Positions 1 through 64,000 of a stretch of DNA of 64,000 nt are shown here, piece after piece. A model generated the notes under the pieces. That model had not been told where the DNA came from. It searched no databases and was given only the letters and a program-made list of their open reading frames with translations. The stretch is from Eubacteriales bacterium (GTDB lineage: Bacteria; Bacillota; Clostridia; Oscillospirales; CAG-272). How positions within the stretch are numbered: the stretch's first letter is position 1; every line of letters starts with the position of its first letter. A program made the position numbers and the translations under genes. The DNA is taken from positions 226,099 to 290,098 of the forward strand of contig JAZKYL010000113.1 in assembly GCA_045612105.1 (NCBI GenBank). Direction: 5' to 3'.

Positions 1-434
1 AAGCAGGAATCAACACCTTCAAAGTTGATATATATCTGCTTTTCAAGCATATCCTTGTGAACGAAGAACTCGCGGCGGTAAAGACCGCAGGGATTGTTCG
101 CAGGAACGTGAGGCGGATCAACGGGGAAGGGATAGCGCACGTTCAGATAGTTGGGAGTGTCGTAGCCCTTGCCAAGATCGCTCTGCCAGCTTCTGGGAAC
201 CATGATCTTGCCGAATTCATCGCAGGCAAGAAACTCTTCCTCTGTGAGGGATGCAAAAGAGGGATAAAACTTGAAATCCCACTCGCCGCAAAGAGAGATA
301 AAGTTATAGCTCTTTGAGCGATTGTCCTCGGCTGCCACAGCATCGTTCTGATAAGGGATAAAATAGGCTCTCGGCTTCTCGCAATTTACGTGAAGATGCT
401 CAAGGCCCTTATGATAGTTCAATTTCAAAGACAC
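1..434 (-). CDS. Beta-galactosidase, GH2 (N-terminal part, runs off window)
   Basis: Not in ORF track. Manual translation from GTG at 434 (GAAAGGA RBS upstream): MSLKLNYHKGLEHLHVNCEKPRAYFIPY...SLCGEWDFKFY...VPRSWQ...PNYLNVRYPFPVDPPHVPANNPCGLYRREF...INFEGVDSC, typical of the LacZ/EbgA N-terminus. Confidence 0.9.
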   Translation of the reverse strand, partial: MSLKLNYHKGLEHLHVNCEKPRAYFIPYQNDAVAAEDNRSKSYNFISLCGEWDFKFYPSFASLTEEEFLACDEFGKIMVPRSWQSDLGKGYDTPNYLNVRYPFPVDPPHVPANNPCGLYRREFFVHKDMLEKQIYINFEGVDSC

Positions 435-471
435 AGTAAAATACCATTCCTTTCTTAGTAAGGTTAAACAA

Positions 472-500
472 ATTCTATCATATTTAATTTGTGGTGTCAA
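472..500 (-). promoter_or_regulatory. sigma-A promoter for GH2 gene
   Basis: TTGACA-17bp-TAGAAT on minus strand. Confidence 0.65.
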
Positions 501-568
501 TAATAATAACGAAAATCAATATTTTTTGAAGGGATTCAATGTAAATTAAAAAATTAAAAAAAATTTCA

Positions 569-597
569 TTTACAAATCAAACAAAATATGCTATAAT
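569..597 (+). promoter_or_regulatory. sigma-A promoter for pseudouridine synthase/tex
   Basis: TTTACA-17bp-TATAAT with extended -10 TG. Confidence 0.65.
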
Positions 598-628
598 GTT
601 TAAAGACTGCCATAACGGAGGTAAAGCA

Positions 629-1354
629 ATGAGGCTTGACAAGTTTATAGTTGAAGCAGGACTTGCTTCAAGGACCGAGATTGCTAAAGCGGCTCGTAGC
701 GGTGGAATCACCGTAAACGGGCAAATAGTACGCAGAGCAAGCGGACACATAGATCCCACTACCGATATCGTAACGTATTGCGGAAGAAAAGTGGTGTGGC
801 GAGAGTTTACCTACGTTATGCTTAATAAACCGGACGGATACGTCAGCGCAACCGACGATCTTCTCAATCCAACAGTTTTGACCCTTTTGCCTGAAGAATT
901 GCAGAAAATCGGACTTTTTCCCTGCGGAAGACTTGATAAAAACACTCTTGGACTTATGATTCTGACTAATAACGGACCACTGTCTCACAAATTGTTAGCA
1001 CCAAAGAATCATGTATCCAAAAAATACCGTTTCACCGTTAAATTTCCAATAAGTGAATCCGACATGCAAGAGCTTGAGGCGGGAGTTGATATAGGCGGAT
1101 ATATCACCGCTCCATGTAATGTCGAAATGATCGACGAAAAGAGCGGGTTTATTACTCTCACCGAGGGAAAATATCACCAAATAAAACTGATGGCAGAAGC
1201 GGTACACAACCAGATCACGTATCTTGAAAGGGTAACATTTGGTCCGATCACCCTCGACGAAAATCTTGATAGAGGGCAATGGCGTTATCTCACTTATGAA
1301 GAGCAAACAGCCCTTGAAGAGAGAGGAAAAAGCATTAACAGAACTCATACATAA
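629..1354 (+). CDS. rsuA: rRNA pseudouridine synthase, RsuA family
   Basis: S4 domain MRLDKF, LNKPDGYVSA, catalytic GRLDKNT, EGKYHQIK; GGAGG RBS before ATG 629. Confidence 0.85.
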   Translation: MRLDKFIVEAGLASRTEIAKAARSGGITVNGQIVRRASGHIDPTTDIVTYCGRKVVWREFTYVMLNKPDGYVSATDDLLNPTVLTLLPEELQKIGLFPCGRLDKNTLGLMILTNNGPLSHKLLAPKNHVSKKYRFTVKFPISESDMQELEAGVDIGGYITAPCNVEMIDEKSGFITLTEGKYHQIKLMAEAVHNQITYLERVTFGPITLDENLDRGQWRYLTYEEQTALEERGKSINRTHT

Positions 1355-1391
1355 CAAAATTATTCAGCAAAATATACAAGGAGCACCCCCA

Positions 1392-3545
1392 ATGGACATT
1401 ATCAAAACACTTGCAGAAGAATTCAAACTTAAAGAAGAACAGGTATCCAAAACCGTCGAGCTTATCGACGGCGGCGACACTATTCCTTTTATCGCACGAT
1501 ACAGAAAGGAAGTAACAGGTAGTCTTGACGATGCTGTGCTTCGTGATCTTAACGATAGACTCGAATATCTTCGCAACATTGAAAAAAGAAAAGAAGAAGT
1601 TAAAAACCTTATTGAGGCTCAAGAAAAGCTTACTCCCGAGATCGAGTTAGCTATACTTAATGCTAAAACCATTACAGAGGTTGACGATATCTACCGCCCC
1701 TTCAGACCCAAGAGAAAAACGCGAGCATCCGTTGCCCGTGAAAGAGGTCTCGAGGATCTCGCAAAGCTCATTATGGAACAGAAGCTTGAATATGCTCCCT
1801 CGATTGAGGAGGCGGCAGAAGCTTTCGTCAGCGAGGAAAAGGAAGTGCCTGATGCAGTAGCGGCTATTGCGGGTGCTTGCGACATTATTGCCGAGGATAT
1901 CTCCGACAATGCGGAATTCAGAAAGTCTCTCCGCGCGCTTACCTTCGATCACGGTGTTCTCAACGTTACCGCGGCTAAGGAAGAGGATTCTGTTTACGCC
2001 CAGTACTACGAGTACAGTGAGCCTCTAAAAAAGGTGCCCGGACACAGAGTTCTCGCAATAAACCGTGGCGAGAAGGAAGAGTTTTTGAAGGTCTCCGTCG
2101 AGATTGCAGCGGACATAATTCTCAATTATCTCTTTGCTTGTGTAGTTACCGAGCCCTCCAGCCCTGCATATAAGTACGTTTCGGCTGCGGCTGTTGACGG
2201 ATACGAAAGACTTATCGCTCCTTCCATTGAGAGAGAAATAAGAAATGATATGTTTGATCTTGCAAGCGAGGGAGCAATCAAGGTTTTCTCCGATAACCTC
2301 GGTCACTTGCTTATGCAGTCTCCCCTTAAGGGAAAGACGGTTCTGGGATTTGACCCCGGTTACGTCAACGGCTGTAAGCTTGCTGTAGTTGATAAAACCG
2401 GAAAGGTTCTTGATACTGCGGTCATTTATCCCACTAAGCCCCGCCAGAGAACCGAGGAAGCTACCAGAGTAGTCAAGGGACTCATTAAGAAGCATCACGT
2501 TGACGTTATCGCTATCGGCAACGGTACTGCATCCAAGGAAAGCGAAATATTTATTGCCGGCTTGCTCAAGGATATTCCCGAAGCTAACTGCAAATATATT
2601 ATTGTCAGCGAAGCTGGTGCTTCTATCTATTCCGCATCGAAGCTCGCAACCGAGGAATTTCCTGATTTCGACGTTATGCAGCGTTCTGCGGTGTCGATCG
2701 CGAGAAGACTTCAGGACCCTCTTGCGGAGCTTGTTAAGATCGACCCCAAGTCCATCGGTGTCGGTCAGTATCAGCACGATATGAAACCCGCGAGACTGGA
2801 CAGCGCGCTTACGGGTGTCGTTGAAAACTGCGTTAACTCGGTTGGAGTTGACGTTAATACCGCATCTCATTCGCTTCTCGCATACATCTCCGGCATCAAC
2901 GCCACCAGCGCAAAGAATATCGTGAAATACAGAGAAGAAAACGGAGAATTTACCTCCAGAGCGCAGATCAAAAAGGTTCCCCGTATCGGTGACAAGGCAT
3001 TTGAGCAGTGCGCAGGATTTTTGAGAGTTCCCGATTCCAAGGAGATCCTTGACAATACCGGAGTTCACCCCGAATCCTATGAAGCTGCAAAAGCTTTGCT
3101 TGAAATATTCGGATATACCACAGATGACGTTCGCCAAGGACAGCTCAGAGAGCTTCGTGCAAAGGCCACCAAAAAGGGAATAAAGAACGTTGCATCGGAG
3201 CTCGGAATCGGTGAGCCCACTCTCGTTGATATTATCGGAGAGCTTGAAAAGCCCGGACGCGACGTTAGAGACTCTCTGCCACCTCCCATTCTCCGTGATG
3301 ATATTCTCGATCTTGAGGATCTTAAGCCTGATATGGTGCTGACAGGAACGGTCAGAAACGTTATCGATTTCGGTGCCTTCGTTGATATCGGTGTTCATCA
3401 GGACGGTCTTGTCCATATTTCGCAAATATGCGATAAATATATCAAACACCCCTCGGAGATGTTGTCCGTCGGAGATATCGTTAAGGTTAAGGTCCTTTCG
3501 GTTGACGTTAAGAAGAAGAGAATATCTCTCTCAATGAAGCTTTAA
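1392..3545 (+). CDS. tex: Tex family RNA-binding transcription accessory protein
   Basis: TIPFIARYRKEVTGSLD, YqgF-like GFDPG, IDPKSIGVGQYQHD, C-terminal S1 domain; AGGAG RBS before ATG 1392. Confidence 0.95.
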   Translation: MDIIKTLAEEFKLKEEQVSKTVELIDGGDTIPFIARYRKEVTGSLDDAVLRDLNDRLEYLRNIEKRKEEVKNLIEAQEKLTPEIELAILNAKTITEVDDIYRPFRPKRKTRASVARERGLEDLAKLIMEQKLEYAPSIEEAAEAFVSEEKEVPDAVAAIAGACDIIAEDISDNAEFRKSLRALTFDHGVLNVTAAKEEDSVYAQYYEYSEPLKKVPGHRVLAINRGEKEEFLKVSVEIAADIILNYLFACVVTEPSSPAYKYVSAAAVDGYERLIAPSIEREIRNDMFDLASEGAIKVFSDNLGHLLMQSPLKGKTVLGFDPGYVNGCKLAVVDKTGKVLDTAVIYPTKPRQRTEEATRVVKGLIKKHHVDVIAIGNGTASKESEIFIAGLLKDIPEANCKYIIVSEAGASIYSASKLATEEFPDFDVMQRSAVSIARRLQDPLAELVKIDPKSIGVGQYQHDMKPARLDSALTGVVENCVNSVGVDVNTASHSLLAYISGINATSAKNIVKYREENGEFTSRAQIKKVPRIGDKAFEQCAGFLRVPDSKEILDNTGVHPESYEAAKALLEIFGYTTDDVRQGQLRELRAKATKKGIKNVASELGIGEPTLVDIIGELEKPGRDVRDSLPPPILRDDILDLEDLKPDMVLTGTVRNVIDFGAFVDIGVHQDGLVHISQICDKYIKHPSEMLSVGDIVKVKVLSVDVKKKRISLSMKL

Positions 3546-3739
3546 TAAATTAAAACGCGAATCGGTGTAAAAATTGGTTTATTAGCTCAAAAATATTGTC
3601 GGTTGTCTAAAATGCACAAAACAAACTTGATAATTTTGGGCAATTATGCTCTTTAAAAAAGCTCGATTTTTTGGTACAATTATAATGTTAAAAAATATAG
3701 GTTTGCAAAAGCCTACTTAAATTAGGAGGAATAAAACAC

Positions 3740-4852
3740 ATGGCAAGTTTGTCTCTCAGACATATTTATAAGAAGTATCCCGGTGGTGTTACCGCTGTTT
3801 CCGACTTCAACCTTGAGATCAAGGACAAGGAATTTATCGTCCTCGTCGGTCCTTCCGGTTGCGGTAAGTCCACAACTCTTCGTATGATCGCAGGTCTTGA
3901 GGAGATCTCCGAAGGTGAGCTCTTCATCGGCGACCGTCTCGTAAACGACGTTGCACCTAAGGATAGAAAGATCGCGATGGTGTTCCAGAACTACGCGCTT
4001 TATCCTCATATGACTGTTTCCGAGAATATGGCATTCGGTCTTAAACTTAATAAAACTCCCAAGGAAGAGATCAAGAGACGTGTTGAAGAGGCAGCTCGTA
4101 TACTCGATATAACCCACCTTCTCGACAGAAAGCCTAAGGCTTTGTCCGGTGGTCAGAAGCAGCGTGTTGCGTTGGGTCGTGCTATCGTTCGTAACCCCAT
4201 GGTATTCCTTCTTGACGAGCCTCTTTCCAACCTTGATGCTAAGCTTCGTGCAACCATGAGAACCGAGCTTACCAAGCTTCACCAGAGAGTCGAGACAACC
4301 TTCGTATACGTTACCCACGACCAGGTCGAGGCTATGACGATGGCAACTCGAATCGTTGTTATGAAGGACGGTCTTATTCAGCAGGTTGATACTCCTCAGC
4401 ATCTTTATGATAGCCCTGTAAATATGTTCGTTGCAGGATTTATCGGAACTCCTCAGATGAACTTTATTAACGGTTCTCTCGTTAAGAAGGGTGAGGACGT
4501 TTATTTCGAATTTGAAGGTAACTCTATCAAGGTTCCCGCAGAGAAAGCTAATAATCCCGCTCTTGCTGAGTACATTGGTCAGGAAGTTGTTGTCGGAATT
4601 CGTCCCGAGAGCATTCATGACCAGCCCGCTCAGATCTCTGCTCTTGAAGATAGCACTGTTGACTCCTACGTTGAAGTTACTGAGCTTATGGGTGCTGAGA
4701 TTTATCTCTACCTCATTATCGGTGAGACCAAGCTTACCGCTCGTGTATCCGCAAGATCCACCTCTCGTGCAGGCGACACTATTAAGATCGCTCTTGATAC
4801 CGCGAGAATGCACATCTTCGACAAGGATACCGAAAAGTGCATAGTTCACTAA
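3740..4852 (+). CDS. Shared sugar ABC transporter ATP-binding subunit (MsmX/MsmK/UgpC family)
   Basis: GPSGCGKST Walker A, LSGGQKQR, FLLDEPLSNLDAKLR, TOBE-like tail; stand-alone gene. Confidence 0.93.
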   Translation: MASLSLRHIYKKYPGGVTAVSDFNLEIKDKEFIVLVGPSGCGKSTTLRMIAGLEEISEGELFIGDRLVNDVAPKDRKIAMVFQNYALYPHMTVSENMAFGLKLNKTPKEEIKRRVEEAARILDITHLLDRKPKALSGGQKQRVALGRAIVRNPMVFLLDEPLSNLDAKLRATMRTELTKLHQRVETTFVYVTHDQVEAMTMATRIVVMKDGLIQQVDTPQHLYDSPVNMFVAGFIGTPQMNFINGSLVKKGEDVYFEFEGNSIKVPAEKANNPALAEYIGQEVVVGIRPESIHDQPAQISALEDSTVDSYVEVTELMGAEIYLYLIIGETKLTARVSARSTSRAGDTIKIALDTARMHIFDKDTEKCIVH

Positions 4853-4870
4853 TTAATATTCATTAGAATT

Positions 4871-4916
4871 AATAAAAACACCTTAAATGTGTACTCATAT
4901 TTAAGGTGTTTTTATT
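4871..4916 (+). terminator. Intrinsic terminator
   Basis: aaaaacaccttaaatgtg-tact-catatttaaggtgttttt. Confidence 0.85.
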
Positions 4917-4977
4917 TGCACATTTTTCGGAATCCTCAGAATTCTGAAGTTTTTAATCATAATTATTCATACCCCCC

Positions 4978-5006
4978 TTGAAAACTCCCAACCGATATGC
5001 TATAAT
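4978..5006 (+). promoter_or_regulatory. sigma-A promoter
   Basis: TTGAAA-17bp-TATAAT with extended -10 TG. Confidence 0.7.
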
Positions 5007-5040
5007 TGAATAGTAAATTTAAATTACCGCAGGAGCAGAA

Positions 5041-5946
5041 ATGGATATTGGAAAAAAGATCAAGAAACTACGCACAGATAAGCTAATGACTCAATCAGAA
5101 TTAACCGGTGGAGAAATAACTCGAAATATGCTGAGCCGTATTGAAAACGGTGCCGCACTGCCAAGTATAGGAACTATTGTCTATCTTGCTTCAAAGTTGG
5201 GCGTCCCGGCAGGCTATTTGCTGTCTGAAGGCGAGGAAGAATTTATTTATCACAAAACCTCAGTTATGAAAAATATTCGTCGCGCATACACCGACAAGAA
5301 TTTCGAACTCTGTCTTGATATTTGCCTTGCAGAATTCGATAGTTTTGACGATGAATTGGAGCTTATACTCACAGATTGTTGCCTTGGCATATCAGAAGAA
5401 GCAATGCGCGGTGGACATCTTCATAAAGCTTGTGCTTTTCTCGACAAAGCGATAAGACATTCCCGCAATACAATGTTCGATACCACTACACAAAAAAACA
5501 GGATAGAGATTATGTTTGGACTATTAAAAGAACTGTCTCCGGCATTGGACTCAGACGAGGCTGATACTGTAATAAGTGAGGATATGTTCCATCCTGCAAT
5601 TTTTGGCAATATTTTCTGTAAATACATTACAGTAATCTTAGATATCGGCAAATATGAACTCTTTTTTGACGATCTGCAAAAAAACTGCTACACATTGACT
5701 GAGCGTGAACAATTATTCATTCTGCACCTGGAAGCAAGAAAACAAATGCTTGCCGAGGAATATAGCAATGCTATCTTGACTCTACGAACATTGATAGATT
5801 CCGAAATCGTTCCTGAAAGATTACTTCTGTACCTTGCTTGTATTGATATGGAGATCTGTTGCAGAGAAACTAACGACTATAAGGGTGCTTACGAATTTTC
5901 ACAAAACAAACTTGAAATTCTTGAGCATATGTTGGGGGAAGATTGA
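5041..5946 (+). CDS. XRE-family HTH regulator with helical (TPR-like) C-terminus
   Basis: IGKKIKKLR...MTQSEL...ITRNMLSRIENG...LASKLGV; about 300-aa RRNPP-like architecture. Confidence 0.8.
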   Translation: MDIGKKIKKLRTDKLMTQSELTGGEITRNMLSRIENGAALPSIGTIVYLASKLGVPAGYLLSEGEEEFIYHKTSVMKNIRRAYTDKNFELCLDICLAEFDSFDDELELILTDCCLGISEEAMRGGHLHKACAFLDKAIRHSRNTMFDTTTQKNRIEIMFGLLKELSPALDSDEADTVISEDMFHPAIFGNIFCKYITVILDIGKYELFFDDLQKNCYTLTEREQLFILHLEARKQMLAEEYSNAILTLRTLIDSEIVPERLLLYLACIDMEICCRETNDYKGAYEFSQNKLEILEHMLGED

Positions 5947-5947
5947 T

Positions 5948-6880
5948 ATGAAGCAAAATATTCGCCACATTATTGCACTACTAATATCACTTTTAATCTT
6001 TGCTCTTACTTCATGCGCATTGTTTATCCCCAACGATAGCTTTGACGGTGGCATATTATTGGACGACGAAAAAATTTCACAGATTAAATCTGAGATTTTT
6101 AAAACCGAAAGCTCAAGCTCACTAAATGAAACAGATTCAACAAAGCTAAATGATTCTTCAGAAGCAACAATCATTGCGGAAACACACCGGGAAAAGGAGA
6201 GTCATACAGAAACGTATATTTTTTCAGTAGCAGAAAGTACCACAGAAATTGAAAGCTCATCCAAAATCGAGAACATGCCCGCAGATGAATTGCCGCCCAA
6301 AGATAGTACCACCGATCTAACCGAAACAAATGAAAGCATCGAAACAGAAATTAAAGAAACCACAGAATTTGCCAACTCACAATTTGAAAATGAAACGATC
6401 TTAACCGAATCTGGAAGCATTATAATCGAAAATGAAGAGTATACCGATCTAATTATCGAAGTAGACACATCATCAAATATGACCAATGCCGTTTCAACTG
6501 AACAGATAGAAACAGAAAGCATCGAAAAAGTTTATTGGGTAACAAACGGAAAAGTTTGGCATCTTTTTAAAGACTGCGGTTACTTGAAGAATTCAAACCC
6601 CATATTATCAGGCAATGTTGAAGAGGCAGTATCCGAGGGAAAAGAAACAGTTTGTTCAAGCTGCAGTAAAAAACAAGAATACTACACCGAAACTGAAACC
6701 GAAATTATAACAACAATAGATATAGTATTTTGGTGCAAAAACAGTAAAATTTGGCATCTTTTTGAAGACTGCGGTTATTTAAAAAATTCGGATGCAGTAT
6801 CATCCGGTAGTATTGAAGATGCCATGTCTTATGGAAAAGAAAAAGTATGTTCAAGTTGTGAGAAAAGGCTAAAAAACTAA
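5948..6880 (+). CDS. Putative lipoprotein with E/T/S-rich linker and two H-x4-C...CxxC domains
   Basis: Signal peptide ending LTSC lipobox; duplicated W-x4-K-x-WHLFxDCGYLKNS...CSSC. Confidence 0.7.
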   Translation: MKQNIRHIIALLISLLIFALTSCALFIPNDSFDGGILLDDEKISQIKSEIFKTESSSSLNETDSTKLNDSSEATIIAETHREKESHTETYIFSVAESTTEIESSSKIENMPADELPPKDSTTDLTETNESIETEIKETTEFANSQFENETILTESGSIIIENEEYTDLIIEVDTSSNMTNAVSTEQIETESIEKVYWVTNGKVWHLFKDCGYLKNSNPILSGNVEEAVSEGKETVCSSCSKKQEYYTETETEIITTIDIVFWCKNSKIWHLFEDCGYLKNSDAVSSGSIEDAMSYGKEKVCSSCEKRLKN

Positions 6881-6968
6881 TTTTTATATTTTTTCAACAA
6901 AAAACACCATTTCAAAATGGTAAAATCACCCAAAAATCAAAAACAAACTAAAATTTGTGTTAATGTGA

Positions 6969-6997
6969 TTGACAAATCGAAGTTTTTATGATATAAT
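6969..6997 (+). promoter_or_regulatory. Consensus sigma-A promoter upstream of mgsA
   Basis: TTGACA-17bp-TATAAT. Confidence 0.8.
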
Positions 6998-7128
6998 CGT
7001 AGTGTTAGGACTTAAATAAGTTATAGATTTATATTAAAACATTGCGATTTTTTTCACAAAGATTCTTTTCGCATTGGTTTTTTATTAGTATTTTGTCCAA
7101 CAGTTCAAAACAGGATGGAGGAGTTCAA

Positions 7129-7566
7129 ATGGAAATAGCTATCATAGCACATGACATGAAGAAAGAGCTTATCACACAGTTTTGTATTGCATACTGCGGT
7201 ATTCTCAGCAAGCACAATATTTGCGCAACAGGAATAACCGCTAAATATATATCTGAGGCAACCGGACTCAAGATTGAAAAGATGCTTAGCGGAGAGCAGG
7301 GCGGCGAGCAGCAGATCGCTTCGAGAATCGCTTACAACGAAATAGACGTTCTTATCTATTTCCGCGATACCCGACCTTCATCCGATATGTTTTCTGAGCA
7401 TGATAAAATCGAAAAAGAGCTTCTTTTGGCATGTGACCGCTACAACATTCCCGTAGCAACAAATATTGCAACTGCCGAGGTGATTATTATGGCTCTTGAC
7501 CGTGGAGATCTCGATTGGAGAGAAGTCGTTAATCCAACCTCTGCATATAACAGAAGCCGTCGCTGA
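7129..7566 (+). CDS. mgsA: Methylglyoxal synthase family protein
   Basis: IAIIAHDMKK, ATGIT, SGEQGGEQQI, CDRYNIPVATNIATAE; GGAGGAG RBS. Confidence 0.85.
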   Translation: MEIAIIAHDMKKELITQFCIAYCGILSKHNICATGITAKYISEATGLKIEKMLSGEQGGEQQIASRIAYNEIDVLIYFRDTRPSSDMFSEHDKIEKELLLACDRYNIPVATNIATAEVIIMALDRGDLDWREVVNPTSAYNRSRR

Positions 7567-7574
7567 TAAAACGG

Positions 7575-7757
7575 TATCACAAAAGACAAGTTCTATGCAT
7601 GAAGCGCACACAGAGAGAGGGATTAGGTGAAAGCCCTTTACGCCGACGTATAGGATACCACTTTTGCGCGCAATTCAATAAGAATGAGTTAAAAGCTCGG
7701 GTGGAACCGTGCATATTGCACCCCGAACACAGTAAATGTGTTTGGGGTGCTTATTTA
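7575..7757 (+). ncRNA. T-box riboswitch (Thr) leader of thrS
   Basis: AGAGA/GGTGAAAG stem I motifs, likely ACC specifier at 7657-7659, T-box GGGTGGAACCG 7699-7709, terminator gcaccccgaacac/gtgtttggggtgc 7718-7750. Confidence 0.9.
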
Positions 7758-7798
7758 ATAAAAAATATATTTGACATAAATCAAGAAAGGTAAAAACT

Positions 7799-9739
7799 AT
7801 GAAGATCAATTTTGGTTCACAAATTTTAGAATCTGAATCTCCCGTAACGGTATATGATGCCGCCAAGGAAACATTTGGAATGGTAGAGAGAAGCGTTATC
7901 GCTGCAAGTGTTAACGGTGAGACTGTTGCTCTGGGTTACGAAATCGCGGCTGATGCTGACGTCAAGCTCCTTACCTTTGCAGACAAGGAAGGTGCTCACG
8001 TATTCAGACATACCGCATCTCACATTCTCGCTCAAGCAGTTAAGAGACTTTATCCCGAGACCAAGCTTACCATCGGTCCCGCTATCGACGACGGATTCTA
8101 CTACGATTTCGACAGTGACATCGCATTCACTCCTGAGATCCTCAAGGCACTTGAAGGCGAAATGAAAAAGATCGTTAAGGAGAATCTCAAGATCGAGCGT
8201 TTTGAGCTTCCCAGAGACGAGGCTATCGCGTTTATGACCGATAAGAACGAGCCCTACAAGGTTCAGCTTATCGAAGAACTTCCCGAGGGTGAGACCATCA
8301 GCTTCTACCGTCAGGGCGAGTTTACCGACCTATGCGCAGGTCCACACCTTTTCGCAACCGGTGCGGTAAAGGCGTTCAAGCTGACTCAGTGCACCGGTGC
8401 TTATTGGAAGGGCGACCAGAACAACAAGCAGCTCCAGAGAATCTACGGTCTTGCATTCCCCTCGAAGGACGAGCTTAACGCTTACGTTACAATGCTTGAA
8501 GAGGCAAGAAAGCGCGACCATAACAAGATTGGTCGTGAGCTTGAATATTTCACCACTGTAGACTCTATCGGTCAGGGACTTCCTATCCTTATGCCTAAGG
8601 GTGCAAGAGTTATCCAGACACTCCAGAGATGGATCGAGGACGAGGAGCAGAGAAGAGGATATCTTCTTACCAAGACTCCTCTTATGGCAAAGAGAGACCT
8701 TTATAAAATATCCGGTCACTGGGATCACTACAGAGACGGTATGTTCATCCTCGGAGACCCCGATGACGAGACCAAGGAGTGCTTCGCTCTACGTCCTATG
8801 ACCTGTCCCTTCCAGTATCAGGTATATCTCAGCAAGAAGCGCTCTTACAGAGACCTTCCTATGAGACTTGGCGAGACCTCGACCCTGTTCAGAAATGAGG
8901 AAAGCGGCGAGATGCACGGTCTTATCCGTGTCCGTCAGTTCACCATTTCCGAAGGACACCTTGTTCTCCGTCCCGAGCAGCTGGCAGAAGAATTCAAGGG
9001 CTGTCTTGATCTGGCTCTCTACTGCCTCGATACGCTCGGTCTCAGAGAGGACTGCTCCTTCCGCTTCTCACAGTGGGATCCCAAGAGAACCGACAAGTAC
9101 GAGGGATCGCCCGAGCAGTGGGATGAGGCTCAGGGCATTATGGAAAAGCTTCTCAACGAAAACCTGGGCGAGGGCAACTACGCCATCGGTATCGACGAGG
9201 CGGCTTTCTACGGTCCTAAGCTTGACATTCAGATCAAGAACGTATTCGGTAAGGAGGACACCCTTATTACCATCCAGATCGATATGCTTCTTGCTAAGAA
9301 GTTCGGTATGGAGTACGTTGACTCCGATAACACTATGAAGACTCCCTATATCATTCACCGTACCTCTATGGGTTGCTACGAGAGAACTCTCGCGCTTCTG
9401 CTTGAGAAGTATGCGGGTGCGCTTCCTACCTGGATGGCTCCCGTTCAGGTCAGAATGCTTCCTATCGGTGACGAGCAGGTCGCATACTGTGAGGAGATCG
9501 AGAGAAGACTTACCAATCTCGGTGTTCGTTGCGAGGTTGACAAGAGAAACGAGACTATCGGCTACAAGCTTCGTAACGCTCAGCTCGAAAAGCTGCCTTA
9601 TATGGTAGTTGTCGGTGCTAAGGAGATCGAAAGCAATACAGTTGCTGTCCGTTCCAGAAAGGACGGCGAGAAGGGTGCTATGGCTGTCGATCAGTTTATT
9701 AGTGAGCTTCTTCTTGAAATCGCTGAAAAGAGAAGATAA
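7799..9739 (+). CDS. thrS: Threonine--tRNA ligase
   Basis: TGS domain, RHTASH, DLCAGPH, RDHNKIG, LRPMTCP, AAFYGPKLD, IIHRTSMG. Confidence 0.97.
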   Translation: MKINFGSQILESESPVTVYDAAKETFGMVERSVIAASVNGETVALGYEIAADADVKLLTFADKEGAHVFRHTASHILAQAVKRLYPETKLTIGPAIDDGFYYDFDSDIAFTPEILKALEGEMKKIVKENLKIERFELPRDEAIAFMTDKNEPYKVQLIEELPEGETISFYRQGEFTDLCAGPHLFATGAVKAFKLTQCTGAYWKGDQNNKQLQRIYGLAFPSKDELNAYVTMLEEARKRDHNKIGRELEYFTTVDSIGQGLPILMPKGARVIQTLQRWIEDEEQRRGYLLTKTPLMAKRDLYKISGHWDHYRDGMFILGDPDDETKECFALRPMTCPFQYQVYLSKKRSYRDLPMRLGETSTLFRNEESGEMHGLIRVRQFTISEGHLVLRPEQLAEEFKGCLDLALYCLDTLGLREDCSFRFSQWDPKRTDKYEGSPEQWDEAQGIMEKLLNENLGEGNYAIGIDEAAFYGPKLDIQIKNVFGKEDTLITIQIDMLLAKKFGMEYVDSDNTMKTPYIIHRTSMGCYERTLALLLEKYAGALPTWMAPVQVRMLPIGDEQVAYCEEIERRLTNLGVRCEVDKRNETIGYKLRNAQLEKLPYMVVVGAKEIESNTVAVRSRKDGEKGAMAVDQFISELLLEIAEKRR

Positions 9740-9748
9740 TTAATAATA

Positions 9749-9788
9749 AAAAAGCTCAAATTTCCTCAATGGATTTTTGGGCTTTTTG
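9749..9788 (+). terminator. Intrinsic terminator after thrS
   Basis: aaaagctcaaa...tttgggcttttt. Confidence 0.6.
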
Positions 9789-9888
9789 ATTTGTTTACAA
9801 AATATACCTATAATTACACAAACAAACAGTGTATAATAACATGAATTTAATACAATATATCCAAATAATACAAATTCAGGAGTGTTTT

Positions 9889-12384
9889 ATGAAGAAATTT
9901 TTAGCAATCGTTTTAACAATTTGTATGATCGTGACTTCGACAGCGTTCGCCTTCCCATTCACAGCATTTGCGGAAGATGCTAATAGCACGATCACAGTTA
10001 CCGACGTCGATTCATTGAATCAAGCAATCAAAGACATCGCTAACGGTGGAACTATTACCGTTAACGGTGACATGATTATTCCCGAGTCAAACAGTGGTTT
10101 CACCTTCAGCTCCGGTGCGGGAAAAACATACACCATCACGGGCGGTTCATTTGACTTTTCCGCTCTGACTTCCAGTGACGGCGAAAGAGGCTTTGTTCAC
10201 ATCAAAGACAACGTAACATTTGAAAATACAAAGTTTATCTTTGACTCCGCCAAAAATGACTATATCTTCGCTAACGGATACGATCTGACTATTTCAGAGA
10301 CGGTTACTTTCGAGGGCGCAGCGGTGTACTTTTACGGCGGTGTTCTCAATGGAGGCTGCAAATCCGTCAACGTAACTCTTCTCAGCGGAAATTACAAAAC
10401 AGTTTACGCTGCCAGTAATTCCAAACAAACCGTTTCAGGTGACGTTAATATTCACATTGGCGGAAGCGCAACCGTCACGGATATACTTGGAAACAGCGGA
10501 GGCAGTATCGTTGAAGGTGACGTTAACGTTCTTGTAGACGGCAATGCTGTTGCAAGCGGCGTTTACGGAGGTGGTAACGGCGGCACTGTCAATGGAAACG
10601 CTTATGTTACGGTTGGTGGCAACGCTGACATTAAGCTGATCTACGGCGGAGGTAGTGCCGGTACCATAAAGGGCAACACCTACGTTACTGTTAAAGATAG
10701 CGCTAATCCTAATTCAACTCCTTCGGATAGTAGCCATAACGGTGGCAACTACAACATTTACGGCGGAGGAAAAGGCACTATTGAAGGAAGTACTAACGTG
10801 TACTTTATGGATAATGCCAAAGCAGGCTACGTAGTTGGCGGTATGGCTCCCGGTTCGAACGGATCTATCGCAAACGGTGCTAATGTTTATATTATGGGCG
10901 GCACCACATATAGCGTTTACGGCTGCGGTACAAGTATAGATCACGGAACCGGTGCTAATATTATTATGACAGGCGGAACCGCTTGGCAGGTGTTTGGCGG
11001 CTGTGAGTCGTCAAGCGTTACCGGTGACGTTACTATAAAGCTTCTCGGTGGTACGGTTAAGCGTCGTGTTTATGGCGGTTGTTATAACGAAACCTCCGGA
11101 CTTTCTTTTGGAACTTCTTACTCCGTAACAGGTAATATAACTTTGATAATTGACAGCAATGTAAACATCGATTTCTCTTCTACTGACAATGACAGAAGCA
11201 TTTACGCTCATAGCCGACACGACAGCCCTTCTTCGGCAGAGATCTCTGCCATCTTGTTTACAGATTCCAACGCTTATAACACTTATAACAGTAAATTAGG
11301 TGCTCAGGATACCGCAATGAGCCTTATAATGGGCAATACCAGTTCCGCAGACGCAACCCACTGCCATTCCTACGCAATAAACGACAATATAGTCACACAA
11401 ACTTGTACCTGCGGCAATTCTGCAGCTGCTACAATTACGGCAAGAAATACAACGTATACCGGGGAAGAGATCAATGCAAGCATTGAGTATTCTGAACAAT
11501 GGGAATATGATAAATTCGAAGTGGTTCATTCCAATAACGTAAATGCCGGCACCGCAACTGCTACGTTCAGCGTTTACAACAATCAAGTTCATTCTGTAAG
11601 CTACAGCATTTTTAAGAGAACGCAAAAGGCTCCATCTGTTACGACCGATAATAACACTATCAAGGGTCTTACCACTGCTATGGAATACAGTAATGATAAT
11701 GGTGCAACATATACAGCTGTTACCAACCCCGAAATGACCTTTGAAGCAGGCAAATATTACGTTCGCTACGCAGCAATCGGTGAAAACGTTGCGGCATCAC
11801 CCGTAACCAAGGTATTCTTCGGAAGCGGTATTTCCGCAAACAAGGTAAGCGCACTTAATGGAAAGACCGTTGAGGTCATAATCAATATGCCTGTTAACTC
11901 GGGTATAAGCACTCTTGATCTTGCTATATCTTATAATACTACTGCGCTTACTCTTGACAACGTAACCGTTGGAAGCGTTGTTGGAGCAACTTACGCCAAC
12001 GGAAAGCTTACTTGGAGCGGCGAGAATACAACAAAAACCGGAATTCTCGCAAAACTTACTTTCACTGTAAGCGAAACCGCAGCAATAGGCAGTTATGATA
12101 TAACACTTTCTCAAGAGGGCTTCAGCATCGAAAACGGAACAATCAACGTTGTTGAATACGTTACCGGTGATGTTGGCGGTGACGATGGAAAGATCACTAT
12201 TTCCGATATCGTAGACTTAAGAAATGCAATAGCCAATGCAGAAACCGGGACTCTTGCAAGCGGTGCTGACGCAAACGGTGACGGTGCAGTAGATGTCCGG
12301 GATCTTATAGTTATTCGTCAATACATAGCCAACTATGACTATGATGCAGGAGAATCATCTGTAGTTCTCGGCGGCGCACAGTAA
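9889..12384 (+). CDS. Secreted protein with Gly-rich YGGG repeats, cohesin-like and dockerin domains
   Basis: Signal peptide MKKFLAIVL...AFA; repeated V-YGGG...G-x-V-x-G-D/N-x-x-V/I; cohesin-like GKTVEVII...ISYNTTALTL...ILAKLTFTV; dockerin GDVGGDDGKITISD / DANGDGAVDVRDLIVIRQYI. Confidence 0.75.
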   Translation: MKKFLAIVLTICMIVTSTAFAFPFTAFAEDANSTITVTDVDSLNQAIKDIANGGTITVNGDMIIPESNSGFTFSSGAGKTYTITGGSFDFSALTSSDGERGFVHIKDNVTFENTKFIFDSAKNDYIFANGYDLTISETVTFEGAAVYFYGGVLNGGCKSVNVTLLSGNYKTVYAASNSKQTVSGDVNIHIGGSATVTDILGNSGGSIVEGDVNVLVDGNAVASGVYGGGNGGTVNGNAYVTVGGNADIKLIYGGGSAGTIKGNTYVTVKDSANPNSTPSDSSHNGGNYNIYGGGKGTIEGSTNVYFMDNAKAGYVVGGMAPGSNGSIANGANVYIMGGTTYSVYGCGTSIDHGTGANIIMTGGTAWQVFGGCESSSVTGDVTIKLLGGTVKRRVYGGCYNETSGLSFGTSYSVTGNITLIIDSNVNIDFSSTDNDRSIYAHSRHDSPSSAEISAILFTDSNAYNTYNSKLGAQDTAMSLIMGNTSSADATHCHSYAINDNIVTQTCTCGNSAAATITARNTTYTGEEINASIEYSEQWEYDKFEVVHSNNVNAGTATATFSVYNNQVHSVSYSIFKRTQKAPSVTTDNNTIKGLTTAMEYSNDNGATYTAVTNPEMTFEAGKYYVRYAAIGENVAASPVTKVFFGSGISANKVSALNGKTVEVIINMPVNSGISTLDLAISYNTTALTLDNVTVGSVVGATYANGKLTWSGENTTKTGILAKLTFTVSETAAIGSYDITLSQEGFSIENGTINVVEYVTGDVGGDDGKITISDIVDLRNAIANAETGTLASGADANGDGAVDVRDLIVIRQYIANYDYDAGESSVVLGGAQ

Positions 12385-12399
12385 GTTCATTATACAATC

Positions 12400-12433
12400 A
12401 ACTCACCCTTGGATCATTCAAGGGTGAGTTTTT
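12400..12433 (+). terminator. Intrinsic terminator
   Basis: aactcacccttgg-atca-ttcaagggtgagttttt. Confidence 0.85.
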
Positions 12434-12551
12434 ATATGTAAAATTTGATAAAATTGTAATAATATATAAAATATTTACAATTAATGTGTTTACAAGTAGC
12501 AAAAAAAGTAGTAAAATATTTGGTAGAATTTATTACTTTGGGAGAATAGCA

Positions 12552-13268
12552 ATGTCAAAACCTATTTACAATAGAATTTTAGTAAAAATATCAGGCGAAG
12601 CACTCAAAAACGGATGTGAAAATGACATTCTCGATTTTGATTTTGTTGATAAAGTAGTCGAATCAATCGATAAGTGCCTTAAGGCAGGTGTTGAAGTAGC
12701 GATCATCGTCGGTGCCGGAAATATCTGGCGCGGTGCAAGAAAGGGCGTGGGTATGAACCGAGCAAGAGCCGATCATATGGGTATGCTCGCAACTGTCATC
12801 AACTCTTTAGCTCTTCAGGATGCGTTTATCCGACAGGGAATAGACGCAAAGGTTCTTTCTTCCGTAGAAATGAACACATTTGCTGATTTCTATACCCAGA
12901 GAGACGCAGACAAATATCTTTCCGAAGGTAAGGTCGTTATTTTTGGTGGCGGTCTCGGAGCTCCTTATTTCTCCACCGACACTCCCGCAGTTGTTCGTGC
13001 CGCTGAAATAGGTGCTGATATTGTTCTTATGGCAAAGAACGTTGACGGTCTTTATACCGCTGACCCCAAGAAAGATCCTACGGCTACTCGTTATGATGAC
13101 GTTACTTATGCAGAGATCCTCGACAAGAATCTCAAAGCCTTTGATTTGACAGCAGTTTCTTTCTGTAACGAAAATAACATAGATTGCTACGCATTCGCTC
13201 TTTCTGATCCCGAAAATATTTACCGTGCCGTAATGGGTAACACCACAGGAACTAAAATGCATAAATAA
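12552..13268 (+). CDS. pyrH: Uridylate kinase
   Basis: RILVKISGEAL, GAGNIWRG, ADHMGMLAT, FSTDT. Confidence 0.95.
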   Translation: MSKPIYNRILVKISGEALKNGCENDILDFDFVDKVVESIDKCLKAGVEVAIIVGAGNIWRGARKGVGMNRARADHMGMLATVINSLALQDAFIRQGIDAKVLSSVEMNTFADFYTQRDADKYLSEGKVVIFGGGLGAPYFSTDTPAVVRAAEIGADIVLMAKNVDGLYTADPKKDPTATRYDDVTYAEILDKNLKAFDLTAVSFCNENNIDCYAFALSDPENIYRAVMGNTTGTKMHK

Positions 13269-13303
13269 GATTAATATTTATATACATAGAAAGGGAATCA
13301 ATT

Positions 13304-13858
13304 ATGAATTACAACACTAAAGATCTTGAAGCAAAAATGCAAAAAACTATTGCATCCTATGAAACTAATCTCGACACTATTCGCGCAAGCCAGGCAAATC
13401 CTGCGGTTCTTAATCGAGTTACCTTTGATTATTGGGGTTCTCCCGCTGAAATTACCGCAATGGCTAACGTAAGAGTTGCAGATGCCAAGACCCTTGAAAT
13501 AATCCCTTACGATGCAAGCACACTTAAGGCAATGGAAAAGGCTATTCAAACCTCCGATATAGGAATCAATCCCTCTAACGATGGTAAGATTATTCGCCTC
13601 GTATTTCCCCAGCTTACCGAAGAAAGACGTAAAGAGCTTGCAAAGCAGGTACAGAAAATGGGAGAAGATGCTAAAGTAGCAGTAAGAAACCTCAGAAGAA
13701 CCGCCAATGATGATATTAAGAAGCAGAAAAAAGACGGACTTCTTACAGAAGACGACGTAAAGAATGCTGAAAAATCGGTTCAGGATATCACCGATAAGTT
13801 TATTAAGAATATCGATGCTATCACATCCGCTAAGGAAAAGGCTGTAATGAAGGTTTGA
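13304..13858 (+). CDS. frr: Ribosome recycling factor
   Basis: IRASQANP, INPSNDGKIIRLVFPQLTEERRKEL; follows pyrH. Confidence 0.95.
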   Translation: MNYNTKDLEAKMQKTIASYETNLDTIRASQANPAVLNRVTFDYWGSPAEITAMANVRVADAKTLEIIPYDASTLKAMEKAIQTSDIGINPSNDGKIIRLVFPQLTEERRKELAKQVQKMGEDAKVAVRNLRRTANDDIKKQKKDGLLTEDDVKNAEKSVQDITDKFIKNIDAITSAKEKAVMKV

Positions 13859-13878
13859 TCCTCAAAAAACTATACAAT

Positions 13879-13907
13879 TAGAGCGGAAGATTTAACTTCC
13901 GCTTTAA
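13879..13907 (+). terminator. Hairpin/terminator between frr and uppS
   Basis: agagcggaag-atttaa-cttccgcttt. Confidence 0.65.
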
Positions 13908-13942
13908 TTGCATAACATATATTTTAAGTATTTGGAGTTTAT

Positions 13943-14659
13943 ATGACGGATAATTATATCGTTAAAGTTGACGAAAGGCTTAAACATATTGCGTTTATTA
14001 TGGACGGAAACGGCAGGTGGGCAAATTCACGCAATATGCCGCGTGAATACGGTCACAAACACGGTGCACGGGTTTTTCGTGAAATAACCGAATATTGCCA
14101 CAAAATCGGTATAAAATATATCACAGTATATGCTTTTTCTACCGAGAATTGGAAACGTCCTAAAAGTGAAGTAAATGCAATAATGAAACTGCTTGACGAA
14201 TATCTTGACAAGCAAAGACCTGAAAACGCAAGTATTCGTTTTATTGGTGATATCAGCAAACTTGATGACAAGTTAATTGCTAAAATCAGAGCAATGGAGC
14301 AAGAAACAGCCGGGCACGAATCTGTTTTGAACGTAGCTATGAATTACGGCTCGCGAGCTGAGATCGTCAACGCATTCAATAAGCTGATAGCACAAGGCAA
14401 GACCGATGTTACAGCGGATGATATAAATTCCGCACTATATACCGGAGATTGTCCCGACCCTGATCTTATTGTTCGCACCGGAGGAGATCTCAGAATCTCA
14501 AACTTTCTGCTTTGGCAAGCAGCATATTCGGAACTTTATTTTACTGAAACGCTTTGGCCGGATATGACCGGCGATGACGTTGATAAAGCTATCGAAGACT
14601 TTTATACAAGAAAGCGTCGTTTCGGCGGCTTAGATAAAAAAACCGAAAAGAAGGATTGA
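13943..14659 (+). CDS. uppS: Undecaprenyl diphosphate synthase
   Basis: HIAFIMDGNGRWA, YAFSTENWKR, PDLIVRTGGDLRISNFLLWQ. Confidence 0.96.
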   Translation: MTDNYIVKVDERLKHIAFIMDGNGRWANSRNMPREYGHKHGARVFREITEYCHKIGIKYITVYAFSTENWKRPKSEVNAIMKLLDEYLDKQRPENASIRFIGDISKLDDKLIAKIRAMEQETAGHESVLNVAMNYGSRAEIVNAFNKLIAQGKTDVTADDINSALYTGDCPDPDLIVRTGGDLRISNFLLWQAAYSELYFTETLWPDMTGDDVDKAIEDFYTRKRRFGGLDKKTEKKD

Positions 14660-14662
14660 TTT

Positions 14663-15535
14663 ATGTTAAAGAGAATTATTACTTCTATTGTCGCACTATG
14701 CGTTTTTGTTCCGGTACTAATATTCAGCGATACGTGGATATTCCCGATAATTATGTCTGCATGCGCCGTTGTTGGTGTATGTGAAATGATGTTTTGTCAA
14801 GGATTCAAGAAAAATCTGTTTCTAATAATTCCCATATCTCTCGTGGCGGCATTTTTCCCGCTGTTTGCAAGATATTCTTATCTTAGCACAGCTGCCCAAT
14901 TAAGCTCTCTTCGTGAATTGCTGAAGCTTGCTATAAGTGTAGCATTTGTTATTGCGCTCTATGTCTTTGGCGTGGCTGTATTTGCTAACAAGACCGTGAA
15001 TGTTACCGATGCGGGCCTGCTTTTCGCGACGTCGTTCTACATAATCGCTGCATTCACCTCCATTGTATACATCCATGATTACATTCAGGGAGGGGAGTAC
15101 ATTTATCTGCTCACCTTTATCTGCGCTTGGGTCACCGATATTTTTGCATATTTTACAGGCAGATTTCTTGGCAAGCATAAGCTTATTCCTGCAGTCAGTC
15201 CCAAAAAGACTGTGGAGGGTGCTATCGGTGGAATAGTTTTCTGCGTTGGAGCTGTTGTTTTATTTGGATTCATTATCGAAAAATTCTTCAATCCCAACGG
15301 TGCCATCAGTGCGAATTATCTCATTCTCGCTATAAGCGGAATATTCATTTCTGTCGTCTCCCAGATCGGCGATCTTATAATGTCTGTTATCAAAAGACAT
15401 TATGGCATAAAGGACTACGGCAAACTTTTCCCGGGTCACGGAGGAATTCTCGATAGATTTGATTCGGTTTTAGCCGTTTCGCTTCTTCTTGCGGTTATTT
15501 GCTCATATTTTGAGCTTTTACCACTTATTGCATAA
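14663..15535 (+). CDS. cdsA: Phosphatidate cytidylyltransferase
   Basis: SPKKTVEG, GDLIMSVIKRHYGIKDYGKLFPGHGGILDRFD. Confidence 0.95.
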   Translation: MLKRIITSIVALCVFVPVLIFSDTWIFPIIMSACAVVGVCEMMFCQGFKKNLFLIIPISLVAAFFPLFARYSYLSTAAQLSSLRELLKLAISVAFVIALYVFGVAVFANKTVNVTDAGLLFATSFYIIAAFTSIVYIHDYIQGGEYIYLLTFICAWVTDIFAYFTGRFLGKHKLIPAVSPKKTVEGAIGGIVFCVGAVVLFGFIIEKFFNPNGAISANYLILAISGIFISVVSQIGDLIMSVIKRHYGIKDYGKLFPGHGGILDRFDSVLAVSLLLAVICSYFELLPLIA

Positions 15536-15553
15536 AAGTTTAAGGATTATAAT

Positions 15554-16732
15554 ATGAATTTAAACAAACCAAGTATGATAGTTCTGGGCTCCACGGGTTC
15601 CGTTGGAGAGCAGGCAATAGACGTTTCCCAAAAGTTCGGCGTCACAGTCGATGCAATATCGGCTCATAAAAACGTTAAAAGGGTTGAAGAACAGGCACGA
15701 GCATTTAACGTGAAGGCTTGTGCGATGAGTAACCCAAATGCCGCCAAGGATCTTCGTGACCGTCTCAAGGATACACGCATCAAAGTCTACTGTGGTACAG
15801 AAGGCATTTGTGAAATGATATCCGAGACTAAAAGCTCGTCAGAGAGTCAGATAGTTGAAAACTCTATCGTAGGAGAAGCGGGACTAAAACCAACTCTTGC
15901 AACCTTGAATGCAGGTAAAAAGCTTGCTTTGGCTAATAAAGAATCCCTTGTAGTTGGCGGCGATGCCGTTATGGCTTTGGCAAGAGAAAAGGGTATAGAT
16001 ATCTTGCCCGTAGACAGTGAACATTGCGCCATATTCCAATGTTTGCGTTCTGGAAAACAGAGCGAAATCAAAAACATTATCCTGACCGCTTCTGGAGGCC
16101 CTTTTTATGGATATTCCAAAGAACAGTTAAAAAATGCTACTTTGGAATCTGCTTTGGCTCATCCTACCTGGTCAATGGGCGCGAAAATTACCGTAGACAG
16201 CGCATCACTTATGAATAAAGGATTTGAAGTGATCGAAGCAATCCATCTTTTTGGAGTAAAACCCGAACAGATAAAAGTTGTTGTGCATAGGGAAAGTATA
16301 ATCCACTCTGCGGTAGAATATATTGATAACAGTGTTATTGCCCAGATGTCTGTCCCCGATATGCGACATTGTGTACAGTACGCACTTACTCATCCTGAAA
16401 GAGGAGAGGCAACCACCGAAGAGCTTGATTTGTTCTCTATAGGTAAATTGACTTTCAGTCGTCCCGATACCGAAACGTTCGTACTGCTTGCCAAGGCTTT
16501 TGAAGCAATTAAGCTTGGCGGTGCTATCCCTGCGATACTCAATGCTGCAAATGAAGAAGCTGTTGCGGCATTTTTAGCTAAAAAAATAACTTTTTACGAT
16601 ATTTTTGAAGTTGTTTGCGAAACTGTCAACGGATTGAATGCTCGCAAAACAGTTAATGATCTTGACGGTATTCTTGCGTCCGCCAAAGAGGCAAGAATAT
16701 ACGCAAACAACCTTATAAACAAACGCAAATAA
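15554..16732 (+). CDS. dxr: 1-deoxy-D-xylulose-5-phosphate reductoisomerase
   Basis: LGSTGSVG, LANKESLV, PVDSEH, HPTWSMGAKITVDSA. Confidence 0.96.
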   Translation: MNLNKPSMIVLGSTGSVGEQAIDVSQKFGVTVDAISAHKNVKRVEEQARAFNVKACAMSNPNAAKDLRDRLKDTRIKVYCGTEGICEMISETKSSSESQIVENSIVGEAGLKPTLATLNAGKKLALANKESLVVGGDAVMALAREKGIDILPVDSEHCAIFQCLRSGKQSEIKNIILTASGGPFYGYSKEQLKNATLESALAHPTWSMGAKITVDSASLMNKGFEVIEAIHLFGVKPEQIKVVVHRESIIHSAVEYIDNSVIAQMSVPDMRHCVQYALTHPERGEATTEELDLFSIGKLTFSRPDTETFVLLAKAFEAIKLGGAIPAILNAANEEAVAAFLAKKITFYDIFEVVCETVNGLNARKTVNDLDGILASAKEARIYANNLINKRK

Positions 16733-16749
16733 ACCTGAACGGAGAATTT

Positions 16750-17970
16750 ATGAACACGATCCTGTATCTTTTGCTGACCCTCGTTTTACTCAGCATTATG
16801 GTAGTTATCCATGAGCTTGGACACTTTTTGTTTGCCAAGCTTTTTAAGGTTACAGTGCTGGAGTTTTCAATAGGAATGGGGCCAGCCATTTTTACAACCG
16901 GAAAAAAGAAAAACAAAGAATCAACTGATACAACCGAGGAAAGTAATCTTGGTAATACATTCCGTTCAAACGAAAGTCAAAATGAGACAACCGAAGAAAC
17001 ATCTCCTTCCATCGACACTGATGATATTCTCAACACATCCGCTTTAGAAAATAATAGCGTACAAGAATCAGAATCAACAAACGAAAAAACGGTATTCAGT
17101 ATAAGAGCCTTTCCAATCGGCGGATACGTCAGCATGGCGGGTGAGGATGAAGCTTCGACGGACAAAAACGCATTTTGCAATAAACCCGTTTGGCAGAGAT
17201 TTATTATCACCGTAGCAGGTGCCGTAATGAATATACTGCTTGGAATAATCTGTATGTTTTCTCTCGTAGGAATTGAATGTGCGCAGAATGACTTTTTGGC
17301 GTCAAATGTGATTGGTGGCTTTCAGGAGAAGGCTATTTCAAACACCTGTGAGAATCCTTTAATGGTTGGTGACAAGATCATCAAGGTTGACGGTGTAAGC
17401 GTACACACCGGTAATGAGCTTGTATATGAAATAATAAACAGCGGCTACGAGCCTATCGATCTTGTGGTCGTCCGTGATGGAAAGGAAGTAACTCTTGAAA
17501 GAGTAACCTTCCCGACAGAGGAAACCGCAGGGACCACCATCGGAATATACGATTTCAAGGTCATGAAAGAGGAAGTAACCTTCAGATCAGTAATGAAACA
17601 CTCCGTATTCCGCTCATTTTCAACAATCAAAGTCATAACCGACAGCTTAAAAGATATGCTTACGGGTAGGTACGGAGCCGAGGCTGTTTCAGGACCTATC
17701 GGAATGGCAGGAGCCGTGGGAGAGGCAACTAAAAGTGGAATAAATTCACTTTTATATTTGTTTACGCTTATTACTATGAATCTTGGAGTATTCAATTTGC
17801 TCCCTTTACCTGCCCTTGACGGCGGCAGAATAATCTTCCTCATAATCGAAGGAATTGCCAGAAAACCCGTAAAAAGAGAGATTGAACAAACAATAAACAC
17901 CGTCGGCTTAATGCTTTTGATGGCCCTTATGTTGTTTGTAACGCTGAAAGACATCGTAAATTTGTTCTGA
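16750..17970 (+). CDS. rseP: Site-2 intramembrane metalloprotease
   Basis: HELGH, PIGGYVSM, PDZ-like region, NLLPLPALDGG. Confidence 0.92.
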   Translation: MNTILYLLLTLVLLSIMVVIHELGHFLFAKLFKVTVLEFSIGMGPAIFTTGKKKNKESTDTTEESNLGNTFRSNESQNETTEETSPSIDTDDILNTSALENNSVQESESTNEKTVFSIRAFPIGGYVSMAGEDEASTDKNAFCNKPVWQRFIITVAGAVMNILLGIICMFSLVGIECAQNDFLASNVIGGFQEKAISNTCENPLMVGDKIIKVDGVSVHTGNELVYEIINSGYEPIDLVVVRDGKEVTLERVTFPTEETAGTTIGIYDFKVMKEEVTFRSVMKHSVFRSFSTIKVITDSLKDMLTGRYGAEAVSGPIGMAGAVGEATKSGINSLLYLFTLITMNLGVFNLLPLPALDGGRIIFLIIEGIARKPVKREIEQTINTVGLMLLMALMLFVTLKDIVNLF

Positions 17971-18033
17971 TGTTCCAAAAATGGGACTATAAGCAGTGTA
18001 TAATAAAAGCATCTTTATTAAGGAGAAATATCA

Positions 18034-19125
18034 ATGATCTACAATGATATCCGAAGAAAAACGTACGAAATCAATATTGGTGGCATTAGGATAGGCGGTA
18101 ATAATAAGATCGCAATTCAATCTATGACCAATACCGATACTAAAGATGCTATTGCTACGCTTGATCAGATCAAAAAACTTGCAAGTGCAGGCTGTGACAT
18201 AGTCAGAATAACCGTTCCTGACGAAGAAGCTGCTGAAACTGTCCGATTTATAAAAGAATCGGGCATCCGCACACCGATAGTTGCAGATATACACTTCGAT
18301 TACCGTGCTGCTTTGAAATCTGCCGAATACGGAGTTGATAAGATCCGCATAAACCCCGGCAACATAGGTGATGAAGACAGAGTTAAAGCTGTTGTAGATG
18401 CCTGCAAAACAAAAAACATCCCTATCAGAATAGGTGTAAACAGTGGCTCTGTGGAGAAGCATATTCTCGCAAAATACGGCTCACCCACACCCGAAGCGCT
18501 TTGCGAAAGCGCTCTTTATCACGCATCCATACTTGAAAAATATGACTTTTACGACACCGCAATATCAATTAAATCCTCAGATGTGTCAACTATGATTGCG
18601 GCTAATAGATTAGTTGCAGAAAAATGTGATTATCCTATACACATTGGAGTTACCGAGGCAGGAGACGCAAGGAGGGGAACTATCAAGAGCGCAATCGGTA
18701 TCGGCGCATTGCTTTGCGACGGTATCGGCGACACTTTGCGCGTATCCCTCACTGCAGATCCTGTAAACGAGATTGGCGCTGCCAAAGATCTTCTCACTGC
18801 CCTGAATATTGAAGGGCAGTGCGGAATGAATATCGTCAGCTGTCCTACCTGCGGAAGAACCAAAATAGACCTCATATCTCTTTCCGCAAAATTTGAAGAT
18901 GCAATAAAAGCCGAAAAGCTTGAAGATCTGCCTATTACAGTTGCTCTTATGGGATGTATTGTTAACGGTCCCGGTGAAGCACACGAAGCAGATATCGGAA
19001 TCGCCGGTGGTAAAGGAGAAGCTTTGCTTTTTGCTCACGGGCAGACTATAGGAAAAATCAAAGAAGAAGAAATAATCCCTAAACTTATCGATGAGATCAA
19101 AAAAATCAAGGAAAACAAAAATTAA
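18034..19125 (+). CDS. ispG: HMBPP synthase
   Basis: IQSMTNT, VADIHFD, RINPGN, SCPTCGR, MGCIVNGPGE. Confidence 0.96.
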   Translation: MIYNDIRRKTYEINIGGIRIGGNNKIAIQSMTNTDTKDAIATLDQIKKLASAGCDIVRITVPDEEAAETVRFIKESGIRTPIVADIHFDYRAALKSAEYGVDKIRINPGNIGDEDRVKAVVDACKTKNIPIRIGVNSGSVEKHILAKYGSPTPEALCESALYHASILEKYDFYDTAISIKSSDVSTMIAANRLVAEKCDYPIHIGVTEAGDARRGTIKSAIGIGALLCDGIGDTLRVSLTADPVNEIGAAKDLLTALNIEGQCGMNIVSCPTCGRTKIDLISLSAKFEDAIKAEKLEDLPITVALMGCIVNGPGEAHEADIGIAGGKGEALLFAHGQTIGKIKEEEIIPKLIDEIKKIKENKN

Positions 19126-19130
19126 TAACT

Positions 19131-22100
19131 ATGGCAAAGACTTTTTTACAAATATTTGATAAATATAAAGCAGATGAAAGAGCCGCAGAAATATTGGCTC
19201 GCGCAGAAAACATAAAAATACAAGCAGATAAAGCTAACCGATATTTACAGGCATCGGCGGATTTTCCTATGCTGGTAGAAAAGGATTTTCTTTATCAGTT
19301 AGAAAAAGATATTAAAAAAGCATACGAGCTTAATCTTGTCAAAATCATGCCGCATTATCCTGCGGCTCTTTTTGACAGCGACTATATTCCCGAGCTATTG
19401 AAGGAGACCGAAATGGTCGGCATAGTTGCCAAGGGTTTTTTCAACACCTACAGGTATAACCTTGAGGATAACACACTGAACATTGAGATACCTTTCAGTG
19501 AAAACGGAGTCAGATTGCTTTATGACGGCAGAACACCAAGCGTAATGCAGGGAATACTCTATTCCGAGTTTGGAATAAACGTCAAAGTAAATATAATTCA
19601 TACCAACGACGAGTTGTTTTTGGCAAGTAACAATTCTCTTGAAAAATACATCGAAGATTTCGACAAAAGAATGGCAGAAGAAGCGAAAGCTTATGAAGCA
19701 AGAATGGCTCAAAAGCTGTCATCTACACCACCGTCCGACGAAGAAGCCAATATGCTCCCGAGAAAGACCACGCTTTTTGACGAAAGCGGAATAGTTATCA
19801 TAGAGGATGGCATATGTAAGATCGGAAACGGTAAATTTGACATTTCCTCACCTGAATACGTCTACGGAGAGCCTTTTTCTATAACGCCCACCTCAATCGC
19901 TGAAATAGACAAGCCTCAAAGAAATATTGTTATCGTTGGTACAGTGTTCGATTATGCTCAAGAGCCCAGCCGCTCGGGCGATAAAATGAATATATCTTTC
20001 TCAATATGCGACGGCAACTCTTCTGTCGAAGTCAAGTGCTTCGCAACCCTTGAGGATGCCGATGAGATCTCGGCAAACGTGAAAACCGGCGCAGTTCTGG
20101 CACTTAAAGGTTATGCCAAGAAGGAAATGCGAAAGGACAGAACAGAGGGAACTGATTTTCAATTTTTCTTTAATAATATTGCAAAAATAAAGAAACTGTC
20201 GAGAGTAGACAATGCTCCTGTTAAACGCGTTGAGCTTCATCTGCACACTCAAATGTCCCATATGGACGCTCTGATTCCACCCGATGTTGCCGTTAAGCAA
20301 GCAAATGCATGGGGGCACCCCGCGGTAGCTATTACCGACCACGGAACGGTTCAGGGCTATCAAGACGCTATGCTTGTGTCAGAAAAAATCGGACAAAAGG
20401 TCATTTACGGTGTTGAAGCTTACTTCGTTAACGATACCGCAGGTGCGCTTTACGGAAATTACAACGAGGATTTTGACGAAGAAACTATCGTTTTCGATAT
20501 TGAGACCACAGGTCTTTCGGTCAAGAATTGCAGAATTACCGAGATTGGTGCAGTTAAGGTTAAGGGCGGCGAGGTTGTCGACGTTTTCAATACCTTTGTT
20601 AATCCTGAAATCCCGATTCCGGAGGATATCGTAACTCTTACAGGGATCACAGACGAGATGGTTGCAGATGCTCCAAAAATTAGGGAAGCGCTTGAAGCAT
20701 TTTTCGACTTCATCGGTGACAGACAGACCGATAAGAAAAAGCTCCTTGTTGCCCATAATGCAAGCTTCGATATGGGTTTTATCCGTTATGCAGCCGACGA
20801 GTGCGGTCTTGAATTCAAGAATCCTTATCTTGATACCGTGGCACTCTCAAGATACATAAATCCCGATCTCAAAAAGCATAAGCTTGATACACTTGCCGAG
20901 TATTACGGTCTTGGAGATTTCAACCACCACAGAGCCTGTGATGACGCGGCAATGCTTGCGGCTATCTACGTCAAGATGATAGCGTCAATGCGTGAGCAGG
21001 ATATAAAGAGCTTTGAACAGCTCAAGAGAGATATGAGCGCAAATTCCAATCCGCTCAACCTCAAGCCTTATCACCAGATTATTCTTGTTAAGAATAAGAT
21101 AGGTCTTAAAAACCTTTATAAGCTTATTTCCTTCGGTTTCCTAAAGTATTACAAGAGACACCCGAGAATCCCCAAGACCGAGCTTGAAAAGCACAGAGAG
21201 GGTCTTATTATCGGCTCTGCTTGTGAAGCGGGCGAGCTGTTTACGGCAATTCTCGAGAACCGTCCCGAGGCAGAGATCGAGGAGATCGTAAATTTCTACG
21301 ACTATCTTGAAATTCAGCCTATATCCAATAACCGATTCCTTATAAGAGAGGAAAAGGCGAAGGACGAGGAGGATCTTCGCAACTTCAACAGAAAAATAGT
21401 CGAGCTTGGCGAGAAATACAACAAGCCCGTAGTCGCAACCTGTGACGCTCACTTCTTGAACGATGAGGATGAGCTTTACCGTAAGATACTTCTTGCAGGT
21501 CAAAAATTCAAGGATTTCGACTCTGAATCTCATCTTTATTATCGCACGACAGAGGAAATGCTTGAGGAATTCTCTTATCTTGGCGAAGAAAAGGCTTATG
21601 AGGTCGTTGTAACAAACACCAATATGATCAATGATATGATCGACTCCGACATCCGTCCTTTCCCCAAGGGAACCTTTACTCCCGGAATGGAGGGAGCGGA
21701 GGAGGATCTTACCAGAATCTGCTATGAAAGAGCAAAATCAATGTACGGCGACCCTCTGCCCGAAATAGTAGAGCAGAGACTTGACAAGGAACTTACATCG
21801 ATCATCAAAAACGGCTTTGCGGTGCTTTATATGATTGCGCAGAAGCTTGTTTGGTACAGTGAGAAGAACGGATACTTGGTCGGCTCCCGTGGCTCGGTTG
21901 GCTCTTCCTTCGTAGCATCTATGGCGGGAATTTCCGAGGTTAACCCCCTGCCGCCTCACTATTGGTGCCCTAAATGCCAGTATAACGATTTCTCAAATCC
22001 CCAAAAAGCAGGCTCGGGCTTTGACCTACCCGACGCAAATTGTCCTAAGTGCGGCACCAAGATGCATGCCGACGGTCACCATATTCCTTTCGAGACCTTC

Positions 22101-23558
22101 CTTGGATTCTACGGTGATAAATCACCTGATATCGACCTTAACTTCTCGGGAGAGGTACAGGGAAAAGTCCATAAATACACCGAGGAATTGTTCGGTGCGG
22201 AAAACGTATTCCGCGCGGGTACTATCGGTACTCTTGCCGACAAGACCGCCTACGGTTACGTTATGAAATTCCTTGAAGAAAAGGGAATCAGTCTGCCTCG
22301 CGCCGAGGTCAACAGAATCGTTTCAAACTGCGTTGGCGTTAAGCGTTCAACGGGTCAGCACCCGGGAGGAATCGTCGTTGTTCCCAAGGAATATGAGATA
22401 TATGACTTTTGTCCCGTTCAGCACCCCGCTGATGACCCCAACTCCGATATCGTCACCACTCACTTCACCTTCGAGTATCTCCACGATACGCTCCTGAAGC
22501 TTGACGAGCTTGGACACGATATGCCGACGAAGTATAAATACCTCGAAAAATATTCGGGCAACACCAGCGTTATGGACGTTCCAATGAACGATAAATCTGT
22601 TTACGAACTCTTCTTATCCACCAAATCTCTCGGAGTTTCCCCCGAGGACATTAACTGCAATATCGGAACCTTCGGTCTGCCCGAATTTGGTACCCGATTC
22701 GTTATCAAGATGGTTGAAGAAGCGAAGCCGAAGTCATTTTCCGATCTTTTGCAGATTTCGGGACTTTCCCACGGAACCGACGTTTGGACGGGTAATGCCC
22801 AAGACCTTATTAACGAAGGCATCTGTAATATTTCAAACGTTATCGGATGTCGAGACAACATAATGAACGACCTTATTGCATACGGTGTCGAAAAATCTCA
22901 CGCGTTTAAGATAATGGAGTCGGTTAGAAAGGGCAAAGGTTTGACTCCTGAGTGGGAGGAAGAGATGATCGCCGCAGGCGTTCCCGACTGGTACATCGGC
23001 TCTTGTAAGAAGATAAAATACATGTTCCCCAAGGCTCACGCGGCGGCATACGTTATGTCGGCGATACGCCTTGGATGGTATAAGGTGCATATCCCTATTG
23101 CCTTCTATTGCGCCATGTTCACCGTTGCTCCCGGTGGCTTTGATGCCGAGATAGTAATGGGCGGTCGCAGTAAGGTTCAGGCTACTATCAAGGATATAGA
23201 GCAGAGAACCAAGGAAAAGAAAGAGGTAACCCCAAAGGAGCAGGCAAGCATACCCACACTTCAGCTTATTAACGAGGCTATGGCGAGAGGAATTAAATTC
23301 CTGCCCATCAACATCATCAAATCCGAATCTTCGGCATTTGTGCCCGAAAACGGCGCGATCCGTATGCCTTTCTCGGCGCTTGCGGGCCTCGGTGAAAATG
23401 CGGCGGCAAATATTGTCGCGGCAAGAGAAGAAGAGCCCTTCTTCTCGGTAGAAGACCTTCAGATAAGAGCAAAGCTCACAAAATCGGTTATTGAGGTGCT
23501 TAGAAACAATAAGGTTCTTGAAGGACTTGATGAAACCGACCAGTTAAGCTTCTTCTAA
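19131..23558 (+). CDS. polC: DNA polymerase III PolC
   Basis: PHP ELHLHTQMS, inserted exonuclease FDIETTG/HNASFD/HHRACDD, GSRGSVGSS, PDIDLNF. Confidence 0.97.
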   Translation: MAKTFLQIFDKYKADERAAEILARAENIKIQADKANRYLQASADFPMLVEKDFLYQLEKDIKKAYELNLVKIMPHYPAALFDSDYIPELLKETEMVGIVAKGFFNTYRYNLEDNTLNIEIPFSENGVRLLYDGRTPSVMQGILYSEFGINVKVNIIHTNDELFLASNNSLEKYIEDFDKRMAEEAKAYEARMAQKLSSTPPSDEEANMLPRKTTLFDESGIVIIEDGICKIGNGKFDISSPEYVYGEPFSITPTSIAEIDKPQRNIVIVGTVFDYAQEPSRSGDKMNISFSICDGNSSVEVKCFATLEDADEISANVKTGAVLALKGYAKKEMRKDRTEGTDFQFFFNNIAKIKKLSRVDNAPVKRVELHLHTQMSHMDALIPPDVAVKQANAWGHPAVAITDHGTVQGYQDAMLVSEKIGQKVIYGVEAYFVNDTAGALYGNYNEDFDEETIVFDIETTGLSVKNCRITEIGAVKVKGGEVVDVFNTFVNPEIPIPEDIVTLTGITDEMVADAPKIREALEAFFDFIGDRQTDKKKLLVAHNASFDMGFIRYAADECGLEFKNPYLDTVALSRYINPDLKKHKLDTLAEYYGLGDFNHHRACDDAAMLAAIYVKMIASMREQDIKSFEQLKRDMSANSNPLNLKPYHQIILVKNKIGLKNLYKLISFGFLKYYKRHPRIPKTELEKHREGLIIGSACEAGELFTAILENRPEAEIEEIVNFYDYLEIQPISNNRFLIREEKAKDEEDLRNFNRKIVELGEKYNKPVVATCDAHFLNDEDELYRKILLAGQKFKDFDSESHLYYRTTEEMLEEFSYLGEEKAYEVVVTNTNMINDMIDSDIRPFPKGTFTPGMEGAEEDLTRICYERAKSMYGDPLPEIVEQRLDKELTSIIKNGFAVLYMIAQKLVWYSEKNGYLVGSRGSVGSSFVASMAGISEVNPLPPHYWCPKCQYNDFSNPQKAGSGFDLPDANCPKCGTKMHADGHHIPFETFLGFYGDKSPDIDLNFSGEVQGKVHKYTEELFGAENVFRAGTIGTLADKTAYGYVMKFLEEKGISLPRAEVNRIVSNCVGVKRSTGQHPGGIVVVPKEYEIYDFCPVQHPADDPNSDIVTTHFTFEYLHDTLLKLDELGHDMPTKYKYLEKYSGNTSVMDVPMNDKSVYELFLSTKSLGVSPEDINCNIGTFGLPEFGTRFVIKMVEEAKPKSFSDLLQISGLSHGTDVWTGNAQDLINEGICNISNVIGCRDNIMNDLIAYGVEKSHAFKIMESVRKGKGLTPEWEEEMIAAGVPDWYIGSCKKIKYMFPKAHAAAYVMSAIRLGWYKVHIPIAFYCAMFTVAPGGFDAEIVMGGRSKVQATIKDIEQRTKEKKEVTPKEQASIPTLQLINEAMARGIKFLPINIIKSESSAFVPENGAIRMPFSALAGLGENAAANIVAAREEEPFFSVEDLQIRAKLTKSVIEVLRNNKVLEGLDETDQLSFF

Positions 23559-23589
23559 AATCAATTCTTTACATACGGAGGACAAGCGT

Positions 23590-26157
23590 ATGAATATTTT
23601 GCAGAATTCCAAATGGATCGAATGTAAAAAGAGCGCGAATTTCGCCATAACCGACCCGAAAAACCCGTGGGAGGGCATTGAATTCTCTCCCCGCCCGGGA
23701 AACAAGGAAACGCAGTTTCAGCCGATAGAGAACGCAGGCGGATTGCCAATGTTCCGCCGCGTATTTACAGCAAAAAATGTAGCGAATGCTAAAATTACAG
23801 CTACCGCCCTTGGCATTTACAATCTTTGGTGCAACGGTCGCCGTGTCGGTACGAAAAATGCCGACGGTGAAGTAATTTTTGACGAATTCAACCCAGGCGC
23901 AGGCGTGTATTCCAAGAGAGTTATGGCAACAGAATACGACATTTCGGAGTATTTAGTTAACGGTGAGAACGTGATCCTCGCCGTAGTGGCTCCAGGTTGG
24001 TGGAAAGGAACAATATTCTACGATACCTACGGACTTGGATTGGGTATGGCATTCTGCGCGGAGATCGATCTGGGCGGCGAGAAAATTATCAGCGACGATA
24101 GCTGGCAGACTATGTGGGGCGGACGCGTCAGAGCCGCAGATTTCTACCACGGTGAGCTTTATAACGCGAGCTTTGATTCCTATGAGGAAATGTCTCTTGC
24201 GTCTTACGATGCAAGCGAGTGGACAAGCCCCGAGGTCTGGTGCGATCAGGTTATCGAGACCTTCAACGTAGGACATATTCCGAAGCATAAAACCCACATA
24301 AACGATCTCGAGATCGTACCTTTCAGAGGTCCTGCCGTAAGGATCAGAAAGCATCTCTCAAAAAAGCCTCAAACAGTCACAATTTATAACGGCACTAAGG
24401 ATAACGGAAGCGATTTCGGAGAGATCAACGTAATTTCCATCACCGAGAACAAGGACGGATTCGTTCTTTGTAAGGGCGAGACCGCGGTTATCGACTTCGG
24501 ACAGAATCTGGTGGCTTTGCCTGATATAATCTTCAAGGCAGCAAAAGGAACGTATATTCAAATCCGCGTAGCAGAGATGCTCAACGATTCGGGACTTTTG
24601 TCACGCGGCAACGATAATCCCAAGGGCTCGGTTTATACCATAAATTACAGAGGCGCAAGATCAAAGGCATATTATGTCGCAAATGGAGACGAGAGTGGCG
24701 AGAACTACTGCTCTATGTTTACCTTCTTTGGCTTCCGCTATATCGAGATCAGCGCTACCGATGATATTTCGGTCAGCAATCTTACTGCTATGGTGGTCGG
24801 CTCCGATATAGAGGAGGTAGGAAGCATCGAGACCTCCAACAGGGACGTAAATCAGCTTATTTCCAATATTTTTTGGGGACAACGAGGAAATTACCTCAGT
24901 ATTCCTACTGACTGTCCTCAGAGAGATGAGAGACAGGGCTGGACAGGAGACACTCAGTTCTTCTGTCAGACCGCGGCTTATAATGCCAACGTGCTTGAAT
25001 TCTTCCGCAAGTGGATGACCGATGCCCGCGACTCTCAGCATGAAAATGGCGCTTATCAGGACGTTATCCCTACGGTTCGCCATTGGGGGTACGGCGGTGC
25101 GGCTTGGGCAGATGCCCCCGTTATCGTAGCCTACGTTATGTGGTGTATGTATGCCGACAAGGATCTGCTTCGCGAGAATATAGATTCCCTTGATAAATAT
25201 ATGGATTGGCTCGCTTCGAGAGGTATGCAGGGTCCTGCGCCTACCTACGGTGACTGGCTGGCATACGACCTTATCGACAGAAGCTATATCAGTAAGGCAT
25301 ATTACGCTCTTGACGCGCAGATAATGGGTATGCTCCACTATATGCTAGGGAACTACGATAAGTCCGAGGAATATAATGATCTGTATTTTGAGATAAGAGA
25401 AGATTTCCGTGACACCTATATGGAAGACGGGGACCTTCTGCCCGAATACAGAAAACAGACGGGATATCTGTTGGCACTCCACACCGATATGTTCGATTTT
25501 GACGAGATCGATGCGGCGGCAGACGCTCTTGAAGAGAAGATAATAGAGAACGGATATATGCTCTCCACAGGCTTTGTAGGCACTCCTATCCTCTGTACCA
25601 CGCTTTCTAAGGTTGGAAAATCAAATATCGCATACTCGCTCCTGCTTCAGACCAAGGACCCCTCCTGGCTTTACAGTGTTCATCAGGGTGCGACCACCGT
25701 TTGGGAAAGATGGAATTCCTACACTCACGAAAGAGGCTTTGGCGACGTGAATATGAACTCCTTTAATCACTATTCCTTCGGTGCTGTAATGGAATGGATG
25801 TATCGCTATATGGTAGGAATTCAGAGCTTAGGTTTTGCATTTGAGCAGGTCATGTTTACCCCCAAGCCCGATATGAGAGCCGATAGTGAGATCCCTGCAG
25901 GACAAGAGAGGATAACCTGGGCAAAGGGTTCTTATGAGAGCAGATACGGCACTATCACGTCGGAATGGAAACGCGAGGGCGACGGATTCGTATTTATTTG
26001 CGAGACACCCGTATCCTGCGAATTCCATCTGCCGATAATTGAGGGCAAAAATGCGGTTACCGTAAATGGAAAACAGATTGATGTCCACTCTCTTGAGATC
26101 ATCGACGGCTGCGCCGTTATTAAGCTGGAGCGCGGCAAATATACTGTGGAATATTGA
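23590..26157 (+). CDS. Alpha-L-rhamnosidase, GH78
   Basis: DFGQNLV, FTFFGFRY, PTDCPQRDERQGWTGD, ATTVWERWN, SFNHYSFG. Confidence 0.9.
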   Translation: MNILQNSKWIECKKSANFAITDPKNPWEGIEFSPRPGNKETQFQPIENAGGLPMFRRVFTAKNVANAKITATALGIYNLWCNGRRVGTKNADGEVIFDEFNPGAGVYSKRVMATEYDISEYLVNGENVILAVVAPGWWKGTIFYDTYGLGLGMAFCAEIDLGGEKIISDDSWQTMWGGRVRAADFYHGELYNASFDSYEEMSLASYDASEWTSPEVWCDQVIETFNVGHIPKHKTHINDLEIVPFRGPAVRIRKHLSKKPQTVTIYNGTKDNGSDFGEINVISITENKDGFVLCKGETAVIDFGQNLVALPDIIFKAAKGTYIQIRVAEMLNDSGLLSRGNDNPKGSVYTINYRGARSKAYYVANGDESGENYCSMFTFFGFRYIEISATDDISVSNLTAMVVGSDIEEVGSIETSNRDVNQLISNIFWGQRGNYLSIPTDCPQRDERQGWTGDTQFFCQTAAYNANVLEFFRKWMTDARDSQHENGAYQDVIPTVRHWGYGGAAWADAPVIVAYVMWCMYADKDLLRENIDSLDKYMDWLASRGMQGPAPTYGDWLAYDLIDRSYISKAYYALDAQIMGMLHYMLGNYDKSEEYNDLYFEIREDFRDTYMEDGDLLPEYRKQTGYLLALHTDMFDFDEIDAAADALEEKIIENGYMLSTGFVGTPILCTTLSKVGKSNIAYSLLLQTKDPSWLYSVHQGATTVWERWNSYTHERGFGDVNMNSFNHYSFGAVMEWMYRYMVGIQSLGFAFEQVMFTPKPDMRADSEIPAGQERITWAKGSYESRYGTITSEWKREGDGFVFICETPVSCEFHLPIIEGKNAVTVNGKQIDVHSLEIIDGCAVIKLERGKYTVEY

Positions 26158-26168
26158 AAGGATTAAAT

Positions 26169-27179
26169 ATGCAAACATATTCGTATAAATCCCCCGAAAT
26201 AAAGGTGTTCGGTATTCCTAATTTTGATGAAAACAAGCGTCTGCGCCGTCTCCCCGATGACGTTATGGAAAAGGTTCCGAGCCTTGCTTTTCTCGGGAAG
26301 CGTCCTCAAGGCGCGCGACTCGGATTCAAGACAACCGCCACCGAATTCACCTTGAAAATTGAGTTTGAAACCTTCAAGCCCGACATTGGAATGGCAATAT
26401 ACAGCTGTCAGTCGGCACTGGTTTATGCAGGCGACAGACAGAATCCGCGTTATCTTGGAATGTGCCGTCCCGCAAGCTACGAGACAAAAGCCTTTGAAGC
26501 GAAATTTCGCAAGGGAAATGACAGTCTTGAAGATATTCTCGTCTGGTTGCCAAGAAACGAGATCATCGCCGACGTAACCCTTGACTTTCCCGACGGCGCA
26601 GTTGTCTGCAACCCCACGCCCTATAAGTACGAAAAGCCCATCGTTTATTACGGCTCGTCCATAACCGAGGGCGGTTGCGCATACAACGTAAATTGCGGCT
26701 ACAATGCCATAATCTCACAGCACCTCGATACCGATTATATCAATCTCGGCTTTTCGGGGAACGCAAAGGGCGAGCTTGCGGTTGCGGATTTCATAAACAC
26801 CCTTGACATGAGCATTTTCGTCTACGATTACGACCACAATGCGCCCACGGTGGAGCATCTTGCCGCTACTCACGAGCCTTTCTTCAAGCGCATCCGCGAG
26901 AAGCACCCCGATCTGCCCATAGTTATGATGACAAGACCTGCCATTATCTACGGAGAGGATGAAAAAAAGCGCCGCGAGATAGTAATGACTACTTATCGAA
27001 GTGCCCTTGATGCAGGCGACCAAAACGTATACTTTATCGACGGCGAGCAGTTCTTCGGTGAGCATGACAGACACCTTTGCACAGCTGACGGAGTACATCC
27101 CAACGATCTTGGCTTTTACAGAATGGCAGCGTGCGTTGAGCCTGTTATAATGTCGATTTTGGAGAACGGAAAAGCATAA
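26169..27179 (+). CDS. SGNH/GDSL hydrolase (putative carbohydrate esterase)
   Basis: YYGSSITEG, NLGFSGNAKGE, DYDHNA, DGVHPNDLG. Confidence 0.85.
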   Translation: MQTYSYKSPEIKVFGIPNFDENKRLRRLPDDVMEKVPSLAFLGKRPQGARLGFKTTATEFTLKIEFETFKPDIGMAIYSCQSALVYAGDRQNPRYLGMCRPASYETKAFEAKFRKGNDSLEDILVWLPRNEIIADVTLDFPDGAVVCNPTPYKYEKPIVYYGSSITEGGCAYNVNCGYNAIISQHLDTDYINLGFSGNAKGELAVADFINTLDMSIFVYDYDHNAPTVEHLAATHEPFFKRIREKHPDLPIVMMTRPAIIYGEDEKKRREIVMTTYRSALDAGDQNVYFIDGEQFFGEHDRHLCTADGVHPNDLGFYRMAACVEPVIMSILENGKA

Positions 27180-27197
27180 TATAAAATAATCGCAGTC

Positions 27198-27231
27198 AAA
27201 AAACTCCCGACCGAGGCGGTCGGGAGTTTTG
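27198..27231. terminator. Bidirectional terminator
   Basis: aaaaactcccgacc-gaggc-ggtcgggagtttt between convergent genes. Confidence 0.85.
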
Positions 27232-27239
27232 CATTATAT

Positions 27240-27893
27240 TTAGGAAGCCTTTCTGTTAAGATTGCTTTCAAAAAAAGCTTCGCGGTTAATAACGGTTGTA
27301 GCGGGGATATTCAGTTCATCGATCGACGCACAATACGCGAAGGCAAGCTCATCGATAAATTCGAGGATTGGAGGAAGAATTACTTTACTGAGACTGTCAC
27401 AAGCGTAGAAGGTGCTACTTTCAATGACCAAAAGATTATCGGAAAGCGAGATCTCGGCAAGATTTCGACAGCCCTCGAAAGCCGCAGAGCCGAGTCTTGT
27501 AAGCGAATCGGGAAGAGCTACAGAGATGAGAGCAGGGCAATAACCAAAGGCTTTTTCTCCGATACGTTCAAGATTCTCACCAAAATCAATTTTTGCAAGT
27601 CTGTCGCATCCCATAAAAGCTCTGTCGCCGATTTCGGATGCGTTCGAAGTAATCTCAACTAGCTCTCGGCACCAAGCGAATGCCTGAGGCTCAATAAATT
27701 CCACTGATTTCGGAAGAACAACACTCTTTATCTGTGTAGAGCGAGCAAATGCCTTTTCGGCAACTCCAACAACAGGATAGCCCTGAACCGAAGAGGGAAC
27801 AATGATATGCTCGTCGAGGCAGTTACCAATACCGCGCAGAACAGCCACGCCGTTTTTCATAACCACGTATTCAAGTCCGTAAGATATTCGCAT
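27240..27893 (-). CDS. BspA/LRR_5-type leucine-rich repeat protein, no signal peptide
   Basis: Repeated LPxSLxxIxxxAFxxCxxL units; GAAAGGAG RBS. Confidence 0.85.
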   Translation of the reverse strand: MRISYGLEYVVMKNGVAVLRGIGNCLDEHIIVPSSVQGYPVVGVAEKAFARSTQIKSVVLPKSVEFIEPQAFAWCRELVEITSNASEIGDRAFMGCDRLAKIDFGENLERIGEKAFGYCPALISVALPDSLTRLGSAAFEGCRNLAEISLSDNLLVIESSTFYACDSLSKVILPPILEFIDELAFAYCASIDELNIPATTVINREAFFESNLNRKAS

Positions 27894-27945
27894 CGGTGTG
27901 ACTCCTTTCTGCCGACAAGTACTGTGTCGTACTAATTATATGCCT

Positions 27946-27974
27946 ATTTTACACCAAAAATACCGTTTTGTCAA
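27946..27974 (-). promoter_or_regulatory. sigma-A promoter for LRR gene
   Basis: TTGACA-17bp-TAAAAT on minus strand. Confidence 0.7.
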
Positions 27975-28031
27975 CCCCATTATTGCAATTTAACAACTTT
28001 GGAGTGTTTTTTCGTATATTTGTGACAAAAC

Positions 28032-28260
28032 TTAGCCCAGGCTTACAATGCGCTTTACGTCAAGTGCCAGGGCCAAGGACGTTCGCCTTGCGGTTGCAAA
28101 AACGAGCGGCGATTACAGCCCTCAAGGGCAAGCGAGGCTGTTTTCGGCAATGTTTGACATGGGCGAGAACGGCACGCGGGGGCTTATGAAGCTGATTGGC
28201 GAGGCACGAGGTGTTGATCTCGGAAATTTAGCCCAGGCTTACAATGCTCTTTACCAAGTG
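28032..28260 (+). repeat. Imperfect direct repeat at left edge of phage-like fragment (28032-28066 / 28228-28260)
   Basis: ttagcccaggcttacaatgc (20 bp exact) + g/t + ctttac + (gt) + caagtg, copies 196 bp apart. Confidence 0.85.
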
Positions 28261-31200
28261 GGAGCGCGAGGAGAGCATATTTTGAAGGCGAAAAATCCTT
28301 ATATTTCGATGCTTACGCCCGAGCAGGTTGGTTTGGCGTATACTTACGGTCAGATGGACGGGCTACTGGAGAGGGGGAAAAATAAAAATTCGTCTGAGGT
28401 AGTAGAAGAAGCGAAGCCCGAATTTTTGGATAGCGAGAAGGTCGAGAAAGCGCAAGCGGAGGTTGACGCGGCAAAGAGAACTGACGGCAAAAAGAAAAAA
28501 GGCACCGTTATTTACGACGGTGACAGAAGCAAGCTTTCTGATATGCAGAAAAAATCTCTTGACGTATTGGATAAGGTTGCCGAGGCTCTTGGCGTTACGT
28601 TCCGCATTTACGAGTCTGAGAGGGTAAATGGAAAATTCGTTTACGAGAAGCCCGACGGTGTAAAGACGAGCGCTAACGGTTGGTATGATACCAAGACCGG
28701 TGAGATCTGGCTTGATATTAATGCCGGACTTAACGGAGAAGGTACGCTGATCTTTACCGCGGCGCATGAGCTGACGCACTTTATAAAGCAATGGTCGCCT
28801 GCAAAATTCAAGATCTTTGCAGACTTCCTGATTGAGCAGTACGGAGAGCGTGGAATTTCGATAGACGAGTTGGTTCAGAGACGGATCGACAAGAAAAAGA
28901 AAAACGGTGAAGATATAGACCCGGATGTAGCTTACGAGGAAGTAATCGCCGATTCTTGCGAAACCTTCCTTCGTGACAGCAATGCCGCTGAGAAGATAGC
29001 AGAGCTTCATCAGAAGGATGCAAGTCTTGCACAGAAGATAAAGCGATTCCTCAGTGATATGCTCAAGAGACTGCGCGAGCTGATGAACGGAATGGATCCC
29101 GATTCGCTTGAGGGAAAGATGGTTGCTGAGATGACGGGAAGCCTGGAACAGTTGCACAAGCTTTGGACCGACGCGCTCGCCGATGCTGGGGAGGCGTATT
29201 CGGGGGCGGAAGGTGTAGTAAACTCTGAAGGCGGTGTTAAGGAACAGGCGAGAAACGCTAAAAACACAAACGCACAATCAAATAGAACCTTTTCATACAA
29301 TGAGCTTGTGTCAAAGGGGGATCTTTATGGCGTAGTTGTTGATAAAAATCAGCAATTACAAATGAATGGTGGTGTAGTAGATGCGAACTGGCTTGTAAAT
29401 GAGGTGAAAAAGGGTTGCCAAATTAAAAATACCAAAGGAGGACCGGTATATTACGCAGAAGCACCTGATATTGGTAGAAATGTTGAAATTATCAGAGACG
29501 GAATAACTCACGGATTTAACAGACCAAATGACAAAAGAGCAGGTAAATCCACTCCTAATGCCATTATAAATGCTAAAGCATCATTAAATATCATTGAGTT
29601 ACTTCGTCATTCTATAGAAGTCAACAGATCTCAACGAGGTGCCAATAAAGATGTGCCTTATACTCATGTATTGATGGGAGTTATGGAAATCGAGAATGCT
29701 GCAGGGCAAGCAGAATATTATGCGGTTCGTAGCATGGTTCAAGAGAGAACAAATCTCAATCCTCTATTGGTTGAAGTTAACATATTGGGCAAGTTATCAT
29801 CCGTAAATGCAAAAAAAATAGGTTCGCCCGCTGCTCAGGCGGGTAAAAAAACCACAGCCCCTGCAGGTGGCATAACCTATTTTACCTATAGTATAGCAGA
29901 TTTTCTTCAAGATGTCAAGGGGGAATTTGACGATACTTTTTCAAATGATGTTTATGCACATTTTAATATGCAACGCCATGCTAATGATTTTTCGGCTAAT
30001 TTGATGTATTCCGACCGTGATCCTGATGCGCTCACAAACCGTGAGATCTTAGCTAATCTTCTTGAGAGCGAAGATATGTCACCTTCGGAGAAGGGATTCT
30101 TGACGAAGTACAAGAACAAGATCTCTCAGATCGAGGCTAATGAGGCGGAGATCGCCTCCATGGAGACCGAGCTGAAGGAGCTTCGGAAGGCAGGAAAGGG
30201 AGATTCTTCGAGGGCTATCACGCTTGAGGGGAAGATCGAGAACCGCCGCAAGGAGATCGCACGGGATGAGAATATGATCCTCAATCTTGAGTCTACCAAG
30301 CCTATTAAGGAGCTGTTGAAGCGTGAGAAGGATGCCGCTTACGCTGAGGGTATGCTTGCCGGGCAGATGGGGCAGGGAAGACGGGATGCCGCCAAGCTGC
30401 GCCGAGCCGAGGAGAAGCTTGCGGAACAGAAGCGCAAGGACGGTGAGACTCTTGCCGAGTACAGAAAGCGAGTTGTCGAGAGAGAGGCTGAGATCAAGCA
30501 GAAGAACCGTGAGAAGCTGGCAGAGCAGAGAGAGAAGGCACGAGAGAATCTTGATGCGCAGGCTAAGAGGTATCAGGCATCGAGAAAGGCTGCGACCGAG
30601 GGCAGACATAAGACTGCTATGCGCCACAAGATTGCAGACGTTGTCTCTGAGCTTGACAGACTTCTGCGCAAGGGAACTAAGGAGCGCAACGTTAAGATCG
30701 GGCTTCAGGATGCGGTTGCCTCTGCGCTTGAGCTTTTCGATATGAATTCGGAAAAGGTAGAAAGATACAACAAGGCTATTGCCGATCTGGATGCCCGTAT
30801 AGCTGCCGCCACCGATCCCGTAGAGATCGAGGCTCTTACTGCCCTTCGTGAGAAGAAGGTGAGAAACAGCGAGAGGCTTGCGGACAAGCTGCAGGTAATG
30901 AAGAAGGCTTACGAGGATATTCACAACGGTCGTGACGGTGAGAATTATCCTTCGTATTACAAGGCAGAGTGCGAGGCTATTGAGAACCGTATTGCCGAGG
31001 TCATGGAGAAGGTGGGAGACACGCCCATCGGGGATATGTCCCTCGAACAGCTTGAGGCGGTCTATAATATGTACCGCATGGTATTGACCACGGTGCAGAA
31101 TGCCAACAAGATATTCAAGGAGGGCAAGCTGGCTGATCTTACCGATGATGCTGCTGCTATGACCGCGGAGCTTCAGAGGATCAAGAAGCTTGCAGAGGAG

Positions 31201-32955
31201 AGGCTGAAGGCGGGGGATGACATTCGCAGCTTTGTATGGAACGAGCTGACACCTTATTACGCGTTCAACCGAATAGGCTGTGAGACGCTCATGAGCTACT
31301 ACCACGAGCTGATCCGCGGCCAGGACATTTATGCGCGAGATATTGAGGAAGCGCAGCAGTTTGCTGAGCAGACTCGAGAGAAGCACGGATACAACAAGTG
31401 GAAGCTTGATAAGGTACACAGCTTCAAGGACAAGGACGGAAGAGATTTCCGCTTGACGTTGCGGCACATGATGTCGATCTACGCTTACTCCAAGCGAGAG
31501 CAGGCATTTGACCACATGGAGAAGGGAGGCTTCTTCTTCAACAACAAGGAGACCTTCAGGAAGAAAGGTGGAGTGCTTAAGTTCATAGCCTCCAACGAGT
31601 CGGGATACAAGGTGGATGCTCGTATATTCGCTCAGATCAAGGGAGCATTGACCGCCGAGCAGATCGCTTACGTTGACGAGATGCAGGCTTACCTCACCCA
31701 GATGGGAGAGAAGGGCAACGAGGTCACGAGAGTGATGTGGGGAATTGATATCTTCAAGGAGGCTGTATATTTCCCGCTGAAATCGAAGGAGGATTTCATA
31801 TACCAGGCTAACACTCCTGCGGAGACGTCGTCTCTTAAAAACGACGGCATGACCAAGGAGACAAAGCCTCACGCCAGCAATCCCATCGTGCTTGAGTCCT
31901 TCGACGAGGTCTGGGCGAACCACGTGGAGAAGATGAGCAAGTATCACGGGTTTGTTATTCCGATCGATAACTTGAATAAGTTGGTCAACTATGGAACGTG
32001 GATGAGTGGGGAGAGTCAAACGGAACGGGTATTTTCTTCTAATAATGAAATAAGAACTGAGATTGGCGAAGAGGATAGGACTGCCGGCAAGATAGCTGCT
32101 GATTTTATCGATGACGTTTCAAAAATGCAAGATAAAGTCAAGCGCTCCAAACGAAAGAAAAAAATCGGACTTCCTTCCTCTGCACATATCGAGAAAATTG
32201 AAGCCCTAATAAAAACTATAAACGAAGATTTTTCTGCTGATGGATACGAAGTTTGGATTGACGGAACAGCAGTAGATCATCTTATGAGAAGGCATGGAGA
32301 AAATGGTGTTGCCGATCACTCTATGGCTTCAAGAGAAAGCAGAGAGCTTATACCGTGGGTGGTAAACAATCCGGACTCGGGCGAGTTAATTCGCAATACA
32401 GACGGAACATTAGATTTATCCAATAGGTATTTTAATGCAGATGGATCGAAAGCACCGCAAATACGAATGGAAAAGCAAATAGACGGTGATACGGTATACG
32501 TTTCCGAATGTGTGCCTGATAGTATTAATAAAAGAATTTATATTACCAGTGCATACATAAAAAAAGGTAGTACCGATCAACTGTTGAACATAGCTCCTAC
32601 AAGTGGAACTCCGCAACCTACGTCCGAAACGTCTTTTGATGGCAGTACTACCAATAGTAGTATATCACATCCTGGCGAAAATGTCAATAGGAATTTTTCG
32701 ACAAATTCAGAAATGGGCTCTCATTCGATCTCCACCATGCTCGAGGCGAGGTTTGGTCCGGGTGTCAACGAGTATCTCAACACCTTTATAAAAGACCTGA
32801 ACGGCGCAAAAGCGCAGAATGGCGGTGTTATGGGCGGAGTGTTCAACCTCCTCTCCAAGTTCAAAAAGACCTCTGTGGCGGCATCGCTTTCGGTCGTTGT
32901 TCAGCAGCCTACGGCGATCATCCGCGCGCTCAGCGAGATTGACGCGAGGTATTAA
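28048..32955 (+). CDS. Fragment of a phage/mobile-element large polyvalent protein (zincin-like HExxH domain, coiled coil, two nuclease-like variable domains); probably truncated at both ends
   Basis: NGWYD...IWLDINAG...AHELTH...EEVIAD metallopeptidase-like motif; module boundary motifs VKEQAR and MYSDRD; DHLMRRHG...VVNNPD...ITSAYIKK RNase-like domain; no RBS at ATG 28048; ends abruptly at ...SEIDARY. Confidence 0.75.
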   Translation: MRFTSSARAKDVRLAVAKTSGDYSPQGQARLFSAMFDMGENGTRGLMKLIGEARGVDLGNLAQAYNALYQVGARGEHILKAKNPYISMLTPEQVGLAYTYGQMDGLLERGKNKNSSEVVEEAKPEFLDSEKVEKAQAEVDAAKRTDGKKKKGTVIYDGDRSKLSDMQKKSLDVLDKVAEALGVTFRIYESERVNGKFVYEKPDGVKTSANGWYDTKTGEIWLDINAGLNGEGTLIFTAAHELTHFIKQWSPAKFKIFADFLIEQYGERGISIDELVQRRIDKKKKNGEDIDPDVAYEEVIADSCETFLRDSNAAEKIAELHQKDASLAQKIKRFLSDMLKRLRELMNGMDPDSLEGKMVAEMTGSLEQLHKLWTDALADAGEAYSGAEGVVNSEGGVKEQARNAKNTNAQSNRTFSYNELVSKGDLYGVVVDKNQQLQMNGGVVDANWLVNEVKKGCQIKNTKGGPVYYAEAPDIGRNVEIIRDGITHGFNRPNDKRAGKSTPNAIINAKASLNIIELLRHSIEVNRSQRGANKDVPYTHVLMGVMEIENAAGQAEYYAVRSMVQERTNLNPLLVEVNILGKLSSVNAKKIGSPAAQAGKKTTAPAGGITYFTYSIADFLQDVKGEFDDTFSNDVYAHFNMQRHANDFSANLMYSDRDPDALTNREILANLLESEDMSPSEKGFLTKYKNKISQIEANEAEIASMETELKELRKAGKGDSSRAITLEGKIENRRKEIARDENMILNLESTKPIKELLKREKDAAYAEGMLAGQMGQGRRDAAKLRRAEEKLAEQKRKDGETLAEYRKRVVEREAEIKQKNREKLAEQREKARENLDAQAKRYQASRKAATEGRHKTAMRHKIADVVSELDRLLRKGTKERNVKIGLQDAVASALELFDMNSEKVERYNKAIADLDARIAAATDPVEIEALTALREKKVRNSERLADKLQVMKKAYEDIHNGRDGENYPSYYKAECEAIENRIAEVMEKVGDTPIGDMSLEQLEAVYNMYRMVLTTVQNANKIFKEGKLADLTDDAAAMTAELQRIKKLAEERLKAGDDIRSFVWNELTPYYAFNRIGCETLMSYYHELIRGQDIYARDIEEAQQFAEQTREKHGYNKWKLDKVHSFKDKDGRDFRLTLRHMMSIYAYSKREQAFDHMEKGGFFFNNKETFRKKGGVLKFIASNESGYKVDARIFAQIKGALTAEQIAYVDEMQAYLTQMGEKGNEVTRVMWGIDIFKEAVYFPLKSKEDFIYQANTPAETSSLKNDGMTKETKPHASNPIVLESFDEVWANHVEKMSKYHGFVIPIDNLNKLVNYGTWMSGESQTERVFSSNNEIRTEIGEEDRTAGKIAADFIDDVSKMQDKVKRSKRKKKIGLPSSAHIEKIEALIKTINEDFSADGYEVWIDGTAVDHLMRRHGENGVADHSMASRESRELIPWVVNNPDSGELIRNTDGTLDLSNRYFNADGSKAPQIRMEKQIDGDTVYVSECVPDSINKRIYITSAYIKKGSTDQLLNIAPTSGTPQPTSETSFDGSTTNSSISHPGENVNRNFSTNSEMGSHSISTMLEARFGPGVNEYLNTFIKDLNGAKAQNGGVMGGVFNLLSKFKKTSVAASLSVVVQQPTAIIRALSEIDARY
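29811..29883 (-). ncRNA. Predicted ~73-nt antisense small RNA 1 embedded after first variable domain
   Basis: Starts at 7th nt after -10 box; 10-bp terminal stem AAAAUAGGUU/AACCUAUUUU, two internal hairpins, U8 end; prediction only. Confidence 0.6.
29890..29918 (-). promoter_or_regulatory. Intragenic antisense sigma-A promoter 1
   Basis: TTGACA-tcttgaagaaaatctgc(17)-TATACT with extended -10 TG. Confidence 0.75.
32559..32652 (-). ncRNA. Predicted ~94-nt antisense small RNA 2 embedded after RNase-like domain
   Basis: Starts at 7th nt after -10 box; 10-bp terminal stem GGUAGUACUG/CGGUACUACC, AUCAA/UUGAU, two internal arms, U7 end; prediction only. Confidence 0.65.
32659..32687 (-). promoter_or_regulatory. 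Intragenic antisense sigma-A promoter 2
   Basis: TTGACA-ttttcgccaggatgtga(17)-TATACT with extended -10 TG. Confidence 0.75.
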
Positions 32956-32979
32956 CCGCTTTATGACCTCGAATATTAA

Positions 32980-33018
32980 CTCAAAACGAAAGCAAATTGT
33001 ATCGTTTTGAGCCTTTTT
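32980..33018 (+). terminator. Putative terminator after polyvalent-protein fragment
   Basis: ctcaaaacga-12nt-tcgttttgag-ccttttt. Confidence 0.55.
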
Positions 33019-33115
33019 AGTTTATAGCGAGAAAATATATTGCTCATGTTAACCATTTCTTCATTTTTTTTTGATATAATAATTTAAATATTATGCAAAA
33101 TTTGGAGAAATAATT

Positions 33116-33559
33116 ATGAAAACCAAAGTAGAGATCAAAAAACTTGACGAAAGAGCAATAATCCCCACCTACGGTACCGAGTTTTCGGCAGGTGCTGATA
33201 TTTACGCGCTCCTTGACGAGCCCGTAACTATCGCTCCCGGCGAAACCAAGCTTATCCACACCGGACTTGCCATGGCTATTCCCGAAGGGCTTGTAGGGCT
33301 TAATTTTGCCCGTAGCGGCATGGCTACCAAGCGCGGCTTGGCTCCTGCAAATAAAGTGGGCGTTATCGACAGCGACTATCGCGGTGAGGTTATGGTGGCG
33401 CTTCACAATCACGGAAAAGAGCCTCAGACCATCGAGCATGGCGACCGAGTTGCGCAAATGGTATTTGTACCTTATTATGCCGCTGAATTTGAGATTTGTG
33501 ACGAGTTGAGTGAGACTCTTCGCGGCGAGGGCGGCTTCGGTTCTACAGGAACCAAGTAA
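33116..33559 (+). CDS. dut: dUTP diphosphatase
   Basis: SAGADI, ARSGMA, GVIDSDYRGE, RGEGGFGSTG. Confidence 0.96.
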   Translation: MKTKVEIKKLDERAIIPTYGTEFSAGADIYALLDEPVTIAPGETKLIHTGLAMAIPEGLVGLNFARSGMATKRGLAPANKVGVIDSDYRGEVMVALHNHGKEPQTIEHGDRVAQMVFVPYYAAEFEICDELSETLRGEGGFGSTGTK

Positions 33560-33573
33560 TTTTCCCAAAAATA

Positions 33574-33602
33574 TTGACTTTTCAGCTTATAAGGTTTATA
33601 AT
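33574..33602 (+). promoter_or_regulatory. sigma-A promoter for CobW operon
   Basis: TTGACT-17bp-TATAAT. Confidence 0.7.
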
Positions 33603-33644
33603 TTAAGTGTTATTATATCAATTATCTTTAGAAAGGCAAATAAA

Positions 33645-34937
33645 ATGACAAAAATCGACATATTTTCGGGATTTCTCGGTGCGGGAAAGACTACCCTTAT
33701 CAAAAAGCTTATAGAAGAAGCATATCACGGTGAAAAGCTGGTCCTTATCGAAAACGAATTCGGTGAGATTGGTATCGACGGCGGTTTCCTTGCCGAGGCA
33801 GGCATCAAGATCAACGAAATGAACTCGGGTTGTATCTGTTGCTCTCTTGTCGGTGACTTTGCTGTAGCGCTTAAGAAGGTTATCGATGAATACGCTCCCG
33901 ACCGCATCCTTATCGAGCCCTCAGGTGTTGGTAAACTCTCCGACGTTATCAAGGCGGTTGAGAACGCAGACACAGAGGGAGCTATCCTCAACGGCTTTAC
34001 CACCATCGTTGACGCAAACAAGTGCAAAATGCATATGAAGAACTTCGGTGAGTTCTTCAACGACCAGGTTGAAAATGCGGGATGTATCGTACTCAGCCAC
34101 ACGGGCAATATTTCCGAGCAGAAGATCGCGGATTGCGTAGTGCTTCTAAAGGAGCATAATGCTACCGCTGTAATCGTTTCCACACCTTGGGATCAGCTCA
34201 CGGGCGATCAGCTTCTTGAGGCTATGGAACGCAAGTCTACCCTTGAGGCAGAGATGAGCGAACTTGCCGAGGAGGCTCACGAGCATCATCACCACCATGG
34301 CGAGTGCTGCCACCACGATCACGATGAGGAACACGAGCATCATCACCACCACGGCGAGTGCTGCCACCTCGATCACGATGAGGAACACGAGCATCATCAC
34401 CACCACGGTGAGTGCTGTCACCACGATCACGATGAGGAACACGAGCATCATCACCACCACGGCGAGTGCTGCCACCACGATCACGATGAGGAGCATCACC
34501 ATCACCATCACCATCACGAATACGACGAGCACGGTAATTGCTCCTGCGGTCATCACCACGATGAGCATGAGCACCACCACGAATATGATGAGCACGGTAA
34601 TTGCTCCTGCGGTCACCATCATCACGATCATCACCACCATCACCATCATGCCGACGAGGTCTTCGTAAGCTACGGCGCTGAGACCACCAAGAAGTTCAAC
34701 GCTGACGCGCTTAAGGCGGCTCTTGAAAGCTTCACCGATGCTGAAAAGTACGGTATGATCCTTCGCGCGAAGGGTATCGTTGCCGCAGATGACGGCAGAT
34801 GGATCCACTTCGACTATATCCCCGGTGAGCCCGACGTACGTTTCGGCGGTGCAGGCGTTATCGGTCGACTCTGCGTTATCGGCTCTAAGCTTAACAAGGA
34901 TGCCGTATCCAAGGCTATCGGAGTAGAGCTGGCATAA
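33645..34937 (+). CDS. CobW/COG0523 G3E GTPase metallochaperone with long His/Cys-rich insert
   Basis: SGFLGAGKTT, ENEFGEIGID, GCICC, IEPSGVG, LRAKG C-domain; GAAAGG RBS before ATG 33645. Confidence 0.92.
   Translation: MTKIDIFSGFLGAGKTTLIKKLIEEAYHGEKLVLIENEFGEIGIDGGFLAEAGIKINEMNSGCICCSLVGDFAVALKKVIDEYAPDRILIEPSGVGKLSDVIKAVENADTEGAILNGFTTIVDANKCKMHMKNFGEFFNDQVENAGCIVLSHTGNISEQKIADCVVLLKEHNATAVIVSTPWDQLTGDQLLEAMERKSTLEAEMSELAEEAHEHHHHHGECCHHDHDEEHEHHHHHGECCHLDHDEEHEHHHHHGECCHHDHDEEHEHHHHHGECCHHDHDEEHHHHHHHHEYDEHGNCSCGHHHDEHEHHHEYDEHGNCSCGHHHHDHHHHHHHADEVFVSYGAETTKKFNADALKAALESFTDAEKYGMILRAKGIVAADDGRWIHFDYIPGEPDVRFGGAGVIGRLCVIGSKLNKDAVSKAIGVELA
34278..34649 (+). repeat. In-frame tandem repeats: 4 x 54 bp (HEHHHHHGECCHHDHDEE) then 2 x HHEYDEHGNCSCGHHH
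   Basis: Direct reading of DNA and protein. Confidence 0.95.
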
Positions 34938-34965
34938 TTTATTGTTATACAGAAAGGTTTTTGAA

Positions 34966-35916
34966 ATGGCACAACCTACAATCCCCGTATATCTTTTTAC
35001 CGGCTTTCTTGAAGGCGGTAAGACACACATAATTCAGGAGTCTATGGCAGACGAGCGCTTCAACACAGGAGAAAAGACCCTTATTATCCTCTGTGAAGAG
35101 GGAATCGAGGAGCTTGACGTATCCGAATTCAGCGGAAAGAACGTCTATCTTGCAACTCTTGACAGTGAAGCCGACGTTACCGCGGAGAAGCTTGAAGCCT
35201 GCCGCGACGGACACAAAATCGACCGTGTTATTATCGAGTATAACGGTATGTGGCAGTTGGCGAATCTTTATAACAATCTGCCCCGTGATTGGTTCATATT
35301 CCAGAATATGATGTTTGCGGACGCTAACACTTTCTTCACCTACAACCAGAATATGAGAAGTCTTATGGTAGACAAACTTATGTCCTGCGAGATGATCGTT
35401 CTGAACCGCACTCCCGATAATATTGACAAAGACGAGGTTCATAAGATCGTCCGCGGCATCTCCCGAAGAGCGACTATTACCTACGATTATCCCGACGGTC
35501 ACGTTGAATATGACGAGATCGAGGATCCCCTGCCTTTTGATATCGATGCAGACGTTATCGTAATTGAAGACGACGACTACGCGCTCTGGTACAGAGATCT
35601 CAGCGAGGAGATGGAGAAATACGACGGCAAAACCGTCAAGTTCAAGGGTGTAGTTGCAAGAGATATGAAGCTTGGCAAAGATGCTATCGTTATCGGCAGA
35701 CACGTTATGACCTGCTGTGTTGAGGATATCGCATACAGCGGTCTTGTCTGCAAGTTCAAGTCAGCGGTTGCGTATAAGAACTACGATTGGATCAACGTTC
35801 AGGGTAAGATCAAGATTGAGAAAAATAAGCTTTACGGCAGACCCGGTCCGGTTATCTATGCCGACAGCAGCGCATATACTGATAAACCAGAAAAGGAAGT
35901 AGCAACATTCTATTAA
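34966..35916 (+). CDS. CobW-like P-loop domain fused to TIGR03943/DUF1980-like C-terminal domain
   Basis: YLFTGFLEGGKT, IIEYNGMW, GRHVMTCCVEDI. Confidence 0.75.
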   Translation: MAQPTIPVYLFTGFLEGGKTHIIQESMADERFNTGEKTLIILCEEGIEELDVSEFSGKNVYLATLDSEADVTAEKLEACRDGHKIDRVIIEYNGMWQLANLYNNLPRDWFIFQNMMFADANTFFTYNQNMRSLMVDKLMSCEMIVLNRTPDNIDKDEVHKIVRGISRRATITYDYPDGHVEYDEIEDPLPFDIDADVIVIEDDDYALWYRDLSEEMEKYDGKTVKFKGVVARDMKLGKDAIVIGRHVMTCCVEDIAYSGLVCKFKSAVAYKNYDWINVQGKIKIEKNKLYGRPGPVIYADSSAYTDKPEKEVATFY

Positions 35917-35941
35917 AACTTTTATCGAAAGGAGCAGAGAT

Positions 35942-37225
35942 ATGGAAAATACCAATGCTGTTCAAAATCCAATAGACTCCACCGTACTAACTAAAAATAT
36001 AGATAAGCCATTTACTCCCTCGATCGTCAAAGAAGAAAGGAATATGGGGGTTGAGCTTTTCCGTGTAGTCTCAATGATGATGGTTGTTTTGCTCCACGTC
36101 CTGGGACACGGTGGGGTCTACTCATATGCCGGCTCTCTTACCGATAACTATAAGGTTGCTTGGTTTTTAGAGACTCTCGCATACTGCTCCGTAAATTGCT
36201 ACGCTCTTATATCCGGTTTTGCTAACGTAAAATCAGGCTTCAAGTTCAGAAGAATAATATATCTTTGGCTTGAGGTAGTAACACTTAACGTCGGTCTTAC
36301 CGTAGTAATGCACTTTTTTGTACCAACGGCAACCGTCACTGAAGATTATTGGCTCCGCGCCTTTTTCCCACTTACAAGACGTGCCTTCTGGTACTTCTGC
36401 GCTTATTTCTTTATGTTTCCTTTGATTCCCATACTAAATAAGGGAATACTTTCCTTAAAAAAATATCAGCATATAATTATATGTTTTATGCTTATGGCAC
36501 CGGCCGTATTCCGTATCATAATGAAAAAAGATAACTACGTGCTTGGAAGCGGTTATTCCGCTCTTTGGCTCGTCTGTCTCTATATCATAGGAGCTTATTT
36601 CAGAATATACGGAGCACCAAAATGGGCAAAATGGTTCGTAACTCTCCCTGTTTTCTTCGGCACAACGTTCATAGCATGGTATTATAAAATACACATCGAA
36701 ATGATGCGAAAAGAAGGTATGGAATTCGCAGGAGAGGTCGTCACAAAAGATTCCGAGCTTTATACAAACAGAGGTATCCTTATCAGCTATATCTCACCTT
36801 GCATGGTAATTATGGCGGTTTGCTTACTGTTGTTCTTTATGCAAATAAAAATAAAGCACAAGGTTCCAAAGGTAATAATATCTAATCTTGGAAAAGCTAC
36901 CTTCGGTGTATTTATTCTTCACGTTGGCGCGGCATTCTGGTATTGGGACAGCTTTTGGAATCAGTTCCGCGCTTTCGGTAAAGCCCCCAATACCATCTGG
37001 GGAATGCTGTGGCGAGTTGCGGTCGCAATGCTGTTTATTTACCTTTCCGCATCAATAATTAGCCTTGCTCGAATATATTTATTTAAGCTTTTGAGAATTC
37101 ATAAAGGTGTCGACTTTTTAGCAGATCTCCCCACACGCATTTCAGAAAAAATAAGGATCCGAAAAGAAGCGAAAGCAGCGGAGACATTGGAAGCATCTGA
37201 AGAATCAACACAACCTACTGAATAG
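35942..37225 (+). CDS. Acyltransferase-3 family membrane O-acyltransferase
   Basis: ERNMGVELFRVVSMMMVVLLH, VNCYALISG, WYFCAY, FGVFILH; multiple TM helices. Confidence 0.85.
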   Translation: MENTNAVQNPIDSTVLTKNIDKPFTPSIVKEERNMGVELFRVVSMMMVVLLHVLGHGGVYSYAGSLTDNYKVAWFLETLAYCSVNCYALISGFANVKSGFKFRRIIYLWLEVVTLNVGLTVVMHFFVPTATVTEDYWLRAFFPLTRRAFWYFCAYFFMFPLIPILNKGILSLKKYQHIIICFMLMAPAVFRIIMKKDNYVLGSGYSALWLVCLYIIGAYFRIYGAPKWAKWFVTLPVFFGTTFIAWYYKIHIEMMRKEGMEFAGEVVTKDSELYTNRGILISYISPCMVIMAVCLLLFFMQIKIKHKVPKVIISNLGKATFGVFILHVGAAFWYWDSFWNQFRAFGKAPNTIWGMLWRVAVAMLFIYLSASIISLARIYLFKLLRIHKGVDFLADLPTRISEKIRIRKEAKAAETLEASEESTQPTE

Positions 37226-37339
37226 TCTATTGTAACCCTAATTCTCGCATTTTAGGAGTAAATCCCGCACTTTGGGGTGGAAATCTCTCTGACGGAATGG
37301 TAGAATTATTGCATAATAAACCGAAAAGGGAGGCATATT

Positions 37340-38662
37340 ATGGAAAAGAAAACGATAGGCAGATTCATATCGGTTCTCCGAAAAGCAAACGGAATGACCC
37401 AAAAGGAGCTTGGAGAAAAATTATTCGTTTCCGATAAAACCGTCAGTCGCTGGGAACGCGATGAATGTACACCCGAATTATCATTAATACCAGCTATTGC
37501 AGAAATATTTGGTATTACTACCGACGAACTTCTCAGAGGAGAGCGTAACAGTCTCGATTTTACCGATAACGTAGAGCGACAGAGGACAAAAAGTGATAAA
37601 CAGTTTAAACTGATGCTTCACGACAATCAAAGGAAGTATAAAAACCTTACCTTAATATCTATAGGTATCACGATATTTGGATTAATTTCCGCAATGATCG
37701 CAAATCTCGCGTTTTCAGAGGGATTGATAGCATTTTGTCTTGCCTGCGCCTTTTGCGTCGCAAGTGAAATATGCCAGATATGCTTTGCGATCAACACTCG
37801 AATATTGTTAGATGAAGACGACGATAGCAACAATGATAAGATAAGCGAGGTAAACACTAACACAGTAAAAACTGCAATTACGGTAACATTCATAAACATC
37901 TCACTGTTTGCCTTATGTCTGCCCCTTGTAACATTAATAGACGGAGCCAATTTTGGGTTGAACTTTGAATCGTGGATCGGATTGGGCTTATTGTTTGCTT
38001 TGATAGTCCTTGTAGCAGCATATATTATTTATGTGCTTTTCATTCGCAAGTATCTCTGCAATCGCGGATTGATCGTCATAAATGAAAATAATAAAGAAAA
38101 ATTCGCATATAATAATAAGCTTTTGAAAAAAGTTATTGTAATATCAGTCAGTATCGCCGTTTTAATTGTTATTTTGATAGTATCTTTTAACAATTTCGAT
38201 ACAGAGCTTTTCATTGAAAAATTGGAATTCGATAACTGTACAGATTTTAAGAAATTTATGGAAAGCGACTATGATCGCTGGCTTAAGGAAGGCTACAGTT
38301 ATTATTACGACGACAATGGAAATATAACTATTCAAATTCCCATATATCCCGAATTTGACGATTCCGATGGTAAAACCGAAACGGAAGATGCATACTATCC
38401 GGAAAGGGAATTGGGCATTATAAAAAATGCAAATGAAGAAGTGATATGCGAGTATTATTACAATCCCAGTCTGTATAGTGAGATAGTTTTTTCATCAACG
38501 TCTGAAGACAAGATGCCTGTTACCGTAATAACAATGCAAGCGTATTACAATGCAAGAAGTTGGGTTTATGATATAGAATTTATACTGCATTTCTTGTTAG
38601 TTGCCGATTTTGTCGTTGCAGCGTGCATATATTTTCTAAAAACAAGGAAAAAGAAATCTTAA
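37340..38662 (+). CDS. XRE-family HTH protein with membrane-spanning C-terminus
   Basis: IGRFISVLRKANGMTQKELGEKLFVSDKTVSRWE; several TM segments. Confidence 0.85.
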   Translation: MEKKTIGRFISVLRKANGMTQKELGEKLFVSDKTVSRWERDECTPELSLIPAIAEIFGITTDELLRGERNSLDFTDNVERQRTKSDKQFKLMLHDNQRKYKNLTLISIGITIFGLISAMIANLAFSEGLIAFCLACAFCVASEICQICFAINTRILLDEDDDSNNDKISEVNTNTVKTAITVTFINISLFALCLPLVTLIDGANFGLNFESWIGLGLLFALIVLVAAYIIYVLFIRKYLCNRGLIVINENNKEKFAYNNKLLKKVIVISVSIAVLIVILIVSFNNFDTELFIEKLEFDNCTDFKKFMESDYDRWLKEGYSYYYDDNGNITIQIPIYPEFDDSDGKTETEDAYYPERELGIIKNANEEVICEYYYNPSLYSEIVFSSTSEDKMPVTVITMQAYYNARSWVYDIEFILHFLLVADFVVAACIYFLKTRKKKS

Positions 38663-38666
38663 ACAG

Positions 38667-38704
38667 AAACAAGACCGTAGCTAACAAGCACGGTCTTGTT
38701 TTTT
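38667..38704 (+). terminator. Intrinsic terminator
   Basis: aacaagaccgt...acggtcttgtttttt. Confidence 0.8.
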
Positions 38705-38802
38705 CAATATATCAAAATACTGTAACAATCGCCCCAATTCGACATAAAATGGTATTGAGGAAAGCAGTTACTCTTTCCAAAAAACATATAGGGGGAAATT
38801 AT

Positions 38803-39645
38803 ATGCAAGATAACAGATTTTCGTGCGGCCCCGGCAAAGGCTTGGAAACTGTTTGTATAGAGACTAACAGAATACTTGACTCCTGCAGAGACCGCGACTG
38901 CTTTGAAAACGCAAAGGTTTTTTTAACCGATTTCGGCAGAGAAATAATTGACCACACAAGCGCGGTCAGAGTAAAGAGCGCTTGTATCGCGCAGACTCAG
39001 ATAAGTCTTGATCCCGTGCAGTTCAACAGAGGATTTTACACTGTAAATATCCGTTATTACGTAAAGCTTGTATTCGAAGCATGTATCGGTAACGGTCGTT
39101 CTCAGGAATTTGAGGGCGTAGCTGTACTCGACAAAAAGGTAATCCTTTATGGTGGTGATTGCAATGTTAGCACGTTCCGTACAGGCGGAGACGCAACAGA
39201 TTTCTGCTCACACATAGTGCCTTGTTGTAAAGAAAACAACCTGCCCACCGCAGTTGTAGAGGTAGCAGAACCTATCGTTCTTGGCGTAAACGTACTTGAA
39301 AACGTCAATGATTGTTGCTGCTGTTGCTGTTGCGCTCACGATATTCCCGAAACTATCGCAAGCTCAATGAACGGAAATCTTTACTACGACGACGATGACG
39401 ACAGAAGGTATTTAGCGGTATCCGTTGGTATATTTTCAATAGTCAGAATAGTTCGTTCAGCACAGCTTCTCGTCTCTGCAAGCGAATATGTCATTCCCGA
39501 TAAAGAATGCATCTCTCCTTCTAATGACGATCCCTGCAGTGTTTTCCGCTCAATGGCATTCCCAATTTCCGAATTTACCTGTGGCACTGTAACGTCACCT
39601 CAAAGTAATCACGATAAAGGAACCGGCGGCAAATGCGGCTGTTGA
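38803..39645 (+). CDS. Cys-rich hypothetical protein, possibly spore coat-associated
   Basis: VCIETNRILDSCRDRDCFE, CCCCCC run, PDKEC...DPC; CATAAAAT sporulation-sigma-like -10 upstream. Confidence 0.55.
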   Translation: MQDNRFSCGPGKGLETVCIETNRILDSCRDRDCFENAKVFLTDFGREIIDHTSAVRVKSACIAQTQISLDPVQFNRGFYTVNIRYYVKLVFEACIGNGRSQEFEGVAVLDKKVILYGGDCNVSTFRTGGDATDFCSHIVPCCKENNLPTAVVEVAEPIVLGVNVLENVNDCCCCCCCAHDIPETIASSMNGNLYYDDDDDRRYLAVSVGIFSIVRIVRSAQLLVSASEYVIPDKECISPSNDDPCSVFRSMAFPISEFTCGTVTSPQSNHDKGTGGKCGC

Positions 39646-39672
39646 TAAAATCTTAAAAACGTTGGAATTAAG

Positions 39673-39715
39673 AAACGGTTGCGCGCCCAAAAGAGGGAGT
39701 CGCGCAACCGTTTTT
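39673..39715. terminator. Bidirectional terminator
   Basis: aaacggttgcgcg...cgcgcaaccgttttt. Confidence 0.8.
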
Positions 39716-39719
39716 AGTT

Positions 39720-40466
39720 TTATTTATTGAATTCGTCGGTAACTTTCGTAAGAAGATGAGGACAAGCCTTAGGTATCTCATATCCAATATCAGCGGGCTT
39801 TACCCACTCAACCGCATTCTTGATAATACGCTGAACGTAGGGGTTATAGAAGGAACGGCAATACTCGTGGCCTGGCTGGAAGTAGAATATCTTACCCATT
39901 CCGCGAAGGAAACAGCAACCGCTTCTGAAAATATAGCCGTCCTCATACCAGCCTCCGAAAACAAGCGCATCAGGCTGAGGAATATAGAAGGGCTCACAGT
40001 AAAGCTCTTCCTCTTCAATCAAAAAGTGATCGGGAATACCTGCAGCAATAGGATGAGCAGGCATAAGATTCCACATGATCTCCTTCTGATCACGTCCCCA
40101 AGAAAGGTTGCCGGTAGTTCCAACAACAGCCTTGAACACCTTGGAGTGATGTCCGGAGTGCAGAACAATAAGTCCCATTTTTCCGGCATATACTCTCTGA
40201 CGGATCTTTTCAACGAGCGCGTCGTTTACCTCACCGTGAGCCATGTGCCCCCACCAAAAAAGCACGTCGGTTTTCTCAAGCAACTCGTCAGATATACCCT
40301 GATCGGGATCGTCAAGAGCAGCAAGCGTTATGTCAAGGTTTTCATCATCTTTAAGAAAATTCTTTATGCAACCGTGAATACCCTCGGGATAAATTGCGGC
40401 GCAGTTCTTATCAAGCTTTTCGTGTCTGTATTCGTTCCAAATAACAACGTTGAGTTTCTTGGACAT
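39720..40466 (-). CDS. ThuA-domain (trehalose utilisation) protein
   Basis: VIWNEYRHE, IYPEGIH, DVLFWWGHMAH, LHSGHHSK, FYFQPGHE. Confidence 0.9.
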   Translation of the reverse strand: MSKKLNVVIWNEYRHEKLDKNCAAIYPEGIHGCIKNFLKDDENLDITLAALDDPDQGISDELLEKTDVLFWWGHMAHGEVNDALVEKIRQRVYAGKMGLIVLHSGHHSKVFKAVVGTTGNLSWGRDQKEIMWNLMPAHPIAAGIPDHFLIEEEELYCEPFYIPQPDALVFGGWYEDGYIFRSGCCFLRGMGKIFYFQPGHEYCRSFYNPYVQRIIKNAVEWVKPADIGYEIPKACPHLLTKVTDEFNK

Positions 40467-40618
40467 ATTGTTAGTACCTCCTCAAATTTTGTGAATCTAC
40501 ATCACTTTATTTCATTATAAGACATTCTTAATTTTAATTCAAGACATTTTTTTGCAATTGAAAGACAAATATTGCTAAAATTAAAGTGGGGATTTATCCA
40601 ATTCCATAATTGCTTACC

Positions 40619-40840
40619 GATATATTCGTTGTGTCCATCTCTTATGTCTCTTTGGCGCATACTTCCCGCCGGAAGATAAATGATATCCCCGCTTACCATA
40701 TCGTATTTTTAATCGTCAATATAATAAGTCATTTTACCATTGATCAGAAAGGTCAGTTCGTGAAATTTTATTCGATGACGATCTATATTTCTTTGAATTC
40801 CATACTTATTATGCGTATAATAAAAAATATTTTCTATCAT
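40619..40840 (-). pseudogene. Decayed partial duplicate of the adjacent AraC regulator 5' end
   Basis: MIENIFYYTHNKYGIQRNIDRHRIKFHELTFLINGKMTYYIDD*KYDMVSGDIIYLPAGSMRQRDIRDGHNEY aligns to the intact gene; TAA at 40709-40711. Confidence 0.9.
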
Positions 40841-40973
40841 TGATTTGTTAACAAAAAGCTCTTACTTATTTAAACTATTTTTACCTGTCTTTGTATAAAT
40901 AACCATAAAAAACTTATATTTTATAGTAAATAAATTGTATCCAACAAAAACTATGCGTGATATAATTATTACG

Positions 40974-41732
40974 TTAGAGAAGTGACTTATTAACATCTAC
41001 CACTGATGACCTGTACTGCAAGGGCGAAAAGCCTATGCGTTTTTTAAAAACTCTTGAGAAATAGTTTGCATCGTCAAATCCAACCATTGAAGCAATATCC
41101 GAACAGGGAAGTGAGGTTTCGATCAGCAATTTTTTTGCTTCCGAAATTCGGATATCAATAAGATAATTAATGATCGACTTTCCAAATGCTTTTCTAAATT
41201 CGCTTTCGCAATATGCAATCGAAAAAAAGGTTTCTTTACTTATATCCTCAAGCGAAATATGCTTACTGTAATTACAGATAAGGTAATTTGCTATTTGAAT
41301 AGATAAAGGTGTGTTACTGCTTGCCATTATATTATCTATGATCTGCATTATCATAGCCTCGAAAAGAACGTTCAGCTTTTTGTTATTAATATTCGTTGGG
41401 TTCTTATGCTCGGCATCAAAATATGCAAGAAGTAATCTGATTTCCTCTGTGATTCCGTTTGGAATATACGGTTTGAGTGCCAATCTTTTATCAGCATGAA
41501 AATTCATGCTGACATAATCGTTATGCCCATCACCAATGTCTCGTCTTCGCATACTTCCGGGAGGAAGATAGATAATATCTCCACTTACCATATCGTATTT
41601 TTCATCGTCGATATAATAAGACATTTTCCCATCAATAAGAAAGGTTAGTTCGTGAAACTTGATTTGGTGACTGTCAATATTTTTTTGTGGGCCATATTCG
41701 TTGTGTCTATAGTAGAAAATATCCTCTATCAT
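40974..41732 (-). CDS. AraC family transcriptional regulator
   Basis: Cupin-like N-terminus, IRISEAKKLL, IASMVGFDDANYFSRVFKKRIGFSPLQYR; GGAGG RBS. Confidence 0.93.
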   Translation of the reverse strand: MIEDIFYYRHNEYGPQKNIDSHQIKFHELTFLIDGKMSYYIDDEKYDMVSGDIIYLPPGSMRRRDIGDGHNDYVSMNFHADKRLALKPYIPNGITEEIRLLLAYFDAEHKNPTNINNKKLNVLFEAMIMQIIDNIMASSNTPLSIQIANYLICNYSKHISLEDISKETFFSIAYCESEFRKAFGKSIINYLIDIRISEAKKLLIETSLPCSDIASMVGFDDANYFSRVFKKRIGFSPLQYRSSVVDVNKSLL

Positions 41733-41798
41733 AGTCTTACCCTCCATCAAAAACATAAGAAAATGCTAAAAAAAGCACCATTTTTTTTAAAAAAACTA

Positions 41799-41856
41799 TT
41801 GAAAATACTTTTAAAAGTGCTATAATAATTATAGCACGACAATGCAAGATTGTCAA
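41799..41856. promoter_or_regulatory. Overlapping opposed promoters for SDR operon (+) and araC (-)
   Basis: + TTGAAA-16-TATAAT (41799-41826); - TTGACA-17-TATAAT (41856-41828); the -10 boxes form palindrome gtgctataat-a-attatagcac. Confidence 0.7.
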
Positions 41857-41891
41857 TAGCTAAAAAACACTGAACAATAAGGAGTATTTTT

Positions 41892-42716
41892 ATGAAAAAG
41901 GTTTGCGTAGTTACGGGCGCAGGCGGTGTGCTCTGCGCTGAATTTGCAAAAGAAATGTCCAAGAATGGCTATGCAGTAGCTCTTCTTGATATAAATGAAT
42001 CAGCTGCTCAGGCAGTAGCTGATGAGATCTGCGCCGATGGCGGCGTGGCAAAGGCATATAAGACTAACGTACTCGACAAAGAGTGCATTGTTGATGTTCA
42101 TCAAAAGATTCTTGCTGAGCTCGGCAAGTGTACAGTTCTTATCAACGGTGCAGGTGGAAATAGCCCCAAAGCTACGACTGCCCACGAATATTTTGAGGCA
42201 GGCGACGAAAACCGCGACGATATCCTGACCTTCTTCAATCTTAACGAGGCAGGGTTTGATTTTGTATTCGATCTCAATATGAAGGGTGTTCTTCTTCCCA
42301 CACAGGTATTTGCTGCCGATATGATCGGTGAAGAAGGTTGCTCTATAATTAACATCTCCTCTATGAACGCATATACACCTTTGACTAAGATCCCCGCATA
42401 TAGTTCCGCAAAAGCGGCTGTCTCAAACTTTACTCAGTGGTTGGCAGTTCACTTTGCAAAAGAGGGAATCAGAGTCAACGGAATCGCTCCCGGATTCTTC
42501 TCCACCAATCAGAACAAGGCACTTCTCTGGAACCCCGATGGTACTCCTACCGCAAGGACAGGCAAGATCCTGGCGGCTACTCCTATGGGACGTTTCGGTG
42601 AGGCTCACGAGCTTCTCGGAGTGCTCAAGTTCCTCGTTGACCCCGTTGCAGCTTCCTTTGTAACCGGAACCGTTATCCCAGTAGACGGAGGCTTCTCCGC
42701 ATACTCGGGAGTATAA
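41892..42716 (+). CDS. SDR oxidoreductase, D-mannonate oxidoreductase (UxuB-like)
   Basis: TGAGGVLC, INGAGGN, NISSMNAYTPLTKIPAYSSAK, PVDGGFSAYSGV. Confidence 0.85.
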   Translation: MKKVCVVTGAGGVLCAEFAKEMSKNGYAVALLDINESAAQAVADEICADGGVAKAYKTNVLDKECIVDVHQKILAELGKCTVLINGAGGNSPKATTAHEYFEAGDENRDDILTFFNLNEAGFDFVFDLNMKGVLLPTQVFAADMIGEEGCSIINISSMNAYTPLTKIPAYSSAKAAVSNFTQWLAVHFAKEGIRVNGIAPGFFSTNQNKALLWNPDGTPTARTGKILAATPMGRFGEAHELLGVLKFLVDPVAASFVTGTVIPVDGGFSAYSGV

Positions 42717-42742
42717 TTAAAATTTTTTGAAAGGTTACAGTT

Positions 42743-43597
42743 ATGAATACCGATAAAATAAAGCTTTGCGCCTTCGCCGATGAAGCCGATCCCATGCTGG
42801 ACGGTCAGATCGAGGCAATGGTTGCAAATAATATCTCTCTGCTTGAAATACGCGGAGTTGATAAAAAAAATATCAGTGCTATCACCACTGCAGAAGCACT
42901 TGAAATAAGAAAAAAGCTTGATGCAAATGAAATATCAACTTGGGCGATCGGCTCACCTGCAGGAAAGATCAAGATAGGCGACGATTTCAATAAGGAGATC
43001 GAAACCTTCAAGCGTATGCTTGAGGTAGGAGCTATACTTGACGCTAAATGTATTCGTCTTTTCAGTTTCTTCGGAACCAATGCCGAAAAACAGTATTTTG
43101 ACGATGTTTGTGAACGTCTCAACAAATACGTTGAGCTTTGCAAGCCCTACGGCATTATTCCTTGCCACGAAAACGAAAAAAGCATTTACGGTGAAGACGC
43201 TCCACATTGTCTTGAAATATTGAAGGCTGTTCCCGGACTCAAGGCTGTATTCGATCCTGCAAACTTCGTTCAGTGCGGTCAGGATACTCTTGAGGCTTGG
43301 GATATGTTGAAGGAATATGTATATTACGGTCATATCAAAGATGCCGATAAGGACGGCAATATTGTCCCTCCCGGATGCGGTATCGGTCATATTGCAGAAT
43401 ACCTGCCCGATTTTGTTTCTCGTGGATGCAGCGTGCTGACCCTTGAACCTCATCTTTCCGAGTTTGTCGGTCTTGCCGACCTTGAGGAAGAGGGCGCGAG
43501 AAGCAACGTAAGCAATCTTACCTTTGCAAATAACCGTGAAAGCTTCGACTATGCGGTAAATTCTTTGAAATCAATTATCAACGGACTTAATATTTAA
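42743..43597 (+). CDS. Sugar phosphate isomerase/epimerase (xylose-isomerase-like TIM barrel)
   Basis: AFADEA, IGSPAGK, HENEKSIYG, FDPANF, HIKD, TLEPHL. Confidence 0.85.
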   Translation: MNTDKIKLCAFADEADPMLDGQIEAMVANNISLLEIRGVDKKNISAITTAEALEIRKKLDANEISTWAIGSPAGKIKIGDDFNKEIETFKRMLEVGAILDAKCIRLFSFFGTNAEKQYFDDVCERLNKYVELCKPYGIIPCHENEKSIYGEDAPHCLEILKAVPGLKAVFDPANFVQCGQDTLEAWDMLKEYVYYGHIKDADKDGNIVPPGCGIGHIAEYLPDFVSRGCSVLTLEPHLSEFVGLADLEEEGARSNVSNLTFANNRESFDYAVNSLKSIINGLNI

Positions 43598-43614
43598 TCT
43601 GGAGGACAAAAAAG

Positions 43615-44379
43615 ATGAAATTAGGTGCTCAGTTTTATACCTTGAGAGACTATTGTAAGGATCTTGCAGGTCTTGAAGAAACTATGAAAAAGGTTGCCGA
43701 TATTGGATACTCCTCAATTCAGCTTTCCGGTGTTTGCGCTTACGAGGGTGAATGGGCTGCTGAAAAGGCAAAAGAGATCGGTATTACTATCGACATTACT
43801 CATTTTGCTTACAGCAAGATCATCAACGATATCGAAAACACAATAAAGCATCACGATGCTATGAATTGCAAGTGCATAGGAATCGGTGCCAGCCCTTACG
43901 ATAAGGATCAGGCAGGTCTTGATAAGTTTGCAAGCGAGGTAGCTTCCGTTATCCCTGCAATCGTGGCTTCGGGACACAAGCTGATGTATCACAACCACCA
44001 CTGGGAATTTGTCAAAATCGGAGATAAGACCTTCCTTGACCTCCTCTGCGAGAGATTTACTCCTGAAGAGCTTGGAATCACCCTTGACACCTACTGGGTA
44101 CAGGCAGGCGGCGCTGATCCCGCGGCTTGGATCAGAAAGCTTCAGGGACGTATTGACCGCATCCATTTCAAGGATATGGTTATGAACAACACCGACAAGA
44201 GAGTAAGAATCGCTCCTATCGGCGAAGGAAATATGAACTACGATTCGATTATTCAGGCTTGTCTCGATACTGATATTGAGTACGCTTACGTAGAGCTTGA
44301 CGAGTGCTACGGCGAGGATCCCTTCGATTGTATGAAGAGAAGCTACGACTTCCTGAATAAGAGATACGGACTCAATTAA
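43615..44379 (+). CDS. Sugar phosphate isomerase/epimerase (xylose-isomerase-like TIM barrel)
   Basis: GAQFYTLRD, YHNHHWEF, LDTYWVQAGG, IHFKD, VELD. Confidence 0.87.
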   Translation: MKLGAQFYTLRDYCKDLAGLEETMKKVADIGYSSIQLSGVCAYEGEWAAEKAKEIGITIDITHFAYSKIINDIENTIKHHDAMNCKCIGIGASPYDKDQAGLDKFASEVASVIPAIVASGHKLMYHNHHWEFVKIGDKTFLDLLCERFTPEELGITLDTYWVQAGGADPAAWIRKLQGRIDRIHFKDMVMNNTDKRVRIAPIGEGNMNYDSIIQACLDTDIEYAYVELDECYGEDPFDCMKRSYDFLNKRYGLN

Positions 44380-44411
44380 ACAAAAAGATCAGTCTTTTGG
44401 AGAAAAGATCA

Positions 44412-45617
44412 ATGAAAAAAGTAAGACTTGGAATAATCGGATGCGGAAATATCGGCTCCCAACACTATTCCAACGTTTTGAACGGAAAATGCCCTGAGAT
44501 CGAGGTCACCGCTATTGCCGACGTTAATCCCGACAGACTTGAATGGGCAAAAAACGTTTGTAAAAAATACCGTGATGAAAAAAAGGACGTTCCCGAGGTC
44601 GCTTTGTTTTCTGATGCATCGGAAATGCTCTCAAGCGGACTTATCGATGCTGTAATCATCTCGGTGCCGCACTACGATCATCCCAGATATGCTATTGAAG
44701 CTTTCCAAAAGGATATTCATGTTATGTGCGAAAAGCCTGCTGGAGTTTATACACTTCAGGTCAAGGAAATGATTGCCGAAGCGGATAAACATCCCGAATT
44801 GAAGTTTGGAATGATGTTCAACCAGAGAACCAACTGTCTTTATCGCAAAATGAAGGAGATAATTGACAGCGGTGAGCTTGGTCAGCTTAAAAGATCCACT
44901 TGGATTATTACCAACTGGTACCGTCCTCAGGCTTATTACGATTCCGGTGAATGGAGAGCCACCTGGGCGGGTGAAGGCGGTGGGGTTCTGCTTAATCAAT
45001 GCCCCCATAACCTTGACCTTTGGCAATGGCTTTGCGGTATGCCCGTGAAGGTGTATGCCAAGATGAAGTTCGGTAAATATCATGATATCGAGGTCGAGGA
45101 TGACGTTGTGGCTACGGTTGAATATGAAAACGGTTCTATGGGCTCGTTTATTACCACCACAGCTGATACTCCCGGAACCAACCGACTTGAAATAGTATTT
45201 GACGGTGGTTCACTCATTTGTGAGAATAATCAGCTGATTTACAAAAAGCTCGGTTCTCCAGAGTCTGTATTTACAAAGGAGAACAAGTCGCCTTACGCGT
45301 CTCCTGTTTACAAGAGCGAGATAGTTGAGACCGACGGAGCTAATCCTCAACACGCAGGTGTTCTGAACGCTTTTGCTGCGGCTATTCTGCGAGGCGAGCC
45401 TATGGTCGCTGACGGCCGCGAGGGACTCAAGGGTCTTATGCTTTCAAACGCTATGCATCTTTCCGCATGGCTTGGTAGGGAAGTCGATATTCCCTTTGAC
45501 GAGGAGTTATTTAAGACCCAACTTGAGGAACGTGTCAAGACCTCAAAACGAAAGGAAAACGTATCATACGTTTTCTCAGAATTTGACCAAAATCACGGTA
45601 ACTTGTGCTTCACGTAA
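44412..45617 (+). CDS. Gfo/Idh/MocA NAD-dependent oxidoreductase (copy 1)
   Basis: GIIGCGNIG, VMCEKPAG, MFNQR, GGGVLLNQCPHNLD. Confidence 0.92.
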   Translation: MKKVRLGIIGCGNIGSQHYSNVLNGKCPEIEVTAIADVNPDRLEWAKNVCKKYRDEKKDVPEVALFSDASEMLSSGLIDAVIISVPHYDHPRYAIEAFQKDIHVMCEKPAGVYTLQVKEMIAEADKHPELKFGMMFNQRTNCLYRKMKEIIDSGELGQLKRSTWIITNWYRPQAYYDSGEWRATWAGEGGGVLLNQCPHNLDLWQWLCGMPVKVYAKMKFGKYHDIEVEDDVVATVEYENGSMGSFITTTADTPGTNRLEIVFDGGSLICENNQLIYKKLGSPESVFTKENKSPYASPVYKSEIVETDGANPQHAGVLNAFAAAILRGEPMVADGREGLKGLMLSNAMHLSAWLGREVDIPFDEELFKTQLEERVKTSKRKENVSYVFSEFDQNHGNLCFT

Positions 45618-45651
45618 TATAACAACAAAATAAATAAGGAGATTTTGCACT

Positions 45652-46860
45652 ATGAAAAAAGTAAGGCTTGGCATCATTGGTATGGGTAATATGGGTTACC
45701 AGCACTTAAGAGAGCTTATTCGTCAAGATGATTGCGAGATAGAAATAACCGCAATCGCTGACAGAAAACCCGCCAGACTTGATGCAGGTAAGAACTATAT
45801 TACTGAGTATAATGAGAAGAATCCTGACAAAACCCCGTACTCCATTCCAAAGACTTTTGCCGAGGGAAGCGACCTTATAAAGAGCGGCGAGTGTGAGGCC
45901 ATACTTATCGCGGTTCCTCACTATGATCATCCTACTCTTGCTATTGAGGGCTTCAAAGCAGGACTTCACGTTATGTGCGAGAAGCCCGCAGGTGTTTACA
46001 CTCTTCAGGTAAGAGAGATGATTGCAGAGGCTGATAAGCATCCCGAGTTGAAATTCGGTATGATGTTCAATCAAAGAACCAACTGCCTTTTCAGAAAAAT
46101 GAAAGAGATCATCGACAGCGGCGAGCTTGGTGAGATCAGAAGAACCAACTGGATAATCACCGACTGGTATCGCCCTCAGGCTTATTACGATTCGGGCGAC
46201 TGGCGTGCAACCTGGTCGGGCGAGGGCGGCGGTGTTCTGCTGAATCAGTGTCCTCATAATCTTGACCTTTGGCAGTGGATCTGCGGTATGCCCGTATATG
46301 TGGATGCAAAAATGAGCTTCGGTAGACTTCACGACGTTGAGATAGAGGATGAGGTTACCGCGTTCGTTAGATATGCAAACGGTGCAACCGGTACGTTTAT
46401 TACTACCACCGGTGAGGCTCCCGGAACTAACCGCTTTGAGATAGTATGTGACGGCGGTACCATTGTTTGTGACGACGGTAGACTTATTCTCAAGAAGCTT
46501 GATGTGCCCGAATCCGAGTTCACCAAGACCAACACAGTTGCTTTTGGCATACCTAAGTGTACTAGAAGTGTGGTTGAGACCGACGGTCAGAATCCTCAGC
46601 ACAAGGCGGTACGAAATGCCTTTGCTGCGGCTATTCTTCGCGACGAGCCTATGATTGCGGACGGCAGAGAGGGAATTAACGGACTTATGATCTCCAACGC
46701 GATGCATCTTTCCGCATGGACTGGCAAGCCCGTTGAGCTTCCTTTCGACGAGCAACAGTTCAAGGATCTGCTTATGGAGCACGTAAAAAACTCTCGACGC
46801 AAAGTAGCTACAGCTTCTGCCGAGGTTGCAGATCTTTCAAACACCTACGGTTCTAAATAA
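45652..46860 (+). CDS. Gfo/Idh/MocA NAD-dependent oxidoreductase (copy 2)
   Basis: GIIGMGNMG, VMCEKPAG, MFNQR, GGGVLLNQCPHNLD. Confidence 0.92.
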   Translation: MKKVRLGIIGMGNMGYQHLRELIRQDDCEIEITAIADRKPARLDAGKNYITEYNEKNPDKTPYSIPKTFAEGSDLIKSGECEAILIAVPHYDHPTLAIEGFKAGLHVMCEKPAGVYTLQVREMIAEADKHPELKFGMMFNQRTNCLFRKMKEIIDSGELGEIRRTNWIITDWYRPQAYYDSGDWRATWSGEGGGVLLNQCPHNLDLWQWICGMPVYVDAKMSFGRLHDVEIEDEVTAFVRYANGATGTFITTTGEAPGTNRFEIVCDGGTIVCDDGRLILKKLDVPESEFTKTNTVAFGIPKCTRSVVETDGQNPQHKAVRNAFAAAILRDEPMIADGREGINGLMISNAMHLSAWTGKPVELPFDEQQFKDLLMEHVKNSRRKVATASAEVADLSNTYGSK

Positions 46861-46870
46861 TAACGAACAC

Positions 46871-46902
46871 CAAAAGCCTCATCAATTTCGATGGGGCTTT
46901 TG
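46871..46902 (+). terminator. Intrinsic terminator
   Basis: caaaagcctcatc-aatttc-gatggggcttttg. Confidence 0.8.
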
Positions 46903-46954
46903 CAATATACGAAAAATCAAAGTAAAATAGGCAAAAACAAGTCATTTTTTATAC

Positions 46955-46983
46955 TTGACATGAAAAATATTATATGTTAAAAT
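46955..46983 (+). promoter_or_regulatory. sigma-A promoter
   Basis: TTGACA-17bp-TAAAAT. Confidence 0.7.
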
Positions 46984-47049
46984 TTAATTGTGGCAGATGC
47001 TTACATTTCACTTCAAACGCTCATAATCATAAGAAGAGAGGTCACTATT

Positions 47050-49053
47050 ATGAATTTTTCTCCGTATCAGTTCAGAATTGCTTATCACGACGGCATAAGC
47101 GAGATCATACCGTTCAACACCGATGAATCCTGTGGAAATAAGGTAAGAATCATACTCAAATCAGACGAAAAAGGCATCGCAACAACCAAATTGACCGCCC
47201 TTGAGGATATTATGCCAGGATATTTGAACGTAGAATTCAAAATACCCGAATCAACACTCACAGACGATCTCTATTATTATTATGCTACATTTACGACAAA
47301 CGATATAGCGTCGGTTTTTCAGCACAAGCTCAAGCCCAAAAACGATATGAAGGATCTTATCCTTATGAAGAATATCGCAACGGGAGAAAATCTCAATATA
47401 GGTCTCCTTACGGCTCACAGATTTTTCACAATTATACGACTGGAAAATGATATCGTTTCTGTCCATTTTGACCTTGAAAACAAGCTTATCAAAAAAGGTA
47501 CAACGCTCACCCTTGAGCGTTTCATATACGGAACCGAATGTGAAACCGAATTTCTTGAAAAGAGATACGCACCTCTAACAGCCGATCTTAACAGTGCCAG
47601 ACCCCTCAACAGCGTTCCTACGGGCTGGTGCTCCTGGTCCTGCTATTACAGAAACGTAGACGAAAAAAAGATCTCCAACTGCGTCGAGGATATGACAACA
47701 ATAAAAGGAACCGACCTGTTCCAGATCGACGACGGATGGCAGGTTGACGGCACCTTCCCGGGAGATTGGCACGTTGACCCTGAAAAATTCCCTAACGGAC
47801 TTGAAGAAATAATAAAAAAATGCAACGATAACGGCATAACCTTCGGCCTCTGGCTCTCGCCGTTTTTGGTAGCCGAGGATTCCGTATATTACGAGAGTGT
47901 CAAGCACCTTGCAAGAACCGACGTGGTGGCAGGGAACTCGACTCCGACAAAAATATACCATCCTTTCGACCTCGATAATCCCGAGTATTATGATCTGCTC
48001 TATAAGACATATCATTGGCTCTCTCATGAAATGAACGTCAAGTATTATAAGCTTGACTTCCTTATATTCGGATATTTCAGCTTCCACTGTCAGATACGCT
48101 TCAAAACAGACTATAAATCCGCGCTTTTCCGCAAGGTCGTGCAAACTATAAGAGCAGCAGTAGGAGAAGATGCAATAATGCTGTCTTGTGGCTCACCCAT
48201 AACCGAATGCGCAGGAATCTTTGATGCACAAAGGATCTCCAGAGACATAATCTGTCCCAAAAACGCAGGCGACCCATTCTATTGGCAACATTGGAGCAAT
48301 ATCAAGAACGCTTCCAAAACCGTATTGTATCGTTATTTTTATAACAATATTATCTTCAGAAACGACCCTGACGGTGTGGTTTTGAGAGATTACGACATCG
48401 GAGACGGCTTCGATTGCAACTACGCTGAGGCACGTTATTGGTCAACAATCGTAGCATTTTCAGGAGGATTAGTTCTTACAAATGACGAGTTCCGTAATCT
48501 GAGTAAGCCACGCCAGGAGCTATTTACAAAGCTTATACCGGCACTTGGAATAAGTGGACGTGCAAACGATATGTTCGAATATCCCGCGCCCACCAAGGCA
48601 ATTATTGAGGCTTCTGAAACCACAAAATATATAGCAAGCTTCAATATGTCCGATAAATTTGAGAATATTGACGTCAATCTCAATGACTTCGGAATATGTG
48701 GCAAAAAGCTGATATTCAGATGCTGGGAATCTGAATTTGTCGGCTTAACCGATACAGTAAGTGAAAAGTTGGTAAATCCTCACAACGCGCTGATGTATAT
48801 GGTTAAGGACATACCTACAGAGCCAACGTTTATCTATTCAGATATAAACGTATACCTCGGTGAAAATGTTTTCAAATCCGAATTTACTAATGGCAGTCTG
48901 ACCATAACAGTTAACGATGAGAATAAAAAATTTGTAACCGGCAACACGAAAGTTTACGCATATTATCCCAAGAAATACGTAAATGCGATCACAATCAAAG
49001 AAAAAATATCCTGCGAAACAGAAGAATTTGTAATAACAGAATATAAATTATAA
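47050..49053 (+). CDS. Alpha-galactosidase-like glycoside hydrolase, GH36
   Basis: PTGWCSWSCYY, FQIDDGWQ, KFPNGL, FGLWLSPF, YYKLDF, QRISRD, NDPD. Confidence 0.85.
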   Translation: MNFSPYQFRIAYHDGISEIIPFNTDESCGNKVRIILKSDEKGIATTKLTALEDIMPGYLNVEFKIPESTLTDDLYYYYATFTTNDIASVFQHKLKPKNDMKDLILMKNIATGENLNIGLLTAHRFFTIIRLENDIVSVHFDLENKLIKKGTTLTLERFIYGTECETEFLEKRYAPLTADLNSARPLNSVPTGWCSWSCYYRNVDEKKISNCVEDMTTIKGTDLFQIDDGWQVDGTFPGDWHVDPEKFPNGLEEIIKKCNDNGITFGLWLSPFLVAEDSVYYESVKHLARTDVVAGNSTPTKIYHPFDLDNPEYYDLLYKTYHWLSHEMNVKYYKLDFLIFGYFSFHCQIRFKTDYKSALFRKVVQTIRAAVGEDAIMLSCGSPITECAGIFDAQRISRDIICPKNAGDPFYWQHWSNIKNASKTVLYRYFYNNIIFRNDPDGVVLRDYDIGDGFDCNYAEARYWSTIVAFSGGLVLTNDEFRNLSKPRQELFTKLIPALGISGRANDMFEYPAPTKAIIEASETTKYIASFNMSDKFENIDVNLNDFGICGKKLIFRCWESEFVGLTDTVSEKLVNPHNALMYMVKDIPTEPTFIYSDINVYLGENVFKSEFTNGSLTITVNDENKKFVTGNTKVYAYYPKKYVNAITIKEKISCETEEFVITEYKL

Positions 49054-49082
49054 TCTGTACCCCCAAAAACTAAATAACTAAA

Positions 49083-49111
49083 ACAGATCGACTCTATATG
49101 AGTCGATCTGT
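49083..49111. terminator. Hairpin between convergent GH36 and spoIIID
   Basis: acagatcgactc-tatat-gagtcgatctgt 12-bp stem. Confidence 0.7.
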
Positions 49112-49306
49112 AGACTTTTAGGTATTATATGAGTTCTGTAAAGACCACCCCATAAACCAGCTTAAAATTGGTATTTTCGACTCCCCAAATTATACAAAAT
49201 TTTGATTTTGTATAATTAATGATATTGATTAATAATCTTCTCTTTTTAGCCCAATTGACGCTTATAATGCACAAGGCGACCTAAAATTCCGTTTGTGCTC
49301 TATGGC

Positions 49307-49573
49307 TCATCCGCTTGTTTCTTCAATCAAGTATTTTTTCTTGGTTGCCTCTCCTCCGCGCAGATGCCTTTCCTTTTTATTTTTTGCAAGAACGCTTTGT
49401 ACGTCCAGATATAGTGATTTGTTCGCGTTTTTCAATACTTGTGTTACGTCTTTATGTACCGTGCTTTTGCTGATTCCAAATCTCGTTGCGGTGGACCTCA
49501 CTGTTGCGTTGTTTTCAACAATATACAATCCAAGTACTACGCACCGTTCTTTTCCTGACGCTAAATACATCAT
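49307..49573 (-). CDS. spoIIID: Stage III sporulation regulator SpoIIID
   Basis: YIVENNATVRSTATRFGISKSTVHKDVT...NKKERHLRGGEATKKKY. Confidence 0.93.
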   Translation of the reverse strand: MMYLASGKERCVVLGLYIVENNATVRSTATRFGISKSTVHKDVTQVLKNANKSLYLDVQSVLAKNKKERHLRGGEATKKKYLIEETSG

Positions 49574-49656
49574 CGCGTTTACCTCGCATTTATATGGTGT
49601 TTATTCTAATATATATGCTTAGTTCAATAAATTAATTCTTTAGGAGTAATTATTAT

Positions 49657-50418
49657 ATGCAAGATTCTTTTGATATTTTTGAAGGTATGACTTCGATATC
49701 TGCTGTTATCAATGCTATATCAAGTGGCACCAGCAATCGTAAGATTCACAAAGTATTATATGACCGCGACCGAACTAAAAATAGGATACGCGAATTACAT
49801 TTTCTTGAGCATTCCTCATCGTCTCTCGGTTTTTCTTTAAACCCTGTTGACTCGTCTGAAATTGACAAAATCGTTTCAGGTACTACTCACGGTGGCATTG
49901 TAGCTGTCTGTTCCAACAGATCATTTCCTGAATTGAATGCTAACCATTTGTTAAACGGAAGTTTCTTCGTTTTGCTTGAAGGCATCGAGGATCCATATAA
50001 TTTTGGGTATTCTGTCAGATCACTTTATGCCGCGGGCGTTAATGGAATCATATTACCACCCAGAAATTGGCTTGAGCTGTCAGGCACAGTTGCCCGATCA
50101 TCTGCAGGTACTACCGAACTTGCCAACATCTTGATATCCGAGCCTTGCGATGCCGTAAAACTCTTTAAAGACCGTGGCTATGAAATAGTTTGCGCAGGCA
50201 TACGCGACTCCGTATCACTTTATGATCACAGTTTTTCTTCGCCTACACTGCTTGTAATTGGCGGTGAAAAGCGCGGAATATCACGTAAAATTCTTGATTT
50301 GGCAGACACAACTGTCAGAATCGACTACGGCCGTAGTTTTATGGGTTCTTTGCCGTCTGCATCAGCGATTTCAGTCATGGCTTTTGAAATTGCTCATAAA
50401 AAAGGAATAATATCTTAA
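49657..50418 (+). CDS. TrmH/SpoU family RNA methyltransferase
   Basis: HGGIVA, EGIEDPYNFGYSVRS, VIGGEKRGIS. Confidence 0.85.
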   Translation: MQDSFDIFEGMTSISAVINAISSGTSNRKIHKVLYDRDRTKNRIRELHFLEHSSSSLGFSLNPVDSSEIDKIVSGTTHGGIVAVCSNRSFPELNANHLLNGSFFVLLEGIEDPYNFGYSVRSLYAAGVNGIILPPRNWLELSGTVARSSAGTTELANILISEPCDAVKLFKDRGYEIVCAGIRDSVSLYDHSFSSPTLLVIGGEKRGISRKILDLADTTVRIDYGRSFMGSLPSASAISVMAFEIAHKKGIIS

Positions 50419-50522
50419 TTTTAACAAAAAAGTTTCTATTTGTTGTTTTTATCATATAGAACATTTTGATTTTTATGCTATAATTATAGAAATATAAACG
50501 TAGTATTTATAGAGGTTGATTA

Positions 50523-51362
50523 ATGAAAAAACTGGCTTTTATAGGTGTAGGTAATATGGCAAGTGCCACATTGTCAGGCATTTTTAAAGGATCTGAACGC
50601 TTGGTTGAATGGTCAAATATCATTTTATTTAACCGTCATAAAGAGAAAATCGAAAAATACCGCGAATACGGTGCAATAATTGCTGATACACTAAAAGATG
50701 CGGTGGAGGCTGCAGACTATGTATTTCTTTGTGTCAAACCTCAAAATTTTTCGGAAATTCTTCCCTGTTTGTCTGCCTTCAAAAATGTCTCAAATAAAGT
50801 TTTTGTCACCATGGCAGCAGGTATAACTATGAAAGTCGTCTCGGATGCCGCACTCGGTGCCTCGGTTATTCGTGTTATGCCAAATACCCCTATCCTAATA
50901 GGCAATGGTGTTATTGCCGCCTGTAAAAATTCTAAAACATCTGATGAAGATTTTCAATTTATATGCAGCATTTTCAATCGTTCCGGATCGGTTATAGTCA
51001 TACAGGAAAATGAAATGAACCGTATTATTTCTGTCACCGGCTCGTCTCCGGCATATGTTTTTCTTCTTATCAAAGCAATGTATGACGGAGCTGTCGCTCA
51101 AGGACTCGTAACAAACGGAACTGTTGACGGACTTTCCGAAAAAGAAATCTTAGATAGTATCTGCGACACCATAATCGGAGCAGCTACTCTTATGAAATCA
51201 GAAAGCAAAACTCCCGAAGAGCAAATCGCTATAGTTGCATCAAAAGGCGGCACCACCGAGCGAGCCATAACTGAATTGCATAACTACAATTTTTGTGAAG
51301 GCATTATAAGTGCAATGCAAAAATGCACAGACCGTGCTGAAGAATTGGGGGCTTCAAAGTAA
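50523..51362 (+). CDS. proC: Pyrroline-5-carboxylate reductase
   Basis: FIGVGNMA, LCVKPQ, RVMPNTP, TGSSPAYVF, VASKGGTT. Confidence 0.94.
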   Translation: MKKLAFIGVGNMASATLSGIFKGSERLVEWSNIILFNRHKEKIEKYREYGAIIADTLKDAVEAADYVFLCVKPQNFSEILPCLSAFKNVSNKVFVTMAAGITMKVVSDAALGASVIRVMPNTPILIGNGVIAACKNSKTSDEDFQFICSIFNRSGSVIVIQENEMNRIISVTGSSPAYVFLLIKAMYDGAVAQGLVTNGTVDGLSEKEILDSICDTIIGAATLMKSESKTPEEQIAIVASKGGTTERAITELHNYNFCEGIISAMQKCTDRAEELGASK

Positions 51363-51417
51363 TATTTTTTCTCAACGTTCCATAACAATTTATTATAAGA
51401 ATTGTTTGGTGGTATAT

Positions 51418-51987
51418 ATGAGAAGATTTAATTGCAACTCAAATAAGAATATATTATTGATTTTAAGATTAACAGCATTATTCATTTTTGCATTCATATT
51501 TGGATGCTATTACGTATCTTCGCATTTTGATCTAAAAGATCAAGAAAGCATTATTTCGTCATTTGAGATAAGCAATTTTTTTGAAAACCTTTTTCCGATA
51601 TCAATTATCGACTATTATCTTATGCTGTTCGTGGGCATTTCTGCGTTAACATTTTTCTGCCCGCTTGCCATCCACTTGTCAACTATTATAGGAGGATTAT
51701 TGTATGGCATGTCTTTCGCTTCATCTATACCTTTAATTGCTAACAACATTAAATGTTTTTTAGTTGTATTGATCTCAATAATAGTTGCTATTATTTACAT
51801 ATATTGGGCAACATTTGCCATAAAATCAAACCGTAGCTTTTTGTTATGCGCAGGTAAAAGCCCACAAAACCCACGCATTTTTATTTCTGCGGATTTCAAG
51901 AAATTTATATTTGAACTTTTAAAAATATTCATACTATTAACAATAATAAAAGTAATAATCTCTTTTTTATTAAACACGATAAAATAA
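51418..51987 (+). CDS. Membrane protein, possibly SpoIIM-like
   Basis: About 190 aa, 5 hydrophobic segments, F-x-FGC N-terminal pattern; family assignment weak. Confidence 0.4.
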   Translation: MRRFNCNSNKNILLILRLTALFIFAFIFGCYYVSSHFDLKDQESIISSFEISNFFENLFPISIIDYYLMLFVGISALTFFCPLAIHLSTIIGGLLYGMSFASSIPLIANNIKCFLVVLISIIVAIIYIYWATFAIKSNRSFLLCAGKSPQNPRIFISADFKKFIFELLKIFILLTIIKVIISFLLNTIK

Positions 51988-52009
51988 CTCAAAGAAAAGG
52001 ATCAAAAAA

Positions 52010-52966
52010 TTGGAAATCAAGAAAAAAATCAAATTATTCGATATGAATCGCGATGGAAAAGGTGTTGACAAAGGCGAAGATACAACACCGAATTTAAAAT
52101 TCTTTTTTAAACAGTTCGGAAGAAAATTTTCTAAAATTATCTCTTTAAATATCTTAATGATATTTCAGATAATCCCGATATTAATCTCAATTTATCTGTA
52201 CTTTTTTGCATCTCCCACAACTCCTACTCAATACTTCCCTGAATATGCAGCACTACACGGAATTCAAGAAACTGCAACCAACGCTGTTTCATCGGTTAAT
52301 ACTGGATTGCATTCGTTTCAACTTGGACTTCCTACGTACAATACCTATATATATTGGGTAATTGGTGCCCTTGCAGTGTTTATGCTCATTACTTACGGCT
52401 GGCAAAAAGTAGGATCCGTGTATGTCACAAGAGGGCTGGTCAGAGGTGATAGCGTTTTTGTTTTCTCAGATTACTTCTATGCTATAAAAAAGAATTTGAA
52501 ACAGGGCTTTTTCCTGGGACTTATCGATTGTATTATAATGGCGGTTCTCGCATACGACTTAATCTACTTTCTCAATTCCCCACTCTCCGGCTTTAACAAC
52601 TTTATGTACGTTATGATAATCGCGCTCATAATTCTATATGTTGTTTTCAGATTTTATACATACCTTATGTTAGTCACGTTTAATATGAAGCTCGGTAAGA
52701 TATTCAAAAACGCGCTGATATTTACTGTGCTTGGTATCAAAAGGAATATCTTAGCTTTACTGGGGCTTTTGATCGTATCTGCCGTTGCAATAGTCCCCAT
52801 AATTCTTCTTATGCCTCTGGGGCTCGGTGTTGCAATAGTTTTACCGCTTATATACTATCTCGGTGTTTGTTGCTTTATTTACACATATGCCGCTTATCCA
52901 ATCTTAGACAGATATATGATTCAACCGGTAGCTCCTGTTGATTCTGATAATAATGAAGATATCTAA
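52010..52966 (+). CDS. YesL/DUF624-like membrane protein
   Basis: GKGVDK, FFKQFGRKFSKIISLN, VFSDYFYAIKKNLKQG, IFKNALIF. Confidence 0.7.
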   Translation: MEIKKKIKLFDMNRDGKGVDKGEDTTPNLKFFFKQFGRKFSKIISLNILMIFQIIPILISIYLYFFASPTTPTQYFPEYAALHGIQETATNAVSSVNTGLHSFQLGLPTYNTYIYWVIGALAVFMLITYGWQKVGSVYVTRGLVRGDSVFVFSDYFYAIKKNLKQGFFLGLIDCIIMAVLAYDLIYFLNSPLSGFNNFMYVMIIALIILYVVFRFYTYLMLVTFNMKLGKIFKNALIFTVLGIKRNILALLGLLIVSAVAIVPIILLMPLGLGVAIVLPLIYYLGVCCFIYTYAAYPILDRYMIQPVAPVDSDNNEDI

Positions 52967-53006
52967 AAAATTCCGAGATCCATTTTTGGTGGGTCTCGGA
53001 ATTTTT
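52965..53006. terminator. Bidirectional terminator
   Basis: aaaaattccgagatcca...tgggtctcggaattttt. Confidence 0.8.
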
Positions 53007-53014
53007 ATAATTAC

Positions 53015-53722
53015 TTATTCTAATCCAATCAGCTCACTGACAACAACAAACTTATATCCCATATTCAACAGCTCGGGTATAAATAACTTAAGTGCTTCAG
53101 GTGTGGGACTGTTGTATGAAATATAATCATGCATCAAAATTATATCTCCGGAGGCAATATGCTTTACAACGTTGTCACGTATAGCTTCTGATGGTGTGTG
53201 AGCCCAATCCAAAGTATCAATATCCCACAAAATCACTTTATAATCCAGATTTTTTAAAACATTTTTGACTTGTGAATCCACCATCCCCTCAGGAGGGCGA
53301 AAAAGCTTTGTTTTGTGGTCAGTCAGACCATATATTGCGGACTCGCATTTTTCAACCTCGCTATTCAACCGATCAGCATCAAGTACCGCCACGTGTGGAT
53401 GAGTGTATGTGTGATTGCCTATCTCATGTCCTCTCCTGCTGATTTCCTCAAGAGCTTCGTGATAATTCACGGCATTTATTCCAACAATAAAAAAAGTAGC
53501 TTTAATTCCATAATAATCAAGTATATCTAATATTTGAGGAGTATATCTCGGATGAGGCCCATCATCAAAGGTAAGTGCAATTTTCTTATACTCATTTTGG
53601 TTCTTTCTGTATATGTCAACGTCAGAATCTTCCGAATATACCTGTACGGTAAAAACAGAACACACCATATTGACTATCAGCGCAACAGTCAGAGCAACAG
53701 AGCATATACCCCTTGCTTTCAT
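53015..53722 (-). CDS. Polysaccharide deacetylase (CE4/NodB)
   Basis: ALTFDDGPHP, GNHTYTH, FRPPEG, ILMHD. Confidence 0.9.
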   Translation of the reverse strand: MKARGICSVALTVALIVNMVCSVFTVQVYSEDSDVDIYRKNQNEYKKIALTFDDGPHPRYTPQILDILDYYGIKATFFIVGINAVNYHEALEEISRRGHEIGNHTYTHPHVAVLDADRLNSEVEKCESAIYGLTDHKTKLFRPPEGMVDSQVKNVLKNLDYKVILWDIDTLDWAHTPSEAIRDNVVKHIASGDIILMHDYISYNSPTPEALKLFIPELLNMGYKFVVVSELIGLE

Positions 53723-54513
53723 TGAATATCACCGCCCAGCTCATCAAGTGTACCAAACCGATACCCCCTTGATTTAAGCTCTTTAATTACGTCTCCAAGT
53801 ATTTGCGCATTTGTTGCTGACGTTGGGTGTAGAAGCATTATCTCGCCATTATGGATATTCTCAATAATTTTGTTTTTTGCGCGATCAAACGACATTTGAT
53901 TATTATTGTCCCAATCAGCATATCCAAAGCTCCAAAAAACCGTCTTATATCCAAGTTCCTTGGCATATTTAAGACTCTCTTCATCAAATCTACCTTCGGG
54001 AGGTCGATAGTATTTTGCCAAATTGTGACCGGTTTTTTCTACACATATCCGTTCAAGCTTTTCAATCTCATTCACAAATTCTTCTTTGCTTTTTCCAATC
54101 ATGGTTTTGTGTGAATAGGTATGGTTGCAAACCAAATGTCCCTCATCAAACATTCTTAGTATGAGGTCGACATTTTTTTCTATCACATTTCCCAACACAA
54201 AAAATGCCCCCTGAACATCTTCTTGCTTAAGCACGTCCAATACTTTTCTTACGTTTCCATTTTCGTATCCAACGTCAAACGTTAAATAAATCACCTTGTC
54301 TGTGCTGTCATTTCCATGTTCTGCATCTATATAATAACAATCATAACCTTCAATAAAATCAAAACGACTATCAGCAGTCGGCTGCTTATTATCTTTTCTA
54401 TGAACGCAATACCAGCTATATGATTCACCTGCCGCAAAGATCTGTATGATTGTTGCATATATTAAAAAAATAACTAAAACTATTCCAAAAACACCCTTTT
54501 TCGACTTTATCAT
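53719..54513 (-). CDS. pdaA: Spore cortex delta-lactam biosynthetic deacetylase PdaA-like
   Basis: YLTFDVGYENG, CNHTYSH, YRPPEG, FWSFGYADWD, LLHPTSATNA. Confidence 0.8.
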   Translation of the reverse strand: MIKSKKGVFGIVLVIFLIYATIIQIFAAGESYSWYCVHRKDNKQPTADSRFDFIEGYDCYYIDAEHGNDSTDKVIYLTFDVGYENGNVRKVLDVLKQEDVQGAFFVLGNVIEKNVDLILRMFDEGHLVCNHTYSHKTMIGKSKEEFVNEIEKLERICVEKTGHNLAKYYRPPEGRFDEESLKYAKELGYKTVFWSFGYADWDNNNQMSFDRAKNKIIENIHNGEIMLLHPTSATNAQILGDVIKELKSRGYRFGTLDELGGDIQ

Positions 54514-54640
54514 TTTAACAACTCCTTTCAAATATATTTTTCTCATTTTTATTACAATTATTTATTTGAAATATATTGACTTTTTTTGAATAATGAGTTA
54601 AAATATATATGTAATGCCAAGACAAAAGGAGGAAATGACA

Positions 54641-54916
54641 ATGGAATTAGTTTGGAAAATGATCCTTGGTTTTTTTGTCGGCATTCTTTGCGGTCTTGTA
54701 CCGTTTATATATGGATTTATTAAGGCAAACCGTAAGCTTGCCGCGGTTTCTATCATATTGACAGCTCTTTCCGGATTGCTCTTCTCCGTTTTGGACAAAT
54801 CTCCTTTTTCCGCATTTGTTGTTGCGATTATGTTTGTTGTAATAAATATAGCAAGCAACAAACGTAAATCTCTCCACAACCAAGATGATAATGAAGATGG
54901 GGACGATATATCATAA
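54641..54916 (+). CDS. Small membrane protein
   Basis: AAGGAGG RBS, own TTGACT-17-TAAAAT promoter (54576-54604), 3 hydrophobic segments, terminator 54916-54947. Confidence 0.75.
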   Translation: MELVWKMILGFFVGILCGLVPFIYGFIKANRKLAAVSIILTALSGLLFSVLDKSPFSAFVVAIMFVVINIASNKRKSLHNQDDNEDGDDIS

Positions 54917-55049
54917 ATATCCGAGCAACATGCTTCGGATATTTTTATTATGCCAAAAAATGTAAAAATAATTATAAAAATCTATATACAAAAAGAGTTA
55001 AATATGTTATAATATATTAATATTAATACTATAAATGGTGGTTATTACT

Positions 55050-55916
55050 ATGAAAAGCAATAAAAATAAGAGAGATTTCAAATTCGATAACAAAAATAGT
55101 CTCCAAAAAGGAAACGAATCAAAGCAGCATGGACGTTATGACAAATATACCAACTCTGCCAATGAGCAAACTGAGGAAGGTACTGGTGTCGTAATAGGCA
55201 GAAACGCGGTCCGAGAGTTGCTAAAATCTGACCGAGAGATAGACAAAATTCTGGTTCAAAGAGGAGAGCGAGAAGGTTCTATTGTTGTTTTGGTTGCTAT
55301 GGCAGTTGAAAAAGGCATTCCCGTAGTAGAAACAGACAAATCAAAGCTTGATGCAATTTCCGGATTCGCCCCCCATCAAGGCGTAATTGCTATGGCATCA
55401 GAAAAAGAATACTGCTCTGTTGAAGATATTCTTGAGATTGCAGAATCACGTGGAGAAGCTCCTCTTATTGTTATTGCCGATGGTATTACAGACCCTTATA
55501 ATCTTGGTGCACTCATCAGATGTGCCGAAGGTGCAGGTGCTCATGGTATCATTATACCTAAAAGACGCTCGACCGGTCTCACACCTCTTGTTTCTAAATC
55601 TTCAGCCGGTGCCATAGAGCATATGGCAATTGCAAAGGTATCAAATATTACTAATACAATTCTATCACTGAAAGAAAAAGGAGTTTGGGTTTTCGCCGCA
55701 GAGGCAGGTGGAAAGCCATATTATGAAACCGATTTTAAGGGTCCCTGTGCCTTGGTGTTCGGCAGTGAAGGTAATGGAGTATCGCAGATTGTTATAGATA
55801 ATTGCGATGTCTTGACATCGATTCCTATGTATGGCAAGGTTAACTCATTCAACGTATCCACTGCTGCTTCTGTGCTCCTTTGTGAAGCAGCCAGACAAAA
55901 CAGAACTCAAAAATAA
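55050..55916 (+). CDS. rlmB: 23S rRNA Gm2251 methyltransferase
   Basis: GRNAVRELL, HQGVIA, DPYNLGALIR, FGSEGNG, IPMYGKVNSFNVS. Confidence 0.92.
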   Translation: MKSNKNKRDFKFDNKNSLQKGNESKQHGRYDKYTNSANEQTEEGTGVVIGRNAVRELLKSDREIDKILVQRGEREGSIVVLVAMAVEKGIPVVETDKSKLDAISGFAPHQGVIAMASEKEYCSVEDILEIAESRGEAPLIVIADGITDPYNLGALIRCAEGAGAHGIIIPKRRSTGLTPLVSKSSAGAIEHMAIAKVSNITNTILSLKEKGVWVFAAEAGGKPYYETDFKGPCALVFGSEGNGVSQIVIDNCDVLTSIPMYGKVNSFNVSTAASVLLCEAARQNRTQK

Positions 55917-55955
55917 TATATTCTCATTATTAATTCGAAATAAGGAGGTGTCTTG

Positions 55956-58900
55956 ATGGCAAAGCATTATAAAAATAATAAAAACGAGCTTGACACTATT
56001 CTTGAGCAATTAAAAATATCCTATAGTACAGACTCCGCCCCCAAAACTGACGATGACTTGCTTGAAAATGTTTTATCTGAGAATGATGAGGAGCTCAACG
56101 AGATTCTAAACAAATTATTCTCGTCTGAAATTGATAATTCTTCCCTTTCTGAGCTTAGCCAAGAATCACTTGATGAAGAAAGCGTTAGTATGGAAATGAC
56201 TGCCGAAGAAAACGAAGATAATAATATTAGTCTCCAGCAAGACATTTCTCAAGTGGACGATGTGTTGGACTTGATGTTTTCGCACAAATCTGACGACAAC
56301 TCCAAGGACGCTCAGACCAAGGGCGATAGCACTACAACGCATATAGATGAAATATTTGAAGAACAGACTATCTCAACTCCGGAATACAAGTCCGAAATTA
56401 AGAAGATCGATACCGAAAAAGCATCTCCAATAATTGTGCTCTCTTCTCCGCCAATTATATCCGAAGATATTCCTGATGTTGAGATCATCGCAGATGTTGA
56501 TGTTACAGAAAACGCTGAGATCACAGAAGACGCTGAGATCACAGAAGACGCTGATATCTCGGAAAACGTTGAAATCACCGAGGACGTTGAAATCACCGAG
56601 GACGTTGAAATCACCGAGGACGTTGAAATCACTGAGGACGTTGAAATCACTGAGGACGTTGAAATCACTGAGGACGTTGAAATCACTGAGGACGTTGAAA
56701 TCACCGAGGACGTTGAAATCACCGAGGACGTTGAAATCACCGAAGACGTTGAAATCACCGAGGACGTTGAAATCACTGAGGACGTTGAAATCACTGAGGA
56801 CGTTGAAATCACCGAAGACGTTGAAATCACCGAGGACGTTGAAATCACTGAGGACGTTGAAATCACTGAGGACGTTGAAATCACTGAGAACGTTGACGTT
56901 ATAGAAAACATCAAGGAGATCGCAACCGCAGAAGATATTCATGAAATTGAAGATACTAAAGATACTATTGAGAATCCTATATTAATACTGTCCCCTACCG
57001 AATACACTTTCGATCCGCTTCAGGTCAGTCTACCTAAAATTAACAACTCACTGACTTCTTCAAAGCCAGATGATAAAATTGCCACGTCAACTCAGGGTAT
57101 TACTATAACCAAGAAATCATCTCAAAACAAATCATCATTTGATGATAACGACATCTCCCTTCTTTTGAAATTTGGTTATGATAATGAAATCAGATCAGAG
57201 GTAGGATCCGAAACCACTCAAAAAGTATTATTCGAAGCAGATAGCGAATATGTTCCCGAAAAGCTTCATGCTCCATTTGGTTTCTGTGGAAAGGAGCTTT
57301 CAAACCGCGATCAAATACCCGCTATTAAAGAAAAGTATAAAAGTAATAAGCATAATCTAATAATTTTGCTGTCAATCGTATCTTTTTTCTCTGCAACACT
57401 CCTCGCTAACACGATACTCTTTGATTTTTTTGCAAACAAGATATTAGATTATCCTCTATTGCTGATATCGGAGTTTGTACTTGTATTCACAATCGGTCTT
57501 ATAGTAATTAAAAACATTGTTAGAGGTTGGATTGGCATAATAAAATTTGAAACCAATCGCTATGTAATTCTATCGTATATATTAACTCTTTATTTAATAT
57601 ACGATTTGATTTCTCTTACAGTGTTTGTTACAGATCATACAAACATAGTAAGTCAGGATCTGGTCTTGCTTGGATTCTGTGTATCATTGTATGCGGTGAT
57701 TACGTTAGTATCAGATCTGTTCAATTGCATTAAAGAATCATCAGCATTGGATATAATTGCATCCTCTGACAAGTTATACACAGCTGAAAAGAAAAACCAA
57801 ATACCCGATATAAAAAACTGTTTCGACAAAAACAGCAATGTATTCAGAATCAGGGAAACAGGGCTAATTAATGGATATTTCAGAAAAAATTCATATTACC
57901 AGAATAATGTTAACCTTATCTTTCTTTTGGGAATAGCTCCGATCATCTCACTTACATCAAGTATTATTGTTGGAATAGTTTCAAACAGTTTAATGAAAGG
58001 TATATCGGTATTTTTCTTTGCAATACTACTTTCTGCTCCTCTGTCTTACTTATTTGTTCCCACTTTTTTTGAGTATATAGTCTCAAGTATATTTAAAAAG
58101 CAAAGAATTGCCTTTATTGGTTTGGAAGCAGCCGAAAAATATGCAAATACCGATACTCTGATCTTCTCGGACAATGACGCTATTGAAATAACCGGATTTA
58201 CCGAAATTCATCCAACAAAGCGTAATGATACAGAAGAATTATTGAGTGTTGCGTATGAAGTGTTTCACGCTCTCGGAGGTCCTCTCAACACAATAGGACG
58301 TAAAAACACTCCTGCAAAAGAATCTGACGTATCCGATCTGATAATCAATGCGATAAGCGACAACGGAATTGATATTTATTTCAATTCCGCAGTAAATATT
58401 TTGCTCGGTGATGCCGAATATCTGAATTCACACAACATAAAAGTCAAAACAGCAACTAATCTCAGTACTGCAACCAAAGGCGCAGATAAATCTGTTATTT
58501 ATATGGCTTTTGATGGTGTTCCAAAACTTGGATTTATAATTAACAGCAGAATCAAGCCTAAATTTTCAAAGTTGGCAAAAGGCCTCGAAAATTCAGGAAT
58601 TAACCTCTATATCGAAACCTATGAACCTCAAATCAATAATGCCTATTACGAAGGAAACAAATCCAATTATGATACGTCGGTCGGCATATTGAAGCCCAAT
58701 GATTACGAGAATATGTGTAACTGCAAAATGTGTGACGGTAGCATTGTGTCAACCATTGATAGTATGAATGTAGTTACGGCAATACAAGAGTGTAATAATA
58801 TTATTAAGCAACGTAAAGTAAATACGCTTGTAAACAGTTTGATGTCTACGCTTGGAATAATTATTACTGCTTTAATTTCTATTTTAGCATGTATCAAGGA

Positions 58901-59060
58901 TGTACCGCTCAGCCTTAATTGGCTTACCGCACATATTTCGAGTGTTATCACGCTTATAGTGATATTTAGTATCGTTCCCGGAATTATTACAACATTCATG
59001 TATAAAAAAAGCAAAGACAACGCATCAAAGTTGTCAAAACGGAGACCTAAAAAACAATGA
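55956..59060 (+). CDS. Large membrane protein: acidic low-complexity N-terminus plus degenerate P1B-type ATPase-like body
   Basis: TAAGGAGG RBS; TM blocks; IAFIGLEAAEKYANTDTLIFSDNDAI, ILLGDAEYL, SVIYMAFDGVPKLGFII resemble P1B P/N-domain segments, but DKTGT, TGE, CPC and GDGxND are absent. Confidence 0.6.
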   Translation: MAKHYKNNKNELDTILEQLKISYSTDSAPKTDDDLLENVLSENDEELNEILNKLFSSEIDNSSLSELSQESLDEESVSMEMTAEENEDNNISLQQDISQVDDVLDLMFSHKSDDNSKDAQTKGDSTTTHIDEIFEEQTISTPEYKSEIKKIDTEKASPIIVLSSPPIISEDIPDVEIIADVDVTENAEITEDAEITEDADISENVEITEDVEITEDVEITEDVEITEDVEITEDVEITEDVEITEDVEITEDVEITEDVEITEDVEITEDVEITEDVEITEDVEITEDVEITEDVEITEDVEITEDVEITENVDVIENIKEIATAEDIHEIEDTKDTIENPILILSPTEYTFDPLQVSLPKINNSLTSSKPDDKIATSTQGITITKKSSQNKSSFDDNDISLLLKFGYDNEIRSEVGSETTQKVLFEADSEYVPEKLHAPFGFCGKELSNRDQIPAIKEKYKSNKHNLIILLSIVSFFSATLLANTILFDFFANKILDYPLLLISEFVLVFTIGLIVIKNIVRGWIGIIKFETNRYVILSYILTLYLIYDLISLTVFVTDHTNIVSQDLVLLGFCVSLYAVITLVSDLFNCIKESSALDIIASSDKLYTAEKKNQIPDIKNCFDKNSNVFRIRETGLINGYFRKNSYYQNNVNLIFLLGIAPIISLTSSIIVGIVSNSLMKGISVFFFAILLSAPLSYLFVPTFFEYIVSSIFKKQRIAFIGLEAAEKYANTDTLIFSDNDAIEITGFTEIHPTKRNDTEELLSVAYEVFHALGGPLNTIGRKNTPAKESDVSDLIINAISDNGIDIYFNSAVNILLGDAEYLNSHNIKVKTATNLSTATKGADKSVIYMAFDGVPKLGFIINSRIKPKFSKLAKGLENSGINLYIETYEPQINNAYYEGNKSNYDTSVGILKPNDYENMCNCKMCDGSIVSTIDSMNVVTAIQECNNIIKQRKVNTLVNSLMSTLGIIITALISILACIKDVPLSLNWLTAHISSVITLIVIFSIVPGIITTFMYKKSKDNASKLSKRRPKKQ
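56565..56888 (+). repeat. 18-bp in-frame tandem repeat, 18 copies (DVEITE), with degenerate copies on either side
   Basis: gacgttgaaatcacYgaR repeated over 324 bp. Confidence 0.97.
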
Positions 59061-60913
59061 ACGAAAAACTCAATTCAATTTTAAAACAAGTATCAAAGCC
59101 CGGACGCTATTCGGGCGGAGAATACGGACAGATAATTAAAGATAAAAGCAAGATTAAAGCACGATTTGCTTTTGCTTTTCCCGACACCTATGAGATAGGA
59201 ATGTCAAATCTCGGTGTCCGCATTCTTTACGAATGCCTCAATCGTGAAGAAGACATATGGTGTGAACGCGTATACGACCCTTGGGTAGATATGCAAGAAA
59301 AAATGCGTGAGCATAATATGCTTCTTTGGGCTCACGAAAGTAAAGATTACGTTAAGGATCTCGATTTTCTTGGATTTACCCTCCAGTATGAAATGTCATA
59401 TACCAACGTATTGAATATGTTGGAGCTTTCAGGCATTCCGCTTCGTGCATCCGACAGAGACGATAGCTTCCCTTTGGTCATCGGCGGCGGCCCCTGTGCC
59501 TATAATCCCGAACCTGTAGCAGACTTTTTTGACCTTTTCAATATCGGAGAAGGCGAAAGTATGCTTGTTGAGATAGTTAAGCTATACATAAAGATGAAGG
59601 ACGAAGGCAGCTATACCAAATCCGATTTTCTTCACGAAGCGGCAAAAACTATCCCCGGTGTCTACGTTCCTTCACTCTATAACGTTACCTATAACGAGGA
59701 TGGAACCATTAAGGCATACACACCAATCTATGATGATATCCCCACCAAGGTTATCAAGCGCATCGTAGAGGATCTCGATAAAGCTCCTTTTCCCGACTAC
59801 GCAATTATGCCATATACAGAAGTAGTACATGACAGAATTATGCTTGAGGTCTTCAGAGGATGCATCCGAGGATGCCGATTCTGCCAAGCGGGTATCATTT
59901 ACCGTCCTGTAAGAGAAAAAACTCCCGATGTCCTCAATGAGCAAGCAAAATGCATTTTTGAAAACACGGGATACGAGGAAATTTCACTCGCTTCCCTTTC
60001 CATAAGCGATTATTCGGGTCTTCCAGAGCTCACCGATAAGCTTCTTGATTGGACACAAGATAATATGGTAAGCTTTTCGCTGCCATCCCTCCGTGTTGAC
60101 AGCTTTACCAAAGAGCTTATGGAAAAGGTCGCCTCTGTTCGTTCTTCATCCTTAACATTTGCCCCTGAGGCAGGCACACAAAGACTTCGAGACGTTATTA
60201 ACAAAAACGTGCTTGAAGACGACCTTATGAGAGCGGTCAACGTTGCATTTGACGCAGGCAAAACTCAGGTCAAGCTCTACTTTATGCAGGGACTTCCCAC
60301 AGAAACCTATGAGGATCTTGAGGGAATTCCTACCCTTGCAAAAAAGGTTATAGAAGCATTCTATGCAAATCCCAACAGAAACCGTGCAAAATCCCCCCAG
60401 GTCACATTCAGTGTTTCCCCCTTCATTCCTAAACCCTTCACCCCCTTCCAGTGGGAGCCCCAAGATACCCTTGAGGTCATAAAGGAAAAACAGGAATTCG
60501 TGGGCAAGTGCGTGACTGACCGAAAGATAAAGTATCAGCACCATGAGGCTGAGATCTGCCGTATTGAAGCTGTTCTCGCACGCGGAGACAGACGTTTGGC
60601 TCCGGCCCTTGAGCTTGCCTGCCGTGAAGGCTTCAAATTCGATGCCTGGAGCGAATTTTTTGATTATGATAAATGGATAAGCGTATTTGAACGTTCAGGC
60701 GTTGACCCCTCGTTTTATGCCAACAGAAGATATTCCTACGACGAAGTATTACCTTGGGATATCATCGACTGCGGTGTAACCAAAGAATTTCTTATCAAAG
60801 AAAGCAAAAAGGCACACGAGGGTGATACAACCCCAAACTGCCGCGAAAAATGCTCAGGTTGCGGAGCTAACAGACTTGGAGGTGAGAGATCGTGTTGCCC
60901 GAAAAGAAAATAA
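59057..60913 (+). CDS. TIGR03960-type B12-binding radical SAM protein
   Basis: VSKPGRYSGGE, FPDTYEIGMSNLG, RGCIRGCRFCQAG, FAPEAGTQRLR. Confidence 0.92.
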   Translation: MNEKLNSILKQVSKPGRYSGGEYGQIIKDKSKIKARFAFAFPDTYEIGMSNLGVRILYECLNREEDIWCERVYDPWVDMQEKMREHNMLLWAHESKDYVKDLDFLGFTLQYEMSYTNVLNMLELSGIPLRASDRDDSFPLVIGGGPCAYNPEPVADFFDLFNIGEGESMLVEIVKLYIKMKDEGSYTKSDFLHEAAKTIPGVYVPSLYNVTYNEDGTIKAYTPIYDDIPTKVIKRIVEDLDKAPFPDYAIMPYTEVVHDRIMLEVFRGCIRGCRFCQAGIIYRPVREKTPDVLNEQAKCIFENTGYEEISLASLSISDYSGLPELTDKLLDWTQDNMVSFSLPSLRVDSFTKELMEKVASVRSSSLTFAPEAGTQRLRDVINKNVLEDDLMRAVNVAFDAGKTQVKLYFMQGLPTETYEDLEGIPTLAKKVIEAFYANPNRNRAKSPQVTFSVSPFIPKPFTPFQWEPQDTLEVIKEKQEFVGKCVTDRKIKYQHHEAEICRIEAVLARGDRRLAPALELACREGFKFDAWSEFFDYDKWISVFERSGVDPSFYANRRYSYDEVLPWDIIDCGVTKEFLIKESKKAHEGDTTPNCREKCSGCGANRLGGERSCCPKRK

Positions 60914-61617
60914 TACCCGGCGAGAAAAAGTTCGCTCTCCCTATGCTTGAAACTCCCGAAACTGTGAGAATAAAATTCTGCAAGATCGGAAATCTTCAGT
61001 TTATCTCCCACCTAGATCTTCAAAGAACCTTCCATAGAGTCCTCGTGAGAGCAGGAATCCCTATGTGGTATACAAAGGGATTCAACCCTCACGCAAAACT
61101 TGTTTTCGGAGTTCCCCTTTCGGTTGGTACTGAGAGTATGTGCGAAATGGCAGACCTTAAGATCGAGCGCAAGATAAGCCTTGAGGCAATAAAAAATCAG
61201 CTCAACGAACAGCTGACCGACGAAATGTACGTCCTCGAGGCATATTATCCGTCAACCAAGTTTGCAGATATTGCATATGCCGACTATACAATAACACTGA
61301 GATCCCCTCACATAACCCCGGAATCCGAAAAGAGGGCAGCTGATCTCTTCTCATCGCCAATAATGATGATAAAAAAATCAAAATCCGGCGAAAAAGAAGT
61401 AGATATTACCACTTTTATCAAAAAAATCGCATTCAGAGCATCTTCCGGCGAGTTGACGATCAACACAATTCTTTCAGCGGGAAGCTCCGAGAATCTTAAT
61501 CCCGAGTATATCGTAAACGCATTAAAAAATGCGGGACTATTCTCAAGCGAAGCCGAAAACTACTACAGAATTATGAGAAATAGGGTCTACGATAAGAATT
61601 TGATGGAATTCAAATGA
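60892..61617 (+). CDS. TIGR03936/DUF2344 radical SAM-linked protein
   Basis: FISHLDLQR, YTKGFNPH, PLSVGTES, KKSKSGEKEVDI; GGAGGTGA RBS. Confidence 0.9.
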   Translation: MLPEKKIIPGEKKFALPMLETPETVRIKFCKIGNLQFISHLDLQRTFHRVLVRAGIPMWYTKGFNPHAKLVFGVPLSVGTESMCEMADLKIERKISLEAIKNQLNEQLTDEMYVLEAYYPSTKFADIAYADYTITLRSPHITPESEKRAADLFSSPIMMIKKSKSGEKEVDITTFIKKIAFRASSGELTINTILSAGSSENLNPEYIVNALKNAGLFSSEAENYYRIMRNRVYDKNLMEFK

Positions 61618-61769
61618 TTTTTGTTGTCATAATATACAAAATTAAATTCGTTTTATGTTCAAGTCTACAAAAGTTCATTTTTTCCGACAAAACCTTTGAT
61701 TTTTTATCAAAAATATGTTAAAATAAAACTAATAATACGGTTGATCCGTTATAATGGAGGACTATAATT

Positions 61770-62192
61770 ATGGCAATCAAAATGAGAGTGCTTTGCTACC
61801 CCGAAAACAAGAAGAAGCTCACCGCTATCGCAAATATGATCAAGGCTGAATATGACCTCAGCGTTAATGCTGTTGACCGTATTCCCTCCGCATATCCCTG
61901 CGATAAGGAAAGAATCGTTATTCTTGCAACCAGTATCAAGGGCAAGCTTCCCGACGATTACAGACTTTATGTAAGAGAACTTACCAAGGCAAGAGCCGCT
62001 AACGTTGCTATTATCGCTGCAGGCGACGACGCTTGTGTAGAAAGCACCAAGGCTCTTCTTACCGAAGCAGGAACCAATATCATCGACGATGTTATGAAGA
62101 TCAAGATCGGCTTCTTAGATAACAAAGTTTCTGATGAAGAAAAGGCTGATATCCTCGCTTGGGTCGAGAAGGTAAAGGCAGAGCTTAAGTAA
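61770..62192 (+). CDS. Flavodoxin-like fold protein
   Basis: 140 aa alpha/beta, AYPCDKERIVIL, DEEKADILAWV; canonical TGNT loop missing; GGGAGG RBS. Confidence 0.55.
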   Translation: MAIKMRVLCYPENKKKLTAIANMIKAEYDLSVNAVDRIPSAYPCDKERIVILATSIKGKLPDDYRLYVRELTKARAANVAIIAAGDDACVESTKALLTEAGTNIIDDVMKIKIGFLDNKVSDEEKADILAWVEKVKAELK

Positions 62193-62201
62193 TTTTTACA
62201 T

Positions 62202-62240
62202 AAAATATCCCTTGAACTTTGGGTTCAAGGGATATTTTTT
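62202..62240. terminator. Bidirectional terminator
   Basis: aaaatatcccttgaac...gttcaagggatattttt. Confidence 0.85.
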
Positions 62241-62249
62241 ATTCTATCA

Positions 62250-64000
62250 TTAATCTTCTTCGTAGATCCAAAAAGCGGGAGCGGGGATACCGTCACTATC
62301 GCAAAGATTTATATCTGTTCCAAAGTAATTTGACGCAACAGCATTATATGCAACTCCGCGAATCGCTTTCGAAGCTGTTATTGTTATCGTATCAGGGGCT
62401 GTTATCTCAACCGTGAGGTTCACCCTTGTATCCACCTTGTTCTTTTTAGCAACAGGAACAAAACCATTCACAATGTCCCCGCCGTCAGATGTCGTCAGTC
62501 CTTCGCCACAATTGGTAAATTTCAGAATTATAGTTTTGTGATCCTCACTTATCTCGTAAGAAACAAGCGTAGGACCTGCCACTTCATCCATAGTCTTAGT
62601 ACCATAAATTACAGCCTGCATAAGATCTGTAACTCTCTCCGCCTGTTCATATTTACAGTAAGGATGAATATTGTTGGTGTTCGTCTTATTATCCCAAAGA
62701 TCAGATCCAACCGCAATATAAGAATTGGAGAGTGACAAAGGAATCATTCCGGTACAAGCTCTTATTCTGCCTGTATCAAGATATTCAGGAGAATCACCGA
62801 CTTTGTATACCGAGGGAAACTCAACGTAAAACACAGGAAATTCCTTGTTGTAAATATTGTGAGTTGATCTCATATACTCCATCAAAGCGGTAAATCTTTC
62901 AACGTAAACACTGGAAAGATCAATATTACTCTCCGCCTCGCCCTGATACCAAACAATACCGGCGATAGGCATTCTCTCAAAAGGATACATATATTGGTTG
63001 TACATATATCTCGCTTCAACGTGACCGTAATGGTTGTCAATATATATTCCCTGTTCAGGGTCAAAATGATCACTTCCAAGCTGCTCTGCAAGCTCGTTGG
63101 GCATAAATACGCTGAGAGGTCTTCCGCTTGCGGAGAACTGAGAAATACCTACCGGAATACCGTTGTCAGTAAGCTCTGCGATCTGATGAGCCATCAAATA
63201 ACCAAAAGCTGATAAATGAATAACGTTTTTTTCGCTAGGAATTATCCATCCGTAATCATTTATCGCATCCTTGCAGACCTCATCGGTTCCCTTTCTGGGA
63301 TATCCAATACTCTGAGTGTTAGAATTGTAATTGTATCTGATTATCGAATTCTCACCAATAAAATCAGGAGTCCACTTTAGATTGGGCTCGGAAGCAAGAT
63401 ACTGCCCTACACTATACTGCACGTTGGACTGACCAACTACCATAAACACGTCGCCGATAAGCACGTCCTCAAAAACGTACTCAATAATAGCGTCTGCTTC
63501 GGTATTTGTCTCAATTTCTTCTTCGCTTTCTGTTTCGCTATCAAACTCGGTCACACTATCCGTTTCGGCTTCGCTATCAACTTCGGTTTCACTTTGTATT
63601 GAAAATTCCGACACAACCACTCCGGCGTATACAACGAGGTCATTACCAAGAGATGCATTTGCCTCATGTCTCTGGTAAAAGACTATTTCCCACTCTCCGT
63701 TTTCAATAAGAGCATCAGCTGTGTACCCCATAAAAGTTGCGCTGATCTTCTTGCCGTTTTCACTCTCGGGTGCCCACCCCCAAATGCGAACAAATTCGTT
63801 TCGCTGTATCACCATATCAGAATCAAAAACGTTTGATACTGTAAAATCAGAAGCGTATTCTATATCATCGCCAAGAATAAGATTTGTCTCAGGAAACGTC
63901 TCTTCATGCTCGGTTTCAGGCAAAGTCTCAGTCACCGTTTCAGTTTCATTCACAGTTTCTGTCTCTGTCTCTGTCTTTGTCTCTGTTTCAGTTACCGTAT
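62250..64000 (-). CDS. Sialate O-acetylesterase (SASA)-like protein with ET-rich linker; 5' end outside window
   Basis: VFDSDMVIQRN, GDVFMVVGQSNV, GIVWYQGEAE, NIHPYCK; frame open to window edge (TVTETETKTETETET). Confidence 0.85.
   Translation of the reverse strand, partial: TVTETETKTETETETVNETETVTETLPETEHEETFPETNLILGDDIEYASDFTVSNVFDSDMVIQRNEFVRIWGWAPESENGKKISATFMGYTADALIENGEWEIVFYQRHEANASLGNDLVVYAGVVVSEFSIQSETEVDSEAETDSVTEFDSETESEEEIETNTEADAIIEYVFEDVLIGDVFMVVGQSNVQYSVGQYLASEPNLKWTPDFIGENSIIRYNYNSNTQSIGYPRKGTDEVCKDAINDYGWIIPSEKNVIHLSAFGYLMAHQIAELTDNGIPVGISQFSASGRPLSVFMPNELAEQLGSDHFDPEQGIYIDNHYGHVEARYMYNQYMYPFERMPIAGIVWYQGEAESNIDLSSVYVERFTALMEYMRSTHNIYNKEFPVFYVEFPSVYKVGDSPEYLDTGRIRACTGMIPLSLSNSYIAVGSDLWDNKTNTNNIHPYCKYEQAERVTDLMQAVIYGTKTMDEVAGPTLVSYEISEDHKTIILKFTNCGEGLTTSDGGDIVNGFVPVAKKNKVDTRVNLTVEITAPDTITITASKAIRGVAYNAVASNYFGTDINLCDSDGIPAPAFWIYEED

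Follow-up and report, generated by a model that had tools for sequence, protein, structure and literature searches.

The window (the whole 64,000-nt stretch of DNA that was analysed) contains an ORF of 1635 aa, which was recognized from the ORF list and its translation as a fragment of a phage-type polyvalent protein. Two cassettes, one LPD3-like and one with PBECR3, are separated by a coiled-coil backbone in this ORF, which also has an HExxH motif; the motif is visible in the translation and is given no confirmation by Pfam. A match to phrog_22978 spans aa 785-1342 (E 1.5e-121). The G+C content of the two cassettes (0.42 and 0.43) is low compared to that of the backbone between them (0.51-0.53). 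The following features were located:

28048 to 32955, plus strand: the 1635-aa ORF, polyvalent protein fragment
29230 to 29810, plus strand: coding region of variable domain 1 (LPD3-like), with relatives at 25-30% identity in six other genomes
29811 to 29883, minus strand: predicted small RNA 1 (73 nt), closed by a stem (AAAAUAGGUU/AACCUAUUUU), with internal hairpins and ending in U8
29890 to 29918, minus strand: predicted promoter 1, TTGACA (29918-29913), 17-nt spacer, TGC-TATACT (29895-29890)
32083 to 32736, plus strand: cassette 2 (aa 1346-1563), inserted in frame when compared with the P0002 backbone ('GESQ|AISTMLEARF')
32203 to 32577, plus strand: coding region of PBECR3, a BECR-fold RNase-like domain (Pfam PF18812, aa 1386-1510, E 3.1e-9, bit score 37.2, cut-off 30)
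32559 to 32652, minus strand: predicted small RNA 2 (94 nt), with a 10-bp closing stem, a second hairpin, and a U7 tail
32659 to 32687, minus strand: predicted promoter 2, TTGACA (32687-32682), 17 nt, TGA-TATACT (32664-32659)

The ORF is 3'-truncated relative to the IMG/VR homologue P0002, which extends about 600 aa beyond 'SEIDARY'. The limits of cassette 2, which holds a leader, the PBECR3 domain, an RNA-coding linker, and a promoter-coding stretch, were taken from the comparison of P0001 with P0002. The phage setting assumed for this gene in the original prediction did not hold for the window copy, a lone truncated fragment amid chromosomal genes with polC, thrS, frr, and dxr among its neighbours. 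Neither phage or transfer families nor a recombinase were detected among the 30 neighbouring ORFs scanned, and megablast of the ORF against phage and plasmid collections gave no match. Full-length relatives are found in prophages or viral contigs (IMG/VR); the neighbours of one of them (G103) include an endolysin, a virion protein, and a protein resembling a tail fibre. The relatives are 1163-2856 aa long and carry ART-PolyVal, LPD3, and MuF_C. The main text describing the polyvalent proteins of phages and conjugative elements reports multiple effector domains, with PBECR3 and LPD3 among them, and mosaic rearrangement (Iyer et al., 2017; PMC5512222). The host gene belongs to the same class, as it combines several unrelated effector/LPD domains in one large polypeptide, although evidence for the LPD3-like domain is weak. 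The location in a phage or conjugative element that is typical of the class was observed for the relatives, which lie in prophage late regions, but not for the window copy.

Both variable domains had been predicted to be nuclease-like. This holds for domain 2, given its PBECR3 match, but not for domain 1, for which no Pfam family was found. An LPD3 match was weak and limited to one of seven members, and an atlas search pointing to LPD3 (score 0.92) serves as a lead only. LPD3 is a domain of unknown function. The AlphaFold model of domain 1 had a mean pLDDT of 49.9 and was unusable.

The two predicted promoters are near-consensus housekeeping promoters (sigma-70/SigA-type) with an extended -10 element. 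The pattern TTGACA-N17-TATACT with up to one mismatch occurs four times on both strands of the 64 kb, against 0.31 expected, and none of 100 shuffles reached four. The only exact matches are promoters 1 and 2, which were also the top two sites in a scan of 24000-37000 (11/12 plus TG). Promoter 1 reads S-I-A-D-F-L-Q-D-V-K in the sense frame and promoter 2 reads S-I-S-H-P-G-E-N-V-N, giving the common peptide pattern S-I-x6-V-[KN]-x-x-F. The two domains, described initially as unrelated in sequence outside the shared minus-strand architecture, thus have this pattern in common; the hhalign alignment of one with the other was confined to the promoter-coded motif (probability 0.7%).

The positions and the exact TTGACA-17-TGnTATACT form of both minus-strand promoters agreed with the original prediction, as did the closing stems, which begin at 29883 and 32652 (the seventh base past each -10 box), and the T-runs at 29818-29811 (8 T, RNA 1) and 32565-32559 (7 T, RNA 2). 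RNA 1 lies opposite the linker 'KKIGSPAAQAGKKTTAPAGGITYF'; RNA 2, which includes the conserved hairpin ACGU-UUCGG-ACGU, lies opposite 'KKGSTDQLLNIAPTSGTPQPTSETSFDGSTTN'. Judged by sequence, both are fully complementary to the sense mRNA. The minus-strand folds of RNA 1 (-34.2 kcal/mol, z -4.67) and RNA 2 (-30.0 kcal/mol, z -3.23) were equalled by 0/200 and 1/200 shuffles, respectively. The plus-strand folds were weaker (-28.5 kcal/mol, z -3.94, for RNA 1; -20.3 kcal/mol, z -1.63, for RNA 2). A composite scan of the whole window for a promoter, a closed hairpin, and a T-run returned four units; the two beyond RNAs 1 and 2 were weak (promoter 9/12). No Rfam match was obtained in 27500-33500 at E <= 1, and in four related loci the sole match at the gathering threshold was an unrelated pemK RNA. 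Tandem repeats were absent from both RNA loci, the only array in 27900-33100 being at 28991-29040. No further copies of either element were found in the organism's own genome. One 21-nt match there (E 0.018) covers the RBS and start of a gene for a response regulator; it lies in the same sense and was judged to be chance.

Relatives of both units were examined. In family 1, the relatives of domain 1, TGn-TATACT is invariant in all seven loci despite 25-30% amino acid identity. The -35 box is TTGACA in six of them, and the spacer is 17 nt in five and 16 nt in two. The closing stem and T-run are kept in 7/7, with compensatory changes in five of the nine stem pairs. Covariation support is limited to this stem; the RNA interior is not conserved, only the stem ends being kept. 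The sense-frame peptide TISIADLL is conserved, and its S-I codons are AGT-ATA in every locus.

In family 2, the relatives of domain 2, an antisense promoter stands directly before a 75-95 nt hairpin RNA in 20 of 21 loci. It has the form TTGNNN-17-TANNN[T/A] (18 nt in one locus), and the gap to the hairpin is 6-11 nt, except in L041 (about 27 nt, owing to an extra hairpin). In L040, only about 36 nt of contig precede the RNA, a stretch too short to judge the promoter by. The promoter hexamers are kept while the encoded peptide varies (SSISHPGENVN, TDIVATPRPSVK, NTIISDTAEKIN). The RNA keeps CGUUUCGGACGU and GGUUGCGGGG across domains that are 30-40% identical, and the linker peptides SPQPTPEASFD and SIxxxxxxVN are conserved in the sense frame. 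Roughly 25 database proteins (P0003-P0028) share the linker. No conserved antisense ORF was found downstream of the promoter in the 21 loci. The covariance model R1 matched the window at 32557-32656 (94.7 bits). Its matches are limited to linkers after PBECR3-like domains, and window RNA 1 is not matched. R1 gave no match to L033, L037, L038, and L039, though all four fold into a closed hairpin, and none at E <= 0.001 in 150 other genomes across the phylum. A search with a 21-nt core motif and R1, in which the promoter was not used, returned 22 matches in 19 of 69 loci, and 21 of these 22 RNAs had a promoter score of at least 9.5. Among the distinct motif-collected RNAs, 16/18 scored at least 10.5; for random windows drawn from these loci (n = 20,000), the fraction was 0.89% (identical RNA rows were counted once in the covariation, promoter-score, and strand tests). 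Searches for short stand-alone PBECR3-like relatives yielded only four fragments on contigs below 1.4 kb; protein-pattern scans of viral contigs for the two domains gave one weak match and none, and a search with alignment A1 gave none in viral or metagenome contigs.

RNAalifold placed 28 pairs in nine family-2 sequences, 14 of them with compensatory changes. In 16 distinct family-2 sequences, changes on both sides were observed in 21 of the 28 pairs, and 91.8% of cells were paired, compared to 69.3 +/- 1.4% in shuffles (0/500 reached the observed value) and 33-55% in slid controls; the structure-fitted alignment A4 is biased in the model's favour, and the sequences, where related, are not independent of one another. 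The sense-strand reading pairs 81.8% of cells, and G-U cells outnumber A-C cells 47 to 4, in favour of the antisense strand. Some of the compensatory changes are synonymous (Ser AGT/AGC, Asp GAT/GAC), paired with Thr/Ala and Asp/Gly on the other arm.

Synonymous sites are conserved in the RNA-coding linker and not in the domain body. In family 2, pairwise identity at third codon positions is 0.668 in the linker and 0.369 in the body, while amino acid identity is similar (0.466 and 0.447, respectively). Given identical amino acids, identical codons were used in 538/1250 cases (43%) in the domain body, 308/396 (78%) in the RNA region, and 63/86 (73%) in the promoter region; L034, which covers the C-terminal part only, was left out of this test. 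The conserved promoters and synonymous sites in relatives, together with the covariation, show selection on the units, and those of both cassettes are very probably genuine antisense transcription units. The predicted genes show two features expected of small-RNA genes in general, a conserved promoter at fixed distance and covariation on one strand (for family 1, in the closing stem only). The proposal that each variable cassette carries its own antisense promoter-hairpin-U-run unit, conserved with covariation, is supported by these relatives.

Among the proteins, the start of the PBECR3-like domain with its linker ranges from aa 9 to aa 1295. Since the positions differ so widely among giant proteins, the domain and unit together behave as an in-frame cassette, as had been suggested, and the predicted antisense RNA genes move together with the domain cassettes. 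The composite scan of 27 loci (92 kb; L026 and L043, which are the window itself, were left out) detected 33 units antisense to the polyvalent ORF and two in sense. The units follow particular cassette families and not every domain. Several are present in some genes, and a single one in most full-length genes examined; under strict criteria, two full-length genes (2080 and 2788 aa) have one unit each, while L005, a homologue of the backbone, has none. L047 contains an in-frame tandem duplication of a unit. In L109, L081, L062, and L086 the RNA occurs without the domain, and homology begins exactly at the RNA 3' end (in comparison with L075).

The most likely main role of these RNAs, proposed here tentatively, is cis-antisense repression by a type-I-like silencer. 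Each low-G+C cassette ends in a linker, and the strand opposite this linker very probably forms a complete small-RNA gene. Transcription would begin at the base of the closing stem or next to it, and as that stem leads directly into the U-run, the whole 73-94 nt RNA may double as its own terminator; large multi-branch hairpins are, however, atypical intrinsic terminators. With both ends paired, the RNAs are expected to be protected from exonucleases, and they may be abundant, stable cis-antisense regulators. By pairing with the giant mRNA where the coding region of the cassette has its 3' edge, they could cause cleavage or a translation block. An effector cassette that may be harmful would in this way be kept silent in the lysogen despite leaky expression, until strong late transcription outruns the RNA. 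Every such cassette would then bring along a safety catch similar to a type I antitoxin. A general silencer of the giant gene is not required, because the units follow only some cassettes. The conserved interior of family 2 (CGUUUCGGACGU, GGUUGCGGGG) is not needed for pure cis-antisense action and hints at a trans partner.

Cis-antisense RNAs embedded in mobile-element genes include IS10 RNA-OUT, lambda OOP, and the paQ antisense RNA. Like these, the units described here have a strong (predicted) opposite-strand promoter inside or at the end of a coding region, and a short, presumably very stable RNA with its ends paired in a long imperfect hairpin and with perfect complementarity to the element's own mRNA. 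Unlike these, and without sequence or Rfam relation to them, the promoter-to-terminator unit lies inside an in-frame linker in the middle of a giant ORF, and at least two unrelated RNA families move with protein-domain cassettes. Firmicute antitoxin RNAs of type I (for example, RatA/txpA and SR4/bsrG) have a constitutive promoter and act by duplex formation and RNase III. The RNAs at this locus resemble them in the kind of promoter and, going by complementarity, in overlapping the 3' part of the mRNA region for a candidate toxin; action by duplex and RNase III is presumed. In contrast to the small, usually membrane-active or hydrophobic toxin peptide with its own ORF, the candidate toxin here (a 1635-aa ORF in the window) is an RNase-like or unassigned domain within a protein of 1600-2800 aa, and both toxicity and repression are putative. 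In type III systems (ToxIN, CptIN, TenpIN), the antitoxin is an RNA of tandem direct repeats that is processed by the toxin and binds and inhibits this RNase; its gene precedes that of the toxin in the same orientation, and a terminator separates the two. The analogy to these, drawn in the original prediction, extends to a structured RNA encoded beside an RNase-like protein module on a mobile element and fails for the other features compared: the RNA loci have no tandem direct repeats, the RNA is antisense and downstream, overlapping the 3' tail of the domain coding region, the protein is of the BECR-fold PBECR3 or LPD3-like type and not ToxN-like, and Rfam gives no match.

This absence of defining type III features also counts against the rather unlikely reading that the RNA is a dedicated inhibitor, immunity factor, or cofactor of the adjacent PBECR3 or LPD3-like domain. 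Domain and RNA gene would then form a self-contained, in-frame, shuffleable toxin-immunity cassette, and the RNA might protect the producing or lysogenic cell, or, when transcription of the incoming DNA has begun, neutralise the effector that was injected. In favour of this, RNase activity or RNA binding is predicted for PBECR domains (Iyer et al., 2017; PMC5512222, main text), the units stand after particular cassette families only, the RNA family tracks the domain family in that R1 matches only post-PBECR3-like linkers and not window RNA 1, and the family-2 interior is conserved more than antisense pairing needs. The linkage of RNA and domain is trivial, however, because the RNA overlaps the domain's own tail; four matches have the RNA without the domain, and in family 1 the interior is not conserved and the domain is not a known nuclease. 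The conserved unpaired and loop sequence of family 2 would also suit a phage small RNA acting in trans, as a regulator or decoy against host or competitor RNAs or proteins, in the lysogen or in early infection; its place in a linker would merely reflect that linkers tolerate coding constraint. The near-consensus host-type promoters and the relatives in prophages and viral contigs are consistent with such a role, which we consider unlikely. The search for a target found none (for pairing with the two RNAs, the region around the polyvalent gene's translation start comes 31st and 36th of 92), the sole short match in the organism's own genome has the same orientation and seems fortuitous, and the 33:2 antisense bias and linker position suit a cis role better.

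The act of transcription itself might matter, with a head-on promoter and immediate terminator throttling sense transcription as a roadblock or by interference. Promoter, start spacing, and terminator-like end are indeed the most conserved features, the family-1 interior is free to vary, and some genes carry several units, but interference does not require the covarying, conserved interior of family 2, and most full-length genes examined have a single unit; we regard it as quite improbable. A DNA-level recombination signal for in-frame cassette exchange is very improbable. By analogy, integron attC hairpins stand at cassette 3' ends, and here an imperfect palindrome lies at the end of each cassette, family 1 conserves stem ends only, the four domain-less loci have breakpoints at the RNA 3' edge, and L047 shows the tandem duplication. 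This would leave the conserved promoter with fixed spacing unexplained. The excess of G-U over A-C favours RNA, the neighbouring ORFs scanned include no recombinase, and cassette 2 of the window has its 3' boundary about 50 nt past the promoter instead of at the hairpin. It can hardly be credited that the units are due to chance or follow merely from conservation of a linker peptide (for example, a protease site). SPQPTPEASFD, SIxxxxxxVN, and TISIADLL are conserved as peptides, but synonymous-site conservation is restricted to the linker, hexamers are kept where the peptide differs, compensatory changes include synonymous ones, and S-I is encoded by AGT-ATA throughout family 1.

A literature search at the title and abstract level returned no description of linker-embedded antisense RNA genes, nor of a complete small-RNA gene in a protein linker that travels with the neighbouring domain. 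The words 'promoter', 'antisense', and 'linker' do not occur in the main text of the study of polyvalent proteins, which describes no DNA- or RNA-level elements in linkers (Iyer et al., 2017; PMC5512222). If the units are transcribed, a single stretch of DNA would be under dual selection, for an unstructured protein linker and for a promoter-RNA-terminator gene on the other strand, and such genes would be missed by RNA searches confined to intergenic DNA. Giant phage effector proteins would then have an RNA layer of control or immunity overlooked by protein-centred work, and the conservation of the peptides SPQPTPEASFD and SIxxxxxxVN may reflect constraints on the RNA and promoter and not on the protein. 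How phages prevent packaged RNase-type effectors from harming the producing cell could be approached directly through synonymous promoter-killing mutations.

The sequence TTGACA-17-TAAAAT was also observed just upstream of an LRR gene on the minus strand, and other genes adjoin near-consensus sites as well, so the organism uses such promoters elsewhere.

The polyvalent open reading frame (ORF) is a phage-type multi-domain gene carrying two cassettes, and the following features were identified:

28048-32955, plus strand: polyvalent ORF of 1635 aa (ORF list and translation)
29918-29890, minus strand: promoter 1, TTGACA-17-TGC-TATACT (sequence reading)
32687-32659, minus strand: promoter 2, TTGACA-17-TGA-TATACT (sequence reading)

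Exact TTGACA-N17-TATACT occurs in the window only at these two promoters. With up to one mismatch, four sites were found versus 0.31 expected, and none of 100 shuffles reached four. Promoters 1 and 2 ranked first and second in a promoter scan of 24-37 kb. A 10-bp closing stem starts 7 bases past each -10 box; it encloses inner hairpins, and a run of U8 or U7 comes after it. The predicted 73-nt RNA 1 (-34.2 kcal/mol, z -4.67) and 94-nt RNA 2 (-30.0 kcal/mol, z -3.23) both fold better than their sense-strand complements. A composite scan (promoter, closed hairpin and T-run) of both strands of the 64 kb detected four units, with strong promoters only in the two described here. The sequence, motif search, folds and composite scan confirmed the antisense promoter-stem-U-run architecture originally predicted at both sites. 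Near-consensus TTGACA-17-TAxAAT sites were also seen at 27974-27946 (-), 6969-6997 (+) and 41856-41828 (-), directly upstream of an LRR gene, the ORF at 7042 and an AraC-family gene, respectively; evidently, ordinary host genes use this promoter type too.

Judged by sequence comparison, these putative antisense promoter-hairpin-U-run units have been shown to be conserved, under nucleotide-level selection and moving with particular domain cassettes. The second cassette encodes the sole Pfam match of the ORF, PBECR3 (aa 1386-1510, E 3.1e-9). In a large protein database, 26 proteins matched aa 1345-1570, 19 of them over at least 87% of this segment at 47-96% identity; the position at which the domain starts ranges from residue 9 to 1295. 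At the DNA level, 4 loci came from species genomes and a further 16 from genomes of the order (17 of 401), making 21 with the window. Promoter, stem and T-run were conserved: antisense TTGNNN-17-TANNN[T/A] is present in 20 of the 21 (spacer 18 in one); L040 stops at a contig edge, where the promoter cannot be judged. Eleven loci have TTGACA as the -35 box and five have TTGACT. The promoter lies 6-11 nt ahead of a closed hairpin with a terminal T-run (about 27 nt in L041, which has an extra hairpin). The hexamers are kept although the encoded peptide is wholly different: SSISHPGENVN across TTGACA/TATACT in the window, TDIVATPRPSVK across TTGACA/TACAAT in L025, and NTIISDTAEKIN across TTGATT/TATAAT in L023. 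In L030 a second promoter (TTGACA-17-TACAAT), about 170 nt downstream of the main unit in the sense direction, precedes a hairpin, AGAGGTAGAG..CTCTACCTCT, without a run of four T; this may be an additional, weaker unit.

RNAalifold predicted 28 pairs from nine family-2 (PBECR3-like) sequences, with compensatory changes in 14. Among these, synonymous Ser codons AGT/AGC pair with Thr/Ala on the opposite arm, and Asp GAT/GAC with Asp/Gly. In the conserved hairpin ACGU-UUCGG-ACGU, peptide TSET or TPEA corresponds to U-A or C-G, with no mixed forms among the sequences seen. Searched against the window and 22 loci, R1, a covariance model of this RNA, detected 17 sites, each of them antisense and at the expected place. 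In its alignment, which is fitted to the model and holds related sequences, so that pairing figures lean towards structure, 91.8% of cells pair versus 69.3 +/- 1.4% in shuffles (0 of 500 reached the observed value) and 33-55% in slid controls. Both sides had changed in 21 of the 28 pairs. Pairing read on the sense strand falls to 81.8%, and G-U outnumber A-C cells 47:4; the structure is therefore that of an antisense RNA, not of the mRNA or a DNA cruciform.

Codon use was compared in eight sequences (L034, covering only the C-terminal part, was left out). Although amino-acid identity is similar (0.447 in the domain body, 0.466 in the RNA-coding linker), identity at third codon positions is 0.369 in the former and 0.668 in the latter. 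A shared residue has the same codon in 43% of cases in the body (538 of 1250), 78% in the RNA region (308 of 396) and 73% in the promoter region (63 of 86). The linker peptide KKGSxGQLLNM..SPQPTPEASFD.. is thus best read as the shadow of constraints on the RNA.

An independent collection was obtained from viral and metagenome contigs in public databases, using nothing but a 21-letter core motif of the RNA (4 and 65 loci). Filtering these 69 loci with R1 left 22 matches, spread over 19 of them. In 21 of the 22, a promoter (17-nt spacer) lies upstream and scores at least 9.5; 16 of 18 distinct sequences reached 10.5, versus 0.89% of 20,000 windows drawn at random from those loci. Most matches lie opposite long ORFs (up to 1829 aa), and a recognisable PBECR3-like domain is immediately upstream in the sense direction in 11 of 22. 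Some matches with no adjacent domain are broken copies. Four loci, L109 (5251-5359), L081, L062 (4125) and L086 (3379), have the family-2 RNA without PBECR3, and their homology to L075 begins precisely at the RNA's 3' end. The L109 copy of the RNA overlaps the beginning of a 268-aa ORF; upstream lie about 400 nt of non-coding sequence containing an internal repeat. The same locus carries the Rfam pemK RNA motif (RF02913, 1589-1646 (-), 61.8 bits), unrelated to the unit.

Relatives of domain 1 (25-30% identity) were found in 7 of 401 genomes. All seven loci keep TGn-TATACT, so that S-I is encoded by AGT-ATA in each despite saturated divergence, and all have a closing stem and T-run after the promoter. 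Six have TTGACA as their -35 box and the seventh has TTGCAA, with spacers of 17 nt (five loci) or 16 nt (two loci). Conservation of RNA 1 is confined to the 9-bp closing stem (five pairs with compensatory change), its interior being variable, and R1 does not match it. In L047 (218-396, +, locus coordinates) the whole unit is duplicated in tandem and in-frame (108 nt/36 aa) within the polyvalent ORF, so amplification of the RNA gene need not disrupt the frame. Domain 1 has no Pfam family, with a weak LPD3 match in one of seven members; Atlas also pointed to LPD3 (score 0.92, a lead only), and the AlphaFold model was unusable. The proposed nuclease-like character is thus supported for domain 2, through PBECR3, and unsupported for domain 1.

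In 27 related loci (92 kb), the composite scan detected 33 units on the strand opposite the polyvalent ORF, compared with 2 on the sense strand. Of the 33, 14 are extra units located in the flanks, four of these at a broken sense frame; several units come after a third type of domain that recurs (..GKK[FY]LYD[IV]xNIK), and their promoters all read as [ST]-I-x..-V-[NK] in the sense frame. Under strict criteria, two full-length genes (2080 and 2788 aa) each carry a single unit, and L005 has none. R1 gave no match in a sample of 150 further genomes from across the phylum. The units have no Rfam match, no tandem repeats at the RNA loci, no conserved antisense ORF, no further copies in their own genome and no preference for pairing with the gene's translation-start region.

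If transcribed, the units would yield stable RNAs with paired ends. Their most economical role would be to control the giant mRNA in cis, as antisense RNAs acting at the 3' edge of the cassette. Such a type-I-like safety catch would guard against leaky expression of a harmful effector and would be overridden by strong late transcription. RNA-OUT, OOP, paQ and RatA/SR4 may be analogous. The original prediction of a type-III-like RNA antitoxin is unlikely, since the defining features of type III toxin-antitoxin systems are missing from these units. However, the conserved interior of the family-2 RNA and the confinement of units to certain cassette families argue for a partner of the RNA beyond its own mRNA, and therefore keep that idea alive. 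Antisense RNA genes within mobile-element genes are already known; what appears new, relative to the literature sampled, is whole RNA genes within polyvalent-protein linkers, shuffled with protein domains. No description of complete RNA genes in such in-frame linkers was found there, and the words "promoter", "antisense" and "linker" are all absent from the main text of the founding polyvalent-protein paper (PMC5512222).

The ORF matches phrog_22978 (3513 positions, function unknown, E 1.5e-121). Its backbone is common with P0002 (at least 2261 aa, encoded by IMG/VR locus L005), which continues for about 600 aa beyond the point where the window ORF ends, marking the window gene as a lone fragment truncated at its 3' end. 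Where the P0002 backbone reads GESQ/AISTMLEARF, the window ORF has 218 additional residues (aa 1346-1563), indicating that PBECR3 block, linker and promoter form a cassette inserted in-frame. G+C is 0.42-0.43 in both cassettes versus 0.51-0.53 in the backbone. Proteins P0023-P0028 have cassettes without PBECR3 at the same site, terminating in the promoter-coded peptide ..SI[SP]xxxENVNRNFSTNSEMGSHS/ISTMLEARF; a promoter-proximal segment may be common to different cassettes. The predicted phage setting applies to full-length relatives, which lie in prophages (the 2080-aa gene of the complete genome G103 has virion and tail-fibre-like genes on one side and an endolysin on the other), and not to the window copy, whose 30 surrounding ORFs are ordinary Firmicute chromosomal genes (thrS, pyrH, frr, uppS, cdsA, dxr, rseP, ispG, polC, a rhamnosidase, a dUTPase, cobW-like genes and sugar enzymes). 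Long antisense ORFs of 646 aa (30079-32019, -) and 304 aa (28363-29277, -), which lie opposite the polyvalent gene and accompany its pronounced skew towards purines and G over C (GC skew ~0.2), are unlikely to be genes. The cohesin and dockerin domains of an 851-aa protein (9829-12384, +) suggest a cellulosome-type fibre degrader, consistent with the ruminant-gut origin of related MAGs.

Follow-up and report, generated by a model that had tools for sequence, protein, structure and literature searches.

Candidate antisense RNA genes embedded in the domain cassettes of a phage-type polyvalent protein

Results and discussion

The tail of a domain cassette in a giant phage-type protein gene very probably contains, on the opposite strand, a real and transcribed antisense RNA gene, as judged from its sequence. 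It lies in a stretch of 64,000 nucleotides from a Eubacteriales bacterium (contig JAZKYL010000113.1; the window, below), within an open reading frame (ORF) that holds a second unit of the same kind in another cassette (Table 1). The traits of cis-encoded antisense small RNAs are present in predicted form, namely a promoter on the opposite strand, an intrinsic terminator and a structure conserved on the antisense strand. The best reading overall, to which we give an even chance, is that of a conserved cis-antisense countertranscript that travels with the domain cassette and damps the polyvalent gene. Repression in cis through duplex formation or interference, as in the analogous systems discussed below, is plausible if somewhat doubtful.

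Table 1. Positions in the window of the host ORF, its two cassettes and their antisense units
Feature	Position	Strand	Description
Host ORF	28048..32955	+	1635 aa, internal fragment of phage-type polyvalent protein
Cassette 1, LPD3-like domain	29254..30009	+	~aa 403-654, low GC
Unit 1 -35 box TTGACA	29918-29913	-	Overlaps codons D622-V623-K624 (GAT GTC AAG)
Unit 1 extended -10 box TGcTATACT	29898-29890	-	Overlaps codons S615-I616-A617 (AGT ATA GCA)
Predicted sRNA 1	29811..29883	-	Bulged hairpin 29883-29819 (65 nt) + U8 29818-29811
Cassette 2, PBECR3 (predicted RNase) domain	32002..32712	+	~aa 1319-1555, low GC
Unit 2 promoter (predicted)	32659..32687	-	TTGACA, 17-nt spacer ending TGa, TATACT
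Predicted sRNA 2	32559..32652	-	~94 nt, closed by GGUAGUAC/GUACUACC, then U7

The host ORF and its first cassette

The host ORF and its homologues belong to the polyvalent proteins of phage type, which are virion-delivered and multidomain, with mosaic domain content; the founding description of these proteins is that of Iyer et al. (2017, PMC5512222). The host ORF displays a HExxH motif (AAHELTHF) and a coiled-coil scaffold with two inserted low-GC cassettes. It aligns to residues 844-2222 of P0026 (2789 aa) and is therefore truncated at both ends relative to that protein; homologous giant ORFs reach ~3400 aa. Housekeeping genes adjoin it, and a promoter of its own is not evident in the sequence. 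A similarity search against plasmid and phage DNA in distant mode returned no match, and the protein-mode search returned one weak phage record (23.8% identity) and no plasmid match.

Cassette 1 is an AT-rich module, as the original prediction had it, with a GC content of 0.36-0.43 against 0.50-0.59 in the flanks, and P0024, whose scaffold is closely orthologous, has a distant relative of this allele in the same place. The domain had been likened to both LPD3 and MuF-C domains. The LPD3 likeness is supported through homology, since LPD3-matching homologues align with a window copy that itself has no Pfam LPD3 match at E <= 10: Pfam LPD3 (PF18798) matches 5 of 11 aligned homologues at E <= 0.01 (best E 4.6e-06), and P0006 matches it with an E of 3.7e-08 (34 bits against a cutoff of 27). 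The likeness to MuF-C is withdrawn, since MuF_C matched another part of P0006, outside the cassette 1 domain. An AlphaFold2 model of the domain has a mean pLDDT of 80.6, and a fold search with it against the PDB gave no match at E <= 0.001. Hairpin 1 of the antisense RNA covers the codons of model residues 179-200, among which residues 183-196 have a pLDDT below 50, and the protein segment encoded there is predicted to be a disordered loop of ~20 residues. Two peptide motifs are conserved in the cassette tail, the helix SIADFLxDVK and NAKK.

A predicted promoter and a rod-like RNA on the minus strand

The original prediction of a reverse-oriented promoter is borne out by a -35 and a -10 box at 29918-29890 on the minus strand, the -10 hexamer TATACT occupying 29895-29890. 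The spacer between the boxes is 17 nt long and ends in TGc (TTGACA-N14-TGc-TATACT), and 11 of the 12 consensus positions are matched in addition to the extended -10. The predicted promoter is thus of the near-consensus sigma-A type (TTGACA-17-TGnTATACT), on the strand opposite the target gene. With at most one mismatch, the pattern TTGACA-N14-TGN-TATACT occurs four times in the window, against 0.02 expected, and none of 100 shuffles reaches four. Both exact matches lie on the minus strand inside the host ORF; the two with one mismatch are intergenic and upstream of genes, which suggests that the organism uses this type of promoter.

Transcription would likely start at the purine 29883, 7 nt past the -10 box (6-nt leader). 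The 73-nt RNA proposed earlier, running from 29883 to 29811, is retained as the predicted span and ends in U8, and its perfect 10-nt terminal repeat is present as described (AAAATAGGTT at 29815-29824 and AACCTATTTT at 29874-29883). Laid over the codons of the host ORF, the terminator falls on Lys-Lys, the hairpin on the disordered loop and the promoter on the Ser-Ile...Asp-Val-Lys helix. The RNA folds as a single bulged rod of -34.2 kcal/mol (z = -4.67; 0/200 shuffles fold as well), and the consensus of 22 sequences supports the same fold.

The original prediction was thus right about an antisense promoter and a hairpin in a variable cassette tail, but it had drawn the RNA as a three-way junction with anticodon-arm geometry and a shorter product, and these parts fall away. 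The sequence does allow a CCCGC-CUGAGCA-GCGGG arm to be drawn, as a tRNA-like RNA mimicking an anticodon arm would have it, but the junction reaches -20.0 kcal/mol against -34.2 kcal/mol for the rod, pair probabilities are ~1e-7 for the inner helices and ~1e-8 for the arm, and neither the structure nor the arm is conserved in homologues. Moreover, ARAGORN reports no tRNA-like gene in 29000-33200, and Rfam (release 15, 27500-33500, E <= 10) has no match on either unit; three weak snoRNA-type matches in this region lie off the units. We regard the probability of a tRNA-like RNA as negligible. The internal U7 from which a ~39-nt product was expected has a counterpart (T6) in just 1 of 21 other homologues (L002). 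A MITE, which would have a terminal inverted repeat and many copies, was also considered and rejected: BLAST and a covariance model each find just one copy of the element in its genome, and a model search of 150 further genomes from the order gave no matches.

Conservation across homologous cassettes

The window copy and 25 homologous LPD3-like cassettes with 44-62% amino acid identity, 26 sequences in all, were compared; the loci were found with a peptide motif ~30 residues from the unit. A lack of the repeat and the promoter in homologous domains would have spoken against the original prediction, and the comparison turns out in its favour: the -35 TTGACA is identical in all 26 sequences, a TAnnnT -10 box is present in all 26, and the hairpin and T-run are kept in 24 of the 25 homologous loci, the remaining one (L018) being cut by a contig end. 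The extended -10 TG is present in 19 of 23 sequences. In every complete family-1 sequence (22/22), and also in L026-L028, the hairpin is followed directly by T6-T8.

Part of the conservation of the promoter boxes is evidently driven by the protein, since they overlap the conserved helix SIADFLxDVK. The codons chosen point to a further layer. In the -35 box, Val is GTC in 23/23 sequences against a background of 0.13 and Asp is GAT in 19/19 (background 0.60); in the -10 box, Ile is ATA in 19/19 (0.28) and Ser is AGT in 16/16 (0.16); and over the terminator Lys-Lys is AAA AAA in 21/21 (0.44). Because synonymous codon choice is fixed in this way, the sequences argue that selection at the DNA level, beyond the protein, acts on the promoter and the T-run. 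The stem gives a similar picture. Across 22 sequences, 89% of the cells are paired, against 38-45% in slid controls. Covariation among homologues, which the original prediction had proposed as a check, supports the stem: 16 of 23 pairs show compensatory changes, and none of 500 shuffles reaches the observed covariation score, a statistic that overstates independence because the sequences are related. Among these are synonymous Tyr changes from TAT to TAC that match Ile-to-Val on the opposite arm. The outer stem has the consensus (A/G)TAGGC...GCCTA(T/C).

These data weigh directly on the view that there is no functional RNA, and that the likeness to a promoter and a hairpin is a by-product of peptide-motif conservation and of a linker of low complexity. 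SIADFLxDVK and NAKK are indeed conserved peptide motifs, and Pro/Ala/Gly linkers are GC-rich by nature. This view, however, does not account for synonymous codons fixed in the forms that give the promoter and the T-run, for compensatory stem changes that include the synonymous Tyr codon, for the recurrence of the architecture in unrelated cassettes with different peptides (see below), or for the fact that neither other ORFs nor the sense strand show it; this view is already disfavoured, and we consider it scarcely credible.

A signal on the sense strand is also improbable, though less extremely so. The A-run and the downstream mRNA hairpin would here form a slippage or pausing site that gates translation past the cassette, with the antisense promoter being secondary. 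The heptamer A AAA AAA is directly followed by a stable sense hairpin (-28.5 kcal/mol, z -3.94), and four of 22 loci with A7 (L011, L014, L015 and L017) have the layout of a -1 frameshift, in which NAKK or NTKK followed by TAG ends the upstream frame and the downstream frame is -1. Across the A-run and hairpin, 18 of 22 loci are in-frame and 4 are offset by -1 with the TAG stop. Programmed -1 ribosomal frameshift sites consist of a slippery heptamer, a spacer of ~5-9 nt and a downstream structure, with two overlapping frames, whereas the spacer from A-run to stem is here ~0-1 nt, and decayed remnants account for three of the four A7 loci. The family-1 stem, furthermore, contains 68 G·U against 10 A·C pairs, from which we infer that the structure is kept, and its helix optimised, on the minus-strand RNA; and a sense-strand signal leaves unexplained why synonymous codon choice keeps TTGACA and TAnnnT invariant.

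The second unit and units in other cassettes

Cassette 2 interrupts a loop of the scaffold that other homologues have in unbroken form. The predicted promoter of unit 2 overlaps the codons S-I (-10) and N-V-N (-35), with the same relation to the reading frame as in unit 1. Of 17 loci in the PBECR3 family, 15 show a promoter-like site, with the exact TTGACA in 9; 11 combine a T-run with an enclosing hairpin at least as stable as -23 kcal/mol, and 4 are without an uninterrupted T-run of at least 5. An anticodon-arm mimic formed by the conserved CGUUUCGGACG in the RNAs of PBECR3 tails was considered and set aside: as drawn, it has a 3-4-bp stem and a 5-nt loop and coincides with a conserved TSET peptide.

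Cassettes of other giant ORFs carry similar 3' units of different sequence, which are always antisense. A scan of 17 long ORFs detected 14 antisense units and no sense unit; these counts are lower bounds because the strict detector missed two known units, unit 1 of the window and that of L005. The surroundings of two giant ORFs in prophages, ~80 kb in all, contain three units, each of them antisense and within the giant ORF. Intact prophages are also among the carriers. The genome of the organism (2.96 Mb) contains 383 TTGACA-N17-TAnnnT sites, and the two that are accompanied by a leader of at most 10 nt, a single enclosing hairpin at least as stable as -20 kcal/mol and at least T6 are both in the host ORF.

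Proposed mechanism and alternative roles

Under the cis-antisense reading, host RNA polymerase would make the small RNA constitutively from the near-consensus sigma-A promoter, starting at ~29883. The RNA would be essentially one rod-like hairpin of 65 nt with internal loops, ended by its own U8 at 29811. Being perfectly complementary to the polyvalent mRNA, it would pair with the complementary hairpin there, and the resulting long duplex might be cut, for example by RNase III, an enzyme named here by analogy. Head-on promoter occupancy and duplex cutting together would, in the lysogen, silence this large late gene or keep it under a threshold. Since the unit sits within the cassette and, as proposed, silences the polyvalent gene, each horizontally swapped cassette would bring its own silencer.

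Several observations weigh against this reading. Among the 22 family-1 loci, six have been reduced to short remnants with stop-free frames of 47-172 aa, whose units are intact and which offer no large cis target; the host ORF itself is truncated, lies among housekeeping genes and has no evident promoter; and the four PBECR3 loci noted above have no long T-run. Because remnants keep their units and the host ORF is a truncated fragment, a role in trans or in immunity fits this part of the data better than cis control. In such a role, RNA made by a prophage or remnant would pair with the same-cassette polyvalent mRNA of a superinfecting phage and cripple it; the immunity would be cassette-specific, and its benefit to the host would explain why remnants retain the unit. 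The six remnants keep the exact TTGACA, the hairpin and the T-run, and the units of the five complete ones score 52-90 bits with the covariance model. One remnant (L013) lies between rnfB and rplA, another (L037, 123 aa) adjoins a gene whose translation we read by eye as a tyrosyl-tRNA synthetase, and the window copy, too, is a fragment surrounded by housekeeping genes and contains two perfect units. The remnant count, however, carries an ascertainment bias, because loci were found through a peptide motif close to the unit and remnants without that neighbourhood could not be found. The remnants may also simply be recent, and intact prophages carry units too. Overall, we consider immunity in trans unlikely, at about one chance in a handful.

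A role at the DNA level is very improbable. The imperfect 3' hairpin of a cassette would fold in single-stranded DNA, in the manner of an attC site, and let cassettes enter and leave the scaffold. It is true that the scaffold has fixed positions at which cassettes are exchanged or missing, that each cassette has a 3' imperfect palindrome conserved in structure and not in sequence, and that the strand asymmetry is also compatible with folding of a single strand of DNA. Recombination, however, has no use for the conserved promoter boxes and T-run that flank the hairpin, and cassettes that are in-frame parts of one ORF are unlike those of integrons. Integron attC sites have the core sites R''/R', RYYYAAC ... 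GTTRRRY, at the base of the hairpin and an integron integrase in their neighbourhood, and the outer stem consensus given above is without this core.

Comparison with known antisense RNAs

The closest phage parallel is the OOP RNA of lambda, which is antisense to the 3' end of cII. OOP brings about RNase III-dependent cleavage of the target mRNA (Krinke & Wulff 1987, 1990, as cited in PMC5869508). Like OOP, the RNA predicted here is short, phage-encoded and antisense, has a promoter and a hairpin terminator of its own, and overlaps the 3' part of a coding region. Unlike OOP, it has its entire gene, along with the promoter, within a single domain of a giant protein ORF, and the units recur behind several cassettes in Clostridia-type prophages.

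The type I antitoxin RNAs RatA/txpA, SR4/bsrG and SR6/yonT of prophage-like elements in Bacillus subtilis overlap their targets convergently at the 3' end and promote degradation of the target mRNA. The units share with them a small RNA convergent to its target, a prophage location and a Firmicute host, but are fully embedded in the coding sequence and face a domain of a giant multidomain protein (up to ~3400 aa). A type I toxin-antitoxin system was rejected as a candidate since the overlapped frame is 1635 aa long in the window and its overlapped part is a soluble domain tail, whereas the toxin of such a system is a small (< ~60 aa) hydrophobic peptide. Classical countertranscripts such as IS10 RNA-OUT, R1 CopA and pIP501 RNAIII have a strong constitutive promoter, a length of ~70-90 nt and a stem with bulges and internal loops. 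The units resemble them in their strong predicted promoter, similar RNA length and long stem broken by bulges and loops. Those RNAs, however, target a 5' leader or ribosome-binding site, whereas unit 1 lies more than 1.7 kb into the ORF and therefore cannot block initiation.

No family in Rfam release 15 matches either unit at E <= 10. The main text of the founding paper on polyvalent proteins (Iyer et al. 2017) contains no occurrence of 'promoter', 'antisense' or 'linker' and presents no embedded RNA genes. Literature searches on polyvalent proteins and antisense, prophage antisense RNA, intragenic promoters and superinfection, at the level of titles and opening parts of abstracts, brought up no such unit.

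Significance

Antisense RNAs encoded in cis are well known; a complete RNA gene nested in a protein domain is much less usual. Here such a gene appears to be kept at 44-62% protein identity through synonymous codons and compensatory changes across both coding layers, and units of different sequence repeat behind several unrelated cassettes of giant phage proteins. The system offers a clean natural example of dual coding, in which an RNA structure is housed in a disordered protein loop, and the functions of RNA and protein should be experimentally separable because synonymous changes can destroy the promoter.

A broader reading, speculative and on balance improbable, is that the units are portable dual-coding antisense RNA genes of ~110 bp, each made up of terminator, hairpin and promoter and placed in the disordered linker at the 3' end of a cassette that is exchanged in-frame between polyvalent virion proteins of phages, and that they act as cassette-specific determinants of silencing or immunity. 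If true, each would be an RNA 'antitoxin' for its own domain and would also confer RNA-based superinfection immunity against phages with a matching cassette. The units would persist after the protein is lost, as independent genes in decayed prophage ends that the host retains, and the RNA gene would dictate the shape of the protein loop, not vice versa.

For the polyvalent proteins, the units would add a layer of regulation or conflict that is absent from the main text of the founding description. The unit, with its strong predicted promoter and its terminator, occurs in every relative examined. This suggests that domains which can be swapped come with dedicated RNA silencers, and leads to the testable idea that horizontally swapped effector domains may travel with an RNA silencer of their own.

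Two antisense units within a giant open reading frame

The element at 29811-29918 is best described as one of the putative cis-antisense small-RNA genes embedded in swappable cassettes of phage polyvalent proteins, and such genes would make up not one new family but several. The observation at the originally predicted interval is real and conserved, and its 10-nt terminal repeat is exact, but the shape proposed for it is wrong. The minimum-energy and centroid structures of RNA 1, the predicted transcript, are both one long hairpin, with stem segments of 3-8 bp and internal loops between them, folding at -34.2 kcal/mol (z -4.67; none of 200 shuffles is as good). The three-way junction of the original prediction reaches only -20.0 kcal/mol, with inner-helix pair probabilities of about 1e-7, and ARAGORN detects no tRNA-like gene. 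Rfam gives no match to unit 1 (promoter, hairpin and U-run) at E <= 10.

Features of the host ORF, its cassettes and the two antisense units
Feature	Position	Strand	Description
Host ORF	28048-32955	+	1635 aa; encloses 29811-29918
Low-GC module 1	29254-30009		In-frame cassette in conserved scaffold
Low-GC module 2	32002-32712		In-frame cassette in conserved scaffold
Unit 1 -35 box	29918-29913	minus	TTGACA
Unit 1 -10 box	29895-29890	minus	TATACT; preceded by 17-nt spacer ending TGc
Predicted RNA 1	29883-29811	minus	73 nt, after 6-nt leader; eight U at end
Unit 2 promoter	32687-32659	minus	TTGACA-17-TGaTATACT; followed by 6-nt leader
RNA 2	32652-32559	minus	predicted, ~94 nt; closing stem GGUAGUAC/GUACUACC, then U7; tail of PBECR3 module

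The pattern TTGACA-N14-TGN-TATACT, with at most one mismatch, has four matches where 0.02 are expected, a number reached by 0 of 100 shuffles. The two exact matches are the promoters of units 1 and 2, both antisense within the host ORF. The one-mismatch matches, at 6969 (+) and 41828 (-), are intergenic and 5' of genes, and the extended -10 consensus type therefore looks like the normal strong promoter type of this organism. Both of these sites (6969-6997 and 41828-41856) read TTGACA-N14-TGn-TATAAT and stand before ORFs 7042-7566 (+) and 41756-40974 (-), respectively. The whole 2.96-Mb genome contains 383 TTGACA-N17-TAnnnT sites; at only two, those of units 1 and 2, does a single enclosing hairpin of <=-20 kcal/mol plus T6 or more come next, no more than 10 nt away. 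Unit 1 is single-copy in its own genome, which rules out a dispersed repeat.

Cassettes and genomic setting

The only Pfam domain in the host ORF is the PBECR3 nuclease-like domain near its C-terminus. The ORF aligns to residues 844-2222 of a related protein, P0026 (2789 aa), and is evidently a fragment or remnant. On one side its neighbours encode PolC, a rhamnosidase, a lipase and an LRR protein, and dUTPase and CobW-type genes stand on the other; no convincing sense promoter was seen for the ORF. A 31-nt direct repeat, 94% identical, lies at its 5' end (28028-28058 and 28224-28254); the annotated ATG at 28048 falls within the first copy and the two copies are in different frames, which suggests a rearranged, truncated 5' end. 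The scaffold is patchily distributed: among 120 genomes of the family, 7 have it, at ~35% identity. Wherever their surroundings can be read, the giant ORFs belong to prophages or phages. In one genome (G238) the ORF follows terminase, P22-type portal and structural genes and closes the phage genes, with host genes next; at locus L027 its neighbours are a peptidoglycan-binding protein on one side and a BppU baseplate protein on the other.

As read from sequence, both low-GC modules are cassettes. In P0024, an orthologue with a ~90% identical scaffold, site 1 holds a distantly related allele and site 2 an unrelated insert; site 2 is empty, with the scaffold loop uninterrupted, in P0026 and at loci L005, L022, L026 and L027. 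On either side of cassette 2 stands a copy of a scaffold peptide, PIDNLNKLVNYGTWMSG before and PGENVNRNFSTNSEMGS after (31960-32010 and 32668-32718), the two forming a diverged direct repeat; the unit 2 -35 box falls in the second copy. L004 has a similar duplication at a shifted position. Such duplications may be a trace of cassette insertion.

Conservation of the units

The unit-1 module has a GC content of 0.36-0.43 against 0.50-0.59 in its flanks, and its domain has 23 relatives in the database; the proteins that carry them are 911-2857 aa long, and the position of the domain varies. Pfam LPD3 matches 5 of 11 members of the domain alignment as well as the related protein P0006, and does not match the window copy. 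Scans with this alignment gave 18 genome, 5 metagenome and 3 viral-contig loci; we analysed 22 of the first 23 together with the window, treating L019 (33% identity), which is off the anchor, separately. The antisense-strand -35 box is TTGACA in 23/23 sequences and the -10 box TAnnnT in 23/23 (TATACT 12, TATATT 5, TACACT 4, TATTCT 1, TATTTT 1), preceded by TG in 19. TTGACA is likewise present at the three viral loci, where the -10 box is TACACT or TACATT. One sequence, L018, ends with its contig inside the RNA; the 22 complete ones all have a 6-nt leader, a ~62-nt hairpin and T6-T8. In all 22 the first stem base (column 10 of the RNA alignment), 7 nt past the -10 box, is a purine, as expected of a predicted start site, which should show a purine at about this distance. 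Loci L013-L018 are short stop-free frames with promoter, hairpin and T-run intact, and in L013, L014, L015 and L017 homology stops ~2-25 codons upstream of the terminator.

The boxes of unit 2 stand in the same frame relation as those of unit 1, the -10 box over Ser-Ile codons and the -35 box over x-Val-x. Among 16 PBECR3 relatives (29-48% identity) from 400 genomes of the order plus the window, 15/17 have a promoter-like site in the corresponding place (exact TTGACA 9, TTGACT 4) and 11/17 an enclosing hairpin of <=-23 kcal/mol followed by a T-run; an uninterrupted T5 run is missing in four, one of them where the contig ends. The closing stems keep their complementarity with wholly different sequences between members. 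A CGUUUCGGACG-like motif is conserved in RNAs of this family (window 32620-32632, L031, L034-L037, L039, L041, L044); it coincides with a conserved T-S-E-T linker peptide, and either RNA or protein may drive its conservation.

Further units follow other cassettes (L003:1376, L004:6053, L009:5650, L012:4451, L019:3218). By a detector kept strict on purpose, which overlooked two known units, 17 ORFs of at least 700 aa contain 14 antisense units and no sense unit; none was detected in the window's five non-polyvalent long ORFs. The ~80 kb surrounding two prophage giant ORFs contain three units, all antisense and all within the giant ORF.

Signs of selection on the DNA and the predicted RNA

Conservation of the boxes by itself proves little because they overlap a conserved peptide, Y-S-I-A-D-F-L-x-D-V-K; the informative part is synonymous codon choice. 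The sequences are related, which is a caveat, though at 44-62% amino-acid identity synonymous sites are assumed to be largely randomised. The codons are GTC for Val in 23/23 (background in the same frames 0.13), ATA for Ile in 19/19 (0.28), AGT for Ser in 16/16 (0.16), GAT for Asp in 19/19 (0.60) and AAA AAA for the Lys-Lys of the U-run in 21/21 (0.44).

The covariation among homologues that the original prediction had called for is present, on the rod. When the rod structure of one member, L013, is laid on the 22-sequence alignment, standard pairs fill 89.0% of cells, compared with 37.7-44.8% when partners are slid by 1-3 columns; 16 of the 23 pairs show compensatory change, and none of 500 shuffles reaches the observed covariation score. 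An independent RNAalifold prediction recovers 18 of the 23 pairs, and 11 of these show compensatory change. Compensation also crosses coding layers: a Lys-Lys-Ile to Lys-Lys-Val change on one arm is met by a synonymous Tyr change, TAT to TAC, opposite. The non-Watson-Crick cells comprise 68 G·U and 10 A·C, which argues that the helix is maintained on the minus-strand transcript and not on the mRNA.

In an AlphaFold2 model of the domain (pLDDT 80.6 overall), the U-run is the invariant Lys-Lys (residues 177-178), the promoter the Ser-Ile...Asp-Val-Lys helix (203-212), and the hairpin encodes residues 179-200, which take in a stretch below pLDDT 50 (183-196). On this model, therefore, the RNA structure is placed where the protein is least constrained. 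Among solved structures the fold has no clear relative.

Alternative readings and proposed function

The A_AAA_AAA and hairpin are also present on the sense strand, as a slippage signal would have them, and in L011, L014, L015 and L017 the A-run (homologous to window 29811-29818) is A7 rather than A8, so that NAKK or NTKK is followed by TAG with the downstream frame at -1. These alleles could represent a slippery site by the hairpin, a phase-variable tract or decay; slippage, however, leaves the promoter and the strand asymmetry unexplained. An attC-like recombination site likewise fails to explain the promoter and U-run, and the hairpin lacks integron core motifs. A role in trans or in immunity would fit the short remnants (frames of 47-172 aa) that carry intact units at 6 of 22 family-1 (unit-1 type) loci, one of them between rnfB and rplA (L013:2980-3330); the window copy is a remnant too. 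These point against a purely cis role, although the remnant loci were found through a peptide motif adjoining the unit, which biases the observation.

For the cis-antisense units, a near-consensus host-type promoter with an immediate terminator hairpin would yield a short RNA in abundance. As its complementarity to the polyvalent mRNA is perfect, this RNA would form with it a ~70-bp duplex, a substrate for a double-strand-specific RNase, and head-on promoter occupancy could add interference. Classical countertranscripts have stem segments with internal loops between them, and RNA 1 resembles them in this. Type I antitoxin RNAs of Firmicute prophages, which overlap the 3' ends of their targets, are a further analogue. 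The words 'promoter', 'antisense' and 'linker' do not occur in the main text of the founding polyvalent-protein paper (PMC5512222), and we found no description of such embedded RNA units in the literature searched. The closest phage precedent is lambda OOP, which is reported to mediate RNase III-dependent hydrolysis of cII-O mRNA (work cited in PMC5869508). From the predicted abundant short RNA, its complementarity to the mRNA and the countertranscript-like analogues, we infer that each unit would be a silencer travelling with its cassette.

Follow-up and report, generated by a model that had tools for sequence, protein, structure and literature searches.

A sparse peptide motif in a polyvalent-type protein of a Clostridia bacterium as the probable backwards reading of embedded small-RNA genes

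Giant polyvalent proteins are currently annotated purely as strings of protein domains, and what lies between the domains is treated as linker. In the 64-kb stretch of bacterial DNA analysed here (the window), the linkers of one such protein raise the question of whether a short pattern of residues in them belongs to the protein or to the DNA beneath it. A plus-strand open reading frame of 1635 aa (28048..32955; P0001), taken from the ORF list and its translation, encodes in its own frame the peptides YSIADFLQDVK (29887-29919) and SSISHPGENVN (32656-32688), which share the pattern S-I-x6-V-[K/N]. We think it probable that this pattern is what the sense frame makes of an antisense sigma-A promoter of Firmicute type and close to consensus, with TTGACA at -35, TAnnnT at -10, a spacer of 17 nt, and a -16 element of the form TG/TRTG; AGT-ATA-nCA reverse-complements TGn-TATACT, and nnT-GTC-AAn reverse-complements TTGACA. 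Each promoter would start a self-contained small-RNA gene that runs in reverse across the linker behind an effector domain, and its product of 75-95 nt would have a 5'-3' closing helix and end in a U-tract that is translated as KK or NK. Domain, RNA gene, and promoter would be inherited jointly as one cassette, and the RNA, made constitutively, may be a working partner of the upstream RNase-like domain.

The host ORF belongs to the polyvalent proteins, outlined by Iyer et al. (2017; PMC5512222) as mosaics of shuffled domains that include PBECR domains, and both RNA units sit in its linkers. The profile phrog_22978 matches the ORF at aa 785-1342 (E 1.5e-121), and PBECR3 (PF18812) matches at aa 1386-1510 with 37.2 bits, above the curated cut-off of 30 for membership in that family. 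The PBECR3 cassette (32116..32559, plus strand) consists of a basic lead-in and a BECR-fold RNase-like domain with SAYI before KK; its homology, in 19 proteins, begins at 32116, spans the 'linker', and ends right after the -35 box. The other cassette carries an unnamed domain (domain 1; 29329..29817, plus strand) that ends in NAKK, has no Pfam or PHROG match, is predicted to be well folded (AlphaFold pLDDT 90.3), and has 34 homologues. Its fold-search matches are weak, the best VIA Z being 4.9, and RelE/ParE/BrnT/CdiA-CT toxins are frequent among them: entries of RelE/ParE/BrnT/CdiA type make up about 19 of the 50 VIA rows listed, all under the tool's trust level, and Foldseek returned no match at E <= 0.001. 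An identification of domain 1 as LPD3 was rejected, as the LPD3 profile did not match this domain in the window even with E values up to 1 admitted, and in the homologues P0032 and P0041 the LPD3 match falls outside the domain-1 homology region.

Antisense promoters in the sense frame

The first-pass annotation had proposed that the two peptides are reverse-complemented promoters, with the codons AGT-ATA for TATACT and T-GTC-AA for TTGACA held in frame by a 17-bp spacer, and each of these elements is present at both sites. Promoter 1 (29890..29918, minus strand) reads TTGACA (29918-29913), 17 nt, and TGc TATACT (29895-29890), and is translated in the sense frame as S-I-A-D-F-L-Q-D-V-K; promoter 2 (32659..32687, minus strand) reads TTGACA (32687-32682), 17 nt, and TGTGa TATACT (32664-32659), and is translated as S-I-S-H-P-G-E-N-V-N. 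Both are TTGACA-17-TATACT with 11 of 12 consensus bases and TG at -15/-14, which gives them the form of extended -10 sigma-70/sigma-A promoters. TRTG is the -16 element in Gram-positive promoters, and the corresponding bases are TGTG before RNA-2 and TCTG before RNA-1. Promoter, start site, and termination of both units are predictions from consensus and folding.

Promoters 1 and 2 are the two best promoter-like sites in a 6-kb region and, across the 64-kb window, the only sites that match TTGACA-N14-TGNTATACT without a mismatch; allowing up to two mismatches there yields 8 matches against 0.44 expected, a count reached in 0 of 100 shuffles. Across the whole 2.96-Mb assembly, TTGACA-N14-TGNTANANT occurs at 219 sites, 186 of them intergenic; the only antisense sites among the 219 that lie deep in a long ORF are promoters 1 and 2 and one in a giant ORF on contig C54, and all three share a common codon register. 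AT-rich DNA does yield promoter-like hexamers, and the two unit stretches have 36-43% GC in an ORF of ~50% GC, so that chance matches in AT-rich linkers might be suspected. We give this explanation practically no credence: two exact 15-base matches stand against those 0.44 expected in shuffles even at two mismatches, and the sites recur in 11/11 independent loci (among 30 listed) and in 75/122 distant representatives. Chance is refuted by the shuffles, by the recurrence in embedded loci, and by the codon test described below. The promoter as a recombination site was also considered, but its conserved bases number only ~15 and are interrupted by a spacer that varies, which was judged insufficient.

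Predicted RNAs and a structured family

RNA-1 is a predicted stem-closed antisense RNA of ~73 nt (29811..29883, minus strand), with its 5' end placed from the position of the -10 element and a U8 tail (29818->29811) that the protein reads as K-K. The first-pass annotation had taken the KK that ends each domain (NAKK and YIKK) for the A-tract behind the RNA's U-tail, and the sequence bears this out, with A8 at 29811-29818, carried by the NAKK codons AAT GCA AAA AAA, and A7 at 32559-32565. RNA-1 has a predicted fold of -34.2 kcal/mol (z -4.6; 0/200 shuffles fold as well), and its terminator-like hairpin (29841..29825) followed by a T-run has the form of an intrinsic terminator. The promoter-1 motif is kept in 32/34 cassette-1 protein homologues, and one of these (L077) has a matching promoter and a stem-closed RNA of like shape and unrelated sequence. 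Conservation in cassette 1 runs past the -35 box (FDDTFSxDVY), and because the DNA of just one homologue was compared, protein-level constraint may act on the stretch beyond the box.

RNA-2 is predicted as a three-way-junction RNA of ~90 nt (32557..32658, minus strand), comprising a terminal helix (P1), a conserved hairpin (P2; 32620-32632, plus-strand ACGTCCGAAACGT), and a variable hairpin (P3). Its predicted fold is -30.0 kcal/mol (z -2.8; 0/200 shuffles fold as well), and the terminal helix followed by U7 (32565->32559) is again an intrinsic-terminator arrangement. Our own covariance model (R1) scores RNA-2 at 45.1 bits (E 6.7e-6). In the R1 alignment, which is fitted to the model, double changes occur in 14/18 pairs, with the observed values reached by 0/500 shuffles, and the share of paired cells is 84.8%, compared with 40-47% when the partners are slid. 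P2 is nearly invariant across loci and P1 and P3 drift. The conserved hairpin CG[TC]CC[AG]A[AG][AG]CG is translated as T-S/P-E/K-T/A in five loci and as Y-V/A-Q/R-D/N-V/G in five, so P2 sits in two different reading frames. P2-like hairpins also sit behind another domain type, which weakens strict domain specificity. A P2 acting as an anticodon-loop mimic was dropped from consideration, as the covarying pairs lengthen the stem and leave a 3-nt loop.

The terminal inverted repeats that the first-pass annotation expected of such genes are present: the 5'/3' terminal helix is better than 95% of shuffles in 15/17 units, and a T-run is found in 10 of the 11 embedded PBECR3 units among the 30 loci listed, the exception being L063. 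At the gathering threshold Rfam gave no match in the window, and at permissive E-values its sole matches were snoRNA/sRNA noise, below threshold and outside the units; ARAGORN found no tRNA or tmRNA gene in the window. R1 matches occur in 7/151 and 5/22 genomes of gut Clostridia. Outside this genome there are 12, with 5 in open frames of at least 572 aa, 4 free-standing, and 3 in short frames. In at least 4 free-standing copies, each of the three sense frames is interrupted by stops and the promoter is good, and the free-standing copies lie between housekeeping genes (rubredoxin, thioesterase/malic-enzyme, and ArsC/MGMT). Taken as sequence features and model predictions, the promoter, the terminator, the covarying RNA structure, the nucleotide-level conservation, and the free-standing copies are in our view established here. 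If each cassette holds a promoter and a structured RNA on its other strand, then the 'conserved linkers' of these proteins are RNA genes rather than parts of the protein design, domains are shuffled as protein-RNA pairs, and gut Clostridia commonly carry an uncatalogued RNA family, in some places concealed within ORFs and in others free-standing. How cells tolerate making multi-toxin effectors would then become directly testable.

Against 399 Clostridia genomes, blastn with both RNA regions found no full-length relative but pieces of 19-54 nt, mostly of the promoter part. A single-cassette protein query found one backbone homologue (L044) and one weak IMG/VR match, a search with the cassette alignment (A1) found no relatives in JGI metagenomes or IMG/VR, and the phage and plasmid collections held no tblastn match. 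Small PBECR3 ORFs that stand alone, 19 in number, are without the RNA, which counts against an antidote role for it; the neighbours of 13 of them are mixed (two with HTH genes), with no obvious conserved protein partner. The window's PBECR3 query had no match in five genomes with free-standing or divergent units, a weak blank, since the same query also missed an embedded unit in G411.

Codons and peptides

If the pattern is a promoter read backwards, homologous loci should keep bases rather than residues; the first-pass annotation had named random use of synonymous codons in homologues as the outcome that would speak against it. The sample was drawn from 399 Clostridia genomes, with PBECR3 found by its Pfam domain only and the motif not used; 30 loci were listed, 11 of them with PBECR3 in ORFs of at least 700 aa, and 23 weaker matches were left out of the sample. 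In 11/11 embedded PBECR3 loci (among the 30 listed) the antisense promoter lies in frame 0 directly after the domain, and in 11/11 the motif codons are A-N-T / N-T-A / N-C-A ... GTC / AAN. Residues vary in these 11 of the 30 listed loci and bases are kept: codon 1 (A-N-T) encodes S, T, N, or I, and codon 2 (N-T-A) encodes I, V, or L. Random synonymous usage thus failed to appear. Codon 9 is GTC in all 11 of these listed loci, whereas among the remaining Val codons of these ORFs only 11% are GTC. The TG is likewise found in 11/11, and TGTG in 10/11, of the embedded loci among the 30 listed (codon 4 is CAN, or ATC in L072). All 14 TG-bearing antisense sites in large ORFs share one register, and no TG-bearing site was counted on the sense strand of long ORFs, a count that excludes a non-TG site in L067 and the antisense unit of L070 re-read in an overlapping minus-strand frame. 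This pattern favours strong purifying selection on the promoter bases, acting at the level of DNA rather than protein.

These observations bear on whether S-I-x6-V-[K/N] could be a genuine peptide motif that serves in the processing or docking of polyvalent proteins, with the likeness to a promoter incidental. Its retention in 32/34 cassette-1 protein homologues with conserved flanking residues is what such a motif would look like, and by the account in PMC5512222 polyvalent proteins are probably cleaved into separate parts by peptidase domains that they carry themselves. We nevertheless consider it very improbable: positions 1-3 vary as the non-critical promoter bases allow while GTC and xCA are found in 11/11 loci (among 30 listed), the TG-bearing sites in long ORFs are antisense and in a single register, and free-standing copies with no ORF have a matching promoter. 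The backwards-promoter reading would make the motif a clean case of nucleotide-level selection posing as a peptide motif.

How far the peptide can serve to find further units depends on where it is sought. The first-pass annotation had put forward KK-x(25-35)-S-I-x6-V-[KN] as a searchable signature, and this holds inside polyvalent proteins, with 67 matches against 6 expected (60 against 1 when Q/H is added), but not across the whole proteome, where 34 matches against 25-26 in shuffled sequence is chance level. Only 5 of those 34 coincide with a DNA promoter, and the whole-proteome result means that a DNA check is needed alongside the peptide pattern. Among 122 eligible proteins drawn by domain alone from 1.84 billion representatives, the S-I form covers only 39, and the wider pattern [SNTIRKM][IVL][SPTA]x5V[KN] covers 75, lying 25-58 residues (median 33) past the domain end, compared with 39 of 2006 background windows. 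Judged from the peptides, many of the misses look like variants with a 16-nt spacer or a weaker -35. As a practical rule, one can look for in-frame A-N-T N-T-A N-C-A ... GTC AAN at 25-58 residues past the domain end, with K/N-rich final domain residues before the linker.

Possible roles and known systems

What the predicted RNAs do is a separate matter from whether they are encoded. The role to which we assign the largest share, although short of an even chance, is that of a trans-acting antidote or decoy that would bind the domain by the logic of type III toxin-antitoxin systems. In type III examples such as ToxIN, CptIN, TenpIN, and AvcID, the antitoxin is encoded as tandem repeats that precede the toxin gene, co-directional with it, and the toxin processes them. 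More generally, these systems pair an endoribonuclease-type toxin with an adjacent-encoded structured RNA that neutralises the protein. Literature on type III systems includes the review PMC4147584 and PMC10511110. The likeness lies in a structured RNA paired with an RNase-like domain, and by this analogy it is our favoured working model for the PBECR3 unit; unlike type III systems, a single RNA is predicted here, encoded within the ORF itself, antisense to it and downstream of the domain, which places the units outside that class as defined. A further step, which we find doubtful, is that polyvalent effectors injected by phages or conjugative elements carry an RNA antidote gene backwards behind each RNase-like domain, and that bacteria keep orphan chromosomal copies as immunity to the injected domains of incoming elements. 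If so, the orphan RNAs would be the RNA counterpart of the orphan immunity proteins in polymorphic toxin systems.

A tentative second possibility, less likely than the antidote, is that the RNA is a cis-antisense silencer and nothing else, which would pair with its own mRNA (through RNase III or transcriptional interference) and quiet leaky expression of the giant toxic effector gene in a lysogen, its fold being a stable terminator. Because it lies on the other strand of the same DNA, the unit necessarily matches the sense mRNA with perfect complementarity. YUNR loops are typical of fast-pairing antisense RNAs, and the P2 loop fits YUNR in most loci (UUCG, UUUG, CUUG, CUCG). A close analogue is lambda OOP (pO-oop-tO), a countertranscript of ~77 nt that has a constitutive promoter and a terminator of its own. 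It resembles the units as a small RNA encoded against the 3' portion of phage coding sequence, and its place at the end of cII recalls theirs just 3' of a domain. However, OOP overlaps a gene end and intergenic space, whereas here promoter, RNA, and terminator all lie within a continuous ORF, and the units recur behind several domains, travel as a cassette, have free-standing relatives, and show no sequence relation to OOP. An RNA that pairs with its own complement can do so whatever its sequence, and P2 has nonetheless stayed nearly invariant, in contrast to the drifting P1 and P3; the free-standing copies, at least 4 with good promoters, have no sense ORF to silence; and one unit per domain cassette exceeds what silencing a single gene would need. 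Type I toxin-antitoxin systems, in which a cis-encoded antisense RNA with a strong promoter overlaps the mRNA of the toxic product (as summarised in PMC6563280), are similar in having such an RNA and promoter, both predicted here. They differ in that type I toxins are small hydrophobic peptides, while the partner here is a domain of a 1635-aa effector, and in that the overlap falls in a linker rather than in a start region or 3' UTR. The remaining probability goes to some other role in trans, or to none. In the main text of PMC5512222, the terms 'promoter', 'noncoding', 'small RNA', and 'linker' each have 0 occurrences, and embedded RNA genes are absent from the polyvalent/PBECR system as that text describes it; our literature search found no description of RNA genes inside polyvalent or MuF proteins.

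An RNA of no role would also follow if the unit were a selfish palindromic insert, a small mobile element with inverted ends whose in-frame insertion is tolerated and whose promoter is incidental. Rickettsia palindromic elements, which are multi-copy selfish repeats that lack a promoter, form hairpins, and are translated in frame in host proteins, offer a precedent for a hairpin-forming element translated in a host protein. The units have terminal inverted repeats, measure ~130 nt with the promoter, occur in both ORFs and intergenic DNA, and reach 3 copies in one genome (G011). We regard this explanation as improbable. Unlike the Rickettsia elements, the units are single-copy and diverged, their promoter is conserved, and they are linked to a domain. 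The RNA-2 region has one copy in its own 2.96-Mb assembly and near-identical copies are absent from the 399 genomes by blastn, which does not fit a MITE; the arms differ completely between copies while their pairing persists; and the promoter bases appear strongly purified by selection. The position of the unit relative to the PBECR3 end is fixed in 11/11 loci (among 30 listed), which fits co-descent of domain and RNA gene, not repeated insertion.

Antisense promoters and predicted RNAs in a giant open frame

The peptides YSIADFLQDVK (29887-29919) and SSISHPGENVN (32656-32688) lie where the first-pass annotation had placed them, in the frame of a plus-strand, polyvalent-type ORF of 1635 aa (28048-32955), and both are, as it had proposed, promoters read backwards: at each site the minus strand carries TTGACA, a 17-nt spacer, and TATACT, with a TG two bases ahead of the -10 box. 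These are the top two promoter-like sites of the region, and no other site in 64 kb matches TTGACA-N14-TGNTATACT perfectly; with up to two mismatches there are 8 matches in the window versus 0.44 in shuffles. Across the whole assembly, 219 sites match TTGACA-N14-TGNTANANT, 186 of them intergenic, and the only ones antisense and deep in long ORFs are the window's two and one in a minus-strand giant ORF of 2782 aa on another contig of this genome, outside the window (C54:3405-11750). There, an antisense TTGACA-17-TATACT with TG appears in the protein as SIAQIIEFVN (aa 1340), its codon register being that of the window's two sites, and is followed by a stem-closed RNA (GACACGG...CCGUGUC and a U-rich tail). 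The same ORF has a weaker look-alike, SILQPSKKIN, at aa 1111.

Downstream of both window promoters, minus-strand RNAs with paired 5' and 3' ends terminate in U8 and U7, tracts that are the A-runs read as NAKK and YIKK in the ORF, which bears out the earlier suggestion that the KK pairs encode U tails. Their folds (-34.2 and -30.0 kcal/mol) each beat 200 of 200 shuffles. Terminal inverted repeats were also anticipated: in a test independent of the covariance-model alignment described below, 15 of 17 units, whatever their kind, have a 5'/3' helix that beats 95% of shuffles. L064 at 1945 and L061 at 3301 fall short, and another two units, having no T-run as anchor, were left out. Judged from sequence, the units demonstrably carry a promoter, a terminator, and an RNA structure under selection at the RNA level, and the antisense RNAs are predicted to be expressed. 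Neither window RNA has an Rfam family. Full-text term counts in the paper defining polyvalent proteins (PMC5512222) give no mention of promoters, non-coding RNAs, or linkers, and a literature search turned up no account of RNA genes embedded in polyvalent or MuF proteins.

The 1635-aa ORF strongly matches phrog_22978, an uncharacterised giant phage protein family, and Pfam places an RNase-like PBECR3 domain at its residues 1386-1510; a zincin-like HExxH (AAHELTHF), without a Pfam call, was spotted by eye in its N-terminal part. The polyvalent gene stands alone among ordinary chromosomal or housekeeping genes (upstream polC, a rhamnosidase, a GDSL esterase, and an LRR protein; downstream a dUTPase and a cobW-type gene), and a Pfam scan of 21 ORFs around 28048-32955 found no phage structural or conjugation genes.

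Selection on DNA and the extent of the cassettes

Relatives were picked by protein domain alone (PF18812) from 399 sampled Clostridia genomes, 48 of which have it, giving a set of 30 loci, with 23 weaker matches outside the set. In eleven loci, the window's among them, the domain sits within an open frame of 703-3268 aa; the other 19 are small ORFs that stand alone. Behind each of the 11 embedded domains comes an antisense promoter that has TG, a spacer of 17 nt, and a -35 box TTGAC[A/G], in an identical codon register throughout (8 at the strict threshold, 3 at two mismatches); it is absent from all 19 stand-alone ORFs. Across the 11 loci, motif codon 1 is A-N-T (S, T, N, I), codon 2 N-T-A (I, V, L), codon 3 N-C-A (S, P, T), and codon 10 AAN (K, N), while the valine of codon 9 is always GTC, which accounts for 11% of valine codons in the rest of these ORFs. 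The DNA is fixed at promoter-required bases and free at others, so that the codon-usage check, put forward in the first-pass annotation as decisive, favours the DNA-level reading.

The 11 PBECR3-linked RNAs share a common design, in which a long terminal helix (P1) is followed by a U-tract, P2 is a short, almost invariant hairpin (CGUYUYGGRCG), and P3 is a second, variable one. P2 is translated as T-S/P-E/K-T/A in five loci and in another frame as Y-V/A-Q/R-D/N-V/G in five (10 loci counted by regex, which missed one); a peptide constraint is therefore not the explanation, and this is the strongest single argument for nucleotide-level conservation. A covariance model (R1) built on 10 of the RNAs recovers the one left out, from L063. 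In an alignment fitted to the model, 84.8% of cells are paired versus 40-47% with slid partners, 14 of 18 pairs have changes on both sides, and none of 500 shuffles matches these values. The L063 unit (1833-2007, in the GC-rich genome G062) has two P2-type hairpins and a terminal helix with no U-run after it, and may use a different termination mode.

Protein homology among 19 relatives spans the 'linker' and stops directly after V-[K/N], where the -35 box lies, so that domain, RNA gene, and promoter make up a single cassette. The inverted ends would suit a selfish palindromic insert, a very improbable reading given that the pattern is single-copy, diverged, and fixed in position. In a backbone homologue of the window ORF (L044), two antisense units lie 321 nt apart (2686-3035), so that one cassette there is barely 107 codons; its final unit ends in a GENVNRN junction identical to the window's.

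The domain ahead of the first unit (29811-29918) has no name and matches neither Pfam nor PHROG; an assignment to LPD3 was rejected. Its structure model is confident (pLDDT 90.3) and its fold matches are weak (best Z 4.9); among the 50 matches listed, about 19 are RelE/ParE/BrnT/CdiA-type toxin entries, a hint of a toxin-like fold and no more. Among protein homologues of this cassette, 32 of 34 keep x-[IV]-[APST]-x5-V-[KN], and the position-1 variants (S, N, K, R) are all allowed by A-N-N codons. Conservation here goes on beyond the -35 box (FDDTFSxDVY), so a constraint on the protein or some element upstream may also be at work. The only DNA homologue in the 399 genomes (L077, 52% identical) has TTGACA-17-TATATT with TG in the first unit's register, then a stem-closed RNA of unrelated sequence and U7. 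A third domain type (ending ...IRDKGKxQxEYxIxFxENK) has a unit too (L067 592-620, L003 1507-1535), with the P2-like hairpins GAUGUUUUGGAUGU and CUCCGUUUGGAG, and RNAs from different cassettes may thus belong to one superfamily.

Performance of the peptide signature in searches

The sensitivity of S-I-x6-V-[KN], proposed as a searchable signature of dual-coded RNA genes, was gauged on the best 150 of 791 representatives ascertained by domain only (E <= 0.001, among 1.84 billion), of which 122 have at least 70 residues beyond the domain. It occurs within 75 residues after the domain in 39 of the 122, compared with 13 of 2006 stretches of 75 residues taken from other parts of these proteins; for the wider [SNTIRKM][IVL][SPTA]x5V[KN] the figures are 75 of 122 and 39 of 2006. 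In these polyvalent-type proteins (212,443 residues), observed and shuffled counts are 67 and 6.2 for the original pattern, 60 and 1.0 with Q/H at position 4, and 105 and 6.6 with a K/N pair. The corresponding counts in the organism's own proteome (878,595 residues) are 34 and 26, 13 and 5, and 36 and 27, and a DNA promoter underlies just 5 of the 34 original-pattern matches. The signature therefore holds inside polyvalent proteins and fails for blind proteome mining, being of use only within such proteins or together with DNA. The motif lies a median of 33 residues from the domain end (range 25-58), and most misses show near-variants (L-S-T, K-I-N, K-S-N) that, judged from the peptides, would be compatible with a spacer of 16 nt or with a weaker -35 box.

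Free-standing copies and possible roles

Run on 151 genomes and then on 22, R1 found 12 places outside the window's genome. Five of them fall within open frames of 572-1031 aa and three within short ones of 61-153 aa; the remaining four, of which G011 has three and G408 one, show stops in all sense frames. All four of these free-standing units retain a good promoter, and they neighbour rubredoxin, thioesterase/malic-enzyme, and ArsC/MGMT-type genes; for example, two stand in tandem ~60 nt apart after a rubredoxin gene (L082 1501-1741, G011:C20) and one lies between thioesterase and malic-enzyme genes (L086 1501-1593, G011:C17). The RNA is therefore an independent gene that exists in two states, of which dual coding is one. 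R1 also picks up a second unit in L070 (560-760, G058). Its promoter is intact (NISQNNSIVN), and of the decayed PBECR3 domain next to it only the last ~15 residues survive, in stop-rich DNA: the RNA gene has outlived its domain.

The domain search of 399 genomes gave no PF18812 match in G011 or in G148, which has a unit in a short frame, and the window's PBECR3 domain as query found none in five such genomes; as this query likewise overlooked a genome in which a unit is embedded, that negative carries little weight. We tentatively favour a role in which the RNA would be able to act in trans as partner to the RNase-like domain, serving as its antidote or decoy in the manner of type III toxin-antitoxin systems; the likeness would lie in an RNA countering an RNase-like protein. 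This reading is preferred because cassettes link the RNA to particular domains, because the sequence of P2 is conserved, which a self-complementary antisense pair would not need, and because orphan copies occur in genomes with no detected PBECR3. Silencing in cis by antisense pairing, as with lambda OOP, which the units resemble in antisense position, would fit where they lie and their YUNR-like loop but not the orphan copies, and we consider it rather unlikely. As a single case from which we claim no pattern, the unit in G148 (L084, G148:C11), in a 61-aa frame, adjoins polyphosphate kinase and has a Cas Csn2 gene (type II-A CRISPR) ~1 kb away.
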